Assembly (NCBI GenBank): GCA_964448115.1
Contig: CAYUVA010000007.1
Coordinates: forward strand, 14,689 to 78,688
DNA from: an uncultured bacterium
GTDB lineage: Bacteria > CAYUVA01
Reading direction: 5' to 3'
DNA length: 64,000 nucleotides
Shown here: piece after piece, positions 1-64,000 of the stretch
Layout of the letters: every line of letters starts with the position of its first letter
How positions within the stretch are numbered: position 1 is the stretch's first letter
The notes under the pieces: generated by a model
Told to the model about the DNA's origin: nothing
The model's input: only the letters and a program-made list of their open reading frames with translations
The model's database searches: none
Made by a program: the position numbers and the translations under genes

Positions 1-1608
1 CAGGTAACCATCAAGCTCTGGGATGCAGATCTAAATAGCGATCCAGGGGCTATTGACACGGTGGATATCCTGATCGTCTCCGAGAGCGATCCAGCAGGAG
101 TAACCGTTACACTTACCGAGACTGAGCCAGATATCGGCGCTTTTGAAGGGATGGTGCAATTTTCTCCCAGCGCAAGCGGGCCTGATACCATCAAGGTCGG
201 GCATGGAGACCTGGTGCAAGCCATTTACAACGATGAGGACTGCGAAGGGGAGCCACAACAAAGCACTGACTCCACAACCACAGATTGCATCGGTCCTAAT
301 ATCTCTGGGGTCGATGTGCCTAATATGACCAATGTGGCTGCCCAGATCGTGTGGACAACCGATGAACCGAGCAACAGTATCGTCAGGTACGGCAAGACCA
401 GCGAGTTAGGCAACGAAGAGATAATCGAAGACCTTGAGATAAATCATGAGGTTATTCTCTATGGTCTCGAAGAGGATACCGAGTACTACTTCGAGGTAGA
501 GTCGGTAGATCCCTATGGTAACAGCACGGTCTTTGATAACGGAGGTCAATATATCCGTTTTAGAACCAAGAGGATGGTTTTTGCATTCTATGATGACTTC
601 AACTTTAGGAAGGGCTGGAGTATAAACGGCGGACAGTGGGAACGGGACTTCCCGCAGGGAAGGGGCGGGGGCACTCCACCCTTCGGTGGCGGCAATCCTG
701 ATCCCGAGCACGATCATACCAGCGGAACCGGCAAGGTAATAGGAACCGACCTGACCCAGGATGGCAACTACGATACAGGCTCCATCTCCAGCATCACTTC
801 GCCGTCCATAAACTGCACCGGGATGACCGGCTGCCAGCTAAACTTCTTCCAGTGGCTGAATGTAGGCGAGGGAATGATACCCTTCGGTGATGGAGATAAC
901 GCCTTTATTGATATATCCGGCAATGGTGGCTTCTCCTGGGTCGAGATCTGGCGCAATACTCACGACATAACCGATAATGAGTGGAAAGAGCGCAACTACG
1001 ATATCTCATTCTGGGCTGACAATAAGCCAAATGTGAAGGTGCGCTTCAGGCTTGAGGCTCGAGCCTGGATGAGCGCCTATAGCGGCTGGAATGTAGATGA
1101 TGTGCTGATCAGGGGATATGCGCACGCCGGGGTGCCGACCGCTACACCAACATTCAATCCGACATATACCCCAACCCCGACTGGACAGGTGGCAACTCCG
1201 ACGCCGACTGCGACCTATACGGCAACTCCTACCCCCCCGGGTCCGACCTGGACTCCATCACCGACCCTTCCAGCTGATACACCTACCCCGACTAGGGTAC
1301 CTGGTGATGCTCCTTCAGTACGCATCGCTGGCTATTGGGATTCGAGGATCCACGCTAGCAGCGGGGGCATCATGCAGATCATCGCTATTGCTGATACAGC
1401 TCAGGGTGTCCCCGCCGACAAGTGCGAGGTATGCTATGGAGGTCTCCCCATCGGTTTAGAGATTCCCCGTTACAATGAAGGGGTCTTCTGGCTCACCTAT
1501 TTGCCTATCCAACCCGGCGCACCGCAAGGGAAATTTTTAATGGAGCTTATGCCTAGTTTGCAAACAATAGAAGGAAATCTCTGGCCGTATTTCATTGTAG
1601 GCGACTAA
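1..1608 (+). CDS. Secreted multidomain protein, 5'-partial (the frame is open from base 1). It has an FN3-like domain, a jelly-roll/MAM-like domain, a PT-rich linker and a conserved C-terminal domain (CTD) shared with two other proteins in the window.
   Basis: The frame is open from position 1, and the ORF-table 'start' at 61 is an in-frame GTG. IVWTTDEPSNSIVRYG...YYFEV resembles the FN3-like N-domain of metallophosphoesterases. A later segment ends in SGWNVDDVLI, typical of MAM/jelly-roll domain ends. A PTATPTFNPTYTPTPTG...TPTPT linker is followed by AGYWDSRIHASSGG...LWPYFIV, which aligns with the C-termini of the ORFs at 27900..30566 and 42069..43481. Confidence 0.6.
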   Translation, partial: QVTIKLWDADLNSDPGAIDTVDILIVSESDPAGVTVTLTETEPDIGAFEGMVQFSPSASGPDTIKVGHGDLVQAIYNDEDCEGEPQQSTDSTTTDCIGPNISGVDVPNMTNVAAQIVWTTDEPSNSIVRYGKTSELGNEEIIEDLEINHEVILYGLEEDTEYYFEVESVDPYGNSTVFDNGGQYIRFRTKRMVFAFYDDFNFRKGWSINGGQWERDFPQGRGGGTPPFGGGNPDPEHDHTSGTGKVIGTDLTQDGNYDTGSISSITSPSINCTGMTGCQLNFFQWLNVGEGMIPFGDGDNAFIDISGNGGFSWVEIWRNTHDITDNEWKERNYDISFWADNKPNVKVRFRLEARAWMSAYSGWNVDDVLIRGYAHAGVPTATPTFNPTYTPTPTGQVATPTPTATYTATPTPPGPTWTPSPTLPADTPTPTRVPGDAPSVRIAGYWDSRIHASSGGIMQIIAIADTAQGVPADKCEVCYGGLPIGLEIPRYNEGVFWLTYLPIQPGAPQGKFLMELMPSLQTIEGNLWPYFIVGD

Positions 1609-1741
1609 GAGAGGCTCGTTAGGAAGCAAACTGTTTCAATTATGAGACAGTTAATTTAAATAGAACTCCAGCGTGCTTGAAACATGGAAGGGTGTTTTTT
1701 CTATACAGTTTGTTTCCCCAAAGAGTATGCTGCTTGTAAAA

Positions 1742-1813
1742 TAGCGCTACGGGGAATCGAACCCCGGCTTGATGGCTGAGAACCACCTGTCCTAACCACT
1801 AGACGATAGCGCC
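1742..1813 (-). tRNA. tRNA-Glu (anticodon CUC), coordinates approximate to within about 3 nt.
   Basis: The reverse complement folds as a cloverleaf: acceptor GGCGCTA/TAGCGCT (with G1-U72), D-arm TCGTCTAGTGGTTAGGACA (Glu-like), anticodon stem GGTGG/CCATC with loop TTCTCAG giving anticodon CTC, and T-arm CGGGG-TTCGATT-CCCCG. CCA is not encoded. Confidence 0.55.
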
Positions 1814-1873
1814 GCCGTTCCTTCCCTTTATAAATAAAGGGAAGGGATGAGGATTGCATAGGCTCAATCCTCA

Positions 1874-1944
1874 CTGGGAGAGGAGGATTCGAACCCCCAT
1901 AGGCGGATCCAGAGTCCGCAGTCCTACCATTGGACGATCTCCCA
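1874..1944 (-). tRNA. tRNA-Gln (anticodon CUG), coordinates approximate.
   Basis: The reverse complement has acceptor TGGGAGA/TCTCCCA (U1-A72 is typical of bacterial tRNA-Gln), anticodon stem GCGGA/TCCGC with loop CTCTGGA giving CTG, and T-arm GGGGG-TTCGAAT-CCTCC. CCA is not encoded. Confidence 0.65.
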
Positions 1945-1984
1945 AGGCTCGCTTAAAAATCGCAATGTCAAAATAGCTCCCTAT

Positions 1985-2013
1985 AATATAGGAGTATATC
2001 CCCCTTTTGTCAA
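1985..2013 (-). promoter_or_regulatory. Sigma70-type promoter for the minus-strand tRNA-Gln/tRNA-Glu operon.
   Basis: On the minus strand the sequence reads TTGACA, a 17-nt spacer, then TATATT. The -10 element ends about 35 nt upstream of the tRNA-Gln 5' end. Confidence 0.5.
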
Positions 2014-2208
2014 GTTAATTTTTACTTTCTCGCCGCTTGCCAACCTCCAGCAAATAGGTTTTGTTAAATTTCATGATATCTTGATTTAATATGGCTTAAA
2101 GGCTAAGATACTAGGGAGGATGCCCAAGGCATTAGCCTAGGACTTTTATCTGCTTGCAGACTATGCTAGGCTAGATGGGAAAATGATAGATACGGAGTAA
2201 CAAGGACA

Positions 2209-2625
2209 ATGGGAAAAAAGATAAAGATATTGCTTGGAGTAGTTATTTTCTTTGCTGCGGTGATCTTCGCATACTTCAATAGCCAGAAGGTAACCCTTTA
2301 TTACTGGGAGGATAAACCGATACCCCTTTTAGGTTATGAGGCCATAAAGGTTGAGCCATCACCGGGAATGGATCCCATAGAGAAAAGAGGTGATGCAAGA
2401 GGGATACCATTATTCCTTTTGATCATTATCTCCTTTGTCCTTGGATTCGCCACCAACTGGATGCTAAGTCTTCGGGATTACATAAAGGTCAAGTGGAATC
2501 TTAGAAAGACCAACCGGGAGCTGAAGAAAGCTAAAAAGGATAAGGTTTCTTATCAAGCCAAACCAGAGTCGGTACCCACTGTGGAAAAAGCTGCCTCCAA
2601 AGAGAATAAACCACAGGCTCCTTGA
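2209..2625 (+). CDS. Small membrane protein with two TM helices and a Lys-rich C-terminal tail, possibly LapA/DUF1049-like.
   Basis: An AAGGA Shine-Dalgarno sits 5 nt upstream. Hydrophobic segments ILLGVVIFFAAVIFAYF and LFLLIIISFVLGFATNWML are followed by a KVKWNLRKTNRELKKAKKDK tail. Confidence 0.35.
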   Translation: MGKKIKILLGVVIFFAAVIFAYFNSQKVTLYYWEDKPIPLLGYEAIKVEPSPGMDPIEKRGDARGIPLFLLIIISFVLGFATNWMLSLRDYIKVKWNLRKTNRELKKAKKDKVSYQAKPESVPTVEKAASKENKPQAP

Positions 2626-2700
2626 TGCAAGGTTAAGACAAAATAGCAATATTCGAATATCTTTCTTATTCGCGCTATAATCAAATCTAACTGATTTCCG

Positions 2701-5181
2701 ATGCAAGGTTTTACTATATTCTCTACAGGCATTGAAGGGCTTGACCAAGCCCTTGATGGGATTCAGCCTGGCGATAGCATCCTATGGCTGGCTGATACCC
2801 TAAAGGATTATGTCTATGTGGTGGATAAGCTGTTTGAGTATAACAGGAAGCGTCAAGCCCCGGCAATCTATATCAACTGCGGCGATTATTGTCTGTACCA
2901 TCCGAGCATAGGGCGTCCTTTCCACTATGTAACCTGCGATATTAAGTCAGACTCTAAGCGAATGATAAAAGCGATAAGTCCCTATGCAGCCAAATTTCGC
3001 TTCTCTAAGGCTGCCTTCATTCTTGATCCCCTGGAGAACATATACAGTAAGCTTGGTAAAGATAAGAGGCAGCTTATCGGATTTTTGAACAGCTTCCTCG
3101 AGCTGCTTGCGGACTATAAACACATCGCCTATCTGGCAAGCCTGGGCGATTCGCTGCCAAGCGATATTATTAAGGAAGTAAAAGAACTGACAACTATCAA
3201 TCTTGAGATAAGCTCCAATGAAAGCGGTTTCAGTATCCTTGCCCAAAAGGTTGCCGGCAGATTCAATCAAGGCATGTATAAAAGGCTAGTGATTACAGAT
3301 GGTCAAGTGGTTAGTAAGCAAAAAATCGATGAAAAAAAATATATTGATCTGCTTATAGATAAGATTGATGAGCTGATAACTATCAATAAATCGATTACCG
3401 AGCAAGCTACCAGTTCCAAAAGGGAGCTTGAGTTCCTCAACGAGATCCTCGAATCCTCAGCAGAAGCAATAATCATAGTAGATCGGTATGGTTATATAAG
3501 GACTTGGAATCAAGGGGCAGAAAGGCTGTTCGGTTATAAGTCCGAGGAGATGTACGGCAAGCCGCTCAACACCCTGTTCGGGCTGGTTCAAATGAAGGAG
3601 CAGCAGCTTGATGACCTGACCAAGGCGCTGATGCGAAAAAACTTCGTTATGAACTATATCTTCACGGCGAGGACCCGAGATGACGAGGAGATATTTATAG
3701 ATATGACCAATACCCTGATCAGGGATGAGGAAGGCGATATCTTGGGAACCTCGATAATCATGCGCGATATTACCGACCGGGTATTGCTTGAGCGATGGCT
3801 ACAGAAGAACATCGAAGAGCTAACCATCTTGAATAACCTGTCCAGACTGCTTTATAGCACGCTAGATCTAGAGGAGATCTTCAAGATAGTGCTTATTGGG
3901 ATCACTGCCAATGAAGGGCTTGCCTTCAATCGAGCCTTCCTTTTTCTGTACGACGAGGAGACAGAATCCCTGGCAGGAAGGATGGCGGTCGGACCGTCAA
4001 GCCCGCAAGAAGCTGGACGAATATGGAATGACCTGAAGACCAAATCAGCCAGCATCGAGGATATACTCCATATTTACCGAAGCGGAGATGATAGCGCTGA
4101 TCAACTGCTAAACCAGAAGGTTAGGGAGATAAAATTTCATGATGATAAGGAGCCTGAGAATATAATATTCAAGGCATTCCGGGAGCGAAGGACCGTGAGG
4201 GTTATGGCAGGTAAAATGGCAAGCCCGGCAGTACAAAGGCTCAAAGATGCCCTGGGAATGGAACAATTCGCCATCGCCCCTTTGTACGACGAGAATCATC
4301 CAGTAGGGATCATTATTGCTGATAACTTCATCACCGGTAAAGGCATCACAGATGCTGACTTAGCCATACTGGGCAATCTTGCATTTCAGACCGGGTCTGC
4401 AATCAGCAAAGCCAAGCTCTATGTGGAGCTTGATAAAAAGGTGGAGGATCTTGATAAGATAAACCTTGAACTTAAGCAAAACCAGCAACTACTCCTTAAG
4501 TACACCCAATTATCAGCCATTGGAGAGATCGCCACCAAAGTGGCTCACGAGATACGAAATCCGCTATCAGCTATTGGTGGATTAAGCCGTTCATTGAGAG
4601 ATGACCTGGTCAAGGATGAATCGAGCATCCAGGTGCTAGATATTATCATCAGCGAGGTGGACCGCCTGGAAAATATTGTAAACGAGATACTTAATATGGC
4701 AAAGCCGGTATCGATAAAAAAACAACCTAAAGATCTCCATGATATATTAAGAAATATACTTGAGATTTTAGAAAAGGAATTGAAAGCCAACCAGGTTCTA
4801 GTGAAACTATGTTTTGATGAATCGATACCATTGGTTATGGTCGATGAGGAGAGAATGCGTCAGGTATTTCTGAACCTGATCATGAACGCTATACAGGCAA
4901 TGCCTAACGGTGGAGAATTAACCATCTCGACATCCAGGTCTAAAAACAATCTGATAGTGGAAATAATCGATAACGGAGTCGGCATTGCACAAGAGAATCT
5001 TAAACAAATATTTAATCCTTTCTTCACTACAAAATCACGCGGATCTGGTCTAGGATTGAATATTGTAAAACAGATCATTGCGGAACATAACGGCATGATA
5101 GATGTGGAAAGTAAGGTAGATCATGGAACAAGAATAATAATAAAGCTACCCTTGTCCAAAATATTCAAGGAGGTGGACTAG
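2701..5181 (+). CDS. Multidomain sensor histidine kinase with an N-terminal degenerate KaiC/RecA-like domain, then PAS, GAF, HisKA and HATPase_c domains.
   Basis: The N-terminus STGIEGLDQALDGIQPGDSILWLAD matches the KaiC/RadA start (GIxGLDxxLGGG) but the Walker A GxxGxGKT motif is missing. A PAS segment is EFLNEILESSAEAIIIVDRYGYIRTWNQGAERLFGY, with a GAF-like segment between residues 380 and 560. The H-box is VAHEIRNPLSAIGG, and the ATPase lid is DNGVGIAQENLKQIFNPFFTTK...GSGLGLNIV. Confidence 0.8.
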   Translation: MQGFTIFSTGIEGLDQALDGIQPGDSILWLADTLKDYVYVVDKLFEYNRKRQAPAIYINCGDYCLYHPSIGRPFHYVTCDIKSDSKRMIKAISPYAAKFRFSKAAFILDPLENIYSKLGKDKRQLIGFLNSFLELLADYKHIAYLASLGDSLPSDIIKEVKELTTINLEISSNESGFSILAQKVAGRFNQGMYKRLVITDGQVVSKQKIDEKKYIDLLIDKIDELITINKSITEQATSSKRELEFLNEILESSAEAIIIVDRYGYIRTWNQGAERLFGYKSEEMYGKPLNTLFGLVQMKEQQLDDLTKALMRKNFVMNYIFTARTRDDEEIFIDMTNTLIRDEEGDILGTSIIMRDITDRVLLERWLQKNIEELTILNNLSRLLYSTLDLEEIFKIVLIGITANEGLAFNRAFLFLYDEETESLAGRMAVGPSSPQEAGRIWNDLKTKSASIEDILHIYRSGDDSADQLLNQKVREIKFHDDKEPENIIFKAFRERRTVRVMAGKMASPAVQRLKDALGMEQFAIAPLYDENHPVGIIIADNFITGKGITDADLAILGNLAFQTGSAISKAKLYVELDKKVEDLDKINLELKQNQQLLLKYTQLSAIGEIATKVAHEIRNPLSAIGGLSRSLRDDLVKDESSIQVLDIIISEVDRLENIVNEILNMAKPVSIKKQPKDLHDILRNILEILEKELKANQVLVKLCFDESIPLVMVDEERMRQVFLNLIMNAIQAMPNGGELTISTSRSKNNLIVEIIDNGVGIAQENLKQIFNPFFTTKSRGSGLGLNIVKQIIAEHNGMIDVESKVDHGTRIIIKLPLSKIFKEVD

Positions 5182-5184
5182 AAG

Positions 5185-5553
5185 GTGTATAAGATAATGG
5201 TTGTTGATGATGAGCTGAGCCTACGCATCCTGTATGAGAAAGAGCTGCGCAAGGAAGGCTATCAGGTGTTTTTAGCCGCCAGCGGAAGTGAAGCACTCGA
5301 TAAATTCGAGCAGGTCAATCCAGATCTAGTTGTGCTGGATATCCACATGCCAGGCATGGATGGGATCGAGACCATGAATCGTATGCTCGATATCAACGCA
5401 AAGCTGCCGGTGCTTCTTAACACAGGCTATAGCGATTACAAGGACGATTTCAGAAGCTGGTCCGCGGAGTCCTATATAATCAAGTCTGGAGATCTTTCCG
5501 AGCTTAAAAATACTATAAAAAAGGTACTGGAAAAGAAGACTTCCGATAGCTAA
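5185..5553 (+). CDS. Stand-alone response-regulator receiver domain (CheY-like).
   Basis: MVVDDE...LVVLDIHMPGMDGIE...LNTGY...KSGDLSELK carries the receiver signature residues D, D, T and K. An AAGGAGG Shine-Dalgarno lies inside the 3' end of the kinase gene, and the start is coupled to the kinase stop. Confidence 0.85.
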   Translation: MYKIMVVDDELSLRILYEKELRKEGYQVFLAASGSEALDKFEQVNPDLVVLDIHMPGMDGIETMNRMLDINAKLPVLLNTGYSDYKDDFRSWSAESYIIKSGDLSELKNTIKKVLEKKTSDS

Positions 5554-5601
5554 TTAAAAGCCTCACATAAACAACAAATAATCAAGGGGAATTCAATTAA
5601 A

Positions 5602-6825
5602 TTGTATTTTAAGACCGACCTATTGACCATAGTGCTCGCCGGCGGAAAGGGCGAAAGACTCTATCCACTTACCAAGGATAGAGCCAAGCCGGCCGTTCCC
5701 TTTGGAGGAATATATAGGATTATTGACTTCACCCTATCCAACTGCCTGAACTCGAATATCAGGAAAATATACATACTGACCCAGTACAAGTCCTTGTCCT
5801 TGAATCGACATTTAAGGATAGGATGGAACATCTATAACCAGGAGCTTGGTGAATATATCATCGCGGTTGCCCCTCAACAAAGACAGGTAAATCGCTGGTA
5901 TCTGGGAACCGCTGATGCCATCTTCCAGAATATCTACACGCTTCAGATGGAGAGACCCAAAAGGGTCTTGATACTCGGCGGAGACCATATCTATAAGATG
6001 GACTACAGCAAGATGGTTAAAGCACACATAGAAAATGAAGCAGATGTAACCATCGGAGCTATACCGGTGCAAAAATCTGAAGCTATGCGCTTCGGGGTGA
6101 TCGAGGTGGATAAAGATAGCCGGGTAGTTGCATTTCACGAGAAAGTGCCCAATCCTCCGAGCATACCTGGAGATACTGACCACTGCCTTGCATCCATGGG
6201 AATATATGTCTTCGATACCGAGACGCTGGTTAGAGCAGTCATCGATGACTCCAAGGAGGAAGGAGAGCATGACTTCGGCAAGAATATACTGCCCAAGCTG
6301 GTGGATTCTCATCGTCTGTTCGTTTATTCGTTCGTTGACGAGAACAAGGAACTGGAGCCATACTGGCGGGATATAGGCACGCTCGATTCCTACTATGAGG
6401 CTAATATGGACCTGGTGAGCATCAAGCCGCATTTTAATCTGTATGATAGGGACTGGCCGGTTCGAACCTACAGCGTTCCCGGTCCGCCAGCCAAGTTCGT
6501 TCATGCTGTCCAAAATCGTAAAGGAATGGCTCTACAATCTCTTGTATCCCAAGGATGTATAATCTCAGGAGCAAGGGTTTTCCATTCAATAATTTCCCCA
6601 CATGTAAAGATACATAGCTACGCCAGTGTGGAGAACTCAATACTCTTCTCCGGCGTGGAGGTGATGGAGCATGCAAGGATTAAAAACACCATCATAGATA
6701 AAGATGTGAAGATACCTCAGGGATATGAGATCGGATATGACCTCGAAAAGGATAAAAAGGAATTCGCTGTTACTGAAAATGGGATCGTGGTTGTACCTAA
6801 GGGCATGATCCTGGAGAAGACATGA
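5602..6825 (+). CDS. glgC: Glucose-1-phosphate adenylyltransferase (ADP-glucose pyrophosphorylase).
   Basis: The N-terminus LAGGKGERLYPLTKDRAKPAVPFGGIYRIIDFTLSNCLNS is typical of GlgC, and a left-handed beta-helix lies at the C-terminus. The start is TTG, with AAGGGGA about 11 nt upstream. Confidence 0.85.
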   Translation: MYFKTDLLTIVLAGGKGERLYPLTKDRAKPAVPFGGIYRIIDFTLSNCLNSNIRKIYILTQYKSLSLNRHLRIGWNIYNQELGEYIIAVAPQQRQVNRWYLGTADAIFQNIYTLQMERPKRVLILGGDHIYKMDYSKMVKAHIENEADVTIGAIPVQKSEAMRFGVIEVDKDSRVVAFHEKVPNPPSIPGDTDHCLASMGIYVFDTETLVRAVIDDSKEEGEHDFGKNILPKLVDSHRLFVYSFVDENKELEPYWRDIGTLDSYYEANMDLVSIKPHFNLYDRDWPVRTYSVPGPPAKFVHAVQNRKGMALQSLVSQGCIISGARVFHSIISPHVKIHSYASVENSILFSGVEVMEHARIKNTIIDKDVKIPQGYEIGYDLEKDKKEFAVTENGIVVVPKGMILEKT

Positions 6826-6858
6826 GATCGAGAAATTCAACTAATAACGGAGGTTAAA

Positions 6859-8328
6859 ATGAGCGAAAAAATCGCTATACTAATGGTTGCTTCAGAGGTA
6901 GCTCCTTTTGCCAAGACCGGCGGGCTTGCCGATGTAGTCGGCTCCCTTCCTAAGGCACTTCAAAGGCTAAATGTGGATGTCCGCATTATTATGCCTCGCT
7001 ACAAGACCATAGATCCCCATAAGTATAAGCTCAAAAGGCGACTTGAGGATATTACTATCAAGATGGGAGACTACAGTTATCATGGCGACTTACTCGAAGG
7101 AAAACTCAATGATAAAGTGCCTATTTACCTGGTAGAAAATAAACAGTTCTACGATCGGGACAATCTATACTCCACACCTGGCGGAGATTATCCTGATAAC
7201 CTGGAGAGATTCACCTTCCTCAATCGATTCGCTATGCAAGTGCTTGACAAGATAGACTTCGTTCCGGATATCATCCATTGCCATGACTGGCAGAGCGGGT
7301 TGATACCAGCCTACATCAAGAAACTGTATAAGAACGATAAGAACTTTGGCGGAATAAAAACCATATTCACCATCCATAACATAGCCTATCAGGGCAATTT
7401 CCCCTCGGAGAAGCTTCCAATTACCGGCTTGCCTTGGGAGGTATATAACATGAACGAGGTCGAGTTCTATGGTCGCTTCAGCCTGATAAAAAGCGGCATC
7501 GTTTACTCTGATGCAATAACCACGGTAAGCGAGGGCTACAGCAGGGAGATCCAGACCGCTGAGTACGGTTATGGCTTAGAGGGGATACTCTCTCACCGAA
7601 AGGATCGCTTGTATGGCATCATAAACGGCGTGGATTACGAGCAATGGAATCCTCGAACCGATGATCTGATCGCTAAAAACTATGACCTTGATGACCTTGA
7701 GGGGAAAAAGGAATGTAAGCGCGACCTACTAAGGGAGTTCAATATTGAGCCCAACTTTGGCGGTCCCGTGCTCGGCATGATAACCCGCCTTGCAGACCAG
7801 AAAGGACTCGATCTGGTAGCCCAAATTATCCCGCACCTCCTAAGAAAGAAGGTGGTCTTCGTGCTTCTGGGCACCGGCGAGGAGAAATATCATATCCTTT
7901 TCGAGAACCTGGCAAGGCGCTATCCTAAGAAGACCGGCATCAGCATAGCCTACGATAATTCCATGGCGCACAAGATAGAAGCTGGCGCGGATATGTTCCT
8001 CATGCCATCCAGGTACGAGCCATGTGGGCTAAACCAGATGTATAGTCTAAGGTATGGCACCATCCCTATTGTAAGAGCGACCGGAGGTCTCGATGATACT
8101 ATCGTGGAGTTTGATCCCAAGACCGGACAGGGTAATGGATTCAAATTCCATCGCTACGATGCAGGGGACTTTCTTGCAGCAATAAACCGCGCTATGGAGC
8201 AGTACCGAAGAAAGAGAACCTGGGACAAGCTGATTGAGAACGCTATGCGATGCGACTTCTCCTGGGATGCCTCAGCCAAGAAGTATCTTAGGCTATACAA
8301 AAGACTGCTGGGTATAACCACAGGATAA
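6859..8328 (+). CDS. glgA: Glycogen synthase (GT5, ADP-glucose type).
   Basis: KTGGLADVVGSLPKAL is the canonical GlgA N-terminal motif, and the C-terminal half is GT-B-like. Confidence 0.85.
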   Translation: MSEKIAILMVASEVAPFAKTGGLADVVGSLPKALQRLNVDVRIIMPRYKTIDPHKYKLKRRLEDITIKMGDYSYHGDLLEGKLNDKVPIYLVENKQFYDRDNLYSTPGGDYPDNLERFTFLNRFAMQVLDKIDFVPDIIHCHDWQSGLIPAYIKKLYKNDKNFGGIKTIFTIHNIAYQGNFPSEKLPITGLPWEVYNMNEVEFYGRFSLIKSGIVYSDAITTVSEGYSREIQTAEYGYGLEGILSHRKDRLYGIINGVDYEQWNPRTDDLIAKNYDLDDLEGKKECKRDLLREFNIEPNFGGPVLGMITRLADQKGLDLVAQIIPHLLRKKVVFVLLGTGEEKYHILFENLARRYPKKTGISIAYDNSMAHKIEAGADMFLMPSRYEPCGLNQMYSLRYGTIPIVRATGGLDDTIVEFDPKTGQGNGFKFHRYDAGDFLAAINRAMEQYRRKRTWDKLIENAMRCDFSWDASAKKYLRLYKRLLGITTG

Positions 8329-8488
8329 ACATCTTTTGAAAGGAAGCCACCATTGATAATCCAATATGACTCCATATAAAAGTCGAGGCTCGCAGAGAAA
8401 TTGCCGGCAGGGTCGTTGAAGGAATACTTGAATTATTCTAAAAAAATATGACTTTTTCGCCAAAAGAGAAATTATGTTTAAAGAAGAT

Positions 8489-8517
8489 TTGTTCAAAATG
8501 AATAAATATGCTATATA
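8489..8517 (+). promoter_or_regulatory. Candidate sigma70 promoter for the GH57 operon.
   Basis: TTGTTC, a 17-nt spacer and TATATA sit in an AT-rich 220-nt intergenic region about 30 nt upstream of the ORF at 8548. Confidence 0.3.
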
Positions 8518-8547
8518 AGTAATGAATATAGAAATATTTCAATTATA

Positions 8548-10734
8548 TTGAAAATGAAGGACAGGTTGAAAATCTGCATACTCTGGCATCACCACCAGCC
8601 ATATTACATCATAAAAGCGCATAAAAGAGCCGTGCTGCCCTGGGTTAGGATGCACTGCTATAAGGATTATGTGGATATGCCGATGATCGCCTCCAGGTAT
8701 CCTGCAATAAAGACCACCTTCAACCTGGTGCCATCGCTTATCAAGCAGATACTCGATTATCAAAGCCATGATGTGATGGATGACTTCGAGGAGCTTTCGT
8801 TTAAGAATCCAAGTCATCTTTCAGGTGAGGATAGAATATTCATCGCCAGGAATTTCTTCTCGGTGAACTACGACAACTGCATCGCTTCGCTTCCACGATA
8901 TAAAGAGCTGCATTCCAAGAAAGCCATGCTAGGTGATGCTCCCATACCGCCTGATCTTTTCAGCGATCAGGAGCTGATCGATTTGCAGGTTCTATTCAAT
9001 ATAGCCTGGTGTGGAAATCATCTTCGAGAAAATACCGCCCTGCAAGAGTTGATTAAAAAGGGGAGCAACTACCATGAACAGGATAAGAAAAGGCTTAGAG
9101 AAATACTTAAAAGCCACCTGGCATCGGTCATACCCACCTATAGAGAGCTGGCTGAACAGGGCATTATTTCACTTACGACATCCCCCTTCTATCACCCCAT
9201 TTTGCCATTGATTTATGATAACTACATGGCTAAGAGGTGCCAGCCTGACTTGCGGTTACCCAATACAAATTTCAGGCAACCAGAAGACGCAAGAAAGCAG
9301 GTGGCCGAGGCGATCGAGCTTCACAAGCGCACCTTTGGAGTCAGACCTAAAGGCTGCTGGACCCCCGAGGGGTCTGTATCCCCCGAGATTATCGAGCTGT
9401 TGGCAGAGAACGGTTTCGCCTGGTGTGCATCCGATGAGATGATATTGAAAAAAAGCCTTAAAATGTCGGGGTTGGAGCAAGATACTGGCTGGAAGTACCT
9501 CCCCTATCGATACAAGACCGCTCATGGCGAGGTGGTAATATTCTTTCGAGATCAGAAGCTTTCCGATCTCATCGGCTTTTCCTATGCTAAGATGGGTGCC
9601 AATGAAGCTGCCGGCGACTTTGTCAACCGGTTGCATGAGATCAGGGACACTCTCCCGGATGATGGAAAGCCTTATGTGGTAAGTGTTATACTTGATGGGG
9701 AGAACGCCTGGGAGTGGTTTCCGAAGAACGGGAAGGAGTTCTTGGAAAACCTTTATGAATCTCTTTCAGGCTCAGAAAACCTTCAAGTCATAAGCTTCGA
9801 TAACTACCTTGAGGGATTGTGTAAGTCGTTGCCGGTGCTACCCAAGCTGTACAGCGGCTCTTGGATCAAAGCCGATTTCTCCACCTGGATCGGACATGAG
9901 GAGAAGAACCGGGCATGGGATCTGCTTTATAAGGCTAGACAGGATATCCAGTCCCACATCGATCATTCGGCAAAAATAGATAAGCAAAAAATTGTTGAAG
10001 CGATGGGTTGTTTATACAGGGCTGAAGGAAGCGACTGGTTCTGGTGGTATGGAGATGATAACTTTACCAGCTTCGCTGCCGAGTTCGACTATATCTTTCG
10101 TCAACACCTGAAGGAAGCCTATCATGCTTTGGGATTGGCTCCCGATAGTCGGCTTGATGAGCCGATAAAAACCAACATAAACATCGTAAAAAACATTGTT
10201 CAGCCTACCGGAATAGTTACCGCACAGATAGATGGCATGGTAAGCGATTACTATGAGTGGCTTAATGCTGGCTTTTATGATCCCGCACCTAGCCTTGGCA
10301 CAATGAAGATGGGAGAAAAGATAATAGAGGGGATGTACTTCGGATGCGACAGGGAGTACTTATTTATAAGGCTTCAACCTGTGAACGGGAAGCAGAGTGT
10401 TATTGAGCAGATCGATCGCATAAGGCTGACCATGGCTGATACCAATAGGATAATTGTTATCCTCAAGCGTCAGGGAGTAATATATACTGTGGAATCAATT
10501 AGACTTAATAGCAGCCTGATCGAAGAAGACGAAAACGGTTTCATAGGCATGTCAGGAGAGATTGTTGAGCTTAGAGCACCGCTGATCTATATTAAGAGCC
10601 ATGACTTAAAATGCTTTTCCTTCAGCGTTGAGCTTTATTATAATAATGAGTTAATACAAAGAATTCCGCTATCAGGGAGCCTGGAAACCTTTTATCCTAC
10701 GGAGGAATTCCTGGCAGAGAACTGGATTGTATAA
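8548..10734 (+). CDS. Glycoside hydrolase family 57 protein (amylopullulanase / alpha-amylase-like).
   Basis: The N-terminus ILWHHHQPYY carries the GH57 HQP motif. The protein is about 700 aa with GH57 core features. The true start may be the ATG at 8554. Confidence 0.7.
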   Translation: MKMKDRLKICILWHHHQPYYIIKAHKRAVLPWVRMHCYKDYVDMPMIASRYPAIKTTFNLVPSLIKQILDYQSHDVMDDFEELSFKNPSHLSGEDRIFIARNFFSVNYDNCIASLPRYKELHSKKAMLGDAPIPPDLFSDQELIDLQVLFNIAWCGNHLRENTALQELIKKGSNYHEQDKKRLREILKSHLASVIPTYRELAEQGIISLTTSPFYHPILPLIYDNYMAKRCQPDLRLPNTNFRQPEDARKQVAEAIELHKRTFGVRPKGCWTPEGSVSPEIIELLAENGFAWCASDEMILKKSLKMSGLEQDTGWKYLPYRYKTAHGEVVIFFRDQKLSDLIGFSYAKMGANEAAGDFVNRLHEIRDTLPDDGKPYVVSVILDGENAWEWFPKNGKEFLENLYESLSGSENLQVISFDNYLEGLCKSLPVLPKLYSGSWIKADFSTWIGHEEKNRAWDLLYKARQDIQSHIDHSAKIDKQKIVEAMGCLYRAEGSDWFWWYGDDNFTSFAAEFDYIFRQHLKEAYHALGLAPDSRLDEPIKTNINIVKNIVQPTGIVTAQIDGMVSDYYEWLNAGFYDPAPSLGTMKMGEKIIEGMYFGCDREYLFIRLQPVNGKQSVIEQIDRIRLTMADTNRIIVILKRQGVIYTVESIRLNSSLIEEDENGFIGMSGEIVELRAPLIYIKSHDLKCFSFSVELYYNNELIQRIPLSGSLETFYPTEEFLAENWIV

Positions 10735-10753
10735 GATCTAAAAGGAAAGCTTT

Positions 10754-12895
10754 ATGAACAAGATAAATTTTATCTTCGGTATCCATTGCCATCAGCCGAT
10801 CGGCAACTTCGATTTCGTAATCGAGGATGCCTATCATAAAGCATATTTACCGTTTTTGGAGACTTTAGGTCGTTTTCCTGATATCAAGCTGGTGATGCAC
10901 TATAGCGGTTGCCTCCTGGAGTGGCTGGAAAAGAATCACCCTGAATATCTTGAGATATTGGCTAAGTTGGTGGAAGATAACCAGGTTGAGCTGCTTGGGG
11001 GTGCTTTTTATGAGCCGATAATACCGGTTATCCCTCCACAAGATGCGATTGGGCAGATAATAATGATGCGCAATTATCTGAAGGAACGGTTTGGAGTACA
11101 GCCAAATGGAATCTGGTTGCCTGAACGCGTCTGGGAACCACATCTGCCCGACATATTACATGAGGCTGGGATCGAATATCTTGTGGTTGATGATTTCCAT
11201 TTCAAGCTAGCTGGAAGACAGGACGAGGACCTGGTTGGCTATTTTACCACCGAGCATATTGGAAAGAAGGTTAATGTATTTCCTATATCTGAGAGGCTGA
11301 GATATCTCATACCGTTTAGGTCGGTGCAGGAAACCATCGATCACCTGAGCCGGTTCGCTAACGAAAGCGGAAGTAATCTCCAGGTCATGACCGATGATGG
11401 GGAGAAGTTCGGCATCTGGCCGGGCACTTATAATCTTTGCTATTCCCAGGGGTGGGTGAGTAAATTCTTCCAGGCGCTGGTCGAACAAAACTCCTGGCTG
11501 GAACTGACCACCTTTTCAGAGTATGTAAAAAAATCTAAGCCTCTAGGCAGGATCTATCTTCCTGGTGCATCTTACTTCGAGATGAGCGAATGGGCATTGG
11601 ATAGCGGCATGAGCGAGGCATTCAAGAGCCTGATCGATGAGCTGAATAAACAGGAAAAGCTTGAGTTGTACAAGCCGTTTCTGCAAGGTGGTATATGGCG
11701 AAATTACCTATCCAAGTATCCCGAGTCGAACCAGATGCACAAAAAGATGATCTGGGTTCAAAAAAAGGTGATGGCAGCGCTCGGCGATGATATCGAGTAT
11801 AGCAATAAAAACGAGATGCTCGCTGAGTTTTATCGCGGGCAGTGCAATTGCGCATATTGGCATGGTGTGTTCGGTGGTCTTTACCTGCCGCATCTAAGGC
11901 GCGCTATCTACCAGAAACTAATAAATGCTGAGGTACTTGCGAATAAAGCCCTTGGAGCATTTGATGATAAACCAAAGATCGATGTGGAAGACTTCGATGG
12001 CGACGGCACCAAGGAGATAATCTATAGCAGCCCTAAATTTAACCTGGTGATATCTCCCGCTTATGGCGGCGCTATCGTGGAATGGGATATAAATGACAAG
12101 GGGTTGAACCTGATCAACACACTTTCCAGACGACATGAGGCATATCACAGGGAGATGCTAAAAAGCTCCAAGGAGGATATAAAAGAATATGAGACCCCGA
12201 GCATCCATGACCTCAACAAAAAAGGGCAACACCTTGCGCAATACCTTGACTATGATTGGCATAGAAGGGTCAGCTTTATCACTCACTTTTTAAGCCCTAG
12301 CACAAACCTTGATGACTATAGAAGGTGCAAGTTTTATGACCTAGGAGATTTCACCCTGGAACCGTTTGATTACACCTACGAAATAGATGGAGGTGTTACC
12401 AGAATAACCATGCATAGAAGAGGATCGCTTGCTAGCCTGGGGGGGAGGATACCCTTTGAGGTTCAAAAGACTATGATGATCGATTCTGAATCCAATGAGA
12501 TGGTTCTGGAGACAAAGGTAACCAATAGCTCGCAGCATAACCTTCTTATCTGGTTTGGAAACGAGTGGAACTTCGCGCTTTCAGGTAGTAAAAAACATGC
12601 ATTTCTTCGATTCGGAGATCCGCCAGGCAAGAAAAGAAGCATCCACGAGGCAGGACAAGTACATCATACCCAGCTAGCCGAGCTGGTTGATGAGCTTTTT
12701 AACCTTTCCATTGAGATCTCATTCGACCAGTGCTCAACTATATGGTTTTTCCCCGTGCAGACCATCTCGCAGTCGGAGAGCGGTTTTGACAAGACATATC
12801 AAGGGACAACCATTTTTGCCAGCGCAAAAAACAATATCGCAAAGGGAGAAAGCTCAATATGTAGAACCATGATAAAGATCACCGACTTTTTATGA
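10754..12895 (+). CDS. Glycoside hydrolase family 57 protein (4-alpha-glucanotransferase / amylopullulanase-like paralog).
   Basis: FGIHCHQPIGNF... is a GH57 N-terminal signature, and the protein is paralogous to the adjacent GH57 genes. Confidence 0.7.
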   Translation: MNKINFIFGIHCHQPIGNFDFVIEDAYHKAYLPFLETLGRFPDIKLVMHYSGCLLEWLEKNHPEYLEILAKLVEDNQVELLGGAFYEPIIPVIPPQDAIGQIIMMRNYLKERFGVQPNGIWLPERVWEPHLPDILHEAGIEYLVVDDFHFKLAGRQDEDLVGYFTTEHIGKKVNVFPISERLRYLIPFRSVQETIDHLSRFANESGSNLQVMTDDGEKFGIWPGTYNLCYSQGWVSKFFQALVEQNSWLELTTFSEYVKKSKPLGRIYLPGASYFEMSEWALDSGMSEAFKSLIDELNKQEKLELYKPFLQGGIWRNYLSKYPESNQMHKKMIWVQKKVMAALGDDIEYSNKNEMLAEFYRGQCNCAYWHGVFGGLYLPHLRRAIYQKLINAEVLANKALGAFDDKPKIDVEDFDGDGTKEIIYSSPKFNLVISPAYGGAIVEWDINDKGLNLINTLSRRHEAYHREMLKSSKEDIKEYETPSIHDLNKKGQHLAQYLDYDWHRRVSFITHFLSPSTNLDDYRRCKFYDLGDFTLEPFDYTYEIDGGVTRITMHRRGSLASLGGRIPFEVQKTMMIDSESNEMVLETKVTNSSQHNLLIWFGNEWNFALSGSKKHAFLRFGDPPGKKRSIHEAGQVHHTQLAELVDELFNLSIEISFDQCSTIWFFPVQTISQSESGFDKTYQGTTIFASAKNNIAKGESSICRTMIKITDFL

Positions 12896-12979
12896 GCTTG
12901 AATCTCATGATAGGTATATCGGCTAATGGATTTTTCACAGGGCAACAAACATAGCCCTTAATAGCAAGGAAGAGAGGCC

Positions 12980-14062
12980 ATGGATATAAATAAAGATAAT
13001 AAAAAGCTAATCGAGCCGGTATCGGAGCTAAGACATGATCCGATACAGAGAAGATGGGTTATCGTGGCTACTGCACGAGGTGGAAGACCTCACGATTTCT
13101 CTGTAATTGATGATAGATCCCAAGAAGGCAAGTTCTGTCCATTTTGTCCTGGGAATGAGCACAAAACTCCAAAGGAGATCCTGGCTTATAGAGACCCCAA
13201 CACTGAGCCTAATACTCCGGGGTGGGAACTGAGGGTAATACCGAACAAGTTTCCTGCGCTTGCAATCGAGGGAGAGCTTAATCGCCAGGGATTCGGGTTA
13301 TATGACAAGATGCGCGGGCTGGGTGCTCACGAGGTGGTGGTGGAGACCCCTAATCACGACCAGCATATGGCTGATATGCCCCTGGAGCACCTAGTGAAGG
13401 TAATATATGCCTACCGAGAGAGGCTTGAGGACCTGATGAAGGACACACGCTTTAGATATGTCCTTATCTTCAAGAATTGGGGATTGACTGCTGGAGCTTC
13501 GCTATCGCACCCGCACACGCAGATAATCGCCACTCCCATAACTCCCAGAACGGTCGCAATTGAGCTACAGTCAGCCCAGGATCACTTCCGGGTAAAGGAA
13601 CGCTGTCTTTTTTGTGATATGATAGCCCAAGAGGTCGCATCCAATGAGAGGATAATTCAAAGTAATAATCGTTTCTTAGCAATAGCGCCTTATGCCTCGA
13701 GATTCCCCTTCGAGTCATTTATTATACCGAAAAGGCACTCATATTCGTTTACTGAGATCGACGATGATGGTATCTGGGATCTGGCACGAATGCTAAAGGA
13801 TATACTAGGTAGATTGAAGATATATCTCAAGGATCCCCCATTCAACTGGCTGCTGCATACCTCGCCCAATATCAATATGACACCGAAAAGACCGGGTTAC
13901 TGGCAGACCATCCAGTTCGATTACCACTGGCATATCGAGGTAATACCACGACTGACCAAGATGGCTGGATTCGAGTGGGGAACCGGGTTCTATATAAATC
14001 CAACTCCCCCTGAGACCGCGGCTGAAGAGCTAAGAGCCGTTGATTTAACAAAGGATAGATAA
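12980..14062 (+). CDS. GalT-like hexose-1-phosphate nucleotidyltransferase (HIT superfamily, galactose-1-phosphate uridylyltransferase family), possibly an ADP-glucose phosphorylase.
   Basis: A zinc knuckle CPFCPGNEH and the HIT motif HPHTQI are present. Its stop overlaps the start of the downstream GH57 branching enzyme (TAATGG). Confidence 0.75.
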   Translation: MDINKDNKKLIEPVSELRHDPIQRRWVIVATARGGRPHDFSVIDDRSQEGKFCPFCPGNEHKTPKEILAYRDPNTEPNTPGWELRVIPNKFPALAIEGELNRQGFGLYDKMRGLGAHEVVVETPNHDQHMADMPLEHLVKVIYAYRERLEDLMKDTRFRYVLIFKNWGLTAGASLSHPHTQIIATPITPRTVAIELQSAQDHFRVKERCLFCDMIAQEVASNERIIQSNNRFLAIAPYASRFPFESFIIPKRHSYSFTEIDDDGIWDLARMLKDILGRLKIYLKDPPFNWLLHTSPNINMTPKRPGYWQTIQFDYHWHIEVIPRLTKMAGFEWGTGFYINPTPPETAAEELRAVDLTKDR

Positions 14063-15783
14063 TGGATGGACAACAAATCAAGGGATATTTTGCCCTGGTG
14101 CTGCATAGCCACTTGCCTTATGTTCTTGGACACGGCAACTGGCCCCACGGGACCGACTGGCTTTTTGAGGCTGCCGCAGAGACCTATGTACCCTTAATAG
14201 AGATACTTGATGAGCTTATAAAAGAAGGCTTATCGCCAAAGATAACCATCGGCATTACGCCTATACTCGCCGAACAGCTCGCTGATGAGCGATTTGCAGC
14301 CGGCTTTGATAATTATCTTGATATAAAGCTAAGCGCAGCAAAAGATAATTATACCGAGTTTAAAAGGCTAGGCGAACCTAACCTGCAACGAGTAGCCGAA
14401 TACTGGAATCAGAAATATACAAGGGTCAAGGAGCTATTTGTTTCCCGCTGCCAGAGGAGCATAACCAGTGTCTTTGCTGAGCTGCAAAAACAAGGACATA
14501 TCGAGATCATCACCTGCGCAGCCACCCATGGATACCTTCCCTTGCTCGGATATGACCGATGTATCAATGCCCAGGTGGCGCAGGGAGTGAAGACATACCA
14601 ACGTATCTTCGGTCAGAAGCCTAAAGGGATCTGGCTTCCCGAATGCGCATATCGACCAGGTTATTTGTGGTCGCCACCACTGAAGGTAAAGGGTCTTGAA
14701 CGGACTAAAAGACAGGGCATAGAGAAGATACTAGCAAAAAATGATATTGAATATTTTATCATTGACTCGCATCTGCTGACTGGCGGGGAGGCGATTGGCG
14801 TTTATCTCTCACGCTTCAAGGCACTTAAGAGACTTTGGGAGCAGGCAAAAAAAGGCTATCGACCACGAAAAGAGAAGACCGAACTAGCGCCATACAATAT
14901 CTATCAACTCGCCTCGGAGGATGATCTGCCCCCAGTAACTGTTTTTGCCAGAGACCCCAAGACCGGCTTGCAGGTATGGAGCGGAGAATGGGGTTATCCT
15001 GGGAACGGAGCATATCTCGACTTCCACAAGAAACACTTTCCTGGTGGTCTGCGATACTGGAGAGTAACCGGCGCCAATTTAGACCTGGCGCAGAAGGAGC
15101 AATATAACCCTGATTGGATACCCGATACAGTTGATGAACAATCCCGGCACTTCGTTGATTTAATATGCAATACAATTGATGAAAGGGCGACTAAATCTGA
15201 TGATCCACCGATAATCACAGCACCTTTTGACACTGAGCTATTCGGACACTGGTGGCACGAGGGAATTCTGTGGCTGAAGCAGGTGATAAAAAGGCTCTCT
15301 AGCAACCCTAATGTACATCCGATTACCTGTTCTGAATATAAACAAAAGTTTCCACCGGAGACGGTGATAACGCTCCCGGAAGGCTCCTGGGGAGAGGGAG
15401 GATTCCACTACATCTGGCTCAATGAGGACACCCTTTGGACTTGGGAGAGGATTTACACCATAGAGCGTGATCTTCTCGATATGCTCGACAAATGCCCTCA
15501 GCATAAGAGTCATGATATGGTTTCAATATTGAAGCAGGCGGCGCGAGAGCTGATGTTGCTCGAATCTTCTGACTGGCAGTTCCTTATCAGCACCTACAGC
15601 GCAAGAGATTACGCCGAACTGCGTCTTGCCAGGCACTATGAGAATTGTTCCAGGATGCTAAGGATGGCTGAGAAATTATTGGATGGTTATGCCTTGAGTC
15701 AACAAGAGATTGAGTTCGTGGAAACTCAGGCATCGATAAAAAACATTTTTCCAGACATTGAGCTTGATTTCTACAAGCCTTGA
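14062..15783 (+). CDS. GH57-family 1,4-alpha-glucan branching enzyme.
   Basis: ALVLHSHLPYV...GNWPHGTDWLFEAAAETYVPLI matches the N-terminus of Thermus/Thermococcus-type GH57 branching enzymes. Confidence 0.75.
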   Translation: MDGQQIKGYFALVLHSHLPYVLGHGNWPHGTDWLFEAAAETYVPLIEILDELIKEGLSPKITIGITPILAEQLADERFAAGFDNYLDIKLSAAKDNYTEFKRLGEPNLQRVAEYWNQKYTRVKELFVSRCQRSITSVFAELQKQGHIEIITCAATHGYLPLLGYDRCINAQVAQGVKTYQRIFGQKPKGIWLPECAYRPGYLWSPPLKVKGLERTKRQGIEKILAKNDIEYFIIDSHLLTGGEAIGVYLSRFKALKRLWEQAKKGYRPRKEKTELAPYNIYQLASEDDLPPVTVFARDPKTGLQVWSGEWGYPGNGAYLDFHKKHFPGGLRYWRVTGANLDLAQKEQYNPDWIPDTVDEQSRHFVDLICNTIDERATKSDDPPIITAPFDTELFGHWWHEGILWLKQVIKRLSSNPNVHPITCSEYKQKFPPETVITLPEGSWGEGGFHYIWLNEDTLWTWERIYTIERDLLDMLDKCPQHKSHDMVSILKQAARELMLLESSDWQFLISTYSARDYAELRLARHYENCSRMLRMAEKLLDGYALSQQEIEFVETQASIKNIFPDIELDFYKP

Positions 15784-15809
15784 ATAATGACATTGAGGGA
15801 TCTTTTACA

Positions 15810-17057
15810 ATGAAGCAACTTGATGAACAACTCGAGGTAATCAAAAGGGGGGCTGTTGACATAATAAGCGAAGCCGAGCTTGTTGAAAGGCTCAAGGAAA
15901 GCATTCGTTCAAATAAACCGCTGCGTGTCAAGTTCGGCGCTGATCCAACAGCGCCGGATTTGCATCTAGGACATACGGTGGTCCTGCGAAAGATGAGGCA
16001 ATTCCAGGATCTCGGACACCGGGTAGTCTTTATAATCGGTGATTTTACTGGCTTGGTCGGCGACCCTTCGGGCAGAAATGAAGCCAGGAAAGCGATGAAC
16101 AAGGACGAGATAGAGACCAATGCGCAAACCTACCAGCAGCAATTCTCCAAGATACTCGATCCTGAAAAGACAACCGTGGTATTTAATAGCAGTTGGTTTG
16201 ATAAGATGGATTTTCGCGATGTCCTTGAGCTTGCCTCCAAGTACACGGTGGCAAGGCTGCTGGAAAGGGATGACTTTGCTAAACGCTTTCAGAAGGGTAT
16301 TGGGATCTCAGTCTTGGAGTTCCTTTACCCTCTGATACAGGGATATGACTCGGTGGCTGTTAAGGCGGATATAGAACTCGGCGGTACGGATCAGCTTTTC
16401 AACCTGTTAGTCGGCAGGGAGCTCCAAAGAGAGTATGGACAGAAATCACAGATTGTGCTTACTATGCCGCTGCTTGAAGGGACTGATGGTGCCCAGAAGA
16501 TGAGCAAGTCATTGGGCAACTACATCGGAATCAACGAACCACCCTTGGAGATATACGGAAAGATCATGTCCATCAACGACACCCTGATGTTTAAGTACTA
16601 TACATTGCTTACCGATGTCCCCATTGAGCAGATAAACCAAATGCAAACAGAGATCGCGCAGGGAAAAGCACACCCAAAAAAAATCAAGGAGAAACTGGCA
16701 CTCATAATTACCAGCATGTATCACGGGGAAAAAGAGGCTGCTAGGGCAAAAAAAGCATTCGATATCAGGCATGGAAGTACCGATTTTGATACAAAAATAC
16801 ATGCACTGGAAATACCCGAGTATAAGCTAGATCGTAATCAGCTTGACGGCGATGAGATATGGATATGCAAGCTGCTTAATCTGAGTGGCTTGGCGCCTAG
16901 CAACTCTCAAGCCAGGCGACTGATCCAGGGCGGAGGTGTTCGCCTTGACGGCGAGAAGATTACCGACTTCGAGCTTAGGCTGAAGCCAAGGGACGGCATG
17001 GTGCTTCAGGTTGGCTCCAGAAGAATGGTACGGATAAGGGATGACAGGGGGGAATGA
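15810..17057 (+). CDS. tyrS: Tyrosyl-tRNA synthetase with a C-terminal S4 domain.
   Basis: HLGH (HIGH-class) and KMSKS motifs are present, with an S4-like C-terminus. The ORF-table start at 15780 probably over-extends. The ATG at 15810 (MKQLDEQL) has a GAGGGA Shine-Dalgarno upstream and overlaps the branching-enzyme stop. Confidence 0.85.
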   Translation: MKQLDEQLEVIKRGAVDIISEAELVERLKESIRSNKPLRVKFGADPTAPDLHLGHTVVLRKMRQFQDLGHRVVFIIGDFTGLVGDPSGRNEARKAMNKDEIETNAQTYQQQFSKILDPEKTTVVFNSSWFDKMDFRDVLELASKYTVARLLERDDFAKRFQKGIGISVLEFLYPLIQGYDSVAVKADIELGGTDQLFNLLVGRELQREYGQKSQIVLTMPLLEGTDGAQKMSKSLGNYIGINEPPLEIYGKIMSINDTLMFKYYTLLTDVPIEQINQMQTEIAQGKAHPKKIKEKLALIITSMYHGEKEAARAKKAFDIRHGSTDFDTKIHALEIPEYKLDRNQLDGDEIWICKLLNLSGLAPSNSQARRLIQGGGVRLDGEKITDFELRLKPRDGMVLQVGSRRMVRIRDDRGE

Positions 17058-17156
17058 TTAGGCTGTCTGTATTTTTTACACATCCTAGAACCTTTTATCC
17101 CCTTGACACTATACTTGGCTTGTGCTAGCAGTATGATGTTTGAAGGAGTAAGCTAA

Positions 17157-17645
17157 ATGCTATTGTTTTTGCTTCAGTTCATACATATTGTTGCCTGCAT
17201 CCTTCTGGTCGTAGTAGTGCTCTTGCAGTCATCGAAAGGCTCTGAGCTCTCTGGTGCCTTCGGTGGTGGCGGGCAGGCTGCCATCTTCGGACCAACTGGT
17301 GCGCAGAGTTTCCTGGCAAAACTGACCCAGGTCTGCGCGGTTACCTTCATGGTTACCTCTTTGGCGCTTGGATATATATATCTAAAAAAGAGCAAGGGTG
17401 TCAGCGTTGACCTTAGCGATGTTCCCATACAGCAACAACAAACATTGCCTGGTCAGCTTCCCATGCAGCAGGATCAAGGTTTCCCCCAACAACAGGGCAT
17501 CCCTTCACAAGGTGAGCAACAACCTATGCAGGGTGATTTAGAGGCGCCAATTCAGGGGGGTGCAGAGCAGCCTTTACCTATCAATAGCGCTGGTGAGGTA
17601 GGAGCATCCCAAGAGGGGACTGGACAACAACATAATAACGATTGA
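17157..17645 (+). CDS. secG: Preprotein translocase subunit SecG with a Gln/Pro-rich C-terminal extension.
   Basis: LLQSSKGSELSGAFGGGG...FGPTGA is the SecG signature. A low-complexity QQ/PQ tail follows. Confidence 0.8.
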   Translation: MLLFLLQFIHIVACILLVVVVLLQSSKGSELSGAFGGGGQAAIFGPTGAQSFLAKLTQVCAVTFMVTSLALGYIYLKKSKGVSVDLSDVPIQQQQTLPGQLPMQQDQGFPQQQGIPSQGEQQPMQGDLEAPIQGGAEQPLPINSAGEVGASQEGTGQQHNND

Positions 17646-17717
17646 TGAGGGATACCCTTAGTTGGCAGGAAGCATGACTGGACTTAATAACTTTTGGGTA
17701 TTAAACTATAGATGTTA

Positions 17718-17801
17718 GCCGAAGTGGTGGAACTGGCAGACACGCTATCTTGAGGGGGTAGTGAGTGCAAGCTCGTGGGGGTTCAAGTCCCCCCTTCGGC
17801 A
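17718..17801 (+). tRNA. tRNA-Leu (anticodon GAG), class II with a long variable arm. Coordinates are approximate.
   Basis: Acceptor GCCGAAG/CTTCGGC, anticodon stem CTATC/GGTAG with loop TTGAGGG giving GAG, a long variable arm, and T-arm GGGGG-TTCAAGT-CCCCC. A tRNA-Leu directly after secG is a conserved arrangement. Confidence 0.7.
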
Positions 17802-18086
17802 TTATATTGGGACACTATTGGACAATGGATGCTAGAACCGGGGAATAGCATGGATATTATGTATTTTTTAGAGAAAATGGTTCGTCGTCGTGAAAAACGC
17901 GGAAGCTGTAGAATTAGTATCATATCGGTTACCGAGAAAGGCAATGCAGGATTTTAAGATGGACGGTGGGGTGGAGAGGATATTTTTTGGGTACATGGAA
18001 ATTCTTATCCAAGATACTATCAACTCAGGAATTAAGACGATATTCAGAGCATAAATAGGGGTTTTTTAACTGATTGCTACTTAAGG

Positions 18087-18101
18087 TATAATTGCTGTGG
18101 T
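18087..18101 (+). promoter_or_regulatory. A -10 TATAAT element 9 nt upstream of the ATG of the first CPA2 gene, implying a leaderless or near-leaderless mRNA.
   Basis: TATAAT-tgctgtggt-ATG. There is no Shine-Dalgarno and the -35 is weak (TTTTAA). Confidence 0.3.
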
Positions 18102-19316
18102 ATGCAATCGGTATTGATAACCTTATTTATTCTGTTGGTAGCTTTTATTGGTACTGAGTTGATCTTTGGCAAGCTACTTGGTGCCTCAAGGATGCTTCGC
18201 ATTACCGGCACTAATGTTATTTTTATTTGTCTTGGAATCCTGATTGGTCCGGCTGGTATCGATTTCATCAATGAGCAGGTGGTTGCCCAACTTAAGCCAT
18301 TTATCTTCTTCGGGTTGGGATGGATCGGCTTTCTTTATGGCATACAATTCGAGCGCCGGCAGATGTTAAGGTTTGATACACATAGATATATCTTCATCTA
18401 TGGTCAAGCATTGATTACAGTCTTAATTGTCGGAGTCGGAATTATACTTATTAGTAAAATGGTCTTCGCCAGCTATACTGGAATAATCGATCTATTATTT
18501 TTCTCAGCTATTTTAGCCTTGACCGCTGCCGGAGCTTCTCCATCAACTATCTTCCTACTCACCAGGGAGCTTAAAATAAGGTCTCGACAGAATAACATCA
18601 TTCAAATGACAGCCAGTCTAGATGATCTCCCGTCGGTTGTGGGCATAGGGATACTTTTGGCTCTGGGGCATAGCTACCTGTTCGGAGATTCGATAATCAC
18701 AAAGGGTAGCTTGTGGATATTAGTCTCCATCATTATCGGAGTAGCCCTTGGATTATTGCTGAAGATCCTAGCTGGTTTATGGAAGGAAGAGGAAATCTAT
18801 ACTCTGTTGACTATTGGTCTTGTTGCGCTATCCAGCGGATTGGCTATGAAGCTGCATCTATCAGCCGTGTTTATAAATTTCGTGCTCGGAGCTACCTTTG
18901 CCAATATTTCTGACAATATCGATATATTTTTTCGTGGCTTGATCAAGCGTGAACATACCATATACATCCTGTTTCTGATTCTGATAGGAGCGTTGTGGCA
19001 TTTGCACTACGGAAATCTGGCTATAATGCTCCCTGCTTATATAATACTGAGAATTCTTGGTAAGGTTGCTGGGAGCTATCTACTTGTCAAAACTGTGATT
19101 CCATACCGAGAGGAAGAGCCGATAAGCCCATGGTTAGGGCTATCATTGCTGTCCCAAGGGGGAGTGGCACTGGCGCTTATTGTTGATTATTTCCTTGTAT
19201 TCCCCAGTGCCCTGACCGATTGTGCGATGACACTGGTCATACTTTCGGTAATCATTAGCGAGATTATTTCTTTACCAGCTTACCTCTCCATGAGCAAGAG
19301 GTTCATAAAATCATGA
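18102..19316 (+). CDS. Monovalent cation:proton antiporter-2 (CPA2, Kef/NapA-type) family transporter.
   Basis: A polytopic membrane protein with LGILIGPAGI and ...AAGASPSTIFLLTRELK motifs characteristic of CPA2 transporters. Confidence 0.65.
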   Translation: MQSVLITLFILLVAFIGTELIFGKLLGASRMLRITGTNVIFICLGILIGPAGIDFINEQVVAQLKPFIFFGLGWIGFLYGIQFERRQMLRFDTHRYIFIYGQALITVLIVGVGIILISKMVFASYTGIIDLLFFSAILALTAAGASPSTIFLLTRELKIRSRQNNIIQMTASLDDLPSVVGIGILLALGHSYLFGDSIITKGSLWILVSIIIGVALGLLLKILAGLWKEEEIYTLLTIGLVALSSGLAMKLHLSAVFINFVLGATFANISDNIDIFFRGLIKREHTIYILFLILIGALWHLHYGNLAIMLPAYIILRILGKVAGSYLLVKTVIPYREEEPISPWLGLSLLSQGGVALALIVDYFLVFPSALTDCAMTLVILSVIISEIISLPAYLSMSKRFIKS

Positions 19317-20617
19317 GAAAGATTTTTATAATAGTCGTATTACTTTTATTAGTTGTCCTAGCTAGGAGTCTGTCAGCTTTCATACCCACAACAGATGTAC
19401 ATGATACAACTTTCGCGCTCGGTTTTGTGCTTATTTCATCCTTGATCATAGGTCAATATTTTGCCCAACTCGGAACCCCGATGATAACCGGCTACCTGAT
19501 TGCGGGTATCATATTTGGTCCGTTCTTGTTCAATAAAGTACTACCATTCATCTCGGTTTTAAGCGTCGATACGGTTAAGAGCCTGCGTACCATAGATAAC
19601 ATCGCCCTGGGAATCATTGCCTTTACCGCAGGCGGTGAGCTTACGCTTTCAAAATTAAAACAAAGGCTAAAAGGGATCGTTTACATTGTGTTTGCTCAGA
19701 ACCTCGTGGTCATGCTTTTCGTAGCACTAGGCATCTACCTGGTGATGAGCTATTCGGGTATCATGTTTACCGATAATCCGAAGCTCTTGCTAGTGTCAGC
19801 AATACTACTAGGCGCAACCGCGGTGGCTACATCGCCATCGACGACCATTGCGGTTATCAACGAGACAAGAGCAAAAGGGGATATGACCGATACGCTTCTG
19901 GGAGTGGTTATCTTAAAGGATGTGATAGTTATCATGGTATTTGCCATAGCTATGGCTTTCTCCAAGGGGATCATATCATCGGGACCGATGCTTCAAGCCA
20001 ATGCTTTGTTACCGCTATTATGGGAGATATTCGGATCCTTGATTTTAGGGGTTATCCTGGGTATTGCCGGGATACTATATATAAAGTACTTAAATTACGA
20101 GCTTGGGGTTGTTGTAGTTGCCATGGCATATATCATCTTGAAGATCGCCGGAGAGATGCACCTTTCTGGATTGCTCGCTTGTGTTGTGGTCGGCTTCATG
20201 ATCCGCAATTTCTCCTCGCACGGCGATGAGCTTATCGAGGCTATCGAGGAGTACTCCTTACCGGTCTATGTCGTATTCTTCACCATAGCCGGTGCGGGGA
20301 TCGACCTGGGGATCTTTGCCGAGATCTGGAGCATCGCACTGTTTCTAGTGGTACTACGAATCGTGTTCACCTATCTCGGTTCTTACCTGGGCGCTTGGCT
20401 AGCAAAGGAAAAAAGGGAGATCATCCGCTACAACGGCTTGGGCTTCATTGGACAGGCTGGCGTTGCATTAGGATTTGCTATTCTCATTGGCAAAGGATTC
20501 GGTGAGGTGGGGATGCCATTGCAAACACTAATAATTGCGACTATTGCGATAAATCAGATCATCGGTCCCATTGCTCTTAAATTTGTGCTTCAAGAAGTTG
20601 GAGAGATTGGGCTGTAG
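19313..20617 (+). CDS. Second CPA2-family cation:proton antiporter paralog.
   Basis: Motifs LIAGIIFGP and ATSPSTTIAVINE are present. The start overlaps the upstream stop (ATGA). Confidence 0.65.
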   Translation: MRKIFIIVVLLLLVVLARSLSAFIPTTDVHDTTFALGFVLISSLIIGQYFAQLGTPMITGYLIAGIIFGPFLFNKVLPFISVLSVDTVKSLRTIDNIALGIIAFTAGGELTLSKLKQRLKGIVYIVFAQNLVVMLFVALGIYLVMSYSGIMFTDNPKLLLVSAILLGATAVATSPSTTIAVINETRAKGDMTDTLLGVVILKDVIVIMVFAIAMAFSKGIISSGPMLQANALLPLLWEIFGSLILGVILGIAGILYIKYLNYELGVVVVAMAYIILKIAGEMHLSGLLACVVVGFMIRNFSSHGDELIEAIEEYSLPVYVVFFTIAGAGIDLGIFAEIWSIALFLVVLRIVFTYLGSYLGAWLAKEKREIIRYNGLGFIGQAGVALGFAILIGKGFGEVGMPLQTLIIATIAINQIIGPIALKFVLQEVGEIGL

Positions 20618-20780
20618 GAATGATCCTTTTTAGGGTTTACATGGAATTCATGGTCGTGCTATTCAAGATCGCAGAAAATGTTGAGAGAATGTCATCTCAA
20701 CAGGAGGAATATCTTGGCCGAATTTATAGTCATGCCAAGGATTCTGCTAACGAGTAGTTTTTGTTGTTAATTTTGTTCTT

Positions 20781-23270
20781 CTATGCTCTCCCCTCTTTTA
20801 ACCTAAGGTCATATTGCTTGCGGCTTTGCGGGTTGGAGAGCACCTCGTAGGCGCGGTTGAGGTAGCTGAGGATCTCTGTCGCCTGATCAGCGAGGTCCTC
20901 CAAGCCTCGTGCATGAAGCGTATCGGGGTGATACAGGAAAGCTAATTTGCGATATGAATTGCGTATGGAGTTTACATCCGCATCCCTTGATACGCCAAGA
21001 AGCTCGTAGTAGTTGTGTAACCTCAACTTCTTATGGAATTGCTGGATATCTGATACAAGTTTTTCCTTAGTAAGCCATGGTGTTGATTCATCATCGAAGA
21101 AAATGCCGGAGCTTTCGGTCGATTGGCGCACCTTTTGTGGCTCCTTGACAACCGCCTTTTCCTCCAGCTTTACCAGACCAAAGACCTTGAACATATAGAT
21201 AGTTTTAAGAACTACTTCTTCGGGTAATCCACTGATGACATGAATATCCTCTATGGTGTTCATGTTATTGATGAAGCTATATAGCTGTCTTTCGCGCATT
21301 GATAAGGATAGGCTGATAAACTTCTGTTTGCTTTTATCGGTGAGGGTTACCAGAAGGTTCCTTGATGGAAGTGCTTTCTTTATATACGAAAGATCCTTTA
21401 GATTTCTAATCCCCTCCAGTATTATGTCCTCGCCTTCAATCTGGTGAAGTCCGATTGGCTCTGATTCCTTGAGCGTGTAGAAGTAATACTTGCCCTCGGC
21501 AATCTCGAATAATTTAAGTAACAATCCCTTTAAATATAGGCTTCTGAACATCATAAGTTCATCTTTGGAGATGAGTCCGAATTCAAGCACGGCAGATTCC
21601 TCGGAGCGATTCGGTTTTCTTCGCTGGAACTCCTTCACCTGCTTGTAGTCAGCCTTGGAGATCTTATTTGCCTGGAGAAGTACAAAACTAAGTCCCTGTT
21701 GTTCTTGGGTTGTCTTTATATCTACAAAGTTACCTTTGGAAAGCTCGATAATGGTCTTATCCATTCCGTGATCAATTGCCAGGATTCCATCCATTTTTTT
21801 TACAATCAACATAGCCATTAACTCTGCGATCGGTTTATCGATAAGATTGCCGCCGAACTTGGGTGTCAAGGTAGCAATGCGGTCTGCAAGGTCTGGCCTT
21901 TCGGATATGATCTCAGCAGAATCTTCTTCAGAGATGTATTCATCAAGAAAAGCTGGTTTTGCATCATCTTTATCATCCTGGACTTGGCTGACCTGTGCGC
22001 CCTCGATCTCCTTTAATGATTTAACATAAATTATCGAAGTACAATATAATCCGAAGAGAAGTATTTCGACTCTTGGGATGGAGAGTTTTCCCATTTTGAT
22101 AACTTCCTCTTGAGTTCGAACTGAATTGATAAGGCTTAGGATCTTTTGCTCATTATTTGAGAGGTTAACCCTTTGGAATGCGATAATAGGATCCGGATTC
22201 AAAGCTGGAACTGAACTTGCTGGGGGCATAAAATGAGATATATAGTCATAGCTCTCAACTGTTCTTATGTAGCTCATTATAAGGTTAGCAGTACTAATAT
22301 TCAGTTTTATCTTCTCTTCAAGCGGTATGGTTGAGAATTTGAAGCTGTAGCTGCCGTCCATGAAGTGCAATGTATCCAGGATTATCTTTTGTACTTGTAG
22401 CTTTATAATGATCTCAAGTTCGTTTTCGGTCAGCAAGCCTAGTTCTACCAATATCTGCCCGAAACGCTTGTTCGGCTTCTCCTTCTGGATTTTCTCAGCA
22501 GCCTGTAGATCCTTTTGGGTGAGTCTTCCCGAGCGAAGAAGTATAGTATCTAATCTTTGCAGCAGCCTGTTTGACCTGGCGAAGACTATATTGCCATTTA
22601 AAAAATAAAGCTGCCGAACATTATCATCATTCTTGATGGTTAAGATTCCTGTTTTTCTCTGCATGTAAAGGCGGTTGACCAGAAGACAGATATTAGTCTT
22701 GTGAAAAGATCCTTTCTTAATATCTATTTTCCAATCAAAAGCTGGTTCAATCTTCTTTGTTATACTACTATACTCAGAGCTGATCTTTTTTACTGGTTTT
22801 TTCCCGTTTTCGAGTGTTTTTATCCTTTTTACAAGATTTTCATCCGCATTTGGGTTCTCAACATGGTTCTCATCTGCTTGATGATTGGACTCAGATAAGC
22901 GCAGGAGATCGTTGATAATGCTCTTTATCTGCTCAAAGTCAGAAGGCTTCTCCAGGGTTTTTATCTTGACAGAGTCTGTCTTTGCTAGCTTTTTTACTTG
23001 GGTAACAATTTTTGTATCCGAGATTACAAGGATCGGAAAACTGTTATCTTTTGCGGTCTTGAGTAGTTGGGTGAAAAGAAGCTTGAAATCGCTTTTTTCA
23101 AACGCTGGATCGATAATAAGAAGCTTGGGTGTCTCAGCCCAAAGCAGGTTATAGCCGGACACAGGGTCATTTGCCAGTACTGCTCGATATCCCAGGTTAT
23201 TGAGGGAATTTTTTAAGTAAAGCCCGAATCGCTTATCTTTGTCCAGTATTGCTATCTTTTCCTTTGCCAT
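20781..23270 (-). CDS. Response-regulator receiver fused to a duplicated DUF4388-like module and a C-terminal DnaJ (J) domain.
   Basis: The N-terminus IAILDKDKR...LLIIDPAF...ILVISD...KP is receiver-like. Two DUF4388-like modules (KTGILTIKNDDNVRQLYFLNGNIVFA...RFGQILVELGLLTENEL and MDGILAIDHG...LEFGLISKDEL) are each followed by a related helical module of about 90 aa. The C-terminal J domain is NYYELLGVSRDADVNSIRNSYRKLAFLYHPD..., with an HPD motif. Confidence 0.7.
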   Translation of the reverse strand: MAKEKIAILDKDKRFGLYLKNSLNNLGYRAVLANDPVSGYNLLWAETPKLLIIDPAFEKSDFKLLFTQLLKTAKDNSFPILVISDTKIVTQVKKLAKTDSVKIKTLEKPSDFEQIKSIINDLLRLSESNHQADENHVENPNADENLVKRIKTLENGKKPVKKISSEYSSITKKIEPAFDWKIDIKKGSFHKTNICLLVNRLYMQRKTGILTIKNDDNVRQLYFLNGNIVFARSNRLLQRLDTILLRSGRLTQKDLQAAEKIQKEKPNKRFGQILVELGLLTENELEIIIKLQVQKIILDTLHFMDGSYSFKFSTIPLEEKIKLNISTANLIMSYIRTVESYDYISHFMPPASSVPALNPDPIIAFQRVNLSNNEQKILSLINSVRTQEEVIKMGKLSIPRVEILLFGLYCTSIIYVKSLKEIEGAQVSQVQDDKDDAKPAFLDEYISEEDSAEIISERPDLADRIATLTPKFGGNLIDKPIAELMAMLIVKKMDGILAIDHGMDKTIIELSKGNFVDIKTTQEQQGLSFVLLQANKISKADYKQVKEFQRRKPNRSEESAVLEFGLISKDELMMFRSLYLKGLLLKLFEIAEGKYYFYTLKESEPIGLHQIEGEDIILEGIRNLKDLSYIKKALPSRNLLVTLTDKSKQKFISLSLSMRERQLYSFINNMNTIEDIHVISGLPEEVVLKTIYMFKVFGLVKLEEKAVVKEPQKVRQSTESSGIFFDDESTPWLTKEKLVSDIQQFHKKLRLHNYYELLGVSRDADVNSIRNSYRKLAFLYHPDTLHARGLEDLADQATEILSYLNRAYEVLSNPQSRKQYDLRLKEGRA

Positions 23271-23436
23271 AGAGCTTATTTATTAACCTTTTCCCACCTT
23301 CTTTCACACTTTTCCATTTTGACACTACCCATCATCTTAGAAGCATTGCAAGATCCATGCAAATCTTGAACCTTCCAATCCTTTCGGGTCTATAGTATAT
23401 ACTAGAGTCTGTTGACTTGACAAGGAGTTAAATACC

Positions 23437-24447
23437 ATGCCTTTCATTACTCGATTTAAGGTTTTCATGATTGCCTTTGCGCCTTTTTTGCTGGCAACAG
23501 TGGTTTTGTTCGCGCTGTCGCAGGTTAATATCATACCCAGGAATCCGGTTCCATTCGACGGCGGTAAGTTTATGGCTTTATACGATACCAGTCATCAGGA
23601 CAATCAACTTGAGATCAGTTGGATGAAAGATGAAAAACACTATCGATTCCACGGTGCAATCCAGGGGGATCTCAAAGCCAGCGAGCATGGAGAAGCCCTG
23701 AGTGAAAAGGATTGGACCTATTACCATCCCTTATGGCTTCCCTTCGCCAACCCCGTAACCACCCTTAAGACTGAAAATCCTAGGTTCGACATATACGATG
23801 CACTGGGCATTCTGGGGGATGCGGGGGAAAAATACACTGCCATACAGGAGGGAAGTTTTATCCTGTGGGATGAGATCCTGCAAAGCCAGGCGTCTTACAG
23901 TTATGGAATCTTCGACCTGAACAACAGCCGGGTCGCCTCAGCAGTTTACGACGCCACTTCAGGCTTGCTTTTCAGGCTCCAGGTCAAGAAATCGGACAAG
24001 CCTGATTTAAGGTTAATAAAAACGAGCTTTCCCATAAGCCGCAACCGGGTCGCCCTCTTGATCATAACTCCCCTGGCATCGCTGGCATTGCTCATACTTC
24101 TATTTCGGCGAGCTGGGAGATTTGAGGGAGCCAGGAGAGCCTATTTGAAAAAGCAAGCATGGTTCGTGATGCTAGGCATGATATGCGTCATGACCGATAC
24201 GCTGATGGACCTATGGTATCCGTTTGCGCTGGGGAACCTTGTTCCTATTGCATGGCATCTTGGGCTGGTGGTCGTATTTATGATATTGGGTGGCAGGGCT
24301 GCCTATCCTGTGTTTATCGAGCTGGCAATGGTGTTTTTCTTCTGGATATACCATCATGGAACTGCGCCGACAATGGCTTATATTCCCGGAGCCATAATCT
24401 CTTTTGTAATCCTGCTCGATATGCAGGGTAGGGGAGATGGAGAATAG
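23437..24447 (+). CDS. Hypothetical membrane protein: an N-terminal TM anchor, a periplasmic domain of about 190 aa, and a C-terminal bundle of four TM helices.
   Basis: AAGGAG Shine-Dalgarno 8 nt upstream. Hydrophobic segments are present at both ends. The stop overlaps the downstream CPBP gene. Confidence 0.5.
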   Translation: MPFITRFKVFMIAFAPFLLATVVLFALSQVNIIPRNPVPFDGGKFMALYDTSHQDNQLEISWMKDEKHYRFHGAIQGDLKASEHGEALSEKDWTYYHPLWLPFANPVTTLKTENPRFDIYDALGILGDAGEKYTAIQEGSFILWDEILQSQASYSYGIFDLNNSRVASAVYDATSGLLFRLQVKKSDKPDLRLIKTSFPISRNRVALLIITPLASLALLILLFRRAGRFEGARRAYLKKQAWFVMLGMICVMTDTLMDLWYPFALGNLVPIAWHLGLVVVFMILGGRAAYPVFIELAMVFFFWIYHHGTAPTMAYIPGAIISFVILLDMQGRGDGE

Positions 24448-25225
24448 TGATTCCCAAGATATGAATGACGATGCGGTAGAAAATCCGAGCTGGGGAATAA
24501 TATCGCCTATAGGTATTATCTTTTTTACATTTATATTTGTCTATTATATTTTTGGTTTTCAGTTATCAATTTATGTAAAACATATTGATAAATCAAACAG
24601 TTATAACTATTTATTATTTTCCAGCATGTTGATTCAAGATTTTATTACCATCGCTTTAGTATATTTAATAATAATTAAATTTCAGAGGGTAGCCTGGAAG
24701 GAAATCGGGTTAAAGGATTTAAAAAATATTAAAAATATCAAGTATGGTATCAAGGGGTATCTTTTAATAATTATTTCACTTATCTGTATTGGCATATTTT
24801 TTACTGGGATCGCATTTTTAATGGATAATCTCGGTTACCAGGAACTTGCCGAGGCGATAAGAAAGGAACTTGAGTTTGCTGACAAGTACTCCAAGGAGAT
24901 CCTCAAGTTATCTCTCTGGCAGATGTTGATAGCTATCTGTTTATTAGCACCCATTATTGAGGAGATTCTGAACCGGGGCATTTTATATCCACCCTTGAGG
25001 AGGCTGCTGGGAGTAAGAGCAGGTATGATAGCTACGGCACTGTTTTTTTCATTCTTTCACCTCGGGCAGGGGATTGTCGGGTTTGTTATGCGCTTTGTCA
25101 TTGGTTATATTTTAACCTGGCTCTATGAGAGAAGAAGAAATTTAGCAGCCCCGATAACCGCGCACATCATGCAGAATACGGTAACAACTTTGTTGGCAAA
25201 GTTTGTAGTTGATGTGCCTACATAG
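24437..25225 (+). CDS. CPBP-family intramembrane metalloprotease (CAAX-protease / Abi-like).
   Basis: Motifs EEILNRG (EExxxR), FFSFFH (FxxxH) and a distal HIMQN are embedded in TM helices. Confidence 0.7.
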   Translation: MENSDSQDMNDDAVENPSWGIISPIGIIFFTFIFVYYIFGFQLSIYVKHIDKSNSYNYLLFSSMLIQDFITIALVYLIIIKFQRVAWKEIGLKDLKNIKNIKYGIKGYLLIIISLICIGIFFTGIAFLMDNLGYQELAEAIRKELEFADKYSKEILKLSLWQMLIAICLLAPIIEEILNRGILYPPLRRLLGVRAGMIATALFFSFFHLGQGIVGFVMRFVIGYILTWLYERRRNLAAPITAHIMQNTVTTLLAKFVVDVPT

Positions 25226-25246
25226 CTTAAACAAAGGGAGGAGATT

Positions 25247-25594
25247 ATGGCTACAGATTGCATCTTTTGCAAGATCGCTGCTGGCGAGATGAAGGCGGAT
25301 ATAATCTATGATGATGATAAGGTGGTTGCCTTCAGGGATATAAATCCACAGGCGCCGATCCACATCCTTATCATCCCTAGAAAGCATATTCCAACCCTCA
25401 ACGATATTGCCGATGAGGATAAAGAACTTATGGGGCATATCGTCTCGATTATTAAAGTTCTGGCTGATCGAGAAGGCATCGCAGATAAGGGCTATCGCAT
25501 GGTGGCTAACTGCAATCACCAGGGGGGACAGGCTGTTTATCATATCCACTTTCACCTGCTTGGTGGCAGGAACATGCAGTGGCCGCCGGGATGA
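25247..25594 (+). CDS. Histidine triad (HIT) family nucleotide hydrolase (HinT-like).
   Basis: HIHFHLLGG is the HIT motif. The protein is 115 aa. Confidence 0.8.
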   Translation: MATDCIFCKIAAGEMKADIIYDDDKVVAFRDINPQAPIHILIIPRKHIPTLNDIADEDKELMGHIVSIIKVLADREGIADKGYRMVANCNHQGGQAVYHIHFHLLGGRNMQWPPG

Positions 25595-25621
25595 TAATAT
25601 GTCCATAAAGGATGTTATCCA

Positions 25622-27145
25622 TTGCATCTTAAGATAATTGCCTTTATCAGCGGTGCGGTGCTGATGGCGCTTGAGATCGTCGGCAGCCGCGTATTGGCGC
25701 CTTTTTTTGGATCATCGATCTTCGTTTGGGGGAGCCTGATCGGAGTATTCCTCGGCGCGCTAAGCATCGGGTACTTCGTGGGGGGAATGATTGTGGACAG
25801 GCATCCGACAAGAAGATTGCTTGCCGGCGTTCTGACTATTGCCGGTTTATTCACCATCCTTATCCCCACATATTCAAGCTCGCTTTGCCATGCGTTGAGT
25901 ATGAATATATGGCTGGGGACACGATTGCCTCCGCTGGTTGCCAGTATCGTAATATTCCTGCCTCCGAGTCTATTTATGGGCATGGTCTCGCCAATAATCG
26001 TCCGCCTGGCAACCAATGATATCAGAAAGACAGGTACAACAGCAGGAACCGTGTTTGCCTTGGGATCGCTAGGCAGTATTGCAGGCACTTTTACAGCCGC
26101 ATTTTTTCTAATACCGGCTCTAGGAACCAGAAACATAGTTTTTTCACTCGGCATAATCCTTATTGTTACATCAATAACACTGGTCAGAAAAACCCATCGG
26201 GTACTGCTTATCCTGACTCTACTTATTGGGGGCGGGATTGCCTTAGCTCATCATGAAGATCCCACTAGGTACATTCCTTTGGCTGGCAAAAAAGAGATAT
26301 TATTTGAGGCTGACACCGACTATCACCATATCATCGTTTTTCAGGCAACCTATAAGGGAAAAAATATTCGATTCATGCTGTTCGACAACCTGAACCAGGG
26401 TCGCGGCTGCACTGATGGGGATGTGCTTTGTGATGCTGAGTATGTCAATTACTTTCACCTGGCGCTAATATTCAAACCTGATATAAAAGATGTCCTATTC
26501 ATCGGCTGTGGCGCTGGAAGTGGTCCACTTCGCTTCCATCAAGATTATCCTAGTATGGAGATCGATGTGGTCGATATCGATCCCGTGGTCTTTGAGGTGG
26601 TGGAGCGATTCTTTATAATGAAACCATCCCAAAGGCTGAAGACATACACCTCTGACGGGAGAATTTTCCTGGAGAATTGCAATAAAAACTATGATTTCAT
26701 TTCCATTGATGCATACAACGGTTCCAGTATCCCATTCCATTTGACCACCCTGGAGTTCGTTCGCCTTGTAAAAAGAAACCTGACAGAAGATGGGGTGGCT
26801 GTGGCAAACCTGGTTGGCTCGCTGGAAGGCGAAAAAAGCCGCTTGTTCAGGGCGATATACAAAACCTACCAGGCTGTCTTCAAGCATTTATATCTTTTCG
26901 TGGTTACCAAGGGTTCCCTTAACGGTTATAAGCCCACAGAAAAAACCAACCTCATATTGATCGCAACCGATAGATACCTTGATGAGACACAGATTAACCA
27001 GATCGCCTATGAGCTAGGTAAAGGCAAGGTAAGCAATCCGCTTTTCTATCATGCGCTGAGTCGCTTTTATGCCAATCCTATTTGGGTTGATGATGTCCCT
27101 CTTTTAACTGATGATCACGCTCCAGTGGAGATATTGCTGCGATGA
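25622..27145 (+). CDS. Membrane-anchored spermidine-synthase-like (polyamine aminopropyltransferase-family) protein.
   Basis: An N-terminal polytopic TM domain of about 200 aa is followed by a PABS-like Rossmann domain (FIGCGAGSG, DVVDIDPVVFEV, ISIDAYNG). Confidence 0.6.
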   Translation: MHLKIIAFISGAVLMALEIVGSRVLAPFFGSSIFVWGSLIGVFLGALSIGYFVGGMIVDRHPTRRLLAGVLTIAGLFTILIPTYSSSLCHALSMNIWLGTRLPPLVASIVIFLPPSLFMGMVSPIIVRLATNDIRKTGTTAGTVFALGSLGSIAGTFTAAFFLIPALGTRNIVFSLGIILIVTSITLVRKTHRVLLILTLLIGGGIALAHHEDPTRYIPLAGKKEILFEADTDYHHIIVFQATYKGKNIRFMLFDNLNQGRGCTDGDVLCDAEYVNYFHLALIFKPDIKDVLFIGCGAGSGPLRFHQDYPSMEIDVVDIDPVVFEVVERFFIMKPSQRLKTYTSDGRIFLENCNKNYDFISIDAYNGSSIPFHLTTLEFVRLVKRNLTEDGVAVANLVGSLEGEKSRLFRAIYKTYQAVFKHLYLFVVTKGSLNGYKPTEKTNLILIATDRYLDETQINQIAYELGKGKVSNPLFYHALSRFYANPIWVDDVPLLTDDHAPVEILLR

Positions 27146-27903
27146 GTGAAGGTGCAAGGGAGCTGTCGGTGATAATCTTGGCTGCCGGCAAAGGAAAGCG
27201 TCTGGCAAAGCATTTTCCACACACTCCAAAGGTGCTTCTGCCACTTAAAGGAAAAAGGATCATCGATTACACGCTGGATAATGTATATGCCCTCAAACCC
27301 AAGAATATATTTCTCGTTGTCGGATACAAGGCAGAGCAAGTGATCGAGGCGGTCGCTCGCCCCCAAATTACATTTGTGCGTCAAGATATGCAGCTTGGCA
27401 CCGGACATGCTGTGGAGATGGTCAGGGAGCACCTTGATGAAACCAGCGGCGATTTCCTCGTCCTCTATGGTGATATGCCGCTAGTAAGATTGGAAACCCT
27501 GATCCATTTAATCGACCTTCATCTTAGCCAACCAGTAGTTGCTTCAATGCTGGTGGCTGAAAGAAGCGAAGAGACCGAGAGCTTCGGGAGGGTGATCCTA
27601 GATGATAAGGGTAATGTCAGTCAGATTGTCGAGGTTAAGGATTGCGACAAGGGTCAGTTCAGTTCGCCTTATGTCAATCCCGGTATATACATCTTCGAGG
27701 GGAAGTTCCTCTTTGAGGCTCTTGCACAGGTCGGCTTCGACAATGCCCAGGGAGAGAAGTATCTTACTGATGTTATAGGGATTGCCATTAGGCAGGGGCA
27801 TAGGGTCAGTATCAGCTTTGATATAGAACCAGCAGAGACACTGGGGCTAAATACGCTGAGGGATTACTTGAGACTCAAGAGCTTATTTGGCGATAAAAGC
27901 TAG
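27142..27903 (+). CDS. Sugar-phosphate nucleotidyltransferase resembling the GlmU N-terminal domain, with no acetyltransferase domain.
   Basis: ILAAGKGKRL, QDMQLGTGHAV and VLYGDMPLV are NTP-transferase motifs. The start overlaps the upstream stop (ATGA). Confidence 0.6.
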   Translation: MSEGARELSVIILAAGKGKRLAKHFPHTPKVLLPLKGKRIIDYTLDNVYALKPKNIFLVVGYKAEQVIEAVARPQITFVRQDMQLGTGHAVEMVREHLDETSGDFLVLYGDMPLVRLETLIHLIDLHLSQPVVASMLVAERSEETESFGRVILDDKGNVSQIVEVKDCDKGQFSSPYVNPGIYIFEGKFLFEALAQVGFDNAQGEKYLTDVIGIAIRQGHRVSISFDIEPAETLGLNTLRDYLRLKSLFGDKS

Positions 27904-30566
27904 TTTTTAACATTCATGTAAGGCCAGAGTTCGCTCCAGGTAGCCTCATAATCGACTGCGCCTATCTCAAGTAGCGCTCGCACTGGTGATAAACCGCCGC
28001 CGAAATCGAAGAAGACGCCATATATATCATCATCCCTGCCAAAATCGTCCGAAAAGCCGTTGTCCTTGAGCTTTATCTGCGTATTTTGTCCCATGTAGAA
28101 TATATATGCTTCCTCAACGCCTGGCTCGATAAAGTCAAGGATTAAAGCGCGTAGATGAACAACACCGCCGCTAGCTGCATTGACCCGTGTCTCCCAGTAG
28201 CCTCCTAACATCACCACCGGTCCTGTAAATGCCGGCGTGGTCGGGGTTGGAGTCCTAGATGGGGTGAACGTAGCTGCGCCGGTATTTGTGGGAGTGCGGG
28301 TCGGGGTAGCTGGAGGCGGAGTCTTGGTCGGTGTCCTCGATGGAGTAAAGGTCGCTTGTCCAGTAGCGGTAGCGGTCGGCGTCCTGGTCCGGGTTGCGGT
28401 GCGAGTGCGGGTCGGGGTGGCAGTAACCTCGGCATAACTGATAGCATCCCTTATCTGCAGCTTGCCATAACCCCAGGCATGGTTGGGGGTAATGCCAGTG
28501 AAGGCATCCGATTTGGCTGTCTGTTGCATCATTATGGCAATATCGACCAATGACCTCTGCGGGTACTTCTGAAACATGAGGGTGTATGCGCCAGCTAAGT
28601 GCGCTGCTGCAAAGCTGGTGCCACCGCCGACCGTGTAGCGATACTGGCTCTCCAAGATCGAATGGCTGCAAGCTGAGATCACATCATAGTGCCCGGGACA
28701 GGCGAAATCGAGGCTCATGAAGCCATCGATGCGCGGTCCCTGGCTGCTGAAGTCGCTAAGTTGTCCGGGGAATGCCCTGGTGCTATAAGAGCCGGCAACA
28801 TCGGCTCCATCAGCCGTTGCCGGCCAGCAAACCGAGCCGGATGGATCTTGATAATTTGTAAATACAGTTGCCCCCTCGAATACTGCATGTTGATCAGTAA
28901 CCCAAGCCTCGAACGGCTCCGCGCTCCCCGCGTCGTTCTGCACGCTGAAAGTCCAGTTGCCGACCACTGTCGGATTAACATCCTTCTGGACATAAAGGAC
29001 GACCATGGAGGTGTTGCGCGATGAGACCTGGCTAAAGGAATAGATGATATAGCCATTCCATTGCTGAGGATTATTTTGCAAATCGAGTTCCCTGCTCCAT
29101 CCATTAGGTGCGGTGATCTGAAAATTCATCATGTTGGAGGGGCTGGTCCAAAGGAAGGTTACGATGAGGACTAGACCAGGATCGAGTGGACTTTGCCAAC
29201 CCGGCGGGGAATATATCTGCAGGTTCACGCTGCTATAGGCTGGCACGCTTCCGTGTGCATGTTTACCCCCGCTAGCAAAGTTGCCGCTGGGAAATACCTG
29301 TGGTATCTGCCGATTGTGGTAGTTATCGATCAAAGCCTCGAGATTGCTTGAGCCATCGTTGTACTGCAAGTGCGGCACAACCATTTGATGGCAAAAGACG
29401 CGAGCAGCCGATTCATCAGCCCACTGGAGTAGCCTAGGGTAATCATCCGTGGTGGAGAATAATCCGACCATGATCTCAGCACCGGGAGCAACGCCTACGA
29501 AGCGACGGTAACGGGGCATCTCTCCGGCGATCACCGAAGCCACGGCAGTGCCGTGCCCGGAGATATCCGAGGGCGTATCCAGCAGATCCTCGCCTCTCTT
29601 AAACTCATTGGTGGCATCGTAGTTCGCATAAATCTTGGATAATCCCAGCGGTATCAGCTTCTCGCCAACATCGAGCCGGTTGTTACCATTGGTATCCTTG
29701 ACCACATAAAGCCTTTCACCATAAGTGGGATCGTGCTCGCCATAGCCCTGCTCCACGCCAAAGTCCCTGAATCCATTATTGTTGGCATCGTTAAAAAGCC
29801 AGTCAACATCCGCAGTAAAGGTATTTATCGGGTTCGGCTCATAGTTATTGGCATCAAGGATCTTGCTCTCCCGATAGGAAAGTATCTCGCCGCTGTCAAG
29901 CATGCCGTTACTATTCTTATCCACCCCGTCCATGCCGGGATCGAATTGGTGGTTGCCGTTGACATCGAGCCAGTTAAGCTCAATATCCATGGGGAAGAAG
30001 AACGAGGGATGATAGACATCGATGCCCGTGTCAAAGATGGCGACTCGCATTGAAGTGCCATCGACCGGATTACCACCAGGATCAGTAACCTCCTCCCAGA
30101 CCTGGTCAGCCTGAAGCTCCGGGATGCTTTGGTTGAGTGGCTGGTAGAATACCGGGGTCCAGGAGGTCTCGATGCGCTCTATTTCCTCAATGCCAGCTAG
30201 CGTTTCAAGAATATTCAATGGAGCCCTGGCGATCGCGATATTTCCTGCCAGGTAGATTTTATCATCCGAGCGAGAGAACTTGATCCCGATATCCTCAAGT
30301 AGAGATTCTATCTGCGGGGTAGGGGGCTGCTTGAAGCGGATGGTAACATCGATCTCATCGGTGGAGGGCAAAAAATCAGATCTCATACCCGCCTTGTGAA
30401 AGGCGAGTATCAACTGGAGGCTGGGACCGAATACATTGCTATCGGCTTGATGCTCAGTAGCCATTGTTGGGGGCATAACAACAAAGAGTATAATTATACA
30501 AAAAACGAAACCGGCACCTTTTTTCCATTTATGTCTGTATTCTTTTCTACCAGATCTCATGGTCAA
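27900..30566 (-). CDS. Secreted subtilisin-like (S8) serine peptidase with dockerin/EF-hand-like calcium-binding loops, a PT/TR-rich linker and the shared C-terminal domain.
   Basis: A signal-peptide-like N-terminus is followed by the catalytic triad in D-H-S order (VAIFDTGID, GHGTAVASVIAG, GTSFAAAHLAG). Dockerin/EF-hand-like loops are DVNGNHQFD, DANNNGFRD and DTNGNNRLD. The linker TATPTRTRTATRTRTPTATA...TPTPTTP is followed by GGYWETRVNAASGG...LWPYMNVKN. Confidence 0.8.
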   Translation of the reverse strand: MTMRSGRKEYRHKWKKGAGFVFCIIILFVVMPPTMATEHQADSNVFGPSLQLILAFHKAGMRSDFLPSTDEIDVTIRFKQPPTPQIESLLEDIGIKFSRSDDKIYLAGNIAIARAPLNILETLAGIEEIERIETSWTPVFYQPLNQSIPELQADQVWEEVTDPGGNPVDGTSMRVAIFDTGIDVYHPSFFFPMDIELNWLDVNGNHQFDPGMDGVDKNSNGMLDSGEILSYRESKILDANNYEPNPINTFTADVDWLFNDANNNGFRDFGVEQGYGEHDPTYGERLYVVKDTNGNNRLDVGEKLIPLGLSKIYANYDATNEFKRGEDLLDTPSDISGHGTAVASVIAGEMPRYRRFVGVAPGAEIMVGLFSTTDDYPRLLQWADESAARVFCHQMVVPHLQYNDGSSNLEALIDNYHNRQIPQVFPSGNFASGGKHAHGSVPAYSSVNLQIYSPPGWQSPLDPGLVLIVTFLWTSPSNMMNFQITAPNGWSRELDLQNNPQQWNGYIIYSFSQVSSRNTSMVVLYVQKDVNPTVVGNWTFSVQNDAGSAEPFEAWVTDQHAVFEGATVFTNYQDPSGSVCWPATADGADVAGSYSTRAFPGQLSDFSSQGPRIDGFMSLDFACPGHYDVISACSHSILESQYRYTVGGGTSFAAAHLAGAYTLMFQKYPQRSLVDIAIMMQQTAKSDAFTGITPNHAWGYGKLQIRDAISYAEVTATPTRTRTATRTRTPTATATGQATFTPSRTPTKTPPPATPTRTPTNTGAATFTPSRTPTPTTPAFTGPVVMLGGYWETRVNAASGGVVHLRALILDFIEPGVEEAYIFYMGQNTQIKLKDNGFSDDFGRDDDIYGVFFDFGGGLSPVRALLEIGAVDYEATWSELWPYMNVKN

Positions 30567-30605
30567 CTCCTGTATGAATTGCTGCTTATTATCTTAGCTC
30601 GAATC

Positions 30606-31643
30606 TTAATCAGTTTCAAAGGCTCCTGGGATAGTCTCGCTGTACGGCGGATTCAAGACTCCCTTCTCGGTTACGATAGCGGTAACCAGGCTGTTTGGAG
30701 TTACATCAAAAGCTGGATTCAGCAGCTTAGCTCCTTCGGGCACAATTAACTTTCCATTAATATGAGATACCTCAAAGGTTGTCCTTTGTTCTATGGGTAT
30801 ATCAGCCCCGCTTGCTGTTTTTGTATCAATAGTTGAAAGAGGTGCCACCACATAGAACGGGATGCCAAAGTTCTTAGCAAGTATAGCCAGGCTCATGGTG
30901 CCGATCTTGTTTGCCACATCTCCGTTGGCGGCAATGCGATCAGCACCGACTATGACAGCATCGACCTTTCCCTGCTTCATCATCCAGCCAGCCATGTTAT
31001 CGCAGATAACGGTAACATCCACGCCATTCTCCATAAGCTCCCAGGCGGTGAGGCGCGCCCCCTGTAAGAATGGTCGAGTCTCATCAGCCAGCACCTTGAT
31101 ATCCTTGCCCATCTCTCTTGCTGCATAGATGACGCCAAGGGCAGTGCCATAGCCAGCAGTGGCCAAAGCGCCAGCATTGCAGTGGGTCAAAACGCAACCT
31201 GGTGATGGCAGCAGCTCAGCGCCGTGCATGCCCATAGCTTTGTTCGTTTCTATATCATCGTTAAGCATTTTGATTGCGAGCGCTTCTATTGATTCCTTCA
31301 GCTCGGCGATACTTTTATCCTTATTATGCGCTACATGGGATTGAATGGCTTCTATAGCCCATCGCAGATTGACCGCTGTAGGACGGACATTCAACTCATC
31401 GCAAACCTTATCGAGCTGTCTCTTGAAATCATCGTAATCATCCGCCTTGATCTGCCTTGCGCCCAAAGCGATCCCTAAAGCAGTGGCACAGCCGATAGCC
31501 GGCGCTCCGCGAATAACCATCTCCTTGATAGCCTCGGCAACCTGAAGATGGGTGGTATATTGGTTGTAGATCACCTGGTTGGGTAGCTTCCTTTGGTCTA
31601 TCATTATCACCTTCGAGTCTCGATAGCTTATGGTCTCGAACAT
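30606..31643 (-). CDS. mtnA: S-methyl-5-thioribose-1-phosphate isomerase (eIF-2B alpha/beta/delta family).
   Basis: A 345-aa protein with MtnA/e2B-family features (GAPAIGCATALG, GADRIAANGD). Confidence 0.7.
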   Translation of the reverse strand: MFETISYRDSKVIMIDQRKLPNQVIYNQYTTHLQVAEAIKEMVIRGAPAIGCATALGIALGARQIKADDYDDFKRQLDKVCDELNVRPTAVNLRWAIEAIQSHVAHNKDKSIAELKESIEALAIKMLNDDIETNKAMGMHGAELLPSPGCVLTHCNAGALATAGYGTALGVIYAAREMGKDIKVLADETRPFLQGARLTAWELMENGVDVTVICDNMAGWMMKQGKVDAVIVGADRIAANGDVANKIGTMSLAILAKNFGIPFYVVAPLSTIDTKTASGADIPIEQRTTFEVSHINGKLIVPEGAKLLNPAFDVTPNSLVTAIVTEKGVLNPPYSETIPGAFETD

Positions 31644-31860
31644 AGAACTCTCCTTGTTAAAAGAGTGCGATTAGCATTTTAATCTCTCTTTTTTTCAATC
31701 GATGTTATCTATAAACAATTTAGCTGCGGGTGTCCATATCAATCCTGCTTTAATAATGAAAAAGCCAGTGGTCTGCGCCTTGAATTAGCTAAATGAATAT
31801 CTATACTAATCAGGAAAAATAAAAATATTGTCTTCCATAACAAAAAAAAGAAGGAATGAT

Positions 31861-32370
31861 ATGAACAAGAAGATTATAGCGGTTTATCCGGGCACATTCG
31901 ATCCCATAACGAACGGACATCTGGATGTTATCCGAAGGGCTGTGAAGATCTGCGATACGCTCCATGTAGCCGTGGTGCAGGTCAGCTCTAAAAAGACACT
32001 GTTCAGCTCCGAGGAAAGGGCGCAGATCATCAAGGAAACCCTCAAGCAGAGCGATATTGACCAAGTCAAGGTTGAGACATTCTCCGGGCTGCTGGTAGAT
32101 TATGCCAAGAAAGTCGGCGCCAGCTTTATTGTGCGGGGGATCAGGGCATTCTCCGACTTCGAATACGAGTTCCAGATGGCGCTGATGAACAGGAAACTCA
32201 ACCCGAATATAGAGATCCTGTTCATGATGCCCAGCGAACACCTCTCCTATGTCTCAGCCAAGCTGGTAAAAGAGGTGGCGTTTCATGGCGGTAATGTCGC
32301 TGACCTGGTGCCAGAAACGGTGCTTAGACGCATCAAGGAGATTTATGCTAGCGGGGAGCTGAAGCCATAG
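31861..32370 (+). CDS. coaD: Phosphopantetheine adenylyltransferase.
   Basis: AVYPGTFDPITNGHLDVI is the CoaD signature. The ATG at 31861 has a GGAATGA Shine-Dalgarno upstream, so the ORF-table start at 31828 is probably over-extended. Confidence 0.85.
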   Translation: MNKKIIAVYPGTFDPITNGHLDVIRRAVKICDTLHVAVVQVSSKKTLFSSEERAQIIKETLKQSDIDQVKVETFSGLLVDYAKKVGASFIVRGIRAFSDFEYEFQMALMNRKLNPNIEILFMMPSEHLSYVSAKLVKEVAFHGGNVADLVPETVLRRIKEIYASGELKP

Positions 32371-32438
32371 GATTGTTAGGGTAGATTCCCTTTTTAATCC
32401 TTTTTTACTTTGTGCCTTGGTGGTTCTATAACCCTTAC

Positions 32439-33653
32439 TTAAAACGGTAGTACCCTGGTCAGGTAGAAGTAGGGCAGGAACATCGATAGAGCGATGAAGG
32501 CGACTATCAAGCCGACCGCAACCGTAATGAACGGCTCAATCAACGTTGCCACAGTATTAACCAGGTTGTCTATCTCCTTCTGATAGCTCTCGGTGATGCG
32601 TCTGAATACGGAGAGCATGTTGCCGGTCTCCTCGCCGACCGAGATGATATCTACCACCATGTCAGGGAAGATATACTCGTTTCTGAGCTGTTCTGCCAGT
32701 GTGCGCCCATCCTCCAGGGTCCTGATACCCCTCTCCAGAGCCTCCTGTAGCACGACATTGTTCGCTGCATCCTTGGCTATGCGCAGGCTGGTGATAAAGG
32801 GCACCTTTGCTGTGAGCATGGTCTGCATTAGTTGAGCGAATCGATAGATGGCAAGGTCGCGCGAGATCCTCCCTATGATTGGCAGATGTATCCCGATTCT
32901 CTGTGCCAGTGAGCGACCGGCACGAGCATGGAAAAACCATCGCACTACGAAAATCAGGATGATTATGATTATGAACATGAGAATCGAATGCCCGGCAAAG
33001 AAGTCTCCGAAACCGAGGGTCAACCGGGTGGGCCAGGGGAGGTCAGCCTGAACCGTATCGTAAACCTGTCCGAAGGTGGGGACCACGAAGATCATCAAGA
33101 AGAAAAAGGCGATGATTGCAGCGGTCAAAGTGAGGAGTGGATACATCATTGCACTGGAGATCTTCCCCCGTATCGATTCGTCGTTCTCGATGTAATCGCC
33201 GAGGATCTGGAAGGAATCCTTGAGGACGCCACCCGCCTCTGCTGCCTTTATGGTGTTGACATAAAACTCATCGAATACCCGATGATGCCGAGCCATGGCG
33301 CTTGAGATAGATGTTCCGCGCTTTACCAGGTCGGAGATATCTGCGATGGTCTTTTGCAGGTTAGGGTTTGTTATTCGATAAGCCATGATCTCCAATGCCT
33401 TTGCAGGCGCTACACCGACCGATAGCAATAGAGACATCTGGTGTGAGAACATGGCTAGCTCCTTGCGGCTCGCTCCGCCGAAGATATCTCGCCGCCAAAG
33501 CCACCGAAGACCGCGCCTGGGCTGAACTTTTGTTTTATGAAGGGAGTTCTCTATCTCCATGCCCAGTACCTGGGATTGTCCCAGCTTTTCCTTCAGGGCT
33601 TTCTGTACATCCTTTTTAGCCTCGTCCTTGGGACCTTCTTGCTTTTTACCCAT
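32439..33653 (-). CDS. Type II secretion / type IV pilus platform protein (GspF/PilC family).
   Basis: Two GspF repeats on an inner-membrane platform topology, with a C-terminal IISVGEETGNMLSVFRRITESY motif. Confidence 0.8.
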   Translation of the reverse strand: MGKKQEGPKDEAKKDVQKALKEKLGQSQVLGMEIENSLHKTKVQPRRGLRWLWRRDIFGGASRKELAMFSHQMSLLLSVGVAPAKALEIMAYRITNPNLQKTIADISDLVKRGTSISSAMARHHRVFDEFYVNTIKAAEAGGVLKDSFQILGDYIENDESIRGKISSAMMYPLLTLTAAIIAFFFLMIFVVPTFGQVYDTVQADLPWPTRLTLGFGDFFAGHSILMFIIIIILIFVVRWFFHARAGRSLAQRIGIHLPIIGRISRDLAIYRFAQLMQTMLTAKVPFITSLRIAKDAANNVVLQEALERGIRTLEDGRTLAEQLRNEYIFPDMVVDIISVGEETGNMLSVFRRITESYQKEIDNLVNTVATLIEPFITVAVGLIVAFIALSMFLPYFYLTRVLPF

Positions 33654-33661
33654 AGTGCCTC

Positions 33662-35836
33662 CTATAGGATTATCTCCTTGAGTACTTCCTCTGGAGTTGT
33701 TATATGTTCAATGATTTTCCTAAGACCGTCATCTTTAAGGGTTATCATTCCGCCATCGATAGCGGCTTTATTGAACTCTTCCTCGCTGGCGTTAGCAAGG
33801 ATGAGTTTTCTGAATTCTTCGTTTATGACCAGGATCTCGAAGAGCCCGGTCCTTCCCTGGAAGCCCGTGTAAAAACAGGCTGAGCAACCAGCTCCTCTTG
33901 CCAGCTCCAAATCGCTTTTTTCATCCAGCCCGAGACCCTTTAATAGTGCAGGCTCCGGCTTGTATGTCTCCTTGCAGTTAGGGCAGATCCTGCGCACCAG
34001 GCGCTGAGCGACCACACCGATAACCGAGTTGGCGATGAGATACCTCTCGATCTTGAGGTTTGATAACATCGTGATAGCGCCAATAGCGTTGCTGGTATGG
34101 AGTGTGGAGAATACGAGCTGCCCGGTCAATGCAGCCCAGACGCCAACCATGGCAGTTTCCGGAGTTCGTATCTCACCGATCATGATTACATCCGCATCCT
34201 GGCGCAAGATCGCCTTCAAGCCCTGCGGAAAGTCCAGATCGATCTCAGGATTGACCTGCACCTGGGTAATGCCCGGAATCCTGTACTCGACCGGATCCTC
34301 GATGGTTACAATGTTTGTATGAAGAATATCAAGCTCATTCAGGCAGGCGTAAAGGGTGGTGGTCTTTCCGCTGCCGATAGGTCCGGTTACCAGTATCATG
34401 CCATTAGGTTTGGATATGAGACCCATGAGCGTATGGTATGAGTCCTTGCTCAGTCCGAGCTGCTTGATGCCAGTGAGGACCCCACCTTCTTTGAGGATGC
34501 GAAGAACCAGCTTCTCGCCCATGTAGGTGGGGAGTGTTGCTACCCTAAGATTGAACTTGTCCTCGCCGACATCAAGGCTCAGGTGTCCATCCTGGGGGCG
34601 TCTTTTCTCGGTGATATTGAGGTCAGCCAGGACCTTGATGCGGGAGAGTACCGCAGAGGTCTGATAATCGGGAACCTCCATTGCGTCATAGAGCACCCCA
34701 TCGATTCGATACCTGATTCGCAGCCCTTTTTCCTGTGGCTCGAAGTGGATATCGGTGGCACGAGCGTTGATGCCTCCCTCTATAATGCTAACCACGAGGT
34801 TGACCGCCGATGTCTCTATAGCGGTAACCGGCTGGTATCCAACCTTAGGTTCTTGTGGCTCTTCGGTGGATTCCACTGCTTGTTCGATGCCCTCGTAAGC
34901 AACCTGTTCTTGAGGTATCGCTTTTTTCATCATCTCCTCGGAGAAGAAGTGCTCGATGGTAGCTTCGATATACTCGTCGTTTGCAAGGCATGGCTTGATC
35001 TCAGCGCCGGTCGAAAAAGCTATATCGTTTATAACTTTGTCCTTGAAGGGATCTGCCATGGCGAGCTTTATAATGCCGGCGTTCTTGGAGATGGGTATGA
35101 CCTTATGTTCCCTGGCTATTGTTTCTGGAATACTATAAACGGCTGCTGGGTCCAGATCTTCGATAACGATGCTGACAAAGGGGATGTTCATATATTTCTC
35201 CATCATTGAGGGTATCTCATCCGGATTGATTATCCCCTTGTCGATCAGGTACTTGATCCTGGTTCCTTTTTTACCTTTGGCGAATTTCTCAGCAGCGGTT
35301 CTTTGTCGTTTGGTGATCACCTTGGTCTGCAATAGGATATCAGCAAAGGCACTGTCCTGCTCCTCGGATGCCCTTGTTTGAAGTGAATATCGATAAAGCT
35401 CGGCGATCTTGGAAGGAGGAACATACTTCAGGTTTATAAGTGTACGCCATAGCGGATGGCCGGTACGCTTGGACTCGTCCATAGCATAATGAAGTTGATA
35501 CTCGCTGATGAAGCCCTTTTCAACTAGAAGCTCGCCGAATTCCTTGTCAGACTGCTCACCCTTTTGCAGGGCGACCTTAATCTCTTCATCGCTGAGCAGC
35601 CCGATCTCCTGGAGCAACTCATTCAGCTCTCGCCGTTTGGTTCCCGCAAAGGGTATAGGCACCTCGTAGGACATAAGCTCTTTTAGCGCATCAATGCTAA
35701 CATCCTTCTTGAGGATCTGCATCAAGGATTTGGGTCGTTTTTCGATCTCGGTCAGCGCTTTTTCCAGGGTCTCTTTTGATATGAAGCCGAGATCCTTGAG
35801 CAGCTCCATCAGCCTTGTCTCTTTAGTCTGTGTCAT
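33662..35836 (-). CDS. Type II secretion / type IV pilus assembly ATPase (GspE/PilB family) with an N-terminal MshEN-like putative c-di-GMP-binding module.
   Basis: Walker A is VTGPIGSGKTTTL, and a C-terminal tetra-Cys knuckle is CPNC...CSAC. The N-terminus carries three copies of the MshEN 24-aa motif (RLMELLKDLGFISKETLEKAL, RRELNELLQEIGLLSDEEIKVALQKGEQ and FGELLVEKGFISEYQLHYAMDE). The last two are separated by a 4-5 aa spacer, as in MshEN. Confidence 0.8.
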   Translation of the reverse strand: MTQTKETRLMELLKDLGFISKETLEKALTEIEKRPKSLMQILKKDVSIDALKELMSYEVPIPFAGTKRRELNELLQEIGLLSDEEIKVALQKGEQSDKEFGELLVEKGFISEYQLHYAMDESKRTGHPLWRTLINLKYVPPSKIAELYRYSLQTRASEEQDSAFADILLQTKVITKRQRTAAEKFAKGKKGTRIKYLIDKGIINPDEIPSMMEKYMNIPFVSIVIEDLDPAAVYSIPETIAREHKVIPISKNAGIIKLAMADPFKDKVINDIAFSTGAEIKPCLANDEYIEATIEHFFSEEMMKKAIPQEQVAYEGIEQAVESTEEPQEPKVGYQPVTAIETSAVNLVVSIIEGGINARATDIHFEPQEKGLRIRYRIDGVLYDAMEVPDYQTSAVLSRIKVLADLNITEKRRPQDGHLSLDVGEDKFNLRVATLPTYMGEKLVLRILKEGGVLTGIKQLGLSKDSYHTLMGLISKPNGMILVTGPIGSGKTTTLYACLNELDILHTNIVTIEDPVEYRIPGITQVQVNPEIDLDFPQGLKAILRQDADVIMIGEIRTPETAMVGVWAALTGQLVFSTLHTSNAIGAITMLSNLKIERYLIANSVIGVVAQRLVRRICPNCKETYKPEPALLKGLGLDEKSDLELARGAGCSACFYTGFQGRTGLFEILVINEEFRKLILANASEEEFNKAAIDGGMITLKDDGLRKIIEHITTPEEVLKEIIL

Positions 35837-35850
35837 TTTATATAATCGTA

Positions 35851-36765
35851 TTAAAAGTAATGCATGTAACTTGCCAGGGGTGCCTCATCGTAGCCGTAAA
35901 ACACCTTGCTCCATGGGGAGATGGAGACATCATAGACCACCACCACTCTCTCTTTGGATGCGCTTTTGCTGGTTGGATAAGACCCTTCAGCGACTATCTT
36001 GTAGTAGGCTGAGTTGAACTTTAACAAGGATAGCTGCTGATCGTTGAGCGTGAAGTCGAAGTTGCCTGGCTGGTTGAGAAGTTTCAGATCACCGATGTAA
36101 ACATCATCAGAAGTGAACGGCTTTCTGTCTGCGCCGTTGCGATAAGCCACTATCTGTGCGGACTGCGAGGGGAGGATCTTCAAGGTGGCGGTTATCACCT
36201 CGGCAGGGGCAGCATTGATATCGATGGCTGCATCGCCCCAGACCGTTATCCACTTCATGACATAGGCGGGGAGTTTGCCCTTGGTAACCTGTTGCTGCAA
36301 GTATGACTCTACTGCGCGCGGGGAAATACTTTGACGATCAGCAATAATGGTGTTGATGATATGCTCGGAGAGTCCGGGGATGCGCATCATGGAATCCTTG
36401 TCCGCATACATGATGTTCAGCTTGGCATCCTCGTTGGTGATGCCCAAGCCTAACTCCTCGATCCCATCGGCGATGACCTTGAACTTAACAAAGTCGTCCT
36501 CTATATCTCCCGCAAGCTTGGGGCTGGTGATCAAAACTCGATGCGTATTGTCGGCTGCCAGCATATCCTTGAGCGTTTCCACGGCGGTCTGGCAGCCAGC
36601 ATAAGCAGCATAGCGGCATTTTATCTCATCGCCGCTGGCAGCAACTCGATTCCCCCAGCGCAAGGAGTCGATCTGCAGCACTCCGGCGATACCGAACAGG
36701 GCGATGAGCAAAAATATGGCCAATATTATTGTTGATCCATGGTTATTTCTTATTGTATTCATCAT
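35851..36765 (-). CDS. GspK-like minor pseudopilin.
   Basis: An N-terminal TM helix is present. GITNEDAKLNI matches the GspK DE.gKLNiN motif, and IDINAAPAEVITATL is HhH-like. The ORF is adjacent to the pseudopilin genes and its stop overlaps the next start. Confidence 0.55.
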   Translation of the reverse strand: MMNTIRNNHGSTIILAIFLLIALFGIAGVLQIDSLRWGNRVAASGDEIKCRYAAYAGCQTAVETLKDMLAADNTHRVLITSPKLAGDIEDDFVKFKVIADGIEELGLGITNEDAKLNIMYADKDSMMRIPGLSEHIINTIIADRQSISPRAVESYLQQQVTKGKLPAYVMKWITVWGDAAIDINAAPAEVITATLKILPSQSAQIVAYRNGADRKPFTSDDVYIGDLKLLNQPGNFDFTLNDQQLSLLKFNSAYYKIVAEGSYPTSKSASKERVVVVYDVSISPWSKVFYGYDEAPLASYMHYF

Positions 36766-37361
36766 TATTTTGTCAGGTCTATAAAAAGTTCAACCGGTAG
36801 GGTAGCATTACCCCATCTATCTAGGATCACATCCATGCTGAGCGTGATCTGATCCATCGGTTCGCCCACACCTGGCTTGATCTCCAGGTTTTTAGCCCCG
36901 TTTTCGAGCATGGCTATAGGCTTGGATAGCTTACGATTTTCCTTATCGTACAAGAACCTATAGATATCGGTCTTTTCGACTTTACCTTTTCCATCTCCTT
37001 TGGTGAAAAGATAGACCACCTCCCAGTTCAAAGGGGGTGATGGTACAGCAGAAGCCGGGATATAGCTCACCTGTGGCACCTGAGCGCGGATGGTAGTCCC
37101 CTTGTGCTCCTTGCCCTGGAAGCTCAGCTTCTCGGCCTCTACTTTAATGCTGCCAAGCGACATCTCCATATCGTCCTTGAAGAGCTTGACAAACCGGGCG
37201 GTCGCCTCCCGGGCAGCGGTCGCCTTCTTATGCCGGTTATAAAGCCCGTTTGTCCTTATGTAAAAGCCAAACGCGGTCAACAAAAACAGCGACAGAATGG
37301 AGATGGCTATTAGTATTTCGAGCAGCGTGAAACCTTTATTATGGGGTACTCTTCTTCTCAT
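36765..37361 (-). CDS. Prepilin-type N-terminal cleavage/methylation domain protein (GspJ/minor-pilin-like).
   Basis: KGFTLLEILIAISILSL is the class III signal peptide and N-methylation motif. Confidence 0.75.
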   Translation of the reverse strand: MRRRVPHNKGFTLLEILIAISILSLFLLTAFGFYIRTNGLYNRHKKATAAREATARFVKLFKDDMEMSLGSIKVEAEKLSFQGKEHKGTTIRAQVPQVSYIPASAVPSPPLNWEVVYLFTKGDGKGKVEKTDIYRFLYDKENRKLSKPIAMLENGAKNLEIKPGVGEPMDQITLSMDVILDRWGNATLPVELFIDLTK

Positions 37362-37364
37362 CGG

Positions 37365-37766
37365 TTACCTTCCCAGTGAATATCTCGATACGAGGTTATA
37401 AAACTCCTTGCCATCGTTTCGCTTTATGGTTATTGAGATCTGGTAAAGATCATCCTTCACCTTATCGATCTTCCTTTCCCAGATAAACTCGGTAAAACGC
37501 TTATCATCGCGCCAGTTGAAATCGCCTCTTTGCTTTATGGGCAGAGTTTGATCACTGACGATATCGCCAAGATTCCTAAAGGTCATCTCCATGGCGTTCT
37601 GGGCGAGCATTATCGCCTGTAATTTAAGCTGGGAGTGGCTGGAGATATTCATCGCAGACACGATCATGGTCGCAAGCGCGGAGATCCCCACTCCCATGAT
37701 CACCACTGCAACAAGGATCTCTACCAACGAGAAACCTTCTTCGTTATTAATGAGTAATGCTTTCAT
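37365..37766 (-). CDS. Prepilin-type pseudopilin (GspI/GspH-like).
   Basis: EEGFSLVEILVAVVIMGVG is a prepilin-peptidase site, in a 133-aa protein. Confidence 0.75.
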   Translation of the reverse strand: MKALLINNEEGFSLVEILVAVVIMGVGISALATMIVSAMNISSHSQLKLQAIMLAQNAMEMTFRNLGDIVSDQTLPIKQRGDFNWRDDKRFTEFIWERKIDKVKDDLYQISITIKRNDGKEFYNLVSRYSLGR

Positions 37767-37824
37767 GGCATCGCTTCTATTTTTAAGGTTGCTATTATCC
37801 TACTCAAGCTGAGTCAACTATTTA

Positions 37825-40008
37825 TCACAACTGTGATTGAAATGCAATAGGGATATGCAATTTTTTTAAAAGAAAATCTGATCTGCCAAGAAGGAAAAAA
37901 CCGCAAAATAGCAATGTAAAACTGGTGATAAGGATGCCGGGTACAGATTTTGCCTTGAAGGAGAGTCTGCCCATTCCATTGCCCGGCATCTCGGCTTTCA
38001 TAAGCCAGTTTTCATCTGGAGCCAATGGAATGCTTTTGCCATTGAACTTCAACCTCCAAAGCGGATGATAGGCCATTTTTATAGCTATTCTATTATGCCG
38101 ATTTGCTTGATCAGCTAGCTGAAATTGAATTAGGTCGGTTTTGCTTAATAAAATCTTAATACTAACATCGGGGTCATCAGCACTGATCAATGCAGGGATA
38201 AATCGAGTTAACTTGAACAAGCAAAAAGAACCCTCACAGTGATTCATCTCGAAATACTCGCTGTTTTCGAGTATTTTATGCAGAGTCCGTTTTGGCTCCC
38301 ACAGGCGAGGTCCCTGCTTCTTCTTAAATAGCCCTCTTTTCACCTGGTCGCAGGTAACGATATAGCCGATATTGAACTTGCTGCAATAGCGTGCGATCTC
38401 AATATCTGATATCTTCCATAGCTTATTGCCAAACAATGAGCCATGATTGGTGCGAGTGATGTCGTTTATCGGGTATAGGAAAATCTTGCACCAACCGCCG
38501 ATGGAGGAAACCGCGCTGCGCTGCGAGGATAGAGCCATAATATGGCTGTTGGATAATGCTCCCTCCATGTTGCCATAGGTTGTCTGGTATAAGATACGGC
38601 CATGGCTGTGATCTAGATTTTTCTTGATATAATCCCAGAGCGACTCAAGGTCTTTAACCTGGGGCACCTGGCTGGAGACGCGCATCATACCTGGCATCCG
38701 AGCCGGATTGCGATAGGTGGCTAGGAAATTTATGCCCAATGCTGCGACCAATGCAATGGCTGCAAGTAGGATTACCCTTGCTTTTGTTGTCCTTAGGTTG
38801 ATGTTTTTTATGCTCATAATCATCCAATGCAGTTGCAGCGCTGCAAGCAGGTGAATGATCGCCTGGATAACGATGAGAAACCGCCGGCTGAAGAAACCCT
38901 GTAGCAGCCCCAACAAGGGCAGCGCGCGAAGCAACTCGGAGGAAACCCAATAGCCGCTGGTGATTATGATTGAAATCGCCCCTAGTAGCAAGAGGCTGCG
39001 AAGACCAAACCCAAGCCTAGCGCCACTAAAAGTGATAGCAGCAAAGCCAAGTAATGCCAAAAGGTCAATAACGATTACATGACTAAGCGGCGATAGCCCC
39101 TTATATAGTATCTTAAAAAGTTCACTAGGATTACCCTGACCTAAAAGATCTATGCCTTGCAGGATAACAAATTTAGGGATTCCTAGAATACTTAAAGGAA
39201 ACTCGAAGAAAAGACCATGGGCAATCGGCAACGGCTTGCCCGGCTCTGCTTGCGGCATCCATGAGGCAGTAGCTAAGATGGGGAGCAAATAGAATGCGCA
39301 TAAGCATAATGATAAAGAAGCCATTATTGCCAGCTTTACCAGTCTTTGACTAGTCCTGAGCCTTATTCTCTCCACAAATAAAAGCACAGCAATAAATATG
39401 AACCATAGCGCGGACATAAACAGGTGAGACAGTATCGCTAGCGCTCCCAGCAAGCCAGACACGATAATAACCTTAGCGTTCAGTCTATCTGCCCTTAAAA
39501 TTATGAATCGCATGGCGAGAAAGATTATCCCCAGGGCAAAAAATGTATTATATGTCCCCTTGAAGACCTCCCAGATAACCTCGGTTCTGGTTATGAAAAC
39601 TAGTGAGGTGATAAGCGACGGGAACCAACCCGCAAAGCAGCGACTTAGGTAGTATAATCCAACGCCACTCATCGCATAAGACAGAAGCACAACCAGCTTG
39701 TAAATAAACTCGAAATTAAAAGGGGATAAAAGCTTGATCAGGCATCCAAGCCAAAAGGTAGCCTGGTAGAAGTACATCTGGAATGGGAAGCCGGCAAAAT
39801 CCCAGTCGCACCAGCCGATGAACCATCCAGACAGGGGAAGCAGGTGATAATAAAGGTAATAAAACTCTGCGAGATGAACCGGGTGATCCAGGTAAAGAAG
39901 ATACCCCGGCTTGAATATATCCTTGCTGATGAGAAAGGCTACCAGGATGATGATAATGGCGCACAGAGTATCACGCCATTTCGCACCTTTATCTATTGTT
40001 CCATCCAA
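37825..40008 (-). CDS. Large polytopic membrane protein of unknown function (possibly GT-C-like or YfhO-like) in the pilus/secretion operon.
   Basis: About 14 predicted TM segments are followed by a soluble C-terminal domain of about 300 aa. It lies 20 nt downstream of pgk and 58 nt upstream of the pseudopilin gene. Confidence 0.4.
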   Translation of the reverse strand: MDGTIDKGAKWRDTLCAIIIILVAFLISKDIFKPGYLLYLDHPVHLAEFYYLYYHLLPLSGWFIGWCDWDFAGFPFQMYFYQATFWLGCLIKLLSPFNFEFIYKLVVLLSYAMSGVGLYYLSRCFAGWFPSLITSLVFITRTEVIWEVFKGTYNTFFALGIIFLAMRFIILRADRLNAKVIIVSGLLGALAILSHLFMSALWFIFIAVLLFVERIRLRTSQRLVKLAIMASLSLCLCAFYLLPILATASWMPQAEPGKPLPIAHGLFFEFPLSILGIPKFVILQGIDLLGQGNPSELFKILYKGLSPLSHVIVIDLLALLGFAAITFSGARLGFGLRSLLLLGAISIIITSGYWVSSELLRALPLLGLLQGFFSRRFLIVIQAIIHLLAALQLHWMIMSIKNINLRTTKARVILLAAIALVAALGINFLATYRNPARMPGMMRVSSQVPQVKDLESLWDYIKKNLDHSHGRILYQTTYGNMEGALSNSHIMALSSQRSAVSSIGGWCKIFLYPINDITRTNHGSLFGNKLWKISDIEIARYCSKFNIGYIVTCDQVKRGLFKKKQGPRLWEPKRTLHKILENSEYFEMNHCEGSFCLFKLTRFIPALISADDPDVSIKILLSKTDLIQFQLADQANRHNRIAIKMAYHPLWRLKFNGKSIPLAPDENWLMKAEMPGNGMGRLSFKAKSVPGILITSFTLLFCGFFLLGRSDFLLKKLHIPIAFQSQL

Positions 40009-40028
40009 GCTCTAGTTTTATATCTTGC

Positions 40029-41222
40029 TCATTCAATCAGCGCCTTGACCCCAGGGAGGATCTTCCCTTCCAGCAGCTCGATGGATGCGCCTCCGCCAGT
40101 GGAAATATGCTTGATCTTGTCTGCATAGCCTGATTTTTTAACTGCCGATGCGCTCTCGCCACCGCCTACAATTGAGACGGCGCAGCTTTTAGCTACAGCC
40201 TCGGCAACCGTGAATGTACCCTTTTCAAAGCCCTTGACCTCGAAGACGCCCATAGGTCCGTTCCAGACAATGGTGTTTGCATCAAGGATTACCTTAATGT
40301 AAAGCTCGATGGTTTTAGGACCTATATCGAAGACCTTCATCCCGGCTGGGATCTTGTCCTTGTCAGCGATTACTTTTTCTGCATCCTCGGTTGCTTGCTT
40401 GGCGCAGACATAATCTAGCGGAAGCAAGAACTTGAGGTCGCTTTTGGCTGATGCCTTTTCCATAATCTCCTTGGCGACCTTGATATCGTCCTCACCCAGA
40501 AGCTCGCTTTGTATATCAACACCCTCAAGTCTAAGGAAGGCATAGCATAAACCACCGCCGATCAGTATGCTATCGACCCGATGCAGCAGGTTGAGCACCA
40601 CAGCGATCTTGTCCGAGGCTTTTGCTCCGCCGAAGATGGCGATAAAAGGTTTTTTGGGATCTTTAAGAGCGCCTATTAGATAGCTAAGCTCCTTGTCCAT
40701 TAAAAAGCCAGCTACTTTTACCTTGAAGTACTCAGCCATGCCGGCGGTTGAGGCGTGTGCTCTGTGGGCAGCGCCAAAGGCATCGTTGACATAGATATCA
40801 GCCAACTCTGCCAGGGCTTTAGCCATATCTGGGTCATTATCGGTCTCTGCCTTGTGATAGCGGAGGTTCTCCAGGAGAAGGATCTCTCCAGGTTTCAACT
40901 GCTCAGCCAGCTTTTTTGCTTGCTCTCCGATGCAGTCCTCGGCGAAGTGCACCTTCATATCGAGGAGTTTTTCTAGGTGCTCTGCCACAGGCTTCAGGCT
41001 CATCTCGGGGACAACTTTACCCTTGGGTCTTCCCAGGTGCGAGGCTAGAATCACTTTAGCTCCATTGTCCAGTGCATACCGTATAGTGGGCAGGGCGGCG
41101 GTTATGCGCTTGTCATCGGCGACCTTAAGATCAGCAGTCAAGGGTACATTGAAATCGACCCGTATGAAGACGCGTTTATCCTTTACATCGATATCAGAGA
41201 TAACCTTGTAATCCCTAGCCAT
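40029..41222 (-). CDS. pgk: Phosphoglycerate kinase.
   Basis: [15 protein letters not shown] and GGGAS are PGK motifs, in a 397-aa protein. Confidence 0.9.
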
Positions 41223-41235
41223 CTTGATGCACCTC

Positions 41236-41997
41236 TTATTTGTCTTTCTCTTTACCCTTCATCATTTCCTCCAGAAACGGGGGCAAATCTTTATTTTTGC
41301 CCTGCTGCATCATCGCATCCATCATGAAGTTCTTTCTTTCGGTCATCTTAAAGTCCTTGGGAACCTTGAAGACAGAGGAATCGAGCTTCTTTTTCTCCAC
41401 TTTCTTAACCTCGCCTCGATTTTCCACCTTGAACATACCGAGGTCGCTAATGGTCTCGGATACGATGGGGAAACCTTTTATCTTCTCAAAAGGCTCAGCC
41501 ATCTCCTTGTCGCCCAGGTTCAAGATTTCATAATAGGCGGGACCGTCCTCGATCTTGATATCCTCGGTTGCCCAGATTGTGATGGTTACTCCAATGGGGC
41601 TTCCGGCTCTTTTAGCTTGGATGATGTATTTCTTGCACTTGAAGTCATTGATTGTCTTTTTCTCATCGGTCTGCCGCACCTGGTACTTGATCTCCATTGA
41701 TTGGGACATGGCAGAGGCTTGTTCCATCATCTGCTTGAGGTCTTCCTCGTAGTAAATCTTGTCCGCAGGCTCAACGGTGATCATCTTCATGTTCTCGTAA
41801 TCGAAGATTGTGTAATTGCCAGCCTCATCGAGAACCTTCATCTTTTTTCCCTGGATATAGACTCGGTTCTCCACAGTAGATGATCCTTGTGGGGTTTTAA
41901 CTGTCGTCTCCTGCACTATCTCATACCCGGCATGAGCGATAGGACACAAAGAGACTAGAAAAACGAGCATAACAGTTAGCTGGAGAAGTTTTCTCAT
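41236..41997 (-). CDS. Secreted hypothetical protein with a Met-rich C-terminal tail.
   Basis: The signal peptide is [23 protein letters not shown], and the C-terminus is [29 protein letters not shown]. Confidence 0.5.
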
Positions 41998-42068
41998 AGC
42001 TTATCCTCCTACTTACCTTTAGGTTTACAATAAATATCCTAAATCAAACCCTGACCCTTTTCAAATAC

Positions 42069-43481
42069 TTGATAATCAAGTCAGTAGGCTTTATATTAAA
42101 AGCAGTGAACGAGATAATGCGAACCGGAGAGAAGATCCCCTACCTGGTACTTCGGGTTATAGATGTGGCAACACTACTTGTTCTTTTATGGAGCAGCTCC
42201 TGTTTGGGTGCAGACTGCGCTGACTACGATATGTTCGAGCCGAACGATACATACCAGCAAGCCACCTTTATTAGCACCAACGGCGATCCTATCCAGGAGT
42301 ATATCTGCAACCTTACCGATAGGGACTGGCATATCTTCTATGCGCACCAGGGGAATGCCTACCAGATCTATACCTCACGGCTCGGACCTGGGGTTAAGAC
42401 TGCTATATTCCTTTATGATCCTTCGGCTGGGGAGATCTTGCAAGTTGCCGAACCGGATGCTGATACAGGGGAGGCGTCTCTTTCCTATTCATTTACCTCA
42501 GCGGCTGCGTACTACTTTGAGGTGAGACCGAGCAGTTCAAGCGCCTATGGCGAACAGGCTGATTACAACATCCAGTGCATCGCAAGCACCTTCACCCCCA
42601 GCCCGACTCGCACTCCAACCTTGACCCCAACAGAATCTCCAACCAGCACGCAAACACCAACAGCAACCTGGACACACAAACCGACATGTACAGCAACGCC
42701 GACTCCGTCTAGCACCCCTTCAGCAACCCCGACCGGCACCCCTTGCTCGAATGATGATATCTACGAGCCGAACGACACTATGCAGGAGGCAAAGGGTCCC
42801 CTGGTGCCTTATGCCGAGTATGTCCAATTATTCTGTAGCCAGACCGACAAGGATTGGTTTTATATAGATCGCATGGATGATCGATGGTTGCACATACAGA
42901 CCCGCTGGCTGCAAGAGGGCGTGGATACCATCCTTTTCGTATATCGAAGCGATGGCTTTGGAACCATTGCCATAAACGATGATGATCCCGCAAGAGCCGG
43001 CACCAGCGATCGCTATGCCAGCTCGGTTATCATTCCACCCCCTGGGGCGCATAATGAGCCATTCTATGTGGTGGTCGCACCTAGCATCAACCATCCGAGC
43101 AAAGAGGACTCGCTGGTGGGAAAAGGGAGCCTATACCAGCTTTACATGAGTTACTATTCATCCCCGCCGGTCACCTACACGCCGACTCCGTACCCAAGCG
43201 GATATGCGCCTGGGATCTTGGCTGCCGGCTATTTGGATACGAGGCTATCAAGCAGCGAATACACCCACACATTATCGATATTCGCTTTCACAGAGGATGT
43301 CTGCATGACGGTCTGGGGTCTGTATATCCTGGAGACCACCGATGGGCGCAGCCATTTTTTGCGCTCCATTTTCCAGGGGGATCTTAGTCCTTATGCGCAT
43401 AGCAAGGTTCTGGTCGATCTGTGGAGCTTCAAGGCGAACTACGCGCCGAACAGGGGATTTTACCTGCAAGTCAATCCCTGA
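42069..43481 (+). CDS. Secreted protein with two PPC (pre-peptidase C-terminal)-like domains, a PT-rich linker and the shared C-terminal domain.
   Basis: The hydrophobic N-terminus may start at the internal Met near 42117. There are two EPNDT...D(R/K)DW(H/F) units ([10 protein letters not shown]...DRDWHIFY and [10 protein letters not shown]...DKDWFYIDR). A linker [19 protein letters not shown]...TPTGTP is followed by [13 protein letters not shown]...LWSFKANY. Confidence 0.65.
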
Positions 43482-43641
43482 GATAGTTAAGGCGCTAGGA
43501 GCTAGGCTTAAGTGGTATGAGTCAACTAGCCACAAAGGCACAAGGGAAGAAGCTCACCCAAAGGGGCAAAGAGGGAAAGAGATTGCAAAGTTATGGATAA
43601 GTTAACTGGTTCATCGGTGATCCAGTTTAAAACGACTACTA

Positions 43642-46167
43642 TTATGAGGATAAAATGCGCTTAATGTAATCCTTCAATATTATAAGATCTATCCATGGTG
43701 ACATATTAAGCATATAAATAAGGTCATATTTCAGCGTTATCTGCTCTTGGGTATTATAGGATCTATTAACTTGGGCAAGCCCGGTGATGCCGGGCTTTAT
43801 CTTGAACCGAAGGCTGTAGGCTGGTATTTGCTGCTTGAAGGCCTGCACCGCCACGATACGCTCCGGTTGGGGTCCGACCATGGACATATCCCCCTTGAGC
43901 ACATTGAAAAGCTGGGGTAGCCCGTCAATATGCAGCCTGCGCAGCAACCTTCCCCAGCTAGGCATTTCCTGGGATGTCATATCAGGTAGCTCGGGGACTG
44001 AATCTTGCCCCGGCATGACCCGGAAGCGCAGAAGGTTAAATGGCTCCTCATCAAGTCCAAGGCGCGGATAGCGGCACAAGACCCCGCTTTTATCGTGCAA
44101 TAGGATCAGCACGCAAGCTGCTGCCATCAATGGAGATGAGAGGATAATGAAGATAGCTGATGCGATAATATCAAAGGCTCGCTTCCATAGCCTCGGCGAG
44201 GCGGTCTGGTAGCGCGACTGCAGGCTGATGAGCGGAAGATCGCCGACCAATCTAAGCTTTATCCTGCCTACTAACATCTCATAGAGGTGAGGGACGAAGT
44301 TCAGCTCCACATCTACATCTTCAAGGTTGAAAAGCTCCCTAAGCGTTTTCTCCTGGAAGCTGTCCGGCGGTGAGATGATGACCTGGTCGATGCTGTAGTT
44401 GCGCACTATATCGTAAAGTTCATCCCTGGTGCCAAGGTGTGTTATACCAGGGATAACCGCCTCCTTGTCATCGGCGATCTGCCCCACCACCTGCATCCCC
44501 AGATAAGGTTTATCCTTGATGGTCTGATAGACAGTATTGATGTCCTGATCCTCGCCGACCAGCGCGACTCGGCGATAGACCTTTGGCAGGTAGAATGTCC
44601 TGCCGATGAAGGTGTGCCAGCCGGTGATAAACAGTATCGATAGCGCCCAGGCGATGATGACCACGAGTCGAGGGAAGTTAAACGGCGCCACGATGAAAAA
44701 CCGGTAGGAAAGGTAAGCCAGAAAGACTATGGACACGCTTTGCAGTATCTTGGGGAAGACGATGCTCTCGTAGCCGTGTTCTTCGGGGTCATCATAGCGC
44801 CCGCTGAAGTAAAATATGATAAGCTGTAGCGTTGTGATGATATAAAGATAATCGTAATACTCCATAAAATTGACCTTGGGTATCCTGCCCCCGAAGCGCA
44901 CTAAAAATGCACATACAAAGGCGAGGTTGATCAGGATCGCATCCCCTGCTGCTAATAGGGCAGGGATCCTCTTTCTCAGCCTTTTTCTCACCGAGTGAAG
45001 CCCATCCCTATAGACCTTCTCGGTGCGCTGGACGGTCTGCTTCAGTGTAAAGCGTTCCTTTATTGTTTTCTTGGCGTTTTCGCCCATTATCTTTCGATTC
45101 ATAGGCTCAGCGACCAATTTTTCGATAGCCTGAATCAGCTCACCAACACTTCCAGGCTCCACAAGCAGTCCATCCAATCCATTGGTGATAAGCTCTGGTA
45201 TATCCCCGACCCTGGTTGCAATTATGGCTTTTCCAGCAGCCATGGCTTCTAAAACTGCATACGGCATAGCCTCGTATAATGAGGGATGGATAAATATGTC
45301 TATAGCGGCTAGTAGTTGCGGTATATCTTCTCTGAAGCCGGTGAAGATGATCCTATCCTGCAAGCTTTTTTGTTTTGTCCATTTCTTGTATCGCTCCATC
45401 ATCTCACCGCCGCCGATTAATAGTAGCCTAAGTTTATCGTTTCTTTTTATAAGCACCTCAACAGCACTCAGCAGATAGGGGATCCCCTTCTCATCGATCA
45501 TGCGGCTGACCATTCCAAGGACAATGTGATCCTCGCTAAAGCCGAGACTCTCCCTGGTGGTAGCTCTTTTTTCCTCGCTGAACTCCTCTATTGCCACTCC
45601 ATTGGCTATCTGCGCCAATCGTTTGGCAGATATTATCCCCTCAGCCAACGCCTGTTCCATATCCTTGGCAGATACGCAGATCACCTTGCGGGAAAAGATG
45701 CCAGCAACGAACTCGATGGTCTTGAACAACCATCGCTGAAGCCTTCTTTCTGTTGGGGTGAAACTGAAGCCGTGCACGGTGAAGATGATAAATGGCACTC
45801 CGGCAAAGTAGGCGCCGAGACGACCCAGAAAGCCTGCTTTGCTGCTGTGTGCATGCACGATATCTGGCTTCTCCTTCTTACATACTTTATACAATTGATA
45901 AAGGGATCTAAGGTCATTAATCAGGCTTATCTCTCGGCGCAGAAAGGGAAGCGGGATATGGCGAATGCCCTGTTTTTTCAGGTAATCGACCAGGACCCCG
46001 CTTGGGGGACAGGCAACGGTTAGCTCATAAGTATCACCATCAAGCTGGCTCACCAGGTGTTTGAGATGCGTCTGTGCGCCTCCGAAATCAGCCAGGGTGA
46101 TAATATAGAGGATCTTTATGACCCGAATGCCTTGTTCGCTAGCTGGTTTGGTCATACTATTTACCAT
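43642..46167 (-). CDS. Fusion of a GT4 glycosyltransferase (N-terminal) with a polyprenyl-phosphate sugar phosphotransferase (C-terminal Bac_transf / WbaP-like initiating transferase).
   Basis: The N-terminal 370 aa are GT-B/GT4-like (GGAQTHL, EAMAAGKAIIATRVGDIPELI). A TM region and Rossmann-like segment follow. The C-terminal domain has PGITGLAQV and RFK/YD motifs typical of bacterial sugar transferases. Confidence 0.7.
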   Translation of the reverse strand: MVNSMTKPASEQGIRVIKILYIITLADFGGAQTHLKHLVSQLDGDTYELTVACPPSGVLVDYLKKQGIRHIPLPFLRREISLINDLRSLYQLYKVCKKEKPDIVHAHSSKAGFLGRLGAYFAGVPFIIFTVHGFSFTPTERRLQRWLFKTIEFVAGIFSRKVICVSAKDMEQALAEGIISAKRLAQIANGVAIEEFSEEKRATTRESLGFSEDHIVLGMVSRMIDEKGIPYLLSAVEVLIKRNDKLRLLLIGGGEMMERYKKWTKQKSLQDRIIFTGFREDIPQLLAAIDIFIHPSLYEAMPYAVLEAMAAGKAIIATRVGDIPELITNGLDGLLVEPGSVGELIQAIEKLVAEPMNRKIMGENAKKTIKERFTLKQTVQRTEKVYRDGLHSVRKRLRKRIPALLAAGDAILINLAFVCAFLVRFGGRIPKVNFMEYYDYLYIITTLQLIIFYFSGRYDDPEEHGYESIVFPKILQSVSIVFLAYLSYRFFIVAPFNFPRLVVIIAWALSILFITGWHTFIGRTFYLPKVYRRVALVGEDQDINTVYQTIKDKPYLGMQVVGQIADDKEAVIPGITHLGTRDELYDIVRNYSIDQVIISPPDSFQEKTLRELFNLEDVDVELNFVPHLYEMLVGRIKLRLVGDLPLISLQSRYQTASPRLWKRAFDIIASAIFIILSSPLMAAACVLILLHDKSGVLCRYPRLGLDEEPFNLLRFRVMPGQDSVPELPDMTSQEMPSWGRLLRRLHIDGLPQLFNVLKGDMSMVGPQPERIVAVQAFKQQIPAYSLRFKIKPGITGLAQVNRSYNTQEQITLKYDLIYMLNMSPWIDLIILKDYIKRILSS

Positions 46168-46453
46168 TGCTCGCAGTGAGTCTATTTAGACAGTATAGAA
46201 CAAATAAGCGGAAAGGTCATGGGTTGAAATAGGCGTGAGATGTGAGGCTTGGGGAAGGATTAGTCCCCATCCTAGCGGGGGCAGCCACCCCTATTTTTCA
46301 AGGGGGGATTGCCTATTACCTTAGACCTCTTCCAAATAGATGAAATTTATCAAAATAGTATTAAAAAGTTAAATTATAAATATTTAATTAATTAATACTA
46401 AATTTTTATTATCATGATAATTAACTGTAAATGTCGATAACTGCTTTTAAAAA

Positions 46454-46471
46454 ATGTTCCACATGGAACAT
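46454..46471. promoter_or_regulatory. Perfect 18-bp palindrome ATGTTCCA-CA-TGGAACAT, a candidate operator.
   Basis: Seen directly in the 413-nt intergenic region upstream of the GT4 fusion gene, next to an AT-rich tract of about 120 nt. Confidence 0.35.
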
Positions 46472-46580
46472 CTTGCGAGAATAGGGGATCCGTGATTTCG
46501 GAACTGAGGTTAATTGATATATTAGGAGCAGGAAATGGGAACAGAATGAACAACAAAAAAACCACGAGAGCTTGAATTCG

Positions 46581-48131
46581 TTATAAGAGTCCCAATTCTT
46601 CTGCCTTGAAGATGATCTCCTTAGCAAGCGGTGCAGCCACGGTCCCGCCATAGCCTGCGTTCTCGATTATGATACAAACTGCGACGGTTGGCTCATTTGC
46701 AGGCGCATAGCAGACGAACCAGGCATGGTCCTTGCCGCGTGGATTCTCGGCAGTGCTTGTCTTTCCTGCAATGGGGATGCGCCTCGTCTTGGCGTGGATG
46801 CCGGTTCCTCGGTTCACCACATTCTTGAGCATTATTCCGATGCGATCAGCGATTGAAGGGGTGATTCCTTTTGCCAGATATTCGACCTCTTGATCCTTTA
46901 TAATGGTAGGGCGAAGTATCTTGCCTCCATTGGCGATGCTGGAGATCACCAATGCTAGATGCAACGGCGTGGCAAGCACCTTGTACTGCCCGATGGCAGT
47001 CCTTGCCAGGCTGCCTGGCTCCTTATCGAGGTCGGTTGGAAGCTCGGAGGTAGCTATTGACATTAGATCATCCTTCAATTCCCCCTCGAATAAGGTGAAT
47101 CGGTGGTTAAATCCGAATGATGTTGCCGTCTTGTATAGCTTGTTTGCGCCTAATTCCTCCCCGAGCCTGGCGAAGTAAGAGTTGGATGACCTCTCCATAG
47201 CCTCGTTCATGCCTATCAAGCCATGTCCATTCCAGGTTGTCCCTTTTCGTTGAGCCTCGTAATACTCGTGATCGCGGATATATAAACCACCGCCCTTGGG
47301 CAGGTATCCTTGTGCCTCGCATTTATATTTAGGGGTAAGCCCGGTTTCCAATGCTGCCGCTGCGGTTACGATCTTGAAGATGGACCCGGGGGGATAAAGT
47401 CCCTGCAAGGCTCGATTCAACAACGGCGCATCAGGATCGTTCTTCAGGCTCTCGAAGTAGGCTTTATTTATCTTCTGGGGATCGAATGAAGGATACGAAA
47501 CGCACGCAAGAAGCTCGCCGTTTATTGGATTCAAAACTACGATAGCCCCTTTTCTCTTGTCAAGCATGTCATAGCAAAAAAGCTGCAACCGACTATCGAT
47601 GGTCAATACCAGGTCGTTTCCTCTTACCGGCTCCTTGAAGATACCATTTCTTACAAAGCGTATGATCTCTGCAAGACCACCTAACGATCTGCCCATGAGG
47701 TAGTCATCGAAAACGCCCTCCAGCCCCGCCTTGTCGTAGATTGGATGATCATACCCGGTGATGTGCGCCGCTGCCTGGTGTAGTCTGTAATATCGGTGAA
47801 TAGAGCCATCGGTGGTCATTTCCTCATCCACAATCGGCTCCATGTTACGATCATATATCCTGCCTCGGAAGTACTTGATCTTTTTTGCCATAGGGCGTCT
47901 ATCCAGCTTAGCCTGGGTATTAGCAAAATCGCCATTAAGGTGTCCAAAGAATTGCCACTTGGATTGTTGCAGCATAACCAAGCAAAATGCGGTAATAAAT
48001 AAGCCGACCAGGTGATCCTTGAACTGGAGTGCTTGTGCGGATAAAGGCTCCCTGTGCCGCAAAAACAGTAGGATGGTATAATAGAGCAGCAGCACGGCAG
48101 TGAAGCTCAGGATAATGGCGATAAATCTCAT
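46581..48131 (-). CDS. Peptidoglycan D,D-transpeptidase (penicillin-binding protein 2 / FtsI family).
   Basis: An N-terminal TM anchor is followed by a transpeptidase domain with SxxK (GSIFKIV), SxN (SSNSYF) and a KTG-like (AGKTSTA) motif. Confidence 0.75.
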   Translation of the reverse strand: MRFIAIILSFTAVLLLYYTILLFLRHREPLSAQALQFKDHLVGLFITAFCLVMLQQSKWQFFGHLNGDFANTQAKLDRRPMAKKIKYFRGRIYDRNMEPIVDEEMTTDGSIHRYYRLHQAAAHITGYDHPIYDKAGLEGVFDDYLMGRSLGGLAEIIRFVRNGIFKEPVRGNDLVLTIDSRLQLFCYDMLDKRKGAIVVLNPINGELLACVSYPSFDPQKINKAYFESLKNDPDAPLLNRALQGLYPPGSIFKIVTAAAALETGLTPKYKCEAQGYLPKGGGLYIRDHEYYEAQRKGTTWNGHGLIGMNEAMERSSNSYFARLGEELGANKLYKTATSFGFNHRFTLFEGELKDDLMSIATSELPTDLDKEPGSLARTAIGQYKVLATPLHLALVISSIANGGKILRPTIIKDQEVEYLAKGITPSIADRIGIMLKNVVNRGTGIHAKTRRIPIAGKTSTAENPRGKDHAWFVCYAPANEPTVAVCIIIENAGYGGTVAAPLAKEIIFKAEELGLL

Positions 48132-49093
48132 CCCCGATCAAATACTCCTATTCGTCTGAACTTATTGTACCTGTCTTGTAGCAATTGCTCAATGTCTAAA
48201 GTCCTGAATCTTTCAAAATACTCAAGGACAATTTGTTTCACTATCAAAGCGGTATCCCTGTGATTATGATGCGCTCCCCCGAGCGGTTCGGGAACCACTT
48301 GGTCTATAATACCGAGTTGCTTGAGATCGGGTGCGGTTAGCTTTAGGCTCTCGGCAGCGCGTGGTGCTTCGGCTGCATCGCGATATATAATGGCAGCGCA
48401 ACCTTCCGGCGATATCACCGAGAATACAGCGTACTGAAGCATCAGCAAGGCATCGGCAAGGGCTAAGGCGATTGCACCTCCGCTGCCACCCTCGCCGGTA
48501 ACGATGGAGATTATCGGTGTCTTGAGGGTTGACATGGTAGCGAGTGATTCGGCTATTGCCCAAGCCTGTCCATGTTGTTCAGCCTTGAGTGTCGGGTCGG
48601 CACCGGGGGTATCGATTATGGTCAATAGCGGTGCCCTATATTTCTCGGCGAGCTTCATTACTCGAATTGCCTTGCGGTAGCCGGCTGGTTTGCACATGCC
48701 GAAGTTTGTCTTCATTCTTTCCTTTGAATCTCTGCCCTTCTGGTGTCCAATAACGAAGAAGGTCTGTTCCTCAATCTTGCCGATGCCGGTAACGATTGCC
48801 TTGTCATCCGCGCCGAGCCTGTCGCCGTGAAGCTCGATGAAATCGGTAAAGATATACTTGATGAAGTCGCGGGTATATGGGCGGTTAGGGTGGCGAGCCA
48901 GCAGAACCCGCTCCCATGGGGTCAGCCTGCCAAAGATCAGCTTCTGTAGCCGGCGAACCTGTCCCTCTAGCGCATGGATCTGCCTTTCGAGTGCGCTGTC
49001 TCGTTTGATCCCGCGCAATGATTTAAGGTGTTCGATCTCCTTGAGCAGCTCGCCTATCGGTTCATCGAACTTGGTGCTAATAGTCTCCTGCAT
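48128..49093 (-). CDS. accA: Acetyl-CoA carboxylase carboxyltransferase subunit alpha.
   Basis: FGMCKPAGYRKAIRVMKLAEKYRAPLLTIIDTPGA...GEGGSGGA matches AccA. The stop overlaps the downstream PBP2 start. Confidence 0.85.
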   Translation of the reverse strand: MQETISTKFDEPIGELLKEIEHLKSLRGIKRDSALERQIHALEGQVRRLQKLIFGRLTPWERVLLARHPNRPYTRDFIKYIFTDFIELHGDRLGADDKAIVTGIGKIEEQTFFVIGHQKGRDSKERMKTNFGMCKPAGYRKAIRVMKLAEKYRAPLLTIIDTPGADPTLKAEQHGQAWAIAESLATMSTLKTPIISIVTGEGGSGGAIALALADALLMLQYAVFSVISPEGCAAIIYRDAAEAPRAAESLKLTAPDLKQLGIIDQVVPEPLGGAHHNHRDTALIVKQIVLEYFERFRTLDIEQLLQDRYNKFRRIGVFDRG

Positions 49094-49332
49094 CGCACTT
49101 TGAGGATTATAACAGAGATGAGAGATGCGATCACTAGGCGGCGGTTATTTTTCGATTTGATGATTTGATTGAGATCCCTCTTATGGGCTTGTTTTCAGAA
49201 AACACCCGGCTTTCCAACAGCGTGTTACGATACTGTTAATTCTCCATTAAACATTCATAAGAAACCCATTTCATAGCTTCATTGATGATAGACAATGTTT
49301 TTATCAACTTTTCGATGGATTTTGATTAGAAA

Positions 49333-51510
49333 TTAACTATCTTGATTAGCACCATACTTTTTTATGATGAACCTCTGCAAGGGAATAGCTTGCCACTCAT
49401 CGGATCCATAACTGGTCATTATTTGTGGAAGATACCTATATTTATACAATCGGCATCGCAAGCTGACCTTATGCAATCCCTCATCCAACCTGATAGCACC
49501 TCTCTCCGCCAAAGAACCCTTGAAGTAATACAAGACCCTTTTCCCCTCGATGATAAGCTCAAGATGTTCCTTCTCGGTCGCATCAAAAAGATAAGAACCA
49601 GCCCTCGGTATGTAAAGGAACGATTCTGCGACTAAAAGGTGGTCTTTCTTGAACTCCACCTCGAGTGCAGAAGCAGCATTCTCCGTGTTTATCAACTTAG
49701 TGCCGCTTATCCTGTTGCCTTTATCATCCTCAAGATGCCCGGTGAAGCCCTGGATAGCAAAGATCTCCTCTTTCGGGATTCTAATAAAGTAGAATCCTTT
49801 ATTTTCATTGGGTTTAGTGTAGTCGTGGCTGTTGATCTGACAGCCTGGATAGTAAAATCTAAGCATATCAAACATCCATTGCTGGGCTTCATCTTTGAAC
49901 AAGACCAGCATGGCATCTTTATCCAGTTTTTTAATTATCGGGATATAACGCCTAAAGCTCGGGGTTCGGACATAGAATTCACTGGGATCTGCCGCAAAGT
50001 AGGTTGTACTTTTAGTCCTGGGGTAGGTATAAAAGACCAGTTGACACACATAGTCAGAGCCAACTATTGGCATAAAGCAATACTTATCGAAGTTATCCGA
50101 TATGAACCTTGACATATCGTAGATCTCCTCCCTACGCGTTATCACGGTTCCCCAAGAGTAATCATCAGGGAAGAGCTCATGATAGTTCTGCCAACTGACC
50201 ACCGCAATCAGAGCAGCGATAACAAGCCACCAGGTCCCCTCGCCGATAAGATCTATGAGATAAAATAAGACCCGATGCAGAAAAACCAAAAATGACCCGA
50301 CAAGAATGAAGGCAAGCGGCATCAGCCCCATGTAGCGCCTTATACTGCAATCGAACATCAATCCAGGCGCCATTGCAGCAATAAACCACGCTATGAGAAG
50401 ATTGAACTCCCAGCGACGAAAATGTAATAACATCAATACAAAGCCGAAGATATAAGCAACCGCGGTCAAGCTATTTAAGATCGGCTTGTTGTGGCGCACA
50501 TACAGCTCGACAGTGGGGTAAAACCGGTAATTGAAGCTGGTCAAGATCTTGGCAGCCCTCTTGCCGATCACACCGAGGGGATCTCCCCATACGCCCTCAT
50601 GCACCAGGCGCTCCTTTAGATTGCCAGGGAAATAGAAGCTCTTATAAGGAAGCAGCACGAAGACAAGTATCAAGGTTGCACTTAAGGTGAAAGCAAGCAG
50701 GCGCCATTTATGTTCGACAATGAATTTTAGGTTAAAGGCGACCTGGAAAATCAAAAAGATTATTATCGCTCCCGGAATGGTCCGATAAGCAGGGTAACTG
50801 TTGTACCCTAGTAGAAAAATAGCCCCCGAAAAGAGAAATGGAAGCAGCCAACTCCTTCGTATCCCCAATATCAGCAATCCAAAAGCCAAGGCAGCATAAG
50901 TTGCCACCGTGTGTTGCCGCCAGGCATTGATCGTCTCAGAGGTAGCCCACAGGGAGATCCCCATGAGCAGACTGCCAGCAAAGGCGCCCCGTGCATCGAA
51001 GAGAAAACGCAAGCAAAGATAAGTGAAAAGGACGGTCAAGATCCCCAGCACCTTGCTGGCAGCCCTTAAGACATAAAGGTTTACACCGAAATGCTTCATG
51101 AAAAAGGCAAGCACATAGACGAAATGACTTTCTATGGAGCCGAAGTTGGGCTTGTAAGGCAGACCCTCGATGATCTTGAGGGCATCGTAGCTTTTTACCA
51201 TCTCCTCGATGGACATGCCAAGATTCTCAGGGGGAACTGAACTGAATTTGAAAAAGAAAGTAGCCAGCAAGACCAGGAGGACCAGGATGATCTCCAGTGT
51301 TATGGAAATCCTTTCCGTGAAGAATTTAGGCTCAAAAGGCTTGATCCTGAGATTGAGGCAAATTAGACATGCCATGGCTGGAATGTAAAGCAAAATCCCG
51401 AAAAAAGGTCTCCCGCGGGTCAGAAGGTGTTGCCCCAAGACACCTAGTGCCAACATTAGTATCAGCAACCCTGCATCGATTAGTTTTCTCTTGATCTCCT
51501 TTGGTAACAT
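49333..51510 (-). CDS. Polytopic membrane protein, GT-C-like (ArnT/PMT-family) putative glycosyltransferase with a C-terminal soluble domain.
   Basis: At least 12 TM segments in the N-terminal 450 aa, then a soluble domain of about 270 aa. The overall topology resembles GT39/GT83 enzymes. Confidence 0.4.
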   Translation of the reverse strand: MLPKEIKRKLIDAGLLILMLALGVLGQHLLTRGRPFFGILLYIPAMACLICLNLRIKPFEPKFFTERISITLEIILVLLVLLATFFFKFSSVPPENLGMSIEEMVKSYDALKIIEGLPYKPNFGSIESHFVYVLAFFMKHFGVNLYVLRAASKVLGILTVLFTYLCLRFLFDARGAFAGSLLMGISLWATSETINAWRQHTVATYAALAFGLLILGIRRSWLLPFLFSGAIFLLGYNSYPAYRTIPGAIIIFLIFQVAFNLKFIVEHKWRLLAFTLSATLILVFVLLPYKSFYFPGNLKERLVHEGVWGDPLGVIGKRAAKILTSFNYRFYPTVELYVRHNKPILNSLTAVAYIFGFVLMLLHFRRWEFNLLIAWFIAAMAPGLMFDCSIRRYMGLMPLAFILVGSFLVFLHRVLFYLIDLIGEGTWWLVIAALIAVVSWQNYHELFPDDYSWGTVITRREEIYDMSRFISDNFDKYCFMPIVGSDYVCQLVFYTYPRTKSTTYFAADPSEFYVRTPSFRRYIPIIKKLDKDAMLVLFKDEAQQWMFDMLRFYYPGCQINSHDYTKPNENKGFYFIRIPKEEIFAIQGFTGHLEDDKGNRISGTKLINTENAASALEVEFKKDHLLVAESFLYIPRAGSYLFDATEKEHLELIIEGKRVLYYFKGSLAERGAIRLDEGLHKVSLRCRLYKYRYLPQIMTSYGSDEWQAIPLQRFIIKKYGANQDS

Positions 51511-51705
51511 AATATCCTGAAATAGGGTTTAATTGTTAATGGAACAAAGGATACATCTGGGTGAAAAAATTGACAAGAATATCTTAAAATCCGGGTGATT
51601 TTGCCCTGCCGTATGGAAAAGATGCTGACTAATTTGTTGAAATTAAAGGATATTTTACATTTTAGAGCTTGGATGAAAAAAGTATAAAAACTTGTAAAAA
51701 AAGGG

Positions 51706-51734
51706 TTGATTTTCCTGAGCCAGGCAGTTATAAT
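51706..51734 (+). promoter_or_regulatory. Near-consensus sigma70 promoter (TTGATT, 17-nt spacer, TATAAT) ending 9 nt before the atpF ATG, implying a leaderless or near-leaderless transcript.
   Basis: Seen directly: ttgattttcctgagccaggcagttataat, then ccgccttcg, then ATG. There is no Shine-Dalgarno. Confidence 0.5.
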
Positions 51735-51743
51735 CCGCCTTCG

Positions 51744-52160
51744 ATGTTGAACATAGATTACACTCTGATCCTACAATTAATTACCTTCCTGGCGTTTATG
51801 TATGTCTGTAGCCGGTTCTTCATCAAGCCTGCGCTGGAGGCTATGAGATCTAGGGATGAGGACATGAAGGAAAACGAGCTTCGTGCCAGCGAGCTTCAAA
51901 GGATGAGACAAGAGCTATACAGGCAACATAAGGAAAAGCTGGAACAAGCAAGGTCTAAGATAAAGGCCATGCGCGAAGAGACCCTGCAAGAGGTGATCTC
52001 AGCACAATCTGCATCCATCAAAAAAGCACAAGATGAGGCTCAAAAGGAGCTTGAAAAAGCAAAAGCTGAGCTTGCTGCGGATGTTGAAAAGCTGAAACCG
52101 GTGTTGGAAAAACAGGTACCTGATATCTCCAAGATGGTAAAAGAGAAACTGCTTAATTGA
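51744..52160 (+). CDS. atpF: F-type ATP synthase Fo subunit b.
   Basis: An N-terminal TM helix (ILQLITFLAFMYV) is followed by a long charged coiled coil. The ORF-table start at 51669 would include the promoter, so the ATG at 51744 is preferred. Confidence 0.7.
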   Translation: MLNIDYTLILQLITFLAFMYVCSRFFIKPALEAMRSRDEDMKENELRASELQRMRQELYRQHKEKLEQARSKIKAMREETLQEVISAQSASIKKAQDEAQKELEKAKAELAADVEKLKPVLEKQVPDISKMVKEKLLN

Positions 52161-52807
52161 TGAGAAAACAAGCTATGTCTTTCATGATTCGGGTGCTTAT
52201 ACCCTTGATGGTTATTATAGTTTCATTCGCTTCATTTGCTCCTGGCGTGGCAGCGAGCCAGGCTGCAAGCGAGCATGGTGGTGAAGCGGGACATGGAGAG
52301 GAGCATGCGCCTTACCCCTGGTTCTGGCGCTCGGTCGATTTTTTGCTCATAGTCCTTTTGTTCTGGTGGCTTAACAAGAAGGCTGGCGGAGCAATCGGCA
52401 GGTTCTTCAGGGGCAGAACTAACGAGATCAGGCAAAACCTGGAAAACTCAAGAGAGATGGTTAATGAGGCGGATCAGCAATTAGATCAAGCAAAACAAGC
52501 CCTGGCAGATGCCTCGACCGAGATTGAAAGGATAATCTCCGAGGGGAAGCAAAGCATCGAAAGGGAAAAACAGCAGTTGATCGAGCAGACCGAAAAGAAA
52601 CTAGAGAAGATAAAAACCGATCTGTCTCGACAGATCGAGGAACAGATCGATAAAGCTAAGAAAGAGCTGCTGACCTTCGTGGTATCCGATGCGATCTCAA
52701 GCGCTGAATCCAAGATAAAAAGCTCCCTGAAGAGGAGCAAGACTATACAGCAAAAACTCATCGATAAGGGTTTGGATAAAAAGAACCTCGACCAGGAACT
52801 GATATGA
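52157..52807 (+). CDS. F-type ATP synthase Fo subunit b' (second b-type subunit).
   Basis: A signal/TM-like N-terminus, a second TM (FLLIVLLFWWL) and a coiled coil resembling subunit b. The start overlaps the atpF stop. Confidence 0.65.
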   Translation: MMRKQAMSFMIRVLIPLMVIIVSFASFAPGVAASQAASEHGGEAGHGEEHAPYPWFWRSVDFLLIVLLFWWLNKKAGGAIGRFFRGRTNEIRQNLENSREMVNEADQQLDQAKQALADASTEIERIISEGKQSIEREKQQLIEQTEKKLEKIKTDLSRQIEEQIDKAKKELLTFVVSDAISSAESKIKSSLKRSKTIQQKLIDKGLDKKNLDQELI

Positions 52808-53358
52808 AATACTATAGCATCTCAAAACGATACACCAAGGCATTCTATGAGCTGGCTGCAAAGGATGGGAAGATAGAACAGCGCTTGGAGGAACTAAAGG
52901 CTTTTCAACAGGTGTATGATGAATCCGAACAGCTTAAGGCGGTTTTAGAGAGCTTCAAGGCAACCAAGGAGGACAAGAAAAAGCTGCTTGCCATGGTCTG
53001 CGATAAGTTGGAGCTTTCAACCATAACTAAGAATTTCCTTCTCGTTCTGGTGGAAAAGAATAGAATAGCGATACTACCCGAAGTTATCGACCTGTATCAT
53101 CAAAGACAGAACGAAGAGAAGGGTATCGTAAGAGCTTCCTTGATCACGCCTTTCGAGCTTGTTGCTGAGGTCGAGGCTGATGTCAAGGAGAAACTTGCTA
53201 GGCTGGTCGGCAAAAAAATAGAGCTTCAAAAAGAGGTGGATCCCTCTATTCTAGGCGGATTCATTGCTCGCATTGGCGATACATTGATGGACTTTTCGAC
53301 TAAAAATCAACTAATAAAAATGACAAGACATATAACAGGGGGCGATAATGCGAATTAA
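52804..53358 (+). CDS. atpH: F-type ATP synthase subunit delta (OSCP).
   Basis: A 184-aa OSCP-like protein ([10 protein letters not shown]...), positioned before atpA. Confidence 0.75.
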
Positions 53359-54889
53359 GGCTGAGGAGATCTCCCGAATCATTAAGGATCAGATCGAGAG
53401 CTACGAGGTTAAGGCGGATATAGACGAGGTAGGTACTGTAATCTACGCTGGCGATGGAGTCTGCAGGATTCATGGCTTGAATAAGGTCATGGCTGAAGAG
53501 CTTATCGAGTTCCCCAACCAGGTTTTCGGGATCGCCTTGAACCTTGAGGAGGATAATGTCGGTGCTGTTATCCTTGGTGATTATGAACATATCAAGGAGG
53601 GCGATACTGCCAAGAGAACCCGAAGGATCATCAGCGTCCCGGTCGGAAAAAACATGCTCGGAAGGGTGGTCAATCCCCTGGGACAGCCCTTGGATGGCAA
53701 GGGACCCATCGATATCAAAGAATACTATCCCATCGAGAGGATAGCTCCTTCGGTAGTAGATCGAAGACCAGTGCATGAGCCGTTGCAGACCGGCATCAAG
53801 GCTATCGACTCGATGATACCAATCGGAAGGGGTCAAAGGGAACTTATCATCGCTGACCGGCAGATAGGCAAGACCGCCCTGGCAGTTGATACGATAATCA
53901 ATCAGCGCGATACCGATGTCTATTGCGTGTATGTCGCCTGCGGTCAGAAGGCATCCACAGTTGCACGCACTGTTAAGGTGCTCGAGGATAACGGCGCCAT
54001 GGAATATACTATCGTGGTTGCTGCCAACGCATCCGATCCAGCCCCGCTTATCTATATCGCCCCTTACGCTGGCTGCGCCATGGCTGAGTACTTCTTGTAC
54101 AATGGTATGCACGCCCTGACCATATATGATGATCTATCCAAGCAGGCAGCAGCCTACAGGCAGCTTTCGCTGTTGTTGCGCAGGCCACCCGGTCGCGAGG
54201 CTTATCCTGGCGATGTCTTCTACCTCCACTCAAGGCTTCTCGAGAGGGCAGCTAAACTAAACGAGGACAACGGCAGCGGATCGCTGACCTCGCTACCCAT
54301 AGTGGAGACGCAGGCAGGGGAGCTTTCAGCCTATATTCCCACCAATGTCATCTCGATCACCGATGGTCAGATCTTCTTAGAGACGGACTTATTTTATGCA
54401 GGTCAGCGCCCGGCTATCAATGCAGGTCTTTCAGTATCCAGGGTAGGTGGCGCTGCCCAGATAAAGACCATGAAGAAGGTCGCCGGCTCGCTTCGACTTG
54501 ACATGGCGCAGTTCAGGGAACTGGCTGCCTTTACTCGTTTCGGGGCTGAGCTTGACCCTGCAACAAAGGCTCAGATAGAAAAGGGCGAGCGCCTGGTCGA
54601 GATCCTCAAACAACCGCAGTATCAGCCGCTTCCGGTCGGCAAGCAGATACTGATCATTTATGCGGGAATTAACGAGTATCTGAAGGATATAAATGTTGAG
54701 GATGTACAACTGTTCGAGAGCGAGCTTTACAGATTCATAGATGAGCGGTATCCGGATCTTCCTAAGACCCTCGAAAAGGAGCTTCCTGAGGATAAGATCG
54801 ACAAGGTTCTAAAGGAATTTATTGAAAAATTCATGCAGGAACATGGATACCAGGAAGAGGAGCAAGAAGAAACAGCGACCGCAGAATAG
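53348..54889 (+). CDS. atpA: F-type ATP synthase subunit alpha.
   Basis: The P-loop is GDRQIGKT, with [41 protein letters not shown]. Confidence 0.95.
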
Positions 54890-54913
54890 TAACCGAGGGG
54901 GATCCTGGGCAGT

Positions 54914-55840
54914 ATGGCTAAGAAGAAAAAGAAGAAAAAACAACGAGCGCTAAGTGCTGCAATGATGGAGCATAGCCTGGTCGGCTTCCGTCGCAAGATT
55001 CGTAGCGTTATCAAGGTTCAACAGATCACCAGGGCAATGATGATGGTCTCTGCGGTCAGGCTTAGAAAAGCCCAGGAACTGGTTGAAAAGAGCCGACCCT
55101 ACTGCGAGGCTATTGCCGAGATGATGAGATCTGCCGCAAAGGGATTGACCCTCGCTGAGAACCCGTTCTTCGAGAAGCGTGAGGTAAAAAATGTTGAGCT
55201 TATCATTGTCAGTGCTGATAAGGGGCTTTGCGGAGCATACAACACGAACATTATCAGACGCGGTCTCGAGGAGATAAGAAGGCTTAGCGGTCAATACGGG
55301 CTTTTCGTTACCACCATAGGAAGAAAGGTCAACTCCTACCTAATTAAGCACGATATTGATGTGTTCAGAACCGACAACGAGCTGATCAGCGATATCGATT
55401 ACGCCAAGGTGGTCGGCATAATAAACGGCTCCATCCAGAACTACCTGGAAAAGCGCATCGATGAGGTCTATGTCCTTTATACAAAGTTCTTCAACACGGT
55501 AAGGCAACAGATCACCCTGGAGAGGCTCATCCCCATGATCGAGATTGAGGATGAGTATAGCTACCCAGAGGAAGGATTTGTTGAACATATCTTTGAGCCA
55601 TCCAAGGAGCGACTTCTAAGCGAGCTTTCCAAGAGATGCATCTATCAGAACTTCTATCTGATGTTGCTCAATGCGAGAGCAAGCGAGATAGCTGCCAGGT
55701 ATATGGCAATGGATAACGCAACCGATAACTCCTCGGATCTCATAGATGCCTTGACTCTTGCCATGAATAAGCTGAGGCAGGAGAAGATCACCACTGAGAT
55801 CCTAGAGGTAACCAGCGGGGCCGAGGCTTTGAAACAATGA
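54914..55840 (+). CDS. atpG: F-type ATP synthase subunit gamma.
   Basis: IKVQQITRAM near the N-terminus and a C-terminal helix ...LALNKLRQEKITTEILEV. Confidence 0.9.
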   Translation: MAKKKKKKKQRALSAAMMEHSLVGFRRKIRSVIKVQQITRAMMMVSAVRLRKAQELVEKSRPYCEAIAEMMRSAAKGLTLAENPFFEKREVKNVELIIVSADKGLCGAYNTNIIRRGLEEIRRLSGQYGLFVTTIGRKVNSYLIKHDIDVFRTDNELISDIDYAKVVGIINGSIQNYLEKRIDEVYVLYTKFFNTVRQQITLERLIPMIEIEDEYSYPEEGFVEHIFEPSKERLLSELSKRCIYQNFYLMLLNARASEIAARYMAMDNATDNSSDLIDALTLAMNKLRQEKITTEILEVTSGAEALKQ

Positions 55841-55891
55841 TGGTTACAAAGATTATGATAACAAGAAACTTTCAATCACATATAAATTTGA

Positions 55892-57325
<1,434 letters not shown>

Positions 57326-57327
57326 TA

Positions 57328-57765
57328 ATGACCACAATACCCGAGTACCTTCAGTTGGATATAATATCGCCTGAGAAACAGGTTGTCTCCACTATGGCAA
57401 AAGAGGTGGTAGCGCCCTGTACTGATGGATATTACGGATTCATGGCAGGGCACACATATTTTGATGGATTGCTCGATACCGGCATCCTCTATTACACTGA
57501 TGATAAGGGTGAGGAGCATGACTTTTTCGCCTGCGGCGGATTTGTACAGGTTACGCCGGAGAGGGTACGAGTATTGGTAGATATAGTGGAGTCGCCCGAG
57601 GAGATAGACTACCAGCGCGCTGAGCAAGCATTAAAGAGAGCACAGGAGAGGCTAGCTCACATTGACGATACCATTGATACCGCACGAGCGCAGGCTGCCT
57701 TGGCAAGGGCGCTTTATCGCCTCAAGATCGTAGAGAAGGTAAAATATCGCAGGAAAGATCTTTAA
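57328..57765 (+). CDS. atpC: F-type ATP synthase subunit epsilon.
   Basis: A 145-aa protein with an N-terminal beta-sandwich and a C-terminal helical hairpin, immediately after atpD. Confidence 0.8.
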   Translation: MTTIPEYLQLDIISPEKQVVSTMAKEVVAPCTDGYYGFMAGHTYFDGLLDTGILYYTDDKGEEHDFFACGGFVQVTPERVRVLVDIVESPEEIDYQRAEQALKRAQERLAHIDDTIDTARAQAALARALYRLKIVEKVKYRRKDL

Positions 57766-57774
57766 GCCACAATA

Positions 57775-58173
57775 TTAGCCGCCAAGAACCTTAACTAACA
57801 CAGACCTAGTCCTGGGTCCATCGAACTCGCATAGAAAGATCCCCTGCCATGTGCCGAGCAGGATTGAACCATTCTCTATGATAAGGTTTACCGAGCTCCC
57901 TATCACGCTCGATTTGATATGTGCTGCCGAGTTACCCTCCGTATGGGCGTAGTTGTCATCGAAAGGAATCAGCTTATTTAACTCCATGATAATATCGGCA
58001 GCAACGCTTGGGTCAGCGTTCTCGTTGATAGTAATCCCGCAGGTAGTATGCGGAACATAAACCACGGCTATGCCTGAATCGATCTCGCTTTCGGCTATTA
58101 TATCCGCAATCTGCGAGGTGATGCTGACCAGTTCCACTCGTTTATTGGTTCTTATCTTGAAGTTATGATACAT
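57775..58173 (-). CDS. YjbQ/UPF0047-family protein (secondary thiamine-phosphate synthase-like).
   Basis: Conserved VYVPHTTCGITINENADP...GPRTR pattern. The start is probably the internal Met MYHNF, not the ORF-table start at 58230. Confidence 0.65.
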   Translation of the reverse strand: MYHNFKIRTNKRVELVSITSQIADIIAESEIDSGIAVVYVPHTTCGITINENADPSVAADIIMELNKLIPFDDNYAHTEGNSAAHIKSSVIGSSVNLIIENGSILLGTWQGIFLCEFDGPRTRSVLVKVLGG

Positions 58174-58198
58174 GACTAGAGTTCCTGGACTTAAAAAG

Positions 58199-58711
58199 TT
58201 AACATTGATTGTTGGAGAGGTGCTTGTCATGAAGGGCTATACCAGTTAATTGAGCTATCTCGGCGAGCAGTGATGAAAAAGCCCGGTCGTTGAAGATACC
58301 CTGAACCTCGGGGTAACCGATGAACTCGATGACGCCATAGCATTCACCCTCAGCAGACTTTAGCGGATACGCAGCCAGGTCGCCGGATAAAAAACCGATT
58401 GCCTCATCGATCTCCTCAGCGTGGATGGGGCTGGATGCATCGATAGTCTCCATGGCATTGAACTTGGCGACCCTGCCCACCAGACCCTCGCCGAGCTCTA
58501 CCTCCCAGCCGAGTATTTCTTGCGCATGGGTGCCGGATGCCTCCTCGCAGCGGATCTTATCCTCGCCCTGCTTCAACCAAATCGAGACGGCAGCTAGCTC
58601 CTCAAAGGCGAGGATCACATCAACGATTCCCTTGAGGCTCTCCTTGAGCGTCTCTTTGGATGCCAGCGAATCGATGACTGTCTTGAGCCGTTCGATGTCT
58701 TTTGGTTCCAT
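58199..58711 (-). CDS. Stand-alone GAF-domain protein.
   Basis: A 170-aa protein with a GAF-like core (...LGEGLVGRVAKFNAMETID...). Confidence 0.55.
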   Translation of the reverse strand: MEPKDIERLKTVIDSLASKETLKESLKGIVDVILAFEELAAVSIWLKQGEDKIRCEEASGTHAQEILGWEVELGEGLVGRVAKFNAMETIDASSPIHAEEIDEAIGFLSGDLAAYPLKSAEGECYGVIEFIGYPEVQGIFNDRAFSSLLAEIAQLTGIALHDKHLSNNQC

Positions 58712-58723
58712 GATGCCTTTACC

Positions 58724-58948
58724 TTATCTTCTTTTCATCAATTGTAAAAGGTCCTCTTTAGAAAGTCCGCATTGTTTTAAGATACCAAGTAGAGTTCCTT
58801 TGGCAATCTCATCATGTAAGGGGACGACTGTTTTATGCTCTCCCTTTTCCAAACTAACATGACTTCCTTTTTTCCTAACAACTGAAAATCCCTCCTGACA
58901 TAGAATCTTTATAAGTTCATCGCCGGAGAGAATTGGTAACTTAGGCAC
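58724..58948 (-). CDS. hicA: HicA-family toxin (mRNA interferase) of a HicAB toxin-antitoxin pair.
   Basis: ...ILCQEGFSVVRKKGSHVSLEKGEHKTVVPLHDEIAKGTLLGILKQCGL matches the HicA consensus (GSH.....vP.H.ei..gtl..IlKqagl). A likely GTG start overlaps the hicB stop. The ORF-table start at 59035 probably over-extends. Confidence 0.65.
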   Translation of the reverse strand: MPKLPILSGDELIKILCQEGFSVVRKKGSHVSLEKGEHKTVVPLHDEIAKGTLLGILKQCGLSKEDLLQLMKRR

Positions 58949-59156
58949 CCGTGAATACCTCGAGTGGATATAAGACAACTTCTCCGATGTTTTCAGGTAA
59001 ATCATCGATGCCAAAGCTCTCAATATACAATTCAACCGCCTCTTTCAGGTTTGCCTGTGCTTCTTCAATGGTCTTGCCTTGGCTAACAACTCCAATTTCT
59101 ATGCAGTGTGCCACATACCAAGTTTCTTCCTTAGTAATTAAGGCGGTAAATCTCAT
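58941..59156 (-). CDS. hicB: HicB-family antitoxin (short, UPF0150 type).
   Basis: MRFTALITKEETWYVAHCIEIGVVSQGKTIEEAQANLKEAVELYIE is HicB-like. It lies directly upstream of hicA and overlaps it. Confidence 0.6.
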   Translation of the reverse strand: MRFTALITKEETWYVAHCIEIGVVSQGKTIEEAQANLKEAVELYIESFGIDDLPENIGEVVLYPLEVFTGA

Positions 59157-59310
59157 CTGCTCATCCCGTTTCCAGCATATATTGGTTGTTTTAAGGTGTG
59201 CAATTCTGTTAATGGATATTTAACGGTTTCTAATCACCTCAATTATACTTAATGTAATTTTATCGATTAAGAGGTACTCCGTCAAGTTGGGATTTATCTG
59301 TTCCTTATAA

Positions 59311-59838
59311 CTAGTGCCTTACCTTCTGCTTATAGAGCTGGCGGATGGTCTGAAAAATATCGTTGTAATAGCCAGCCTTGAAGTCAGGAAAGCTCCAATG
59401 AAAGGGATAGTAGTTGCCCTTGTAGTAATAGAGTGTTGGATCTGCCCAGACACCATCAACCAGATAGACCTTGTGCCAACCCTCCTTGTAGGATAGTAAA
59501 ACCACCTTGAAGAAATCAAGATACCCAGGATCAAGGTTGAAAACCCTGTTTGCGCCGATCTTGAATTCATCCTCAAGGTCAGCAGCCATATCCTTGACAT
59601 GATAGATCCCCTCAACGGGGACTATGTTCTCAAAGGATATGAAAGTACGCGTAAGATCCTCTCCCATCTCTGCATTATAGTAATCGGTCATGTCAAAAGG
59701 CTGTGGCTCACTCTGAAAGTCGATGTCCCCATGGAGCTTGACTAAGCGCTCAATAAGCTCGGGCAACAGCTCAAGACGATTAGTCAATACTCCATAAAAG
59801 AGGTTGACATCCATTGCACGGCTTTTGATGCTCATCAT
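59311..59838 (-). CDS. Hypothetical protein of 175 aa.
   Basis: An intact ORF with no family I can name with confidence. It ends 19 nt before the upstream GT-C-like gene on the same strand. Confidence 0.4.
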   Translation of the reverse strand: MMSIKSRAMDVNLFYGVLTNRLELLPELIERLVKLHGDIDFQSEPQPFDMTDYYNAEMGEDLTRTFISFENIVPVEGIYHVKDMAADLEDEFKIGANRVFNLDPGYLDFFKVVLLSYKEGWHKVYLVDGVWADPTLYYYKGNYYPFHWSFPDFKAGYYNDIFQTIRQLYKQKVRH

Positions 59839-59856
59839 GTCAAGTCTCCCGGCAAA

Positions 59857-61326
59857 TCAAGGCTTATAGAACGCAATAGGGATAAGGCTTGGATCCGTGC
59901 CTTTGGTTACACGCATTAAGATACAGTCGCCATAAGTAAGATACTCGACCACAAAGATCCCGATCACCAACAGGATAAATATGATCAGCGCCTCCTGTGC
60001 ATACTCACGCACCAACCATCTTGCCAACGCGGCTATTGGAAAGGCTATGAGCAGATAAAACATGGTAAAAATGGCTAATGCAGACCTTGCCAAACCGAAA
60101 AAAAGGATATTGACCAGACAAGTGCCCAATATAACTGCAACGATTAAAAGCATGGTGCTTCTTCTCATAATAAAGCAAAAGACCATTCCGCAAAGCATCA
60201 GAGCAACCATTATCCACTTGAACGACTCCCCTAGCGGTATAAAGACATCCCCCTCCCTAATATATCCGTTCAGTCCGCTAGGTATATTGCTGATGAAGAA
60301 ACCATGCCTGAAGCCATCAAGAAAATAGTACAGTTTTCTTTTAGCCAAAAGTACAAACTCGCCGAAGTTCTTGCTTATATAATCAGCTCCCATCCGGTAG
60401 CCGTACTTGAACGGCTTGAAGATATCCCCCTTTTCCGGCTTGATGTTGAAGATCTTGCCAAATGCCTGCCTGTCGAAGCCTCCGCTTGCCTTGGGATTAT
60501 TGCCTATGAAGAAATTAAGCGGACCATTGAGAGAAATGGGGATAAATACGGTGATCTCGGTGCCGTGCCTTTTATTGTACTCCTTCATGTAGAAATAGTT
60601 CCTGACCGTCCAGGGAGCTATGACCGCAATAGACCCGATTGCTATTAACACAAGGTAGCGTATGCGATCTTTAATTGAAAATCTGACATGAAAAAAAAGC
60701 CAAATAAGCATTAGTGCACCAACTAGAACGAACTCTGAACGCACCAGGGCGGTGATCCCCATAATGAACCCAAGAACGATGCACCCTATTTTTGTTGTCC
60801 TCTCCGGTAATTTTGCCATTATATAAAACACTATGATAAGCAACAGCGAATAAAGAACCTCTGAGTTAAGCGACCCGGCTAGTATCCCTTGACCAAAGGA
60901 TAAGGCTGTAAAAAATCCTGCCAGAAATGCAGCATCCTTACCCACTATATATCTGCCCCCAAGGTAAACCAGCACTGCTGTAATGGTGCCAAGAACTGCG
61001 CCGATCAACTTGGCTCCAAAAAGGTTCACCCCAGTCAATAAATAGATTATAGCCAGGAATGCCGCGTAACCTGGCGGTTGGAAAGGCACATTGTATCCCT
61101 TACCTTCTATGATGTCGCTTGCTCTTTGCTGGTAGCTCAAAGCATCGCCGGAGAATAAGACCGAGTAGGGATACTTCTTGTAGGCATCTTTCTCCGGCTG
61201 GATGGTTATTGGATTGAAGGCTACGATATGCCATAAGCGTAGTGTGAATGCGAAGAGCACGATGATCATTATCTTGGAGTACATCACCCAGAAGGGATCG
61301 TCTTTTTCTTTGTAGTGCGGCTTCAT
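59857..61326 (-). CDS. Polytopic membrane protein, GT-C-like (ArnT/PMT-family) putative glycosyltransferase.
   Basis: About 12 TM helices. The first extracytoplasmic loop carries FSGDALSYQQRA, resembling the DE/DD-containing loop of GT39/GT83 enzymes. Confidence 0.45.
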   Translation of the reverse strand: MKPHYKEKDDPFWVMYSKIMIIVLFAFTLRLWHIVAFNPITIQPEKDAYKKYPYSVLFSGDALSYQQRASDIIEGKGYNVPFQPPGYAAFLAIIYLLTGVNLFGAKLIGAVLGTITAVLVYLGGRYIVGKDAAFLAGFFTALSFGQGILAGSLNSEVLYSLLLIIVFYIMAKLPERTTKIGCIVLGFIMGITALVRSEFVLVGALMLIWLFFHVRFSIKDRIRYLVLIAIGSIAVIAPWTVRNYFYMKEYNKRHGTEITVFIPISLNGPLNFFIGNNPKASGGFDRQAFGKIFNIKPEKGDIFKPFKYGYRMGADYISKNFGEFVLLAKRKLYYFLDGFRHGFFISNIPSGLNGYIREGDVFIPLGESFKWIMVALMLCGMVFCFIMRRSTMLLIVAVILGTCLVNILFFGLARSALAIFTMFYLLIAFPIAALARWLVREYAQEALIIFILLVIGIFVVEYLTYGDCILMRVTKGTDPSLIPIAFYKP

Positions 61327-61436
61327 GGCTTTATCTTAGCTACAAGTATAGATAATCGATCACTTTTAGCAAGAGTTAGCTAGTTGATACTTGACATCAG
61401 ATTGTAATAATAAAAGGATATCTACCTGGAAGCACA

Positions 61437-62438
61437 ATGTCGAATAAAGCGAATAGGGAGATTCTCCGGGTCGATGATCTGACCACTGTTTTCGACACTG
61501 AACAAGGTCTGGTTAAAGCGGTCGATCAAGTTTCGTTTAGCCTGTATCGAGGAGAAACCCTTGGCGTGGTCGGCGAGTCGGGCTGCGGTAAGAGCCTATT
61601 ATGCCTTTCCATTCTCGGATTGGTTCCTGCACCGGGTAGAATATTGTCAGGAAGTGTAATATTTGATGGCATGGATATTTTAAGATTAAACTCCCGTGAG
61701 CTTCGAGAAATAAGGGGTAATCGAATATCTATGATCTTCCAGGAGCCGATGACCTCGCTTAATCCAGTGATAAGGGTAGGCAGCCAGGTTACCGAGGCTC
61801 TAATCATTCATAAAGGGATGGATAATAAGGCAGCCAAAGATGAAGCTCTTAGGCTGCTTGCCCAGGTGGAGATCCCGGATGTGGACTACAACTTCAGGAA
61901 ATATCCCCATCAGCTTAGCGGTGGCATGAGGCAACGAGTTATGATCGCTATGGCTATATCATGCCAGCCGGACATACTCATCGCCGATGAGCCGACCACT
62001 GCTATAGATGTAACCATCCAGAACCAGGTCCTGAACCTGTTGGCGGAATTGCAAAAGAAGCTCGCTCTTTCCATGATCTTTGTTACTCATGATCTGGGTG
62101 TTATCTCTCGCATAGCTGATCGTGTGATAGTCATGTATAGCGGTAAGATAGTAGAAGAAGCTCCCATAAGGGAATTCTTGAATCAACCTGCCCATCCCTA
62201 CAGCAGAGCGCTTCTATCCTGCGCTACGAGTTTGAAGGATAGTTTTGATGCCCATTCCCTTATCCCGACCATACCAGGCAGGGTACCTAGTCCTTATGAT
62301 CTTCCTGAAGGCTGTCATTTCGATCCCCGATGCAGCGAGTCGTTCCAACCTTGTTCCGCATCAATGCCTCCTTTATTAGAGCTGACTAAAGGACACAAGG
62401 TAAGGTGTCATATATACAGCAACAAGCTGGCAAGATAA
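61437..62438 (+). CDS. ABC transporter ATP-binding protein, DppD/OppD type (peptide/nickel family).
   Basis: Walker [13 protein letters not shown] signature motif and the C-terminal oligopeptide-type extension. Confidence 0.85.
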
Positions 62439-63436
62439 TGGATATTCAATCAAGCAATACCCCAGAGCCGATATTGACCATCAGGGATCTGTTAAAAACA
62501 TTTCCCTATAAGAGCGGATTACCTGGTTTGGGAACTAGGGTACTGACCGCAGTTGATAATGTAACCGTCCAAGTTCAGCGGGGAGAGATCATGGGGCTGA
62601 TAGGGGAGTCGGGGAGCGGAAAGAGCACCATAGCCCGTTGTATCGTTCGCCTATATAAGCCAGATGGTGGATTGATCGCCTGGAAAAATAAGGATATAAC
62701 GAGAGTTAAGGGCAAATATCTAAAGTTAATTCGCAAGGATATACAGATGGTTTTCCAGGACCCCTATTCAAGCCTTAATCCCCGTCTGACCGTAGGCGGG
62801 GTCATCGCTGAGGTTGCCTTAACCCATCGCATTGTCCACAAGAGCAGGCTGCTTGGTTATGTAAATGGCTTGCTTGATCGCATGGGCTTGGAGGAGGATG
62901 CTTATTATCGATATCCCAACGAGTTCAGTGGCGGTCAAAGGCAGAGGATCGGCTTGGCAAGAGCATTGGCAACCGAGCCAGAGCTGCTTATCTGCGATGA
63001 GCCGGTCTCAGCACTGGATGTCTCAGTGCAAGGGGGCATACTGAATCTGCTCAAGAAGCTGCGCAGCGAGCTTGGTTTGACCATTTTGTTCATATCTCAT
63101 GACCTGAGAGTGGTGCGAATGATCTGTGATCGAGTAACCGTTCTTTACGGAGGACAAATTATGGAGCAGGGCGATAGCTATCATATTTTCGAGAAACCAG
63201 CTCACCCCTATACCAGGTCGCTGATCGCAGCGGTGCCGGATCCCTATCAGCCTGGTAAGCTTCCTTTGGAGCTTAAAGGAGAGATCGGTTCCTCAATTTC
63301 TGATTCCCGTGGCTGCCCTTTTACCCCTAGGTGCCCTGAAGCCTTTAATGTTTGTGCAAAAAAGCGACCCAAAGCTGTTTGTCTTGAAAAAAAGCATCTG
63401 GTATATTGTCACAAGGTTGACAAAAGGAAACAGTAA
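62405..63436 (+). CDS. ABC transporter ATP-binding protein, DppF/OppF type.
   Basis: Walker A GESGSGKST, signature FSGGQRQR, and a C-terminal Cys-containing oligopeptide-type tail. It overlaps the upstream gene by 34 nt. Confidence 0.85.
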   Translation: MSYIQQQAGKIMDIQSSNTPEPILTIRDLLKTFPYKSGLPGLGTRVLTAVDNVTVQVQRGEIMGLIGESGSGKSTIARCIVRLYKPDGGLIAWKNKDITRVKGKYLKLIRKDIQMVFQDPYSSLNPRLTVGGVIAEVALTHRIVHKSRLLGYVNGLLDRMGLEEDAYYRYPNEFSGGQRQRIGLARALATEPELLICDEPVSALDVSVQGGILNLLKKLRSELGLTILFISHDLRVVRMICDRVTVLYGGQIMEQGDSYHIFEKPAHPYTRSLIAAVPDPYQPGKLPLELKGEIGSSISDSRGCPFTPRCPEAFNVCAKKRPKAVCLEKKHLVYCHKVDKRKQ

Positions 63437-63549
63437 TAATAAAAAGAGTTCGCTTGTTTGCCTGGGTATCCAGATGACCAAGCTATGCTTTAAGGATTAT
63501 GATGTACATGAAAACTAGTATGATAATCAATTGCAGGAGGTTTCGTTAG

Positions 63550-64000
63550 GTGTTTGGTGTCCAGTTTTACCTGCTAGAGCTGTTCCACAAGGGCGGACCT
63601 ATGATGTGGCCGCTGCTATTCATCTCCATTGTCGGTGTAGCCTTTGTTATCGAAAGAGCTATCCATTACAAGAGGAACTCGATTAATATCAAGGCATTCT
63701 CAGGTCGGATCAAGGAAAGTATAGATGCAGGCAAGATCCAACAAGCCCAGGAGATCTGCGATGAGCCTACATCAAAGGGTCCCATCCCAGTCATAGTAAA
63801 GACCGGCTTGATGAAATACAACGAAGGGCGTCGTGCGGTTGAAAGAGTTATCGAGCAAGTGTCCGGCACCCAGATGTCAAGGCTGGAAGGCAACCTTATC
63901 TGGCTGGCGACGGTGGCGAATGTAGCACCCATGATAGGATTTCTCGGTACGGTCAGCGGTATGATCAAATCCTTTGATGTCATTGCCAAGCAGGGGCTTA
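63550..64000 (+). CDS. MotA/TolQ/ExbB-family proton-channel protein, 3'-partial (runs off the window).
   Basis: The frame is open to the window end. PMMWPLLFISIVGVAFVIERAIHYKR...ANVAPMIGFLGTVSGMIKSF is the TolQ/ExbB signature. The start is GTG 63550 or ATG 63601. Confidence 0.7.
   Translation, partial: MFGVQFYLLELFHKGGPMMWPLLFISIVGVAFVIERAIHYKRNSINIKAFSGRIKESIDAGKIQQAQEICDEPTSKGPIPVIVKTGLMKYNEGRRAVERVIEQVSGTQMSRLEGNLIWLATVANVAPMIGFLGTVSGMIKSFDVIAKQGL

Follow-up and report, generated by a model that had tools for sequence, protein, structure and literature searches.

Does a gene that joins a receiver-like domain, two PATAN (DUF4388/PatA_N) domains and a J domain encode a chaperone partner under two-component control? 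The question is raised by an 829-aa open reading frame in the 64,000-nucleotide stretch of DNA from an uncultured bacterium that was analysed here (the window). A sequence-only reading described its product as a hybrid of a response-regulator receiver, duplicated DUF4388 and a J domain, and the domain analysis confirmed this hybrid as REC, two copies of PATAN plus an extension, and a J domain with HPD (Table 1). The Pfam calls behind it are uneven; DUF4388 was found twice and DnaJ once above the cutoff, whereas Response_reg stayed below it. The start of the 829-aa protein matches the N-termini of its homologues in the alignment, and an identical protein, encoded on a 108-kb contig, is already in NCBI records. 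The strand, which is minus, was absent from the earlier description. The gene looks monocistronic. A promoter-like site 5' of the gene is suggestive only, because the count of such sites in the region is no higher than in shuffles.

Table 1. Features of the gene and of its product, with positions in the window and the basis of each assignment.
Feature	Residues	Position (nt)	Strand	Basis
Whole gene, REC-PATAN-WH-PATAN-WH-J	829 aa	20781..23270 (incl. stop codon)	minus	ORF list
Promoter-like site TTGTCA-18-TATACT, 5' of gene		23394..23423	minus	consensus scan, 10/12 matches
Receiver-like domain	1-127	22890..23270	minus	sub-threshold Pfam/NCBIfam, PDB match, AF2 + Foldseek
Linker 1, disordered	128-178	22737..22889	minus	pLDDT <50
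PATAN domain 1 (DUF4388/PatA_N, PF14332)	186-345	22236..22715	minus	Pfam 74.9 bits, cutoff 25
Alpha-clip insert 1 in PATAN 1, MshEN_N-like four-helix unit	239-292	22395..22556	minus	phmmer, Foldseek
Extension unit 1, winged-helix-like	346-425	21996..22235	minus	recurs C-terminal to PATAN in most relatives
Linker 2, acidic	426-469	21864..21995	minus	disordered over 426-457, pLDDT <50
PATAN domain 2, more divergent copy	470-637	21360..21863	minus	Pfam PF14332 35.1 bits, self-BLAST
Extension unit 2	638-706	21153..21359	minus	local HMM match; AF2 secondary structure parallels unit 1
Amphipathic helix N-terminal to J domain	735-749	21024..21068	minus	AF2 helix
J domain	753-826; HPD 781-783 (nt 20922-20930)	20793..21014	minus	Pfam DnaJ, PDB matches
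Terminator-like hairpin, 3' of stop codon		20679..20702	minus	consensus scan, not above chance for region

The J domain was detected by Pfam DnaJ (PF00226) at residues 753-821 with 63.5 bits (cutoff 27.8) and over the whole profile (positions 1-63 of 63), and it matches J domains in the PDB with E values down to 5e-12. H781-P782-D783 is located between helices II and III, and the basic residues of helix II and the AYEVL and YD motifs match E. coli DnaJ in the J-domain alignment. Thus the canonical C-terminal J domain proposed from the letters alone is borne out, and it does not fail the J-domain HMM. The helix that precedes it (residues 735-749) aligns with similar segments in the relatives P0006, P0007, P0011 and P0015. 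Full-length NCBIfam models of DnaJ and CbpA align at residues 750-822 only, with 31-59 bits against cutoffs of 338-619. These models cover the J part alone, and therefore the protein is without a G/F region, a zinc-finger and a DnaJ C-terminal client domain, none of which was found in it by Pfam or NCBIfam.

The central part of the protein consists of two diverged copies of a module of ~220 aa. Each copy consists of PATAN, into which a four-helix alpha-clip is inserted, and of a winged-helix-like unit C-terminal to it. Envelopes of Pfam PF14332 cover residues 186-338 (74.9 bits) and 479-631 (35.1 bits), both above the cutoff of 25, and BLASTP aligned residues 194-390 with 481-676 (E=8e-16, 25% identity), so the proposed internal duplication holds. 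Module 1 is clearly nearest to module 1 of P0006 in pairwise scores, and module 2 has diverged too far for such an assignment. The unit that follows each PATAN domain had been taken for a helical one of about 90 aa; it is instead an alpha/beta unit of ~70-80 aa (346-425 and 638-706), winged-helix-like. It has no Pfam model and gave no significant family or PDB match; weak, non-significant matches were obtained to the winged-helix families PKMT_2nd, HTH_27, TrmB and Z-alpha. Designed helical repeats, the top PDB matches to the extension unit, were treated as compositional artefacts. In the model of the first module, extension 1 packs on PATAN 1 as one compact module (pLDDT 93.7, pTM 0.88).

The four-helix insert within each PATAN domain was overlooked in the earlier note. 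In the AF2 models the helices lie at 240-301 and 527-589, between beta-strands of the PATAN cores. An alpha-helical insertion in PATAN was described by Makarova 2006, as cited in bioRxiv 10.1101/2021.06.11.447907. The sequence of alpha-clip 1 is RLDTILLRSGRLTQKDLQAAEKIQ-KEKPNK-RFGQILVELGLLTENELEIIIKLQ. Against the PDB, phmmer matched it to Thermus PilF (6f8l, E=2.4e-7) and V. cholerae MshE (5htl, E=1.5e-3), and Foldseek placed it on c-di-GMP-bound MshE (5htl_A) with a probability of 0.99 and an rmsd of 1.0 A over 54 columns (31% identity). Furthermore, the PATAN alpha-clip and an N-terminal repeat of PilB share 36% identity (E=7e-6). The MshEN motif is a tandem of 24-residue RLGxx(L/V/I)(L/V/I)xxG(L/V/I)(L/V/I)xxxxLxxxLxxQ repeats with a 5-residue spacer. 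Half-site 2 of alpha-clip 1 (269-292) passes the strict motif, but half-site 1 (239-262) fails the relaxed one, with G3 replaced by D241, h11 by R249 and L21 by E259, and the spacer is 6 residues, not 5. Both Gln24 positions (Q262 and Q292) are kept; Gln at that of half-site 1 is rare in the family (27/202 inserts). In alpha-clip 2 (within PATAN 2, about 527-574) both half-sites are degenerate in the motif test. NCBIfam c-di-GMP_motif (NF053729) gave 30.3 bits on the 829-aa protein, below the cutoff of 38, and Pfam MshEN (PF05157) had no match in it, whereas the PilB of the window, used as the positive control, scored 70.5 and 58.9 bits, respectively. Both half-sites pass in 2 of the 202 family alpha-clips, and the class as a whole thus seems unlike a c-di-GMP receptor. 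No GGDEF or EAL genes were found in the window. The alpha-clip possibly binds c-di-GMP, but of its two half-sites one alone is intact.

The N-terminal domain has the (beta-alpha)5 fold of a receiver, with five strands and five helices alternating in the AF2 model (pLDDT 80-90). It resembles the receivers of Spo0F, RssB and FrzS in Foldseek (TM about 0.8, rmsd 2.1-2.5 A) and matches the RssB receiver in the PDB with E about 2e-4. Pfam Response_reg (PF00072) scored 18.0 bits on the whole protein and 22.2 bits on the isolated domain, below the cutoff of 30.2; the precomputed Pfam list for the identical protein contains DnaJ and PatA_N only, without PF00072; and NCBIfam DVU0259_DivK matched the receiver over its full length with 36 bits, far below its cutoff of 160. 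The acceptor Asp is not missing, as D54 aligns with the phospho-acceptor (CheY D57, Spo0F D54, PhoB D53), and S84 and K108-P109 keep the conserved beta4 Thr/Ser and beta5 Lys. The Mg2+-binding acidic pair is broken in the alignment; D10 corresponds to CheY D12, but K11 stands at CheY D13. The beta1-alpha1 loop is of the same length as that of CheY, and an extra Asp, D12, adjoins K11. The switch aromatic, Tyr106 in CheY, is Thr105, and the usual MPxxDG is absent from the beta3-alpha3 loop. D13K alone in CheY blocks phosphorylation. A CheY D13K-Y106W variant has been described as constitutively active (bioRxiv 10.1101/781468). Because Lys occupies the Mg2+-binding Asp13 position, though the acceptor Asp is kept, it is more likely that the receiver here is a phosphorylation-independent regulatory domain, locked or purely structural, than a conventional two-component switch. 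Judged by these residues, the 829-aa copy has probably lost normal phosphorylation control, although some phosphorylation is still possible with D54, S84 and K108 kept and D12 beside K11.

The receivers of other family members were also aligned. Asp is present at the CheY D13 position in 11 of the 17, and the second Asp is replaced by S, T or N in several members, which suggests recurrent loss of phospho-chemistry. Receivers are canonical (DD/ED-D-S/T-K) in P0006, P0007, P0079, P0110 and P0148, but not in P0003, and close relatives with canonical receivers are probably phospho-regulated, to go by these signatures. Phospho-control is therefore plausible in the family at large, but the 829-aa protein is a doubtful case. 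The phospho-receiver claim of the sequence-only reading stands for the fold, D54, S84 and K108 and gives way at K11, the beta3-alpha3 loop, T105, the Pfam score and the missing neighbouring kinase; likewise, its receiver-controlled J protein is reasonable for the class, whose members include canonical receivers, and not secure for this one.

No histidine kinase is encoded next to the gene. The kinase at 2701, which had been suggested as a KaiC-like cognate, is a PAS-GAF-HisKA-HATPase protein, encoded on the opposite strand at a distance of 15.6 kb. Its KaiC-like identity was rejected, as the N-terminal 250 aa gave no KaiC match even at E<=1. Among the relatives, the gene for P0148 lies immediately 3' of those for a HAMP-HisKA kinase and an NtrC-type regulator. 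The called-gene lists around six relatives with REC, PatA_N and DnaJ contain no recurrent neighbours, no dnaK and no pilus genes, and L001, the only relative locus compared, shows no synteny with the window. A PilB-type ATPase with MshEN repeats, a PilC-type platform protein and a pilin are encoded 9 kb from the gene on the same strand, with several unrelated genes in between. An Rfam scan of the window yielded two tRNAs only, and the window proteins that have database records are unnamed singletons.

The family census was taken from an exhaustive HMMER search (133 cluster representatives at E<=1e-30). PAT-EXT-J is the dominant architecture, found in 100 of the 154 sequences censused. The J domain is present in 116 of the 154, and 112 of these J domains have HPD. 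REC occurs together with J in nine, three of which have the exact layout of the 829-aa protein. Thus PATAN-extension-J is the core of the family, to which REC is added at the N-terminus in some members. Precomputed Pfam calls list REC, PatA_N and DnaJ together in six other proteins (P0003, P0006, P0007, P0079, P0110 and P0148). A word-index homologue search retrieved 5 relatives with the full protein and 18 matches, few of them named, with a PATAN-EXT-J alignment; with a full-architecture alignment it was swamped by generic REC-containing kinases. Scanning the genome collection with the single protein turned up a single match, short and marginal, to a Bdellovibrionaceae MAG. Public names of the relatives are generic, e.g., 'OmpR family regulator/CbpA' and 'Chaperone protein DnaJ'. 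The architecture had not been recognised as a described class. It is not singular, given these six proteins and the commonness of PATAN-J, but no published description of PATAN-J proteins was found in the literature.

These data can be set against other explanations of the protein. In a genuine two-component phospho-switch, a cognate histidine kinase would phosphorylate D54, and the conformational change in the receiver would control whether the J domain is exposed or where it is targeted, and hence recruitment of DnaK. The fold with D54, S84 and K108, the canonical receivers of the nearest relatives and the kinase beside P0148 argue for such a switch. K11, the diverged beta3-alpha3 loop and switch aromatic, the low Response_reg scores, the lack of an adjacent kinase (that at 2701 being distant, on the other strand and not KaiC-like) and the repeated loss of the second Asp among relatives make it rather doubtful for this protein. 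It may also be that alpha-clip 1 binds c-di-GMP and thereby gates partner binding or J availability, which is compatible with the explanation that we prefer. Homology to solved MshEN structures with close superposition, the strict half-site 2 and the two retained Gln are consistent with this, and Wang et al. (PMC5013675) indicate that perfect motif conservation may be dispensable. We nevertheless regard c-di-GMP gating as unlikely, given the three mismatches in half-site 1, the longer spacer, the NCBIfam score far from that of PilB, the missing Pfam MshEN match and the absence of GGDEF and EAL genes from the window.

Regulation through DNA, with the winged-helix-like extensions binding DNA and the J domain auxiliary as in CbpA, would fit the weak winged-helix matches and the automated name 'OmpR family regulator/CbpA' of relatives. 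However, those matches are non-significant, the extension is packed tightly on PATAN in the model and is not free-standing, and the NCBIfam CbpA and OmpR-family models cover the J or REC parts only. PatA-type proteins were at one time predicted to bind DNA; the work in cyanobacteria speaks against this (bioRxiv 10.1101/2021.06.11.447907). We consider DNA binding very improbable here. A general housekeeping chaperone of the DnaJ/CbpA type, to which the canonical J domain and the 'Chaperone protein DnaJ' label of some relatives would point, is effectively refuted by the domain content, in which everything typical of such a chaperone outside the J domain is absent and full-length models score far below their cutoffs.

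The gene therefore seems likely to encode a specialised class C/type III J-domain co-chaperone, targeted by its PATAN modules to a partner that is plausibly the pilus motor, and carrying a degenerate receiver. The PATAN modules would be the targeting or client-binding part, and flexible linkers would allow the C-terminal J domain to bind DnaK in its ATP form and set off hydrolysis of the nucleotide. The chaperone would thus be loaded on the PATAN-bound partner, leading to its remodelling, assembly or disassembly. To our knowledge, essentially no PATAN partners are known outside cyanobacteria. The most plausible class of partner would be a type IV pilus/T2SS-type motor or an associated polarity complex, and the pilus motor is plausible because the PilB/PilC cluster lies 9 kb away. 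In cyanobacteria, PATAN binds the N-terminal domain of the pilus ATPase PilB1 and the platform protein PilC, and it suffices for output without the receiver (bioRxiv 10.1101/2021.06.11.447907). Nostoc DnaK1/DnaJ3 interacts with PilB (PMC9239167), and M. xanthus SglK is the predicted partner of the J protein SgmC, which T4P motility requires (bioRxiv 10.64898/2026.08.28.747804). To link the co-chaperone proposed here to the pilus is to extrapolate between phyla and between proteins whose domains are ordered differently. A bolder and quite improbable version is that PATAN-J proteins are the missing adaptors of dedicated DnaK to T4P/T2SS motors and act as a dual-input switch, in which the alpha-clip senses c-di-GMP and the receiver a kinase signal, for motor assembly or disassembly. 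The PATAN modules would then dock on the alpha-clip-bearing PilB N-terminus and on PilC, and, if true, this would explain how SglK in Myxococcus and DnaK1 in cyanobacteria are targeted to pili.

The specificity of bacterial Hsp70 systems comes through their J-domain partners, and we know of few specialised bacterial J proteins with a known target. The census defines a large, widespread, unnamed and unstudied family of proteins that link a J domain to PATAN modules and, in a subset, also carry receivers. In Myxococcus and cyanobacteria, genetics shows that pilus-dependent motility and exopolysaccharide production depend on dedicated DnaK paralogues. PATAN is known from elsewhere as a domain that binds the motor of type IV pili, and the PATAN-J family is therefore a testable candidate for the targeting step of DnaK. 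In its members with REC, the co-chaperone itself carries signal-transduction domains. The value is lower for this particular gene, with its uncultured organism, its degenerate receiver and a partner that is predicted only.

Known systems share parts of this design. The cyanobacterial PATAN-REC proteins PatA, PixG, PixE and LsiR also combine PATAN, with its alpha-clip insert, as the output or interaction domain with a receiver, and orphan PatA-type members are often phosphorylation-independent (bioRxiv 10.1101/2021.06.11.447907). In them an N-terminal PATAN precedes a C-terminal REC and there is no further effector, whereas the 829-aa protein is non-cyanobacterial, runs from REC through PATAN twice to J, and adds a winged-helix-like unit to each PATAN and J as a second effector. 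In class C JDPs (DjlA, HscB, Shewanella AtcJ and Nostoc DnaJ3), J with HPD is likewise the sole DnaJ-like part, beside a separate targeting region; here that region is PATAN plus WH, twice, and a receiver, and no characterised J protein with a PATAN and WH targeting module was found in the literature. For Nostoc DnaK1/DnaJ3 the comparison is one of role, which is played at the motor of the type IV pilus (PMC9239167). MshEN receptors (V. cholerae MshE and the N-termini of PilB/GspE) share the four-helix fold and the 24-residue motif in the second half of the alpha-clip, but in the 829-aa protein the alpha-clip sits inside PATAN and not before an ATPase, its first half-site is degenerate, its spacer is 6 residues and its score is below the NCBIfam threshold. 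The likeness to M. xanthus SglK/GrpS/SgmC, which serves EPS and T4P motility, is conceptual, a dedicated DnaK with a predicted specialised J partner that pilus-dependent motility requires; that system is defined genetically, the 829-aa protein by prediction only. Finally, M. xanthus PilZ-DnaK of the CdbS system (PMC10313047) also wires the Hsp70 machinery to second-messenger signalling, but there PilZ is fused to DnaK itself, whereas in the present case it is the J protein that bears the signalling-type domains.

Window 20781-23270 is occupied by one ORF of 829 aa on the minus strand, whose N-terminus (MAKEKIAILD...) aligns with the N-termini of its homologues. A protein identical to it is already recorded on an NCBI contig of 108 kb. 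The sequence-only reading had described the product as a receiver fused to a duplicated DUF4388 module and a J domain with an HPD motif. Pfam and a BLASTP self-comparison, in which residues 194-390 matched 481-676 (E=8e-16, 25% identity), bore this out; the central halves are homologous, the C-terminus passes the J-domain HMM, and by these comparisons the architecture is present well past chance expectation. In the AlphaFold2 model of the whole protein (input alignment of 14 sequences), the domains are confident (pLDDT 80-90) and disordered linkers lie at residues 128-178, 426-457 and 707-733. The J domain is directly preceded by an amphipathic helix, which has alignable counterparts in the relatives P0006, P0007, P0011 and P0015 and may be an extension of the J domain or a regulator of it.

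Features of the window protein and of the window
Feature	Residues	Window position	Strand	Remarks
Position of CheY D12 (acidic pair, Mg2+)	D10
Position of CheY D13 (acidic pair, Mg2+)	K11
Position of CheY D57 (phospho-acceptor)	D54
Position of CheY T87 (conserved Thr/Ser)	S84
Position of CheY Y106 (switch aromatic)	T105
Position of CheY K109 (conserved Lys)	K108
PatA_N/DUF4388 copy 1	186-338			Pfam 74.9 bits, cutoff 25
Alpha-clip, module 1	240-301			inside PATAN core, four helices
Extension unit, module 1	346-425			three to four helices, two short strands
PatA_N/DUF4388 copy 2	479-631			Pfam 35.1 bits, cutoff 25
Alpha-clip, module 2	527-589			inside PATAN core, four helices
Extension unit, module 2	638-706			three to four helices, two short strands
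Amphipathic helix	735-749	21024-21068	-	AlphaFold2 and alignment
DnaJ domain	753-821			Pfam 63.5 bits, cutoff 27.8
HPD tripeptide	781-783			in J domain
tRNA genes (two)		1742-1813, 1874-1944	-	Rfam
PAS-GAF-HisKA-HATPase kinase		2701-5181	+
Glycogen metabolism cluster		5602-15783	+
CPBP/Rce1-like protease		24437-25225	+
PilC/GspF-type platform		32439-33653	-
PilB/GspE-type ATPase		33662-35836	-	N-terminal MshEN repeats
SurA_N/HHH-like protein		35851-36765	-
Prepilin-type gene		36765-37361	-

This protein belongs to a sizeable family. When 1.84 billion cluster representatives were searched exhaustively with HMMER, 133 proteins scored E<=1e-30. A local HMM census then covered 154 proteins, namely the window protein, four others from the first word-index search and 149 other matches of the exhaustive search. 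A J domain was found in 116 of the 154, and 112 of these 116 have the HPD. Most common was PAT-EXT-J, a PATAN (PatA_N, DUF4388; PAT) followed by a winged-helix-like unit (EXT) and the J domain (100 proteins). PAT-EXT-PAT-EXT-J was found in four, REC-PAT-EXT-J in five, REC-PAT-PAT-J in one (P0154), and REC-PAT-EXT-PAT(-EXT) lacking the J domain in eleven. The exact layout of the window protein, REC-PAT-EXT-PAT-EXT-J, is shared by two relatives, P0006 and P0007; P0006 (847 aa) matches it end to end at 33% identity. Independent precomputed Pfam calls also place Response_reg, PatA_N and DnaJ together in P0003, P0006, P0007, P0079, P0110 and P0148. Myxococcota and Nitrospirota are among the taxa of the relatives, whose public names are generic and conflicting ('response regulator', 'Chaperone protein DnaJ', 'OmpR family regulator/CbpA', 'DUF4388 domain-containing protein'). 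In the literature searched, no paper contained both DUF4388 and DnaJ, and the matches for PATAN with DnaJ described no such fusion.

The N-terminal 127 residues have a (beta-alpha)5 topology in the AlphaFold2 model and resemble the receivers of Spo0F, RssB, PhoP and FrzS (Foldseek, TM about 0.8, rmsd 2.1-2.5 A). We aligned this domain with CheY, Spo0F, PhoB and 17 family receivers. It had been proposed that the receiver would place chaperone recruitment under two-component phosphorylation control. The fold, D10, S84, K108 and the phospho-acceptor D54, which aligns with CheY D57, agree with this, but K11, T105 and a Pfam Response_reg score of 18-22 bits, under the cutoff of 30.2, do not. The beta1-alpha1 loop is equal in length to that of CheY, and therefore the assignment of Lys to the D13 position is not an alignment artefact. 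The segment after beta3 is DPAFEKSDF, versus the usual D-x-x-M-P-x-x-D-G. CheY D13K alone reportedly blocks phosphorylation yet mimics activation. The CheY double mutant D13K-Y106W is a standard variant with constitutive activity (bioRxiv 10.1101/781468). Canonical residue sets are found in P0006, the closest relative, and in P0007, P0079, P0110 and P0148. The D13 position is Ser or Thr in several REC-PATAN-PATAN proteins, so phospho-chemistry seems to have been lost repeatedly in the family. This echoes the orphan PatA-type regulators of Synechocystis, which are phosphorylation-independent (bioRxiv 10.1101/2021.06.11.447907). Judged by its residues, the receiver of this particular member is degenerate, and it is more likely to be locked or phosphorylation-independent.

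Module 1 (residues 179-425), modelled alone with 59 relatives aligned, gave a pLDDT of 93.7 and a pTM of 0.88. The model shows the PATAN and the following unit as a single predicted compact body. The PATAN core is mixed alpha/beta, and no solved homologue of it was found by Foldseek. The unit following each PATAN, which had been read as a helical unit of about 90 aa, does exist, but it spans about 70-80 aa and includes two short strands; the alpha-clip, an insert within the PATAN, had been overlooked. No Pfam model matches the extension units, and matches to winged-helix families are weak and non-significant. Two weak, mutually independent signals concern NPRL2, a GATOR1 subunit: the whole module (window 21996-22736, minus strand) against 9o5a_C and 7t3b_C (Foldseek TMq 0.27-0.29, non-significant), and the extension-unit profile against 6ces_N (E=0.22) together with one faint Pfam NPR2 match, also non-significant. 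These could hint at a longin/roadblock plus winged-helix ancestry of PATAN.

The alpha-clip appears by sequence to be an MshEN-type unit that has kept only half of the c-di-GMP signature. The module 1 insert matches solved MshEN domains of Thermus PilF (6f8l, E=2.4e-7) and V. cholerae MshE (5htl, E=1.5e-3), the latter alignment spanning the entire 53-residue c-di-GMP site. The MshEN signature consists of two copies of RLGxx(L/V/I)(L/V/I)xxG(L/V/I)(L/V/I)xxxxLxxxLxxQ with a five-residue joiner (PMC5013675). That the alpha-clip binds c-di-GMP is possible, since copy 2 (RFGQILVELGLLTENELEIIIKLQ, 269-292) meets the strict motif and the modelled clip overlays on c-di-GMP-bound MshE with an rmsd of 1.0 A across 54 columns (31% identity, probability 0.99), but it is unlikely. 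In copy 1 (RLDTILLRSGRLTQKDLQAAEKIQ, 239-262), Asp stands in for the Gly of position 3, Arg for a hydrophobic residue and Glu for Leu21, and even the relaxed pattern of the same authors is not matched; the spacer is six residues. The NCBIfam model 'c-di-GMP motif, MshE-related' gives 30.3 bits, under its cutoff of 38, whereas the MshEN repeats of the window's PilB-like ATPase, the positive control, exceed it at 70.5 bits. The window protein has neither the defining motif of MshEN c-di-GMP receptors nor a score that reaches their curated cutoff. Among 202 alpha-clips from 154 family proteins, half-site 2 is well kept (R 159, G 191, G 180, L 167, Q 162), half-site 1 is poorly kept towards its end (Gln24 in 27), and only two pass at both half-sites. 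At the locus of P0079, a REC-PATAN-J relative from a Myxococcota MAG, one GGDEF and one REC-GGDEF gene lie less than 7 kb away (L006 1457-2233 and 13602-14876), which hints weakly at a c-di-GMP context there. Makarova et al. 2006, as relayed in bioRxiv 10.1101/2021.06.11.447907, had already related the PATAN insert to the N-termini of T2SS/T4P ATPases; relative to that account, the residue-level comparison with the c-di-GMP site is new.

The gene lies between plus-strand genes and has its own promoter-like and terminator-like sites, although such sites in the region are not more numerous than in shuffles; because of these features it looks monocistronic. Two Na+/H+ exchanger genes are downstream and convergent, and genes for an uncharacterised membrane protein and a CPBP protease are upstream and divergent. 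The CPBP/Rce1-like intramembrane protease gene is 1.2 kb away, and on an unrelated contig the REC-PATAN-J homologue P0003 has another such gene 3.6 kb upstream (L001 5648-6385), which may be coincidence. No kinase, dnaK, grpE or c-di-GMP enzyme gene adjoins the gene. The kinase at 2701, suggested as a KaiC-like cognate partner, shows no KaiC-like domain and is encoded 15.6 kb away on the opposite strand, which argues against this pairing; for its first 250 aa, Pfam gives nothing even at E<=1. The sampled relatives' loci have no conserved neighbourhood. Among them, only P0148 (2702-4852 on its contig) has a candidate cognate kinase, as its gene lies directly 3' of genes for a HAMP-HisKA-HATPase kinase and an NtrC-type regulator on the same strand (81-1214 and 1227-2609). 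Elsewhere in the window, the GH57-based glycogen cluster encodes a GlgC-like protein, glycogen synthase, two GH57 proteins, a GH57 4-alpha-glucanotransferase, a GalT-like protein and a GH57 branching enzyme. Besides the two tRNAs, Rfam gave no gathering-level match in the window. GC is about 46%. The window proteins found in the protein collection are singletons at 90% identity, which suggests an uncultured, poorly sampled lineage as the source.

NCBIfam DnaJ/CbpA models align to residues 750-822 alone, and no further DnaJ-type domain was found. The window protein thus classifies as a class C J protein, and therefore specificity must reside in the remaining polypeptide. In Synechocystis, the PATAN domain by itself binds PilB1 at its N-terminal part and PilC at its cytoplasmic N-terminus (bioRxiv 10.1101/2021.06.11.447907). 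Nostoc DnaK1, together with DnaJ3, is located at active pilus motors and binds PilB (PMC9239167). In M. xanthus, the DnaK SglK is needed for EPS and T4P motility, and its predicted J partner, SgmC, is itself encoded by a T4P-motility gene (bioRxiv 10.64898/2026.08.28.747804). In the window, about 9 kb separate the gene from a type IV pilus/T2SS cluster on its strand (32439-37361), and a PATAN alpha-clip is 36% identical to one PilB N-terminal repeat (E=7e-6). We infer that both PATAN-WH modules would dock the protein onto a specific partner, plausibly a pilus ATPase, platform or polarity complex, and that the J domain, via flexible linkers, would then load DnaK onto it. A modulating role for the receiver is probable, for instance through module occlusion or dimerisation. 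We favour this overall picture of a partner-docked J protein, with some reserve; within it, the pilus motor as the actual target is plausible but clearly less secure.

Compared with known systems, the window protein is not a PatA-type regulator, from which it differs in its reversed domain order and additional effector, nor a DnaJ/CbpA-type chaperone, as the G/F, zinc-finger and C-terminal domains are missing. By its domain matches it is a genuine J-domain protein and equally a genuine PATAN protein. Its parts are all known already, and the idea that J proteins can be specialised is not new. In the literature searched, neither the PATAN-J family nor the subset with receivers seems to have been described. 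Through this family, a connection of dedicated DnaK systems to pilus or polarity machinery can be put to the test.

Follow-up and report, generated by a model that had tools for sequence, protein, structure and literature searches.

Rare uncultured bacteria attach a previously unnamed family of Ig-like domains to many different exported proteins. Members of this family are found at the C-terminus of secreted proteins encoded in the window, meaning the whole 64,000-nucleotide stretch of DNA analysed here. Judging from sequence, the domain is genuinely common to two window proteins, A and B, and a third carrier is probably protein C. What is the domain for? We see an even chance that it belongs to an undescribed, lineage-restricted Ig-like family serving as a general module for holding or sorting proteins at the envelope or surface, and that its nearness to the Gsp genes of the window is incidental. 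The features concerned are as follows (CTD, C-terminal domain; positions are those of the window; the evidence is in brackets).

1..1608, + strand: protein A, a 3' fragment of 535 codons; the complete exported protein has 1213 aa and starts beyond the window edge (translation)
1123..1305, + strand: Pro/Thr-rich linker of A, aa 375-435 of the partial ORF (direct reading)
1306..1605, + strand: CTD of A, single copy, short-loop subtype (external family HMM, 1.5e-19)
27900..30566, - strand: protein B, an S8 subtilase of 886-888 aa (Peptidase_S8, 6e-25)
28224..28430, - strand: Pro/Thr/Arg-rich linker of B, aa 713-781 (direct reading)
27903..28223, - strand: CTD of B, single copy (external family HMM, 4.8e-28; AlphaFold2, pLDDT 94.8)
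32439..37766, - strand: T2SS/T4P-like genes, listed as context only (Pfam)
32439..33653, - strand: GspF (Pfam T2SSF, 2e-50)
33662..35836, - strand: GspE with DUF4388 and MshEN N-terminal domains (Pfam T2SSE, 1.3e-113)
35851..36765, - strand: 304-aa TM + HHH protein, GspK-like by eye (sequence inspection)
36765..37361 and 37365..37766, - strand: two prepilin-type proteins (N_methyl)
42069..43481, + strand: protein C, a 470-aa exported protein (translation)
42585..42746 (internal) and 43158..43205, + strand: Pro/Thr-rich linkers of C (direct reading)
43206..43478, + strand: putative CTD of C, divergent or degenerate (family HMM, E 2.3e-4, positions 6-36)

An initial annotation of the window had described these three ORFs as carrying different N-terminal domains ahead of a Pro/Thr-rich linker and a common C-terminal domain. 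The ORFs are present at the coordinates it gave, and direct reading finds Pro/Thr-rich linkers in A, B and C. In each protein the linker precedes the CTD, whose last strand lies 2-3 residues from the C-terminus. Protein B begins with a signal/anchor segment and was correctly called an S8 subtilase, as the Pfam match to Peptidase_S8 (6e-25) indicates; P0001 is identical to it. P0002 is the full-length form of protein A, the two having identical C-termini. The labels given to the N-terminal parts of A and C fare less well. “FN3 plus jelly roll” corresponds in A to sub-threshold Pfam matches alone (Pur_ac_phosph_N, 1.2e-4; MAM, 0.07), and “double PPC” corresponds to no Pfam PPC match in C, where Collagen_bind_2 scores 0.0022. 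Protein C contains two EPND-type (PPC-like) repeats, at aa 52-170 and 228-361, with a Pro/Thr linker between them.

Compared directly, the CTDs of A and B show weak similarity (blastp 3.7e-7 over 24 aa; phmmer 1e-4 to 7e-4 among the six-frame ORFs of the window). A family HMM of 113 positions, for which 262 external domain copies were used and the window sequences left out, matches the CTD of B at 4.8e-28 (positions 6-112) and that of A at 1.5e-19 (positions 6-111). The same HMM finds no fourth copy in the window. Thus, the proposal of a common domain holds over the full length for A and B, and in C for the first ~31 residues only, a stretch that ends in FAFTED. There, hhalign aligns the same 31 columns with the family (91.6% probability, E 8e-7), and an A+B HMM does not detect C. 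AlphaFold2, run on the CTD of C with the family alignment, returns a poor model (pLDDT 57.9, pTM 0.40), and Pfam gives this region just one weak, unrelated match (GIPC1_GH2, E 0.18). Protein C ends in ...GFYLQVNP. Its LWSF had been equated with the LWPY of A and B, an equivalence with no significant alignment behind it. The CTD of A runs from IAGYWDSR to a terminal LWPYFIVGD and lacks the acidic DDGxxGDxxAGDGxY loop; that of B runs from LGGYWETR to a terminal LWPYMNVKN, and its acidic loop is degenerate (KDNGFSDDFGRDDDIYG).

Beyond the window, the family is large and well defined. An exhaustive HMM search returned 365 cluster representatives at E ≤ 1e-3, with 154 at E ≤ 1e-10. The domain is ~105 residues long (105-113), with the consensus P-x-I-x-x-AGYWDT-x-L...GG-x-L-x-L-x-A...VELYY-x-G-x-PTG-x-x-L-x-DDG-x-x-GDF-x-AGDG-x-YG...YLLEL-x-A-x-D-x-x-G-N-x-S-x-x-WPYL-x-V at the C-terminus. 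Among the top 150 representatives, tandem pairs occur in 112 proteins (~75%), and the final copy lies no more than 6 residues from the C-terminus in ~120 (~80%). In ~27 of the 150 (~18%), further domains (PKD, PPC-like or other Ig-like) come after the pair, which is then internal. About half of the family copies lack the acidic loop, as A does. At least 53 Pfam families occur as N-terminal partners, with S8, M10, beta-propellers, beta-helix, LTD and PKD among them, and a heuristic finds a signal-like hydrophobic N-terminal segment in 97 of 113 full-length carriers. The three carriers with names all come from the candidate phylum CSSED10-310. Set beside this pattern, the window copies are single and diverged, and in none is the acidic loop intact; the role of the canonical pair may thus have been lost in them.

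The initial annotation had suggested AlphaFold as a check for a beta-sandwich. AlphaFold2 confidently predicts the CTD of B as a seven-strand beta-sandwich (pLDDT 94.8). Its structural neighbours are generic Ig/FN3 domains, many of which serve glycoside hydrolases and chitinases as accessory modules, and a PDB sequence search with the domain gives no match below E 0.65. A Pfam scan of the CTDs of A and B matched no family. The earlier reading of the domain as unassigned is upheld: Pfam offers none, and NCBIfam only a 37-position loop motif that recognises canonical members. By these profile searches, the conserved CTD is one with no full-length model in either library, and the family could accordingly be added to both. 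The motif is NF041940, “choice-of-anchor X” (cut-off 25 bits), on which we found no literature. The model recognises the central L-x-DDG-x-x-GDF-x-AGDG-x-YG loop and strand in canonical members, but covers about one third of the domain, with the AGYWDT start and the WPYLxV end lying outside it. At E ≤ 1, it is found in 22 of 36 family copies; single copies score 30.2, 27.4 and 26.3 bits, and P0019, which has two copies, scores 45.8 bits. At that same threshold it matches neither the full proteins A, B and C nor the isolated CTDs of A and B. Matches to other E-set domains (Big_7, PF17957; DUF4625; Mo-co_dimer type) all fall below the family thresholds. For example, Big_7 is seen in 4 of the 36 copies at E ≤ 1, the best at 7.6e-4 and below the gathering threshold, and the similarity to DUF4625 is also faint. 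Unlike Big_7-type domains, the new domain is marked by conserved terminal motifs of its own and by a strictly C-terminal, one-or-two-copy architecture. T9SS CTD, PEP-CTERM, LPXTG, MYXO-CTERM, GlyGly-CTERM and FlgD-Ig were each considered and rejected on the absence of any profile match in Pfam or NCBIfam; for T9SS CTDs, PEP-CTERM, LPXTG and FlgD-Ig, this agrees with the earlier reading.

How might such a domain work? In the reading to which we give even chances, it would be a lineage-restricted Ig-like (E-set type) beta-sandwich of ~105 residues that the host lineage has fused to dozens of unrelated Sec-exported passengers, including proteases, beta-propellers, beta-helices and PKD/Big/FN3 arrays. 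Usually, two copies in tandem would follow a Pro/Thr linker and form the very end of the protein. The module would retain or sort exported proteins at the envelope or cell surface via a shared envelope component, possibly binding through the conserved acidic loop, where Ca2+ binding is suggested by the Asp/Gly-rich loop only. Its action would then resemble that of SLH or dockerin-type anchoring modules, or that of a T9SS-type CTD. The versions in the window would be diverged, single-copy forms: B intact, A of the short-loop subtype and C largely degenerate. We infer an anchoring or sorting role from the terminal position, the linker, the diversity of passengers and the lineage-specific expansion. 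The initial annotation had proposed a role of this kind tied to the Gsp module; the architecture (Pro/Thr linker, extreme C-terminus, diverse exported passengers) fits the role, and the tie to the module is not supported. If the role is correct, the surface and secreted proteins of a rare uncultured phylum could be recognised by sequence through this domain, which would in turn offer an entry point to the envelope-attachment machinery of the lineage. The value of the family also lies in its being well defined (365 clusters) with a confidently predicted fold (pLDDT 94.8).

The alternative with the strongest claim, which we consider possible though doubtful, is a passive module. Like PKD, FN3 and Big in secreted hydrolases, it would be an ordinary bacterial Ig-like domain that acts as a spacer, stabilises its host protein or binds a ligand (carbohydrate, Ca2+), with no part in sorting or anchoring; its C-terminal bias would reflect its spread by domain shuffling. 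The generic Ig/FN3 neighbours, many of which are glycoside hydrolase or chitinase accessory modules, are what a passive module would have, as are the faint similarity to Big_7 and DUF4625, the internal pairs and the occurrence in tandem, which resembles repeat-type domains. Carrier loci also yield no dedicated partner gene. However, ~80% of carriers end 0-6 residues past the last strand, with a conserved WPYLxV terminus, and the copy number is one or two rather than that of a variable array. Moreover, a narrow lineage combined with very many unrelated passengers is typical of sorting or anchoring modules, not of spacers. Two observations sit uneasily with an anchoring or sorting role: a strict C-terminal signal would not tolerate the internal position of the pair in ~18% of proteins, and the fold is generic, many Ig-like domains of secreted enzymes being spacers or ligand binders. 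The neighbours in carrier loci include no candidate partner, whether a receptor, a sortase-like enzyme or an outer-membrane component. The sole recurrent neighbour, an ATP-grasp-like protein present at 3 loci, was rejected as a partner because it looks cytoplasmic and the domain is extracytoplasmic.

A bolder form of the anchoring and sorting reading is unlikely, though worth stating. The tandem AGYWDT...WPYL pair could be the recognition and attachment signal of an undiscovered CSSED10-310-type envelope-sorting system that marks the whole surface proteome. By analogy, such a system might be a functional counterpart of T9SS CTD/PorU-PorV or of cohesin-dockerin display. Dockerin type I and SLH modules resemble the new domain in being small, duplicated and mostly C-terminal, and in following Pro/Thr linkers in many exoenzymes; the Asp/Gly-rich loop of the new domain could also bind Ca2+ (putative). 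Both of those folds are helical, dockerin being an EF-hand-like pair. In contrast, the new domain is a sandwich of unrelated fold, and it has no identified cohesin-like or cell-wall-polymer partner.

The two prepilin-type proteins and the other genes of the T2SS/T4P-like module are real, as the initial annotation had proposed: Pfam recovers T2SSE (1.3e-113), T2SSF (2e-50) and two N_methyl proteins. Do the CTDs serve this apparatus specifically, as a cargo tag or an anchoring signal, as the same annotation suggested? This is very unlikely. In its favour, the distance to the module ends is 1.9 kb for B and 4.3 kb for C and B is co-directional with the module, and T2SS-coupled C-terminal tags provide a precedent. 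These tags are MYXO-CTERM, linked to myxosortase, and GlyGly-CTERM, linked to rhombosortase. In each, a short motif precedes a TM helix and a basic tail, which makes it a short signal rather than a folded Ig domain, whereas the window proteins finish on a folded beta-strand and have no hydrophobic helix at the terminus. Indeed, the motif, TM helix and basic tail signature of PEP-CTERM, LPXTG, MYXO-CTERM and GlyGly-CTERM is absent from the termini of A, B and C, and no NCBIfam sorting-signal model is listed for the window proteins.

The adjacency is also looser than the earlier description of B and C “directly on either side” of the module implied. Genes that include housekeeping ones (MtnA family, PGK) intervene on both flanks: B is separated from GspF by an IF-2B/MtnA-family gene (30606-31643) plus ~800 bp, and the interval from the pseudopilins to C (37825-41997) encodes a membrane protein of 727 aa, PGK and a DUF4412 protein. 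Protein C is on the strand opposite to the module, and protein A is ~31 kb away. A Pfam scan of 33 window ORFs revealed neither a secretin (GspD) nor a prepilin peptidase; both may be encoded elsewhere in the genome. Homologues of GspE, GspF or pseudopilins occur at 0 of 22 carrier loci on other contigs (212 kb). Two of these loci, L085 and L086, come from the same sample as the window and probably from the same genome, their tetranucleotide correlations with the window (0.80-0.84) comparing with 0.82-0.88 for known same-genome fragments. Conversely, a search of genome contigs with GspE found relatives of at most 50% identity (all but one at most 42%) in other phyla, and 0 of 80 such loci carry the domain. 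By the condition that the initial annotation had set for its own refutation (scattered carriers with no link to a secretion system), the part of the proposal that concerns this apparatus fails. Since carriers appear to be frequent in this genome, the nearness of B and C to the Gsp genes is readily seen as incidental. For the window, a tempting but unsupported association of the domain with the T2SS/T4P-like genes is thereby set aside.

T9SS CTDs of types A and B (TIGR04183/PF18962, TIGR04131) are a plausible functional analogy for the new domain. The most improbable reading is that it is itself a divergent T9SS-type CTD, recognised and cleaved by Por/Gld-type machinery that attaches the cargo to the outer membrane: it shares with such CTDs the ~100-residue, 7-strand Ig-like sandwich, the extreme C-terminal position and a diverse cargo that includes proteases and bears N-terminal Sec signals, but Por_Secre_tail, TIGR04183 and TIGR04131 go unmatched at E ≤ 1 (36 copies and full-length proteins), no T9SS CTD is among the listed structural neighbours, 75% of carriers have tandem copies and 18% have them internally, and T9SS genes (PorV, SprA/Sov, PorU, GldKLMN) are absent from the window and from the inspected gene tables of carrier loci. 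The host lineage differs too, since CSSED10-310 is reported as sister to Acidobacteriota and not as part of Bacteroidota/FCB (PMC8248873). One carrier locus, L003, is on a contig of a Zodletone CSSED10-310 MAG (PMC8248873). The closest non-self match to the PGK of the window, searched as a guide to taxonomy, is only ~60% identical.

Three proteins of the window end alike in a Pro/Thr-rich linker followed by a terminal region of 91-107 aa, and their ORFs are present as the initial annotation gave them:

1-1608, + strand: protein A, the final 535 codons of a gene for a 1213-aa protein (full-length form P0002 in the profile search)
27900-30566, - strand: protein B, an S8 subtilase (Pfam Peptidase_S8, 6e-25), identical to P0001
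42069-43481, + strand: protein C, with two EPND-type repeats

Protein C had been described as a double-PPC protein; the two repeats stand, but Pfam makes no PPC call in them. Is the C-terminal domain (CTD) common to all three? Compared directly, the CTDs of A and B are weakly similar (blastp, 3.7e-7 over 24 residues; phmmer, 1e-4 to 7e-4 among 448 six-frame ORFs of the window), and C is detected by neither A, nor B, nor an HMM of the two. The shared domain did yield a productive profile: searched exhaustively against 1.84 billion representatives, A+B recovered 365 proteins at E<=1e-3, 154 of them at E<=1e-10. A family HMM of 262 external copies, with the window proteins left out, matches B (4.8e-28) and A (1.5e-19) at full length. 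It matches C over the first 31 positions only (2.3e-4), the same columns over which hhalign aligns C with the family (91.6% probability, E 8e-7), and AlphaFold2 models C's CTD poorly (pLDDT 57.9). On these results A and B are firm family members, whereas C is a putative one that has diverged or degenerated. The proposed three-way sharing is thus borne out for A and B and reaches only the start of the domain in C, leaving the LWSF motif, put forward as C's distal counterpart to LWPY, unsupported. No fourth copy was found in the window.

What kind of domain is this? The family consensus reads ...P-x-I-L-L-AGYWDT-x-L-S-x-x-S-GG-T-L-T-L-L-A-L-V-x-D-P-D-G... in its N-terminal part, ...V-E-L-Y-Y-G-G-Q-P-T-G-V-x-L-K-DDG-x-x-GDF-A-AGDG-I-YG... 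in the middle and ...P-G-L-P-A-G-E-Y-L-L-E-L-V-A-T-D-x-A-G-N-E-S-D-L-WPYL-T-V-E-E in its C-terminal part. About half of all copies have an acidic DDG...GD...D..Y loop; in the rest, protein A among them, the loop is shortened. With a 36-sequence family alignment, AlphaFold2 folds B's CTD into a confident 7-strand beta-sandwich (pLDDT 94.8, pTM 0.86), the architecture envisaged at the outset. Foldseek with the modelled CTD gave no match at E<=0.001, a PDB sequence search was empty, and the domain is not modelled in Pfam, where Big_7 alone shows faint similarity (4 of 36 copies, best 7.6e-4). NCBIfam NF041940, "choice-of-anchor X" (37 positions, cut-off 25 bits), matches the central acidic loop in 22 of 36 copies at E<=1, several above the cut-off; however, it spans about a third of the domain and does not match A, B or C. 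A literature search for choice-of-anchor X found no paper that mentions it. The family lacks a full-length description, its core loop is already caught by an NCBIfam motif model, and in kind it belongs, as a variant, with the familiar Ig-like modules at the C-termini of secreted bacterial proteins. The copies in the window are not typical: each stands alone and has diverged, and one appears degenerate. The family merits a database entry and follow-up by phyletic profiling; a new mechanism is not yet evident from the present results.

What might the domain do? It is a folded, Ig-like domain of narrow lineage, present in 1-2 copies behind flexible linkers, terminal in ~80% of carriers and joined to many unrelated exported proteins. 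Among the top 150 family proteins, 112 have two tandem copies, the first and second forming near-identical yet distinguishable subfamilies, and the last copy ends <=6 residues from the C-terminus in ~120. N-terminal partners are highly diverse (53 Pfam families in 52 proteins, including Big_7, FN3, PKD, beta-propellers, FG-GAP, LTD, beta-helix, S8 and M10), and a heuristic places a signal-like hydrophobic segment at the N-terminus of 97 of the 113 full-length carriers. The domain could serve as a general module that keeps exported proteins at the envelope or surface, or sorts them there, through binding to one shared component, with the conserved Asp/Gly-rich loop as a candidate Ca2+ or ligand site; we give this reading an even chance. 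The main rival, a passive Ig-like spacer or binder, is possible but less probable. It is favored by the generic fold, by the lack of any partner found for the domain and by the internal occurrences of the tandem pair (~27/150), which are followed by a PT linker and PKD repeats, PPC-like domains or other Ig-like domains.

Two recurrent, unassigned terminal regions come after the internal pair. One consists of PKD-type repeats and a ~100-aa terminal domain ending ...(I/V/T)P-COOH. The other is a Cys-containing domain with "FDFG.VW.G..GPE...I.N.C", ending "G(I/F)GR(C/W)(V/I/F)", which by eye resembles choice-of-anchor-D/ASH-type Ig domains. Tails with one or the other measure ~350-387 aa (P0021, P0046, P0098, P0108, P0012, P0048, P0070, P0089, P0142) or ~146-158 aa (P0009, P0014, P0015, P0049, P0085).

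The initial annotation had instead proposed a tag dedicated to a T2SS/T4P-like module bracketed by B and C. The module (32439-37766, -) is real, comprising GspF, GspE (N-terminal DUF4388 and MshEN), a 304-aa TM + HHH protein and two prepilin-type proteins. The minus-strand order is DUF4412, PGK, a 727-aa membrane protein, pseudopilins, the 304-aa protein, GspE, GspF, a ~800-bp gap, an MtnA-family gene and subtilase B; spacers are short throughout, and the string has the look of tightly packed housekeeping genes, not of a dedicated operon. B and C do bracket the module, but loosely: PGK, MtnA-family and other genes intervene, and C is on the opposite strand. Protein A lies ~31 kb away, and no secretin or prepilin peptidase was found among the window ORFs scanned. 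GspE, GspF and pseudopilin homologues are absent by phmmer from 22 other carrier loci (212 kb, from exact look-ups and a metagenome scan) and from the gene tables of these loci; the domain occurs at 0/80 GspE loci of other phyla. Two loci from the same sequencing run, L085 with two carriers and L086 with one, match the window in tetranucleotide signature (r 0.80-0.84) as well as known same-genome fragments do (r 0.82-0.88), so canonical tandem-pair carriers of the window's own organism very probably sit at a distance from modules of this kind. The window has three carriers in 64 kb, a density at which it is no surprise to find one near a given operon. Together, these observations leave the link unsupported, and a dedicated tag is highly improbable. 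About equally improbable is a divergent T9SS CTD. No T9SS CTD is among the structural neighbors listed. Among the profile matches listed for domain copies and full-length carriers there is no T9SS, PEP-CTERM, LPXTG, MYXO-CTERM or GlyGly-CTERM model, in agreement with the initial failure to place the CTD among T9SS CTDs, PEP-CTERM or LPXTG.

Within the module, the GspE-type ATPase (33662-35836, -) matches DUF4388 weakly (0.0023) and MshEN at 5e-16. MshEN domains bind c-di-GMP, which may put the ATPase under c-di-GMP control. The 304-aa protein (35851-36765, -), between GspE and the pseudopilins, has an N-terminal TM segment and a sub-threshold HHH motif (SurA_N_3/HHH_3) and by eye is similar to minor pseudopilins of the GspK type; its surroundings showed no PilM/N/O/P, secretin or prepilin peptidase. 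The gap between the MtnA-family gene and GspF (31644-32438) holds only a dubious 143-aa GTG ORF (31810-32241, -) without a Pfam match and, overlapping it on the opposite strand, a 180-aa ORF.

Carriers with source names are all "candidate division CSSED10-310 bacterium" (MBN1357025.1, MBN2057076.1, MBN2054397.1), and the contig of carrier locus L003, JAFGLW010000031.1, is part of a CSSED10-310 MAG from Zodletone Spring (PMC8248873). The same paper describes a rare phylum of Gram-negative bacteria, placed as the sister of Acidobacteriota, that has genes for flagella and type IV pili. The closest relative of the window PGK is ~60% identical, and the window genes are otherwise found only on short contigs of run SRR15988951. 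A ~460-aa protein directly adjoins a carrier at L003 8321-9724 (-), L084 12765-14162 (+) and L102 309-1667 (-); its copies are 36-47% identical, look cytoplasmic, match CP_ATPgrasp_2 faintly and have no homologue in the window, and this may be plain synteny. Carriers also cluster, two lying 1.6 kb apart in L085 (11029-12552, -; 6358-9420, +). In L084, a 1523-aa C25 (gingipain-type) peptidase (584-5155, +), 4.8 kb upstream of P0015, a carrier, falls together with carriers in blastp but has no family-HMM match at 1e-3.

Elsewhere in the window, the end of the gene for a 336-aa polytopic membrane protein without a Pfam match shares 11 nt with that for a CPBP/Rce1-like intramembrane protease (24437-25225, +; 1.2e-21; pair, 23437-25225, +). 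Some sorting enzymes, myxosortase for one, are CPBP proteases; this one lies ~2.7 kb from subtilase B. A glycogen/alpha-glucan cluster (5602-15783, +) encodes GlgC-like, GlgA-like and GalT-like proteins and three GH57 enzymes, one of 4-alpha-glucanotransferase and one of branching-enzyme type. An 829-aa protein (20781-23270, -) unites two DUF4388 regions (3.7e-29), a domain also found in the window's GspE ATPase, with a C-terminal DnaJ domain (2e-17), an unusual pairing.
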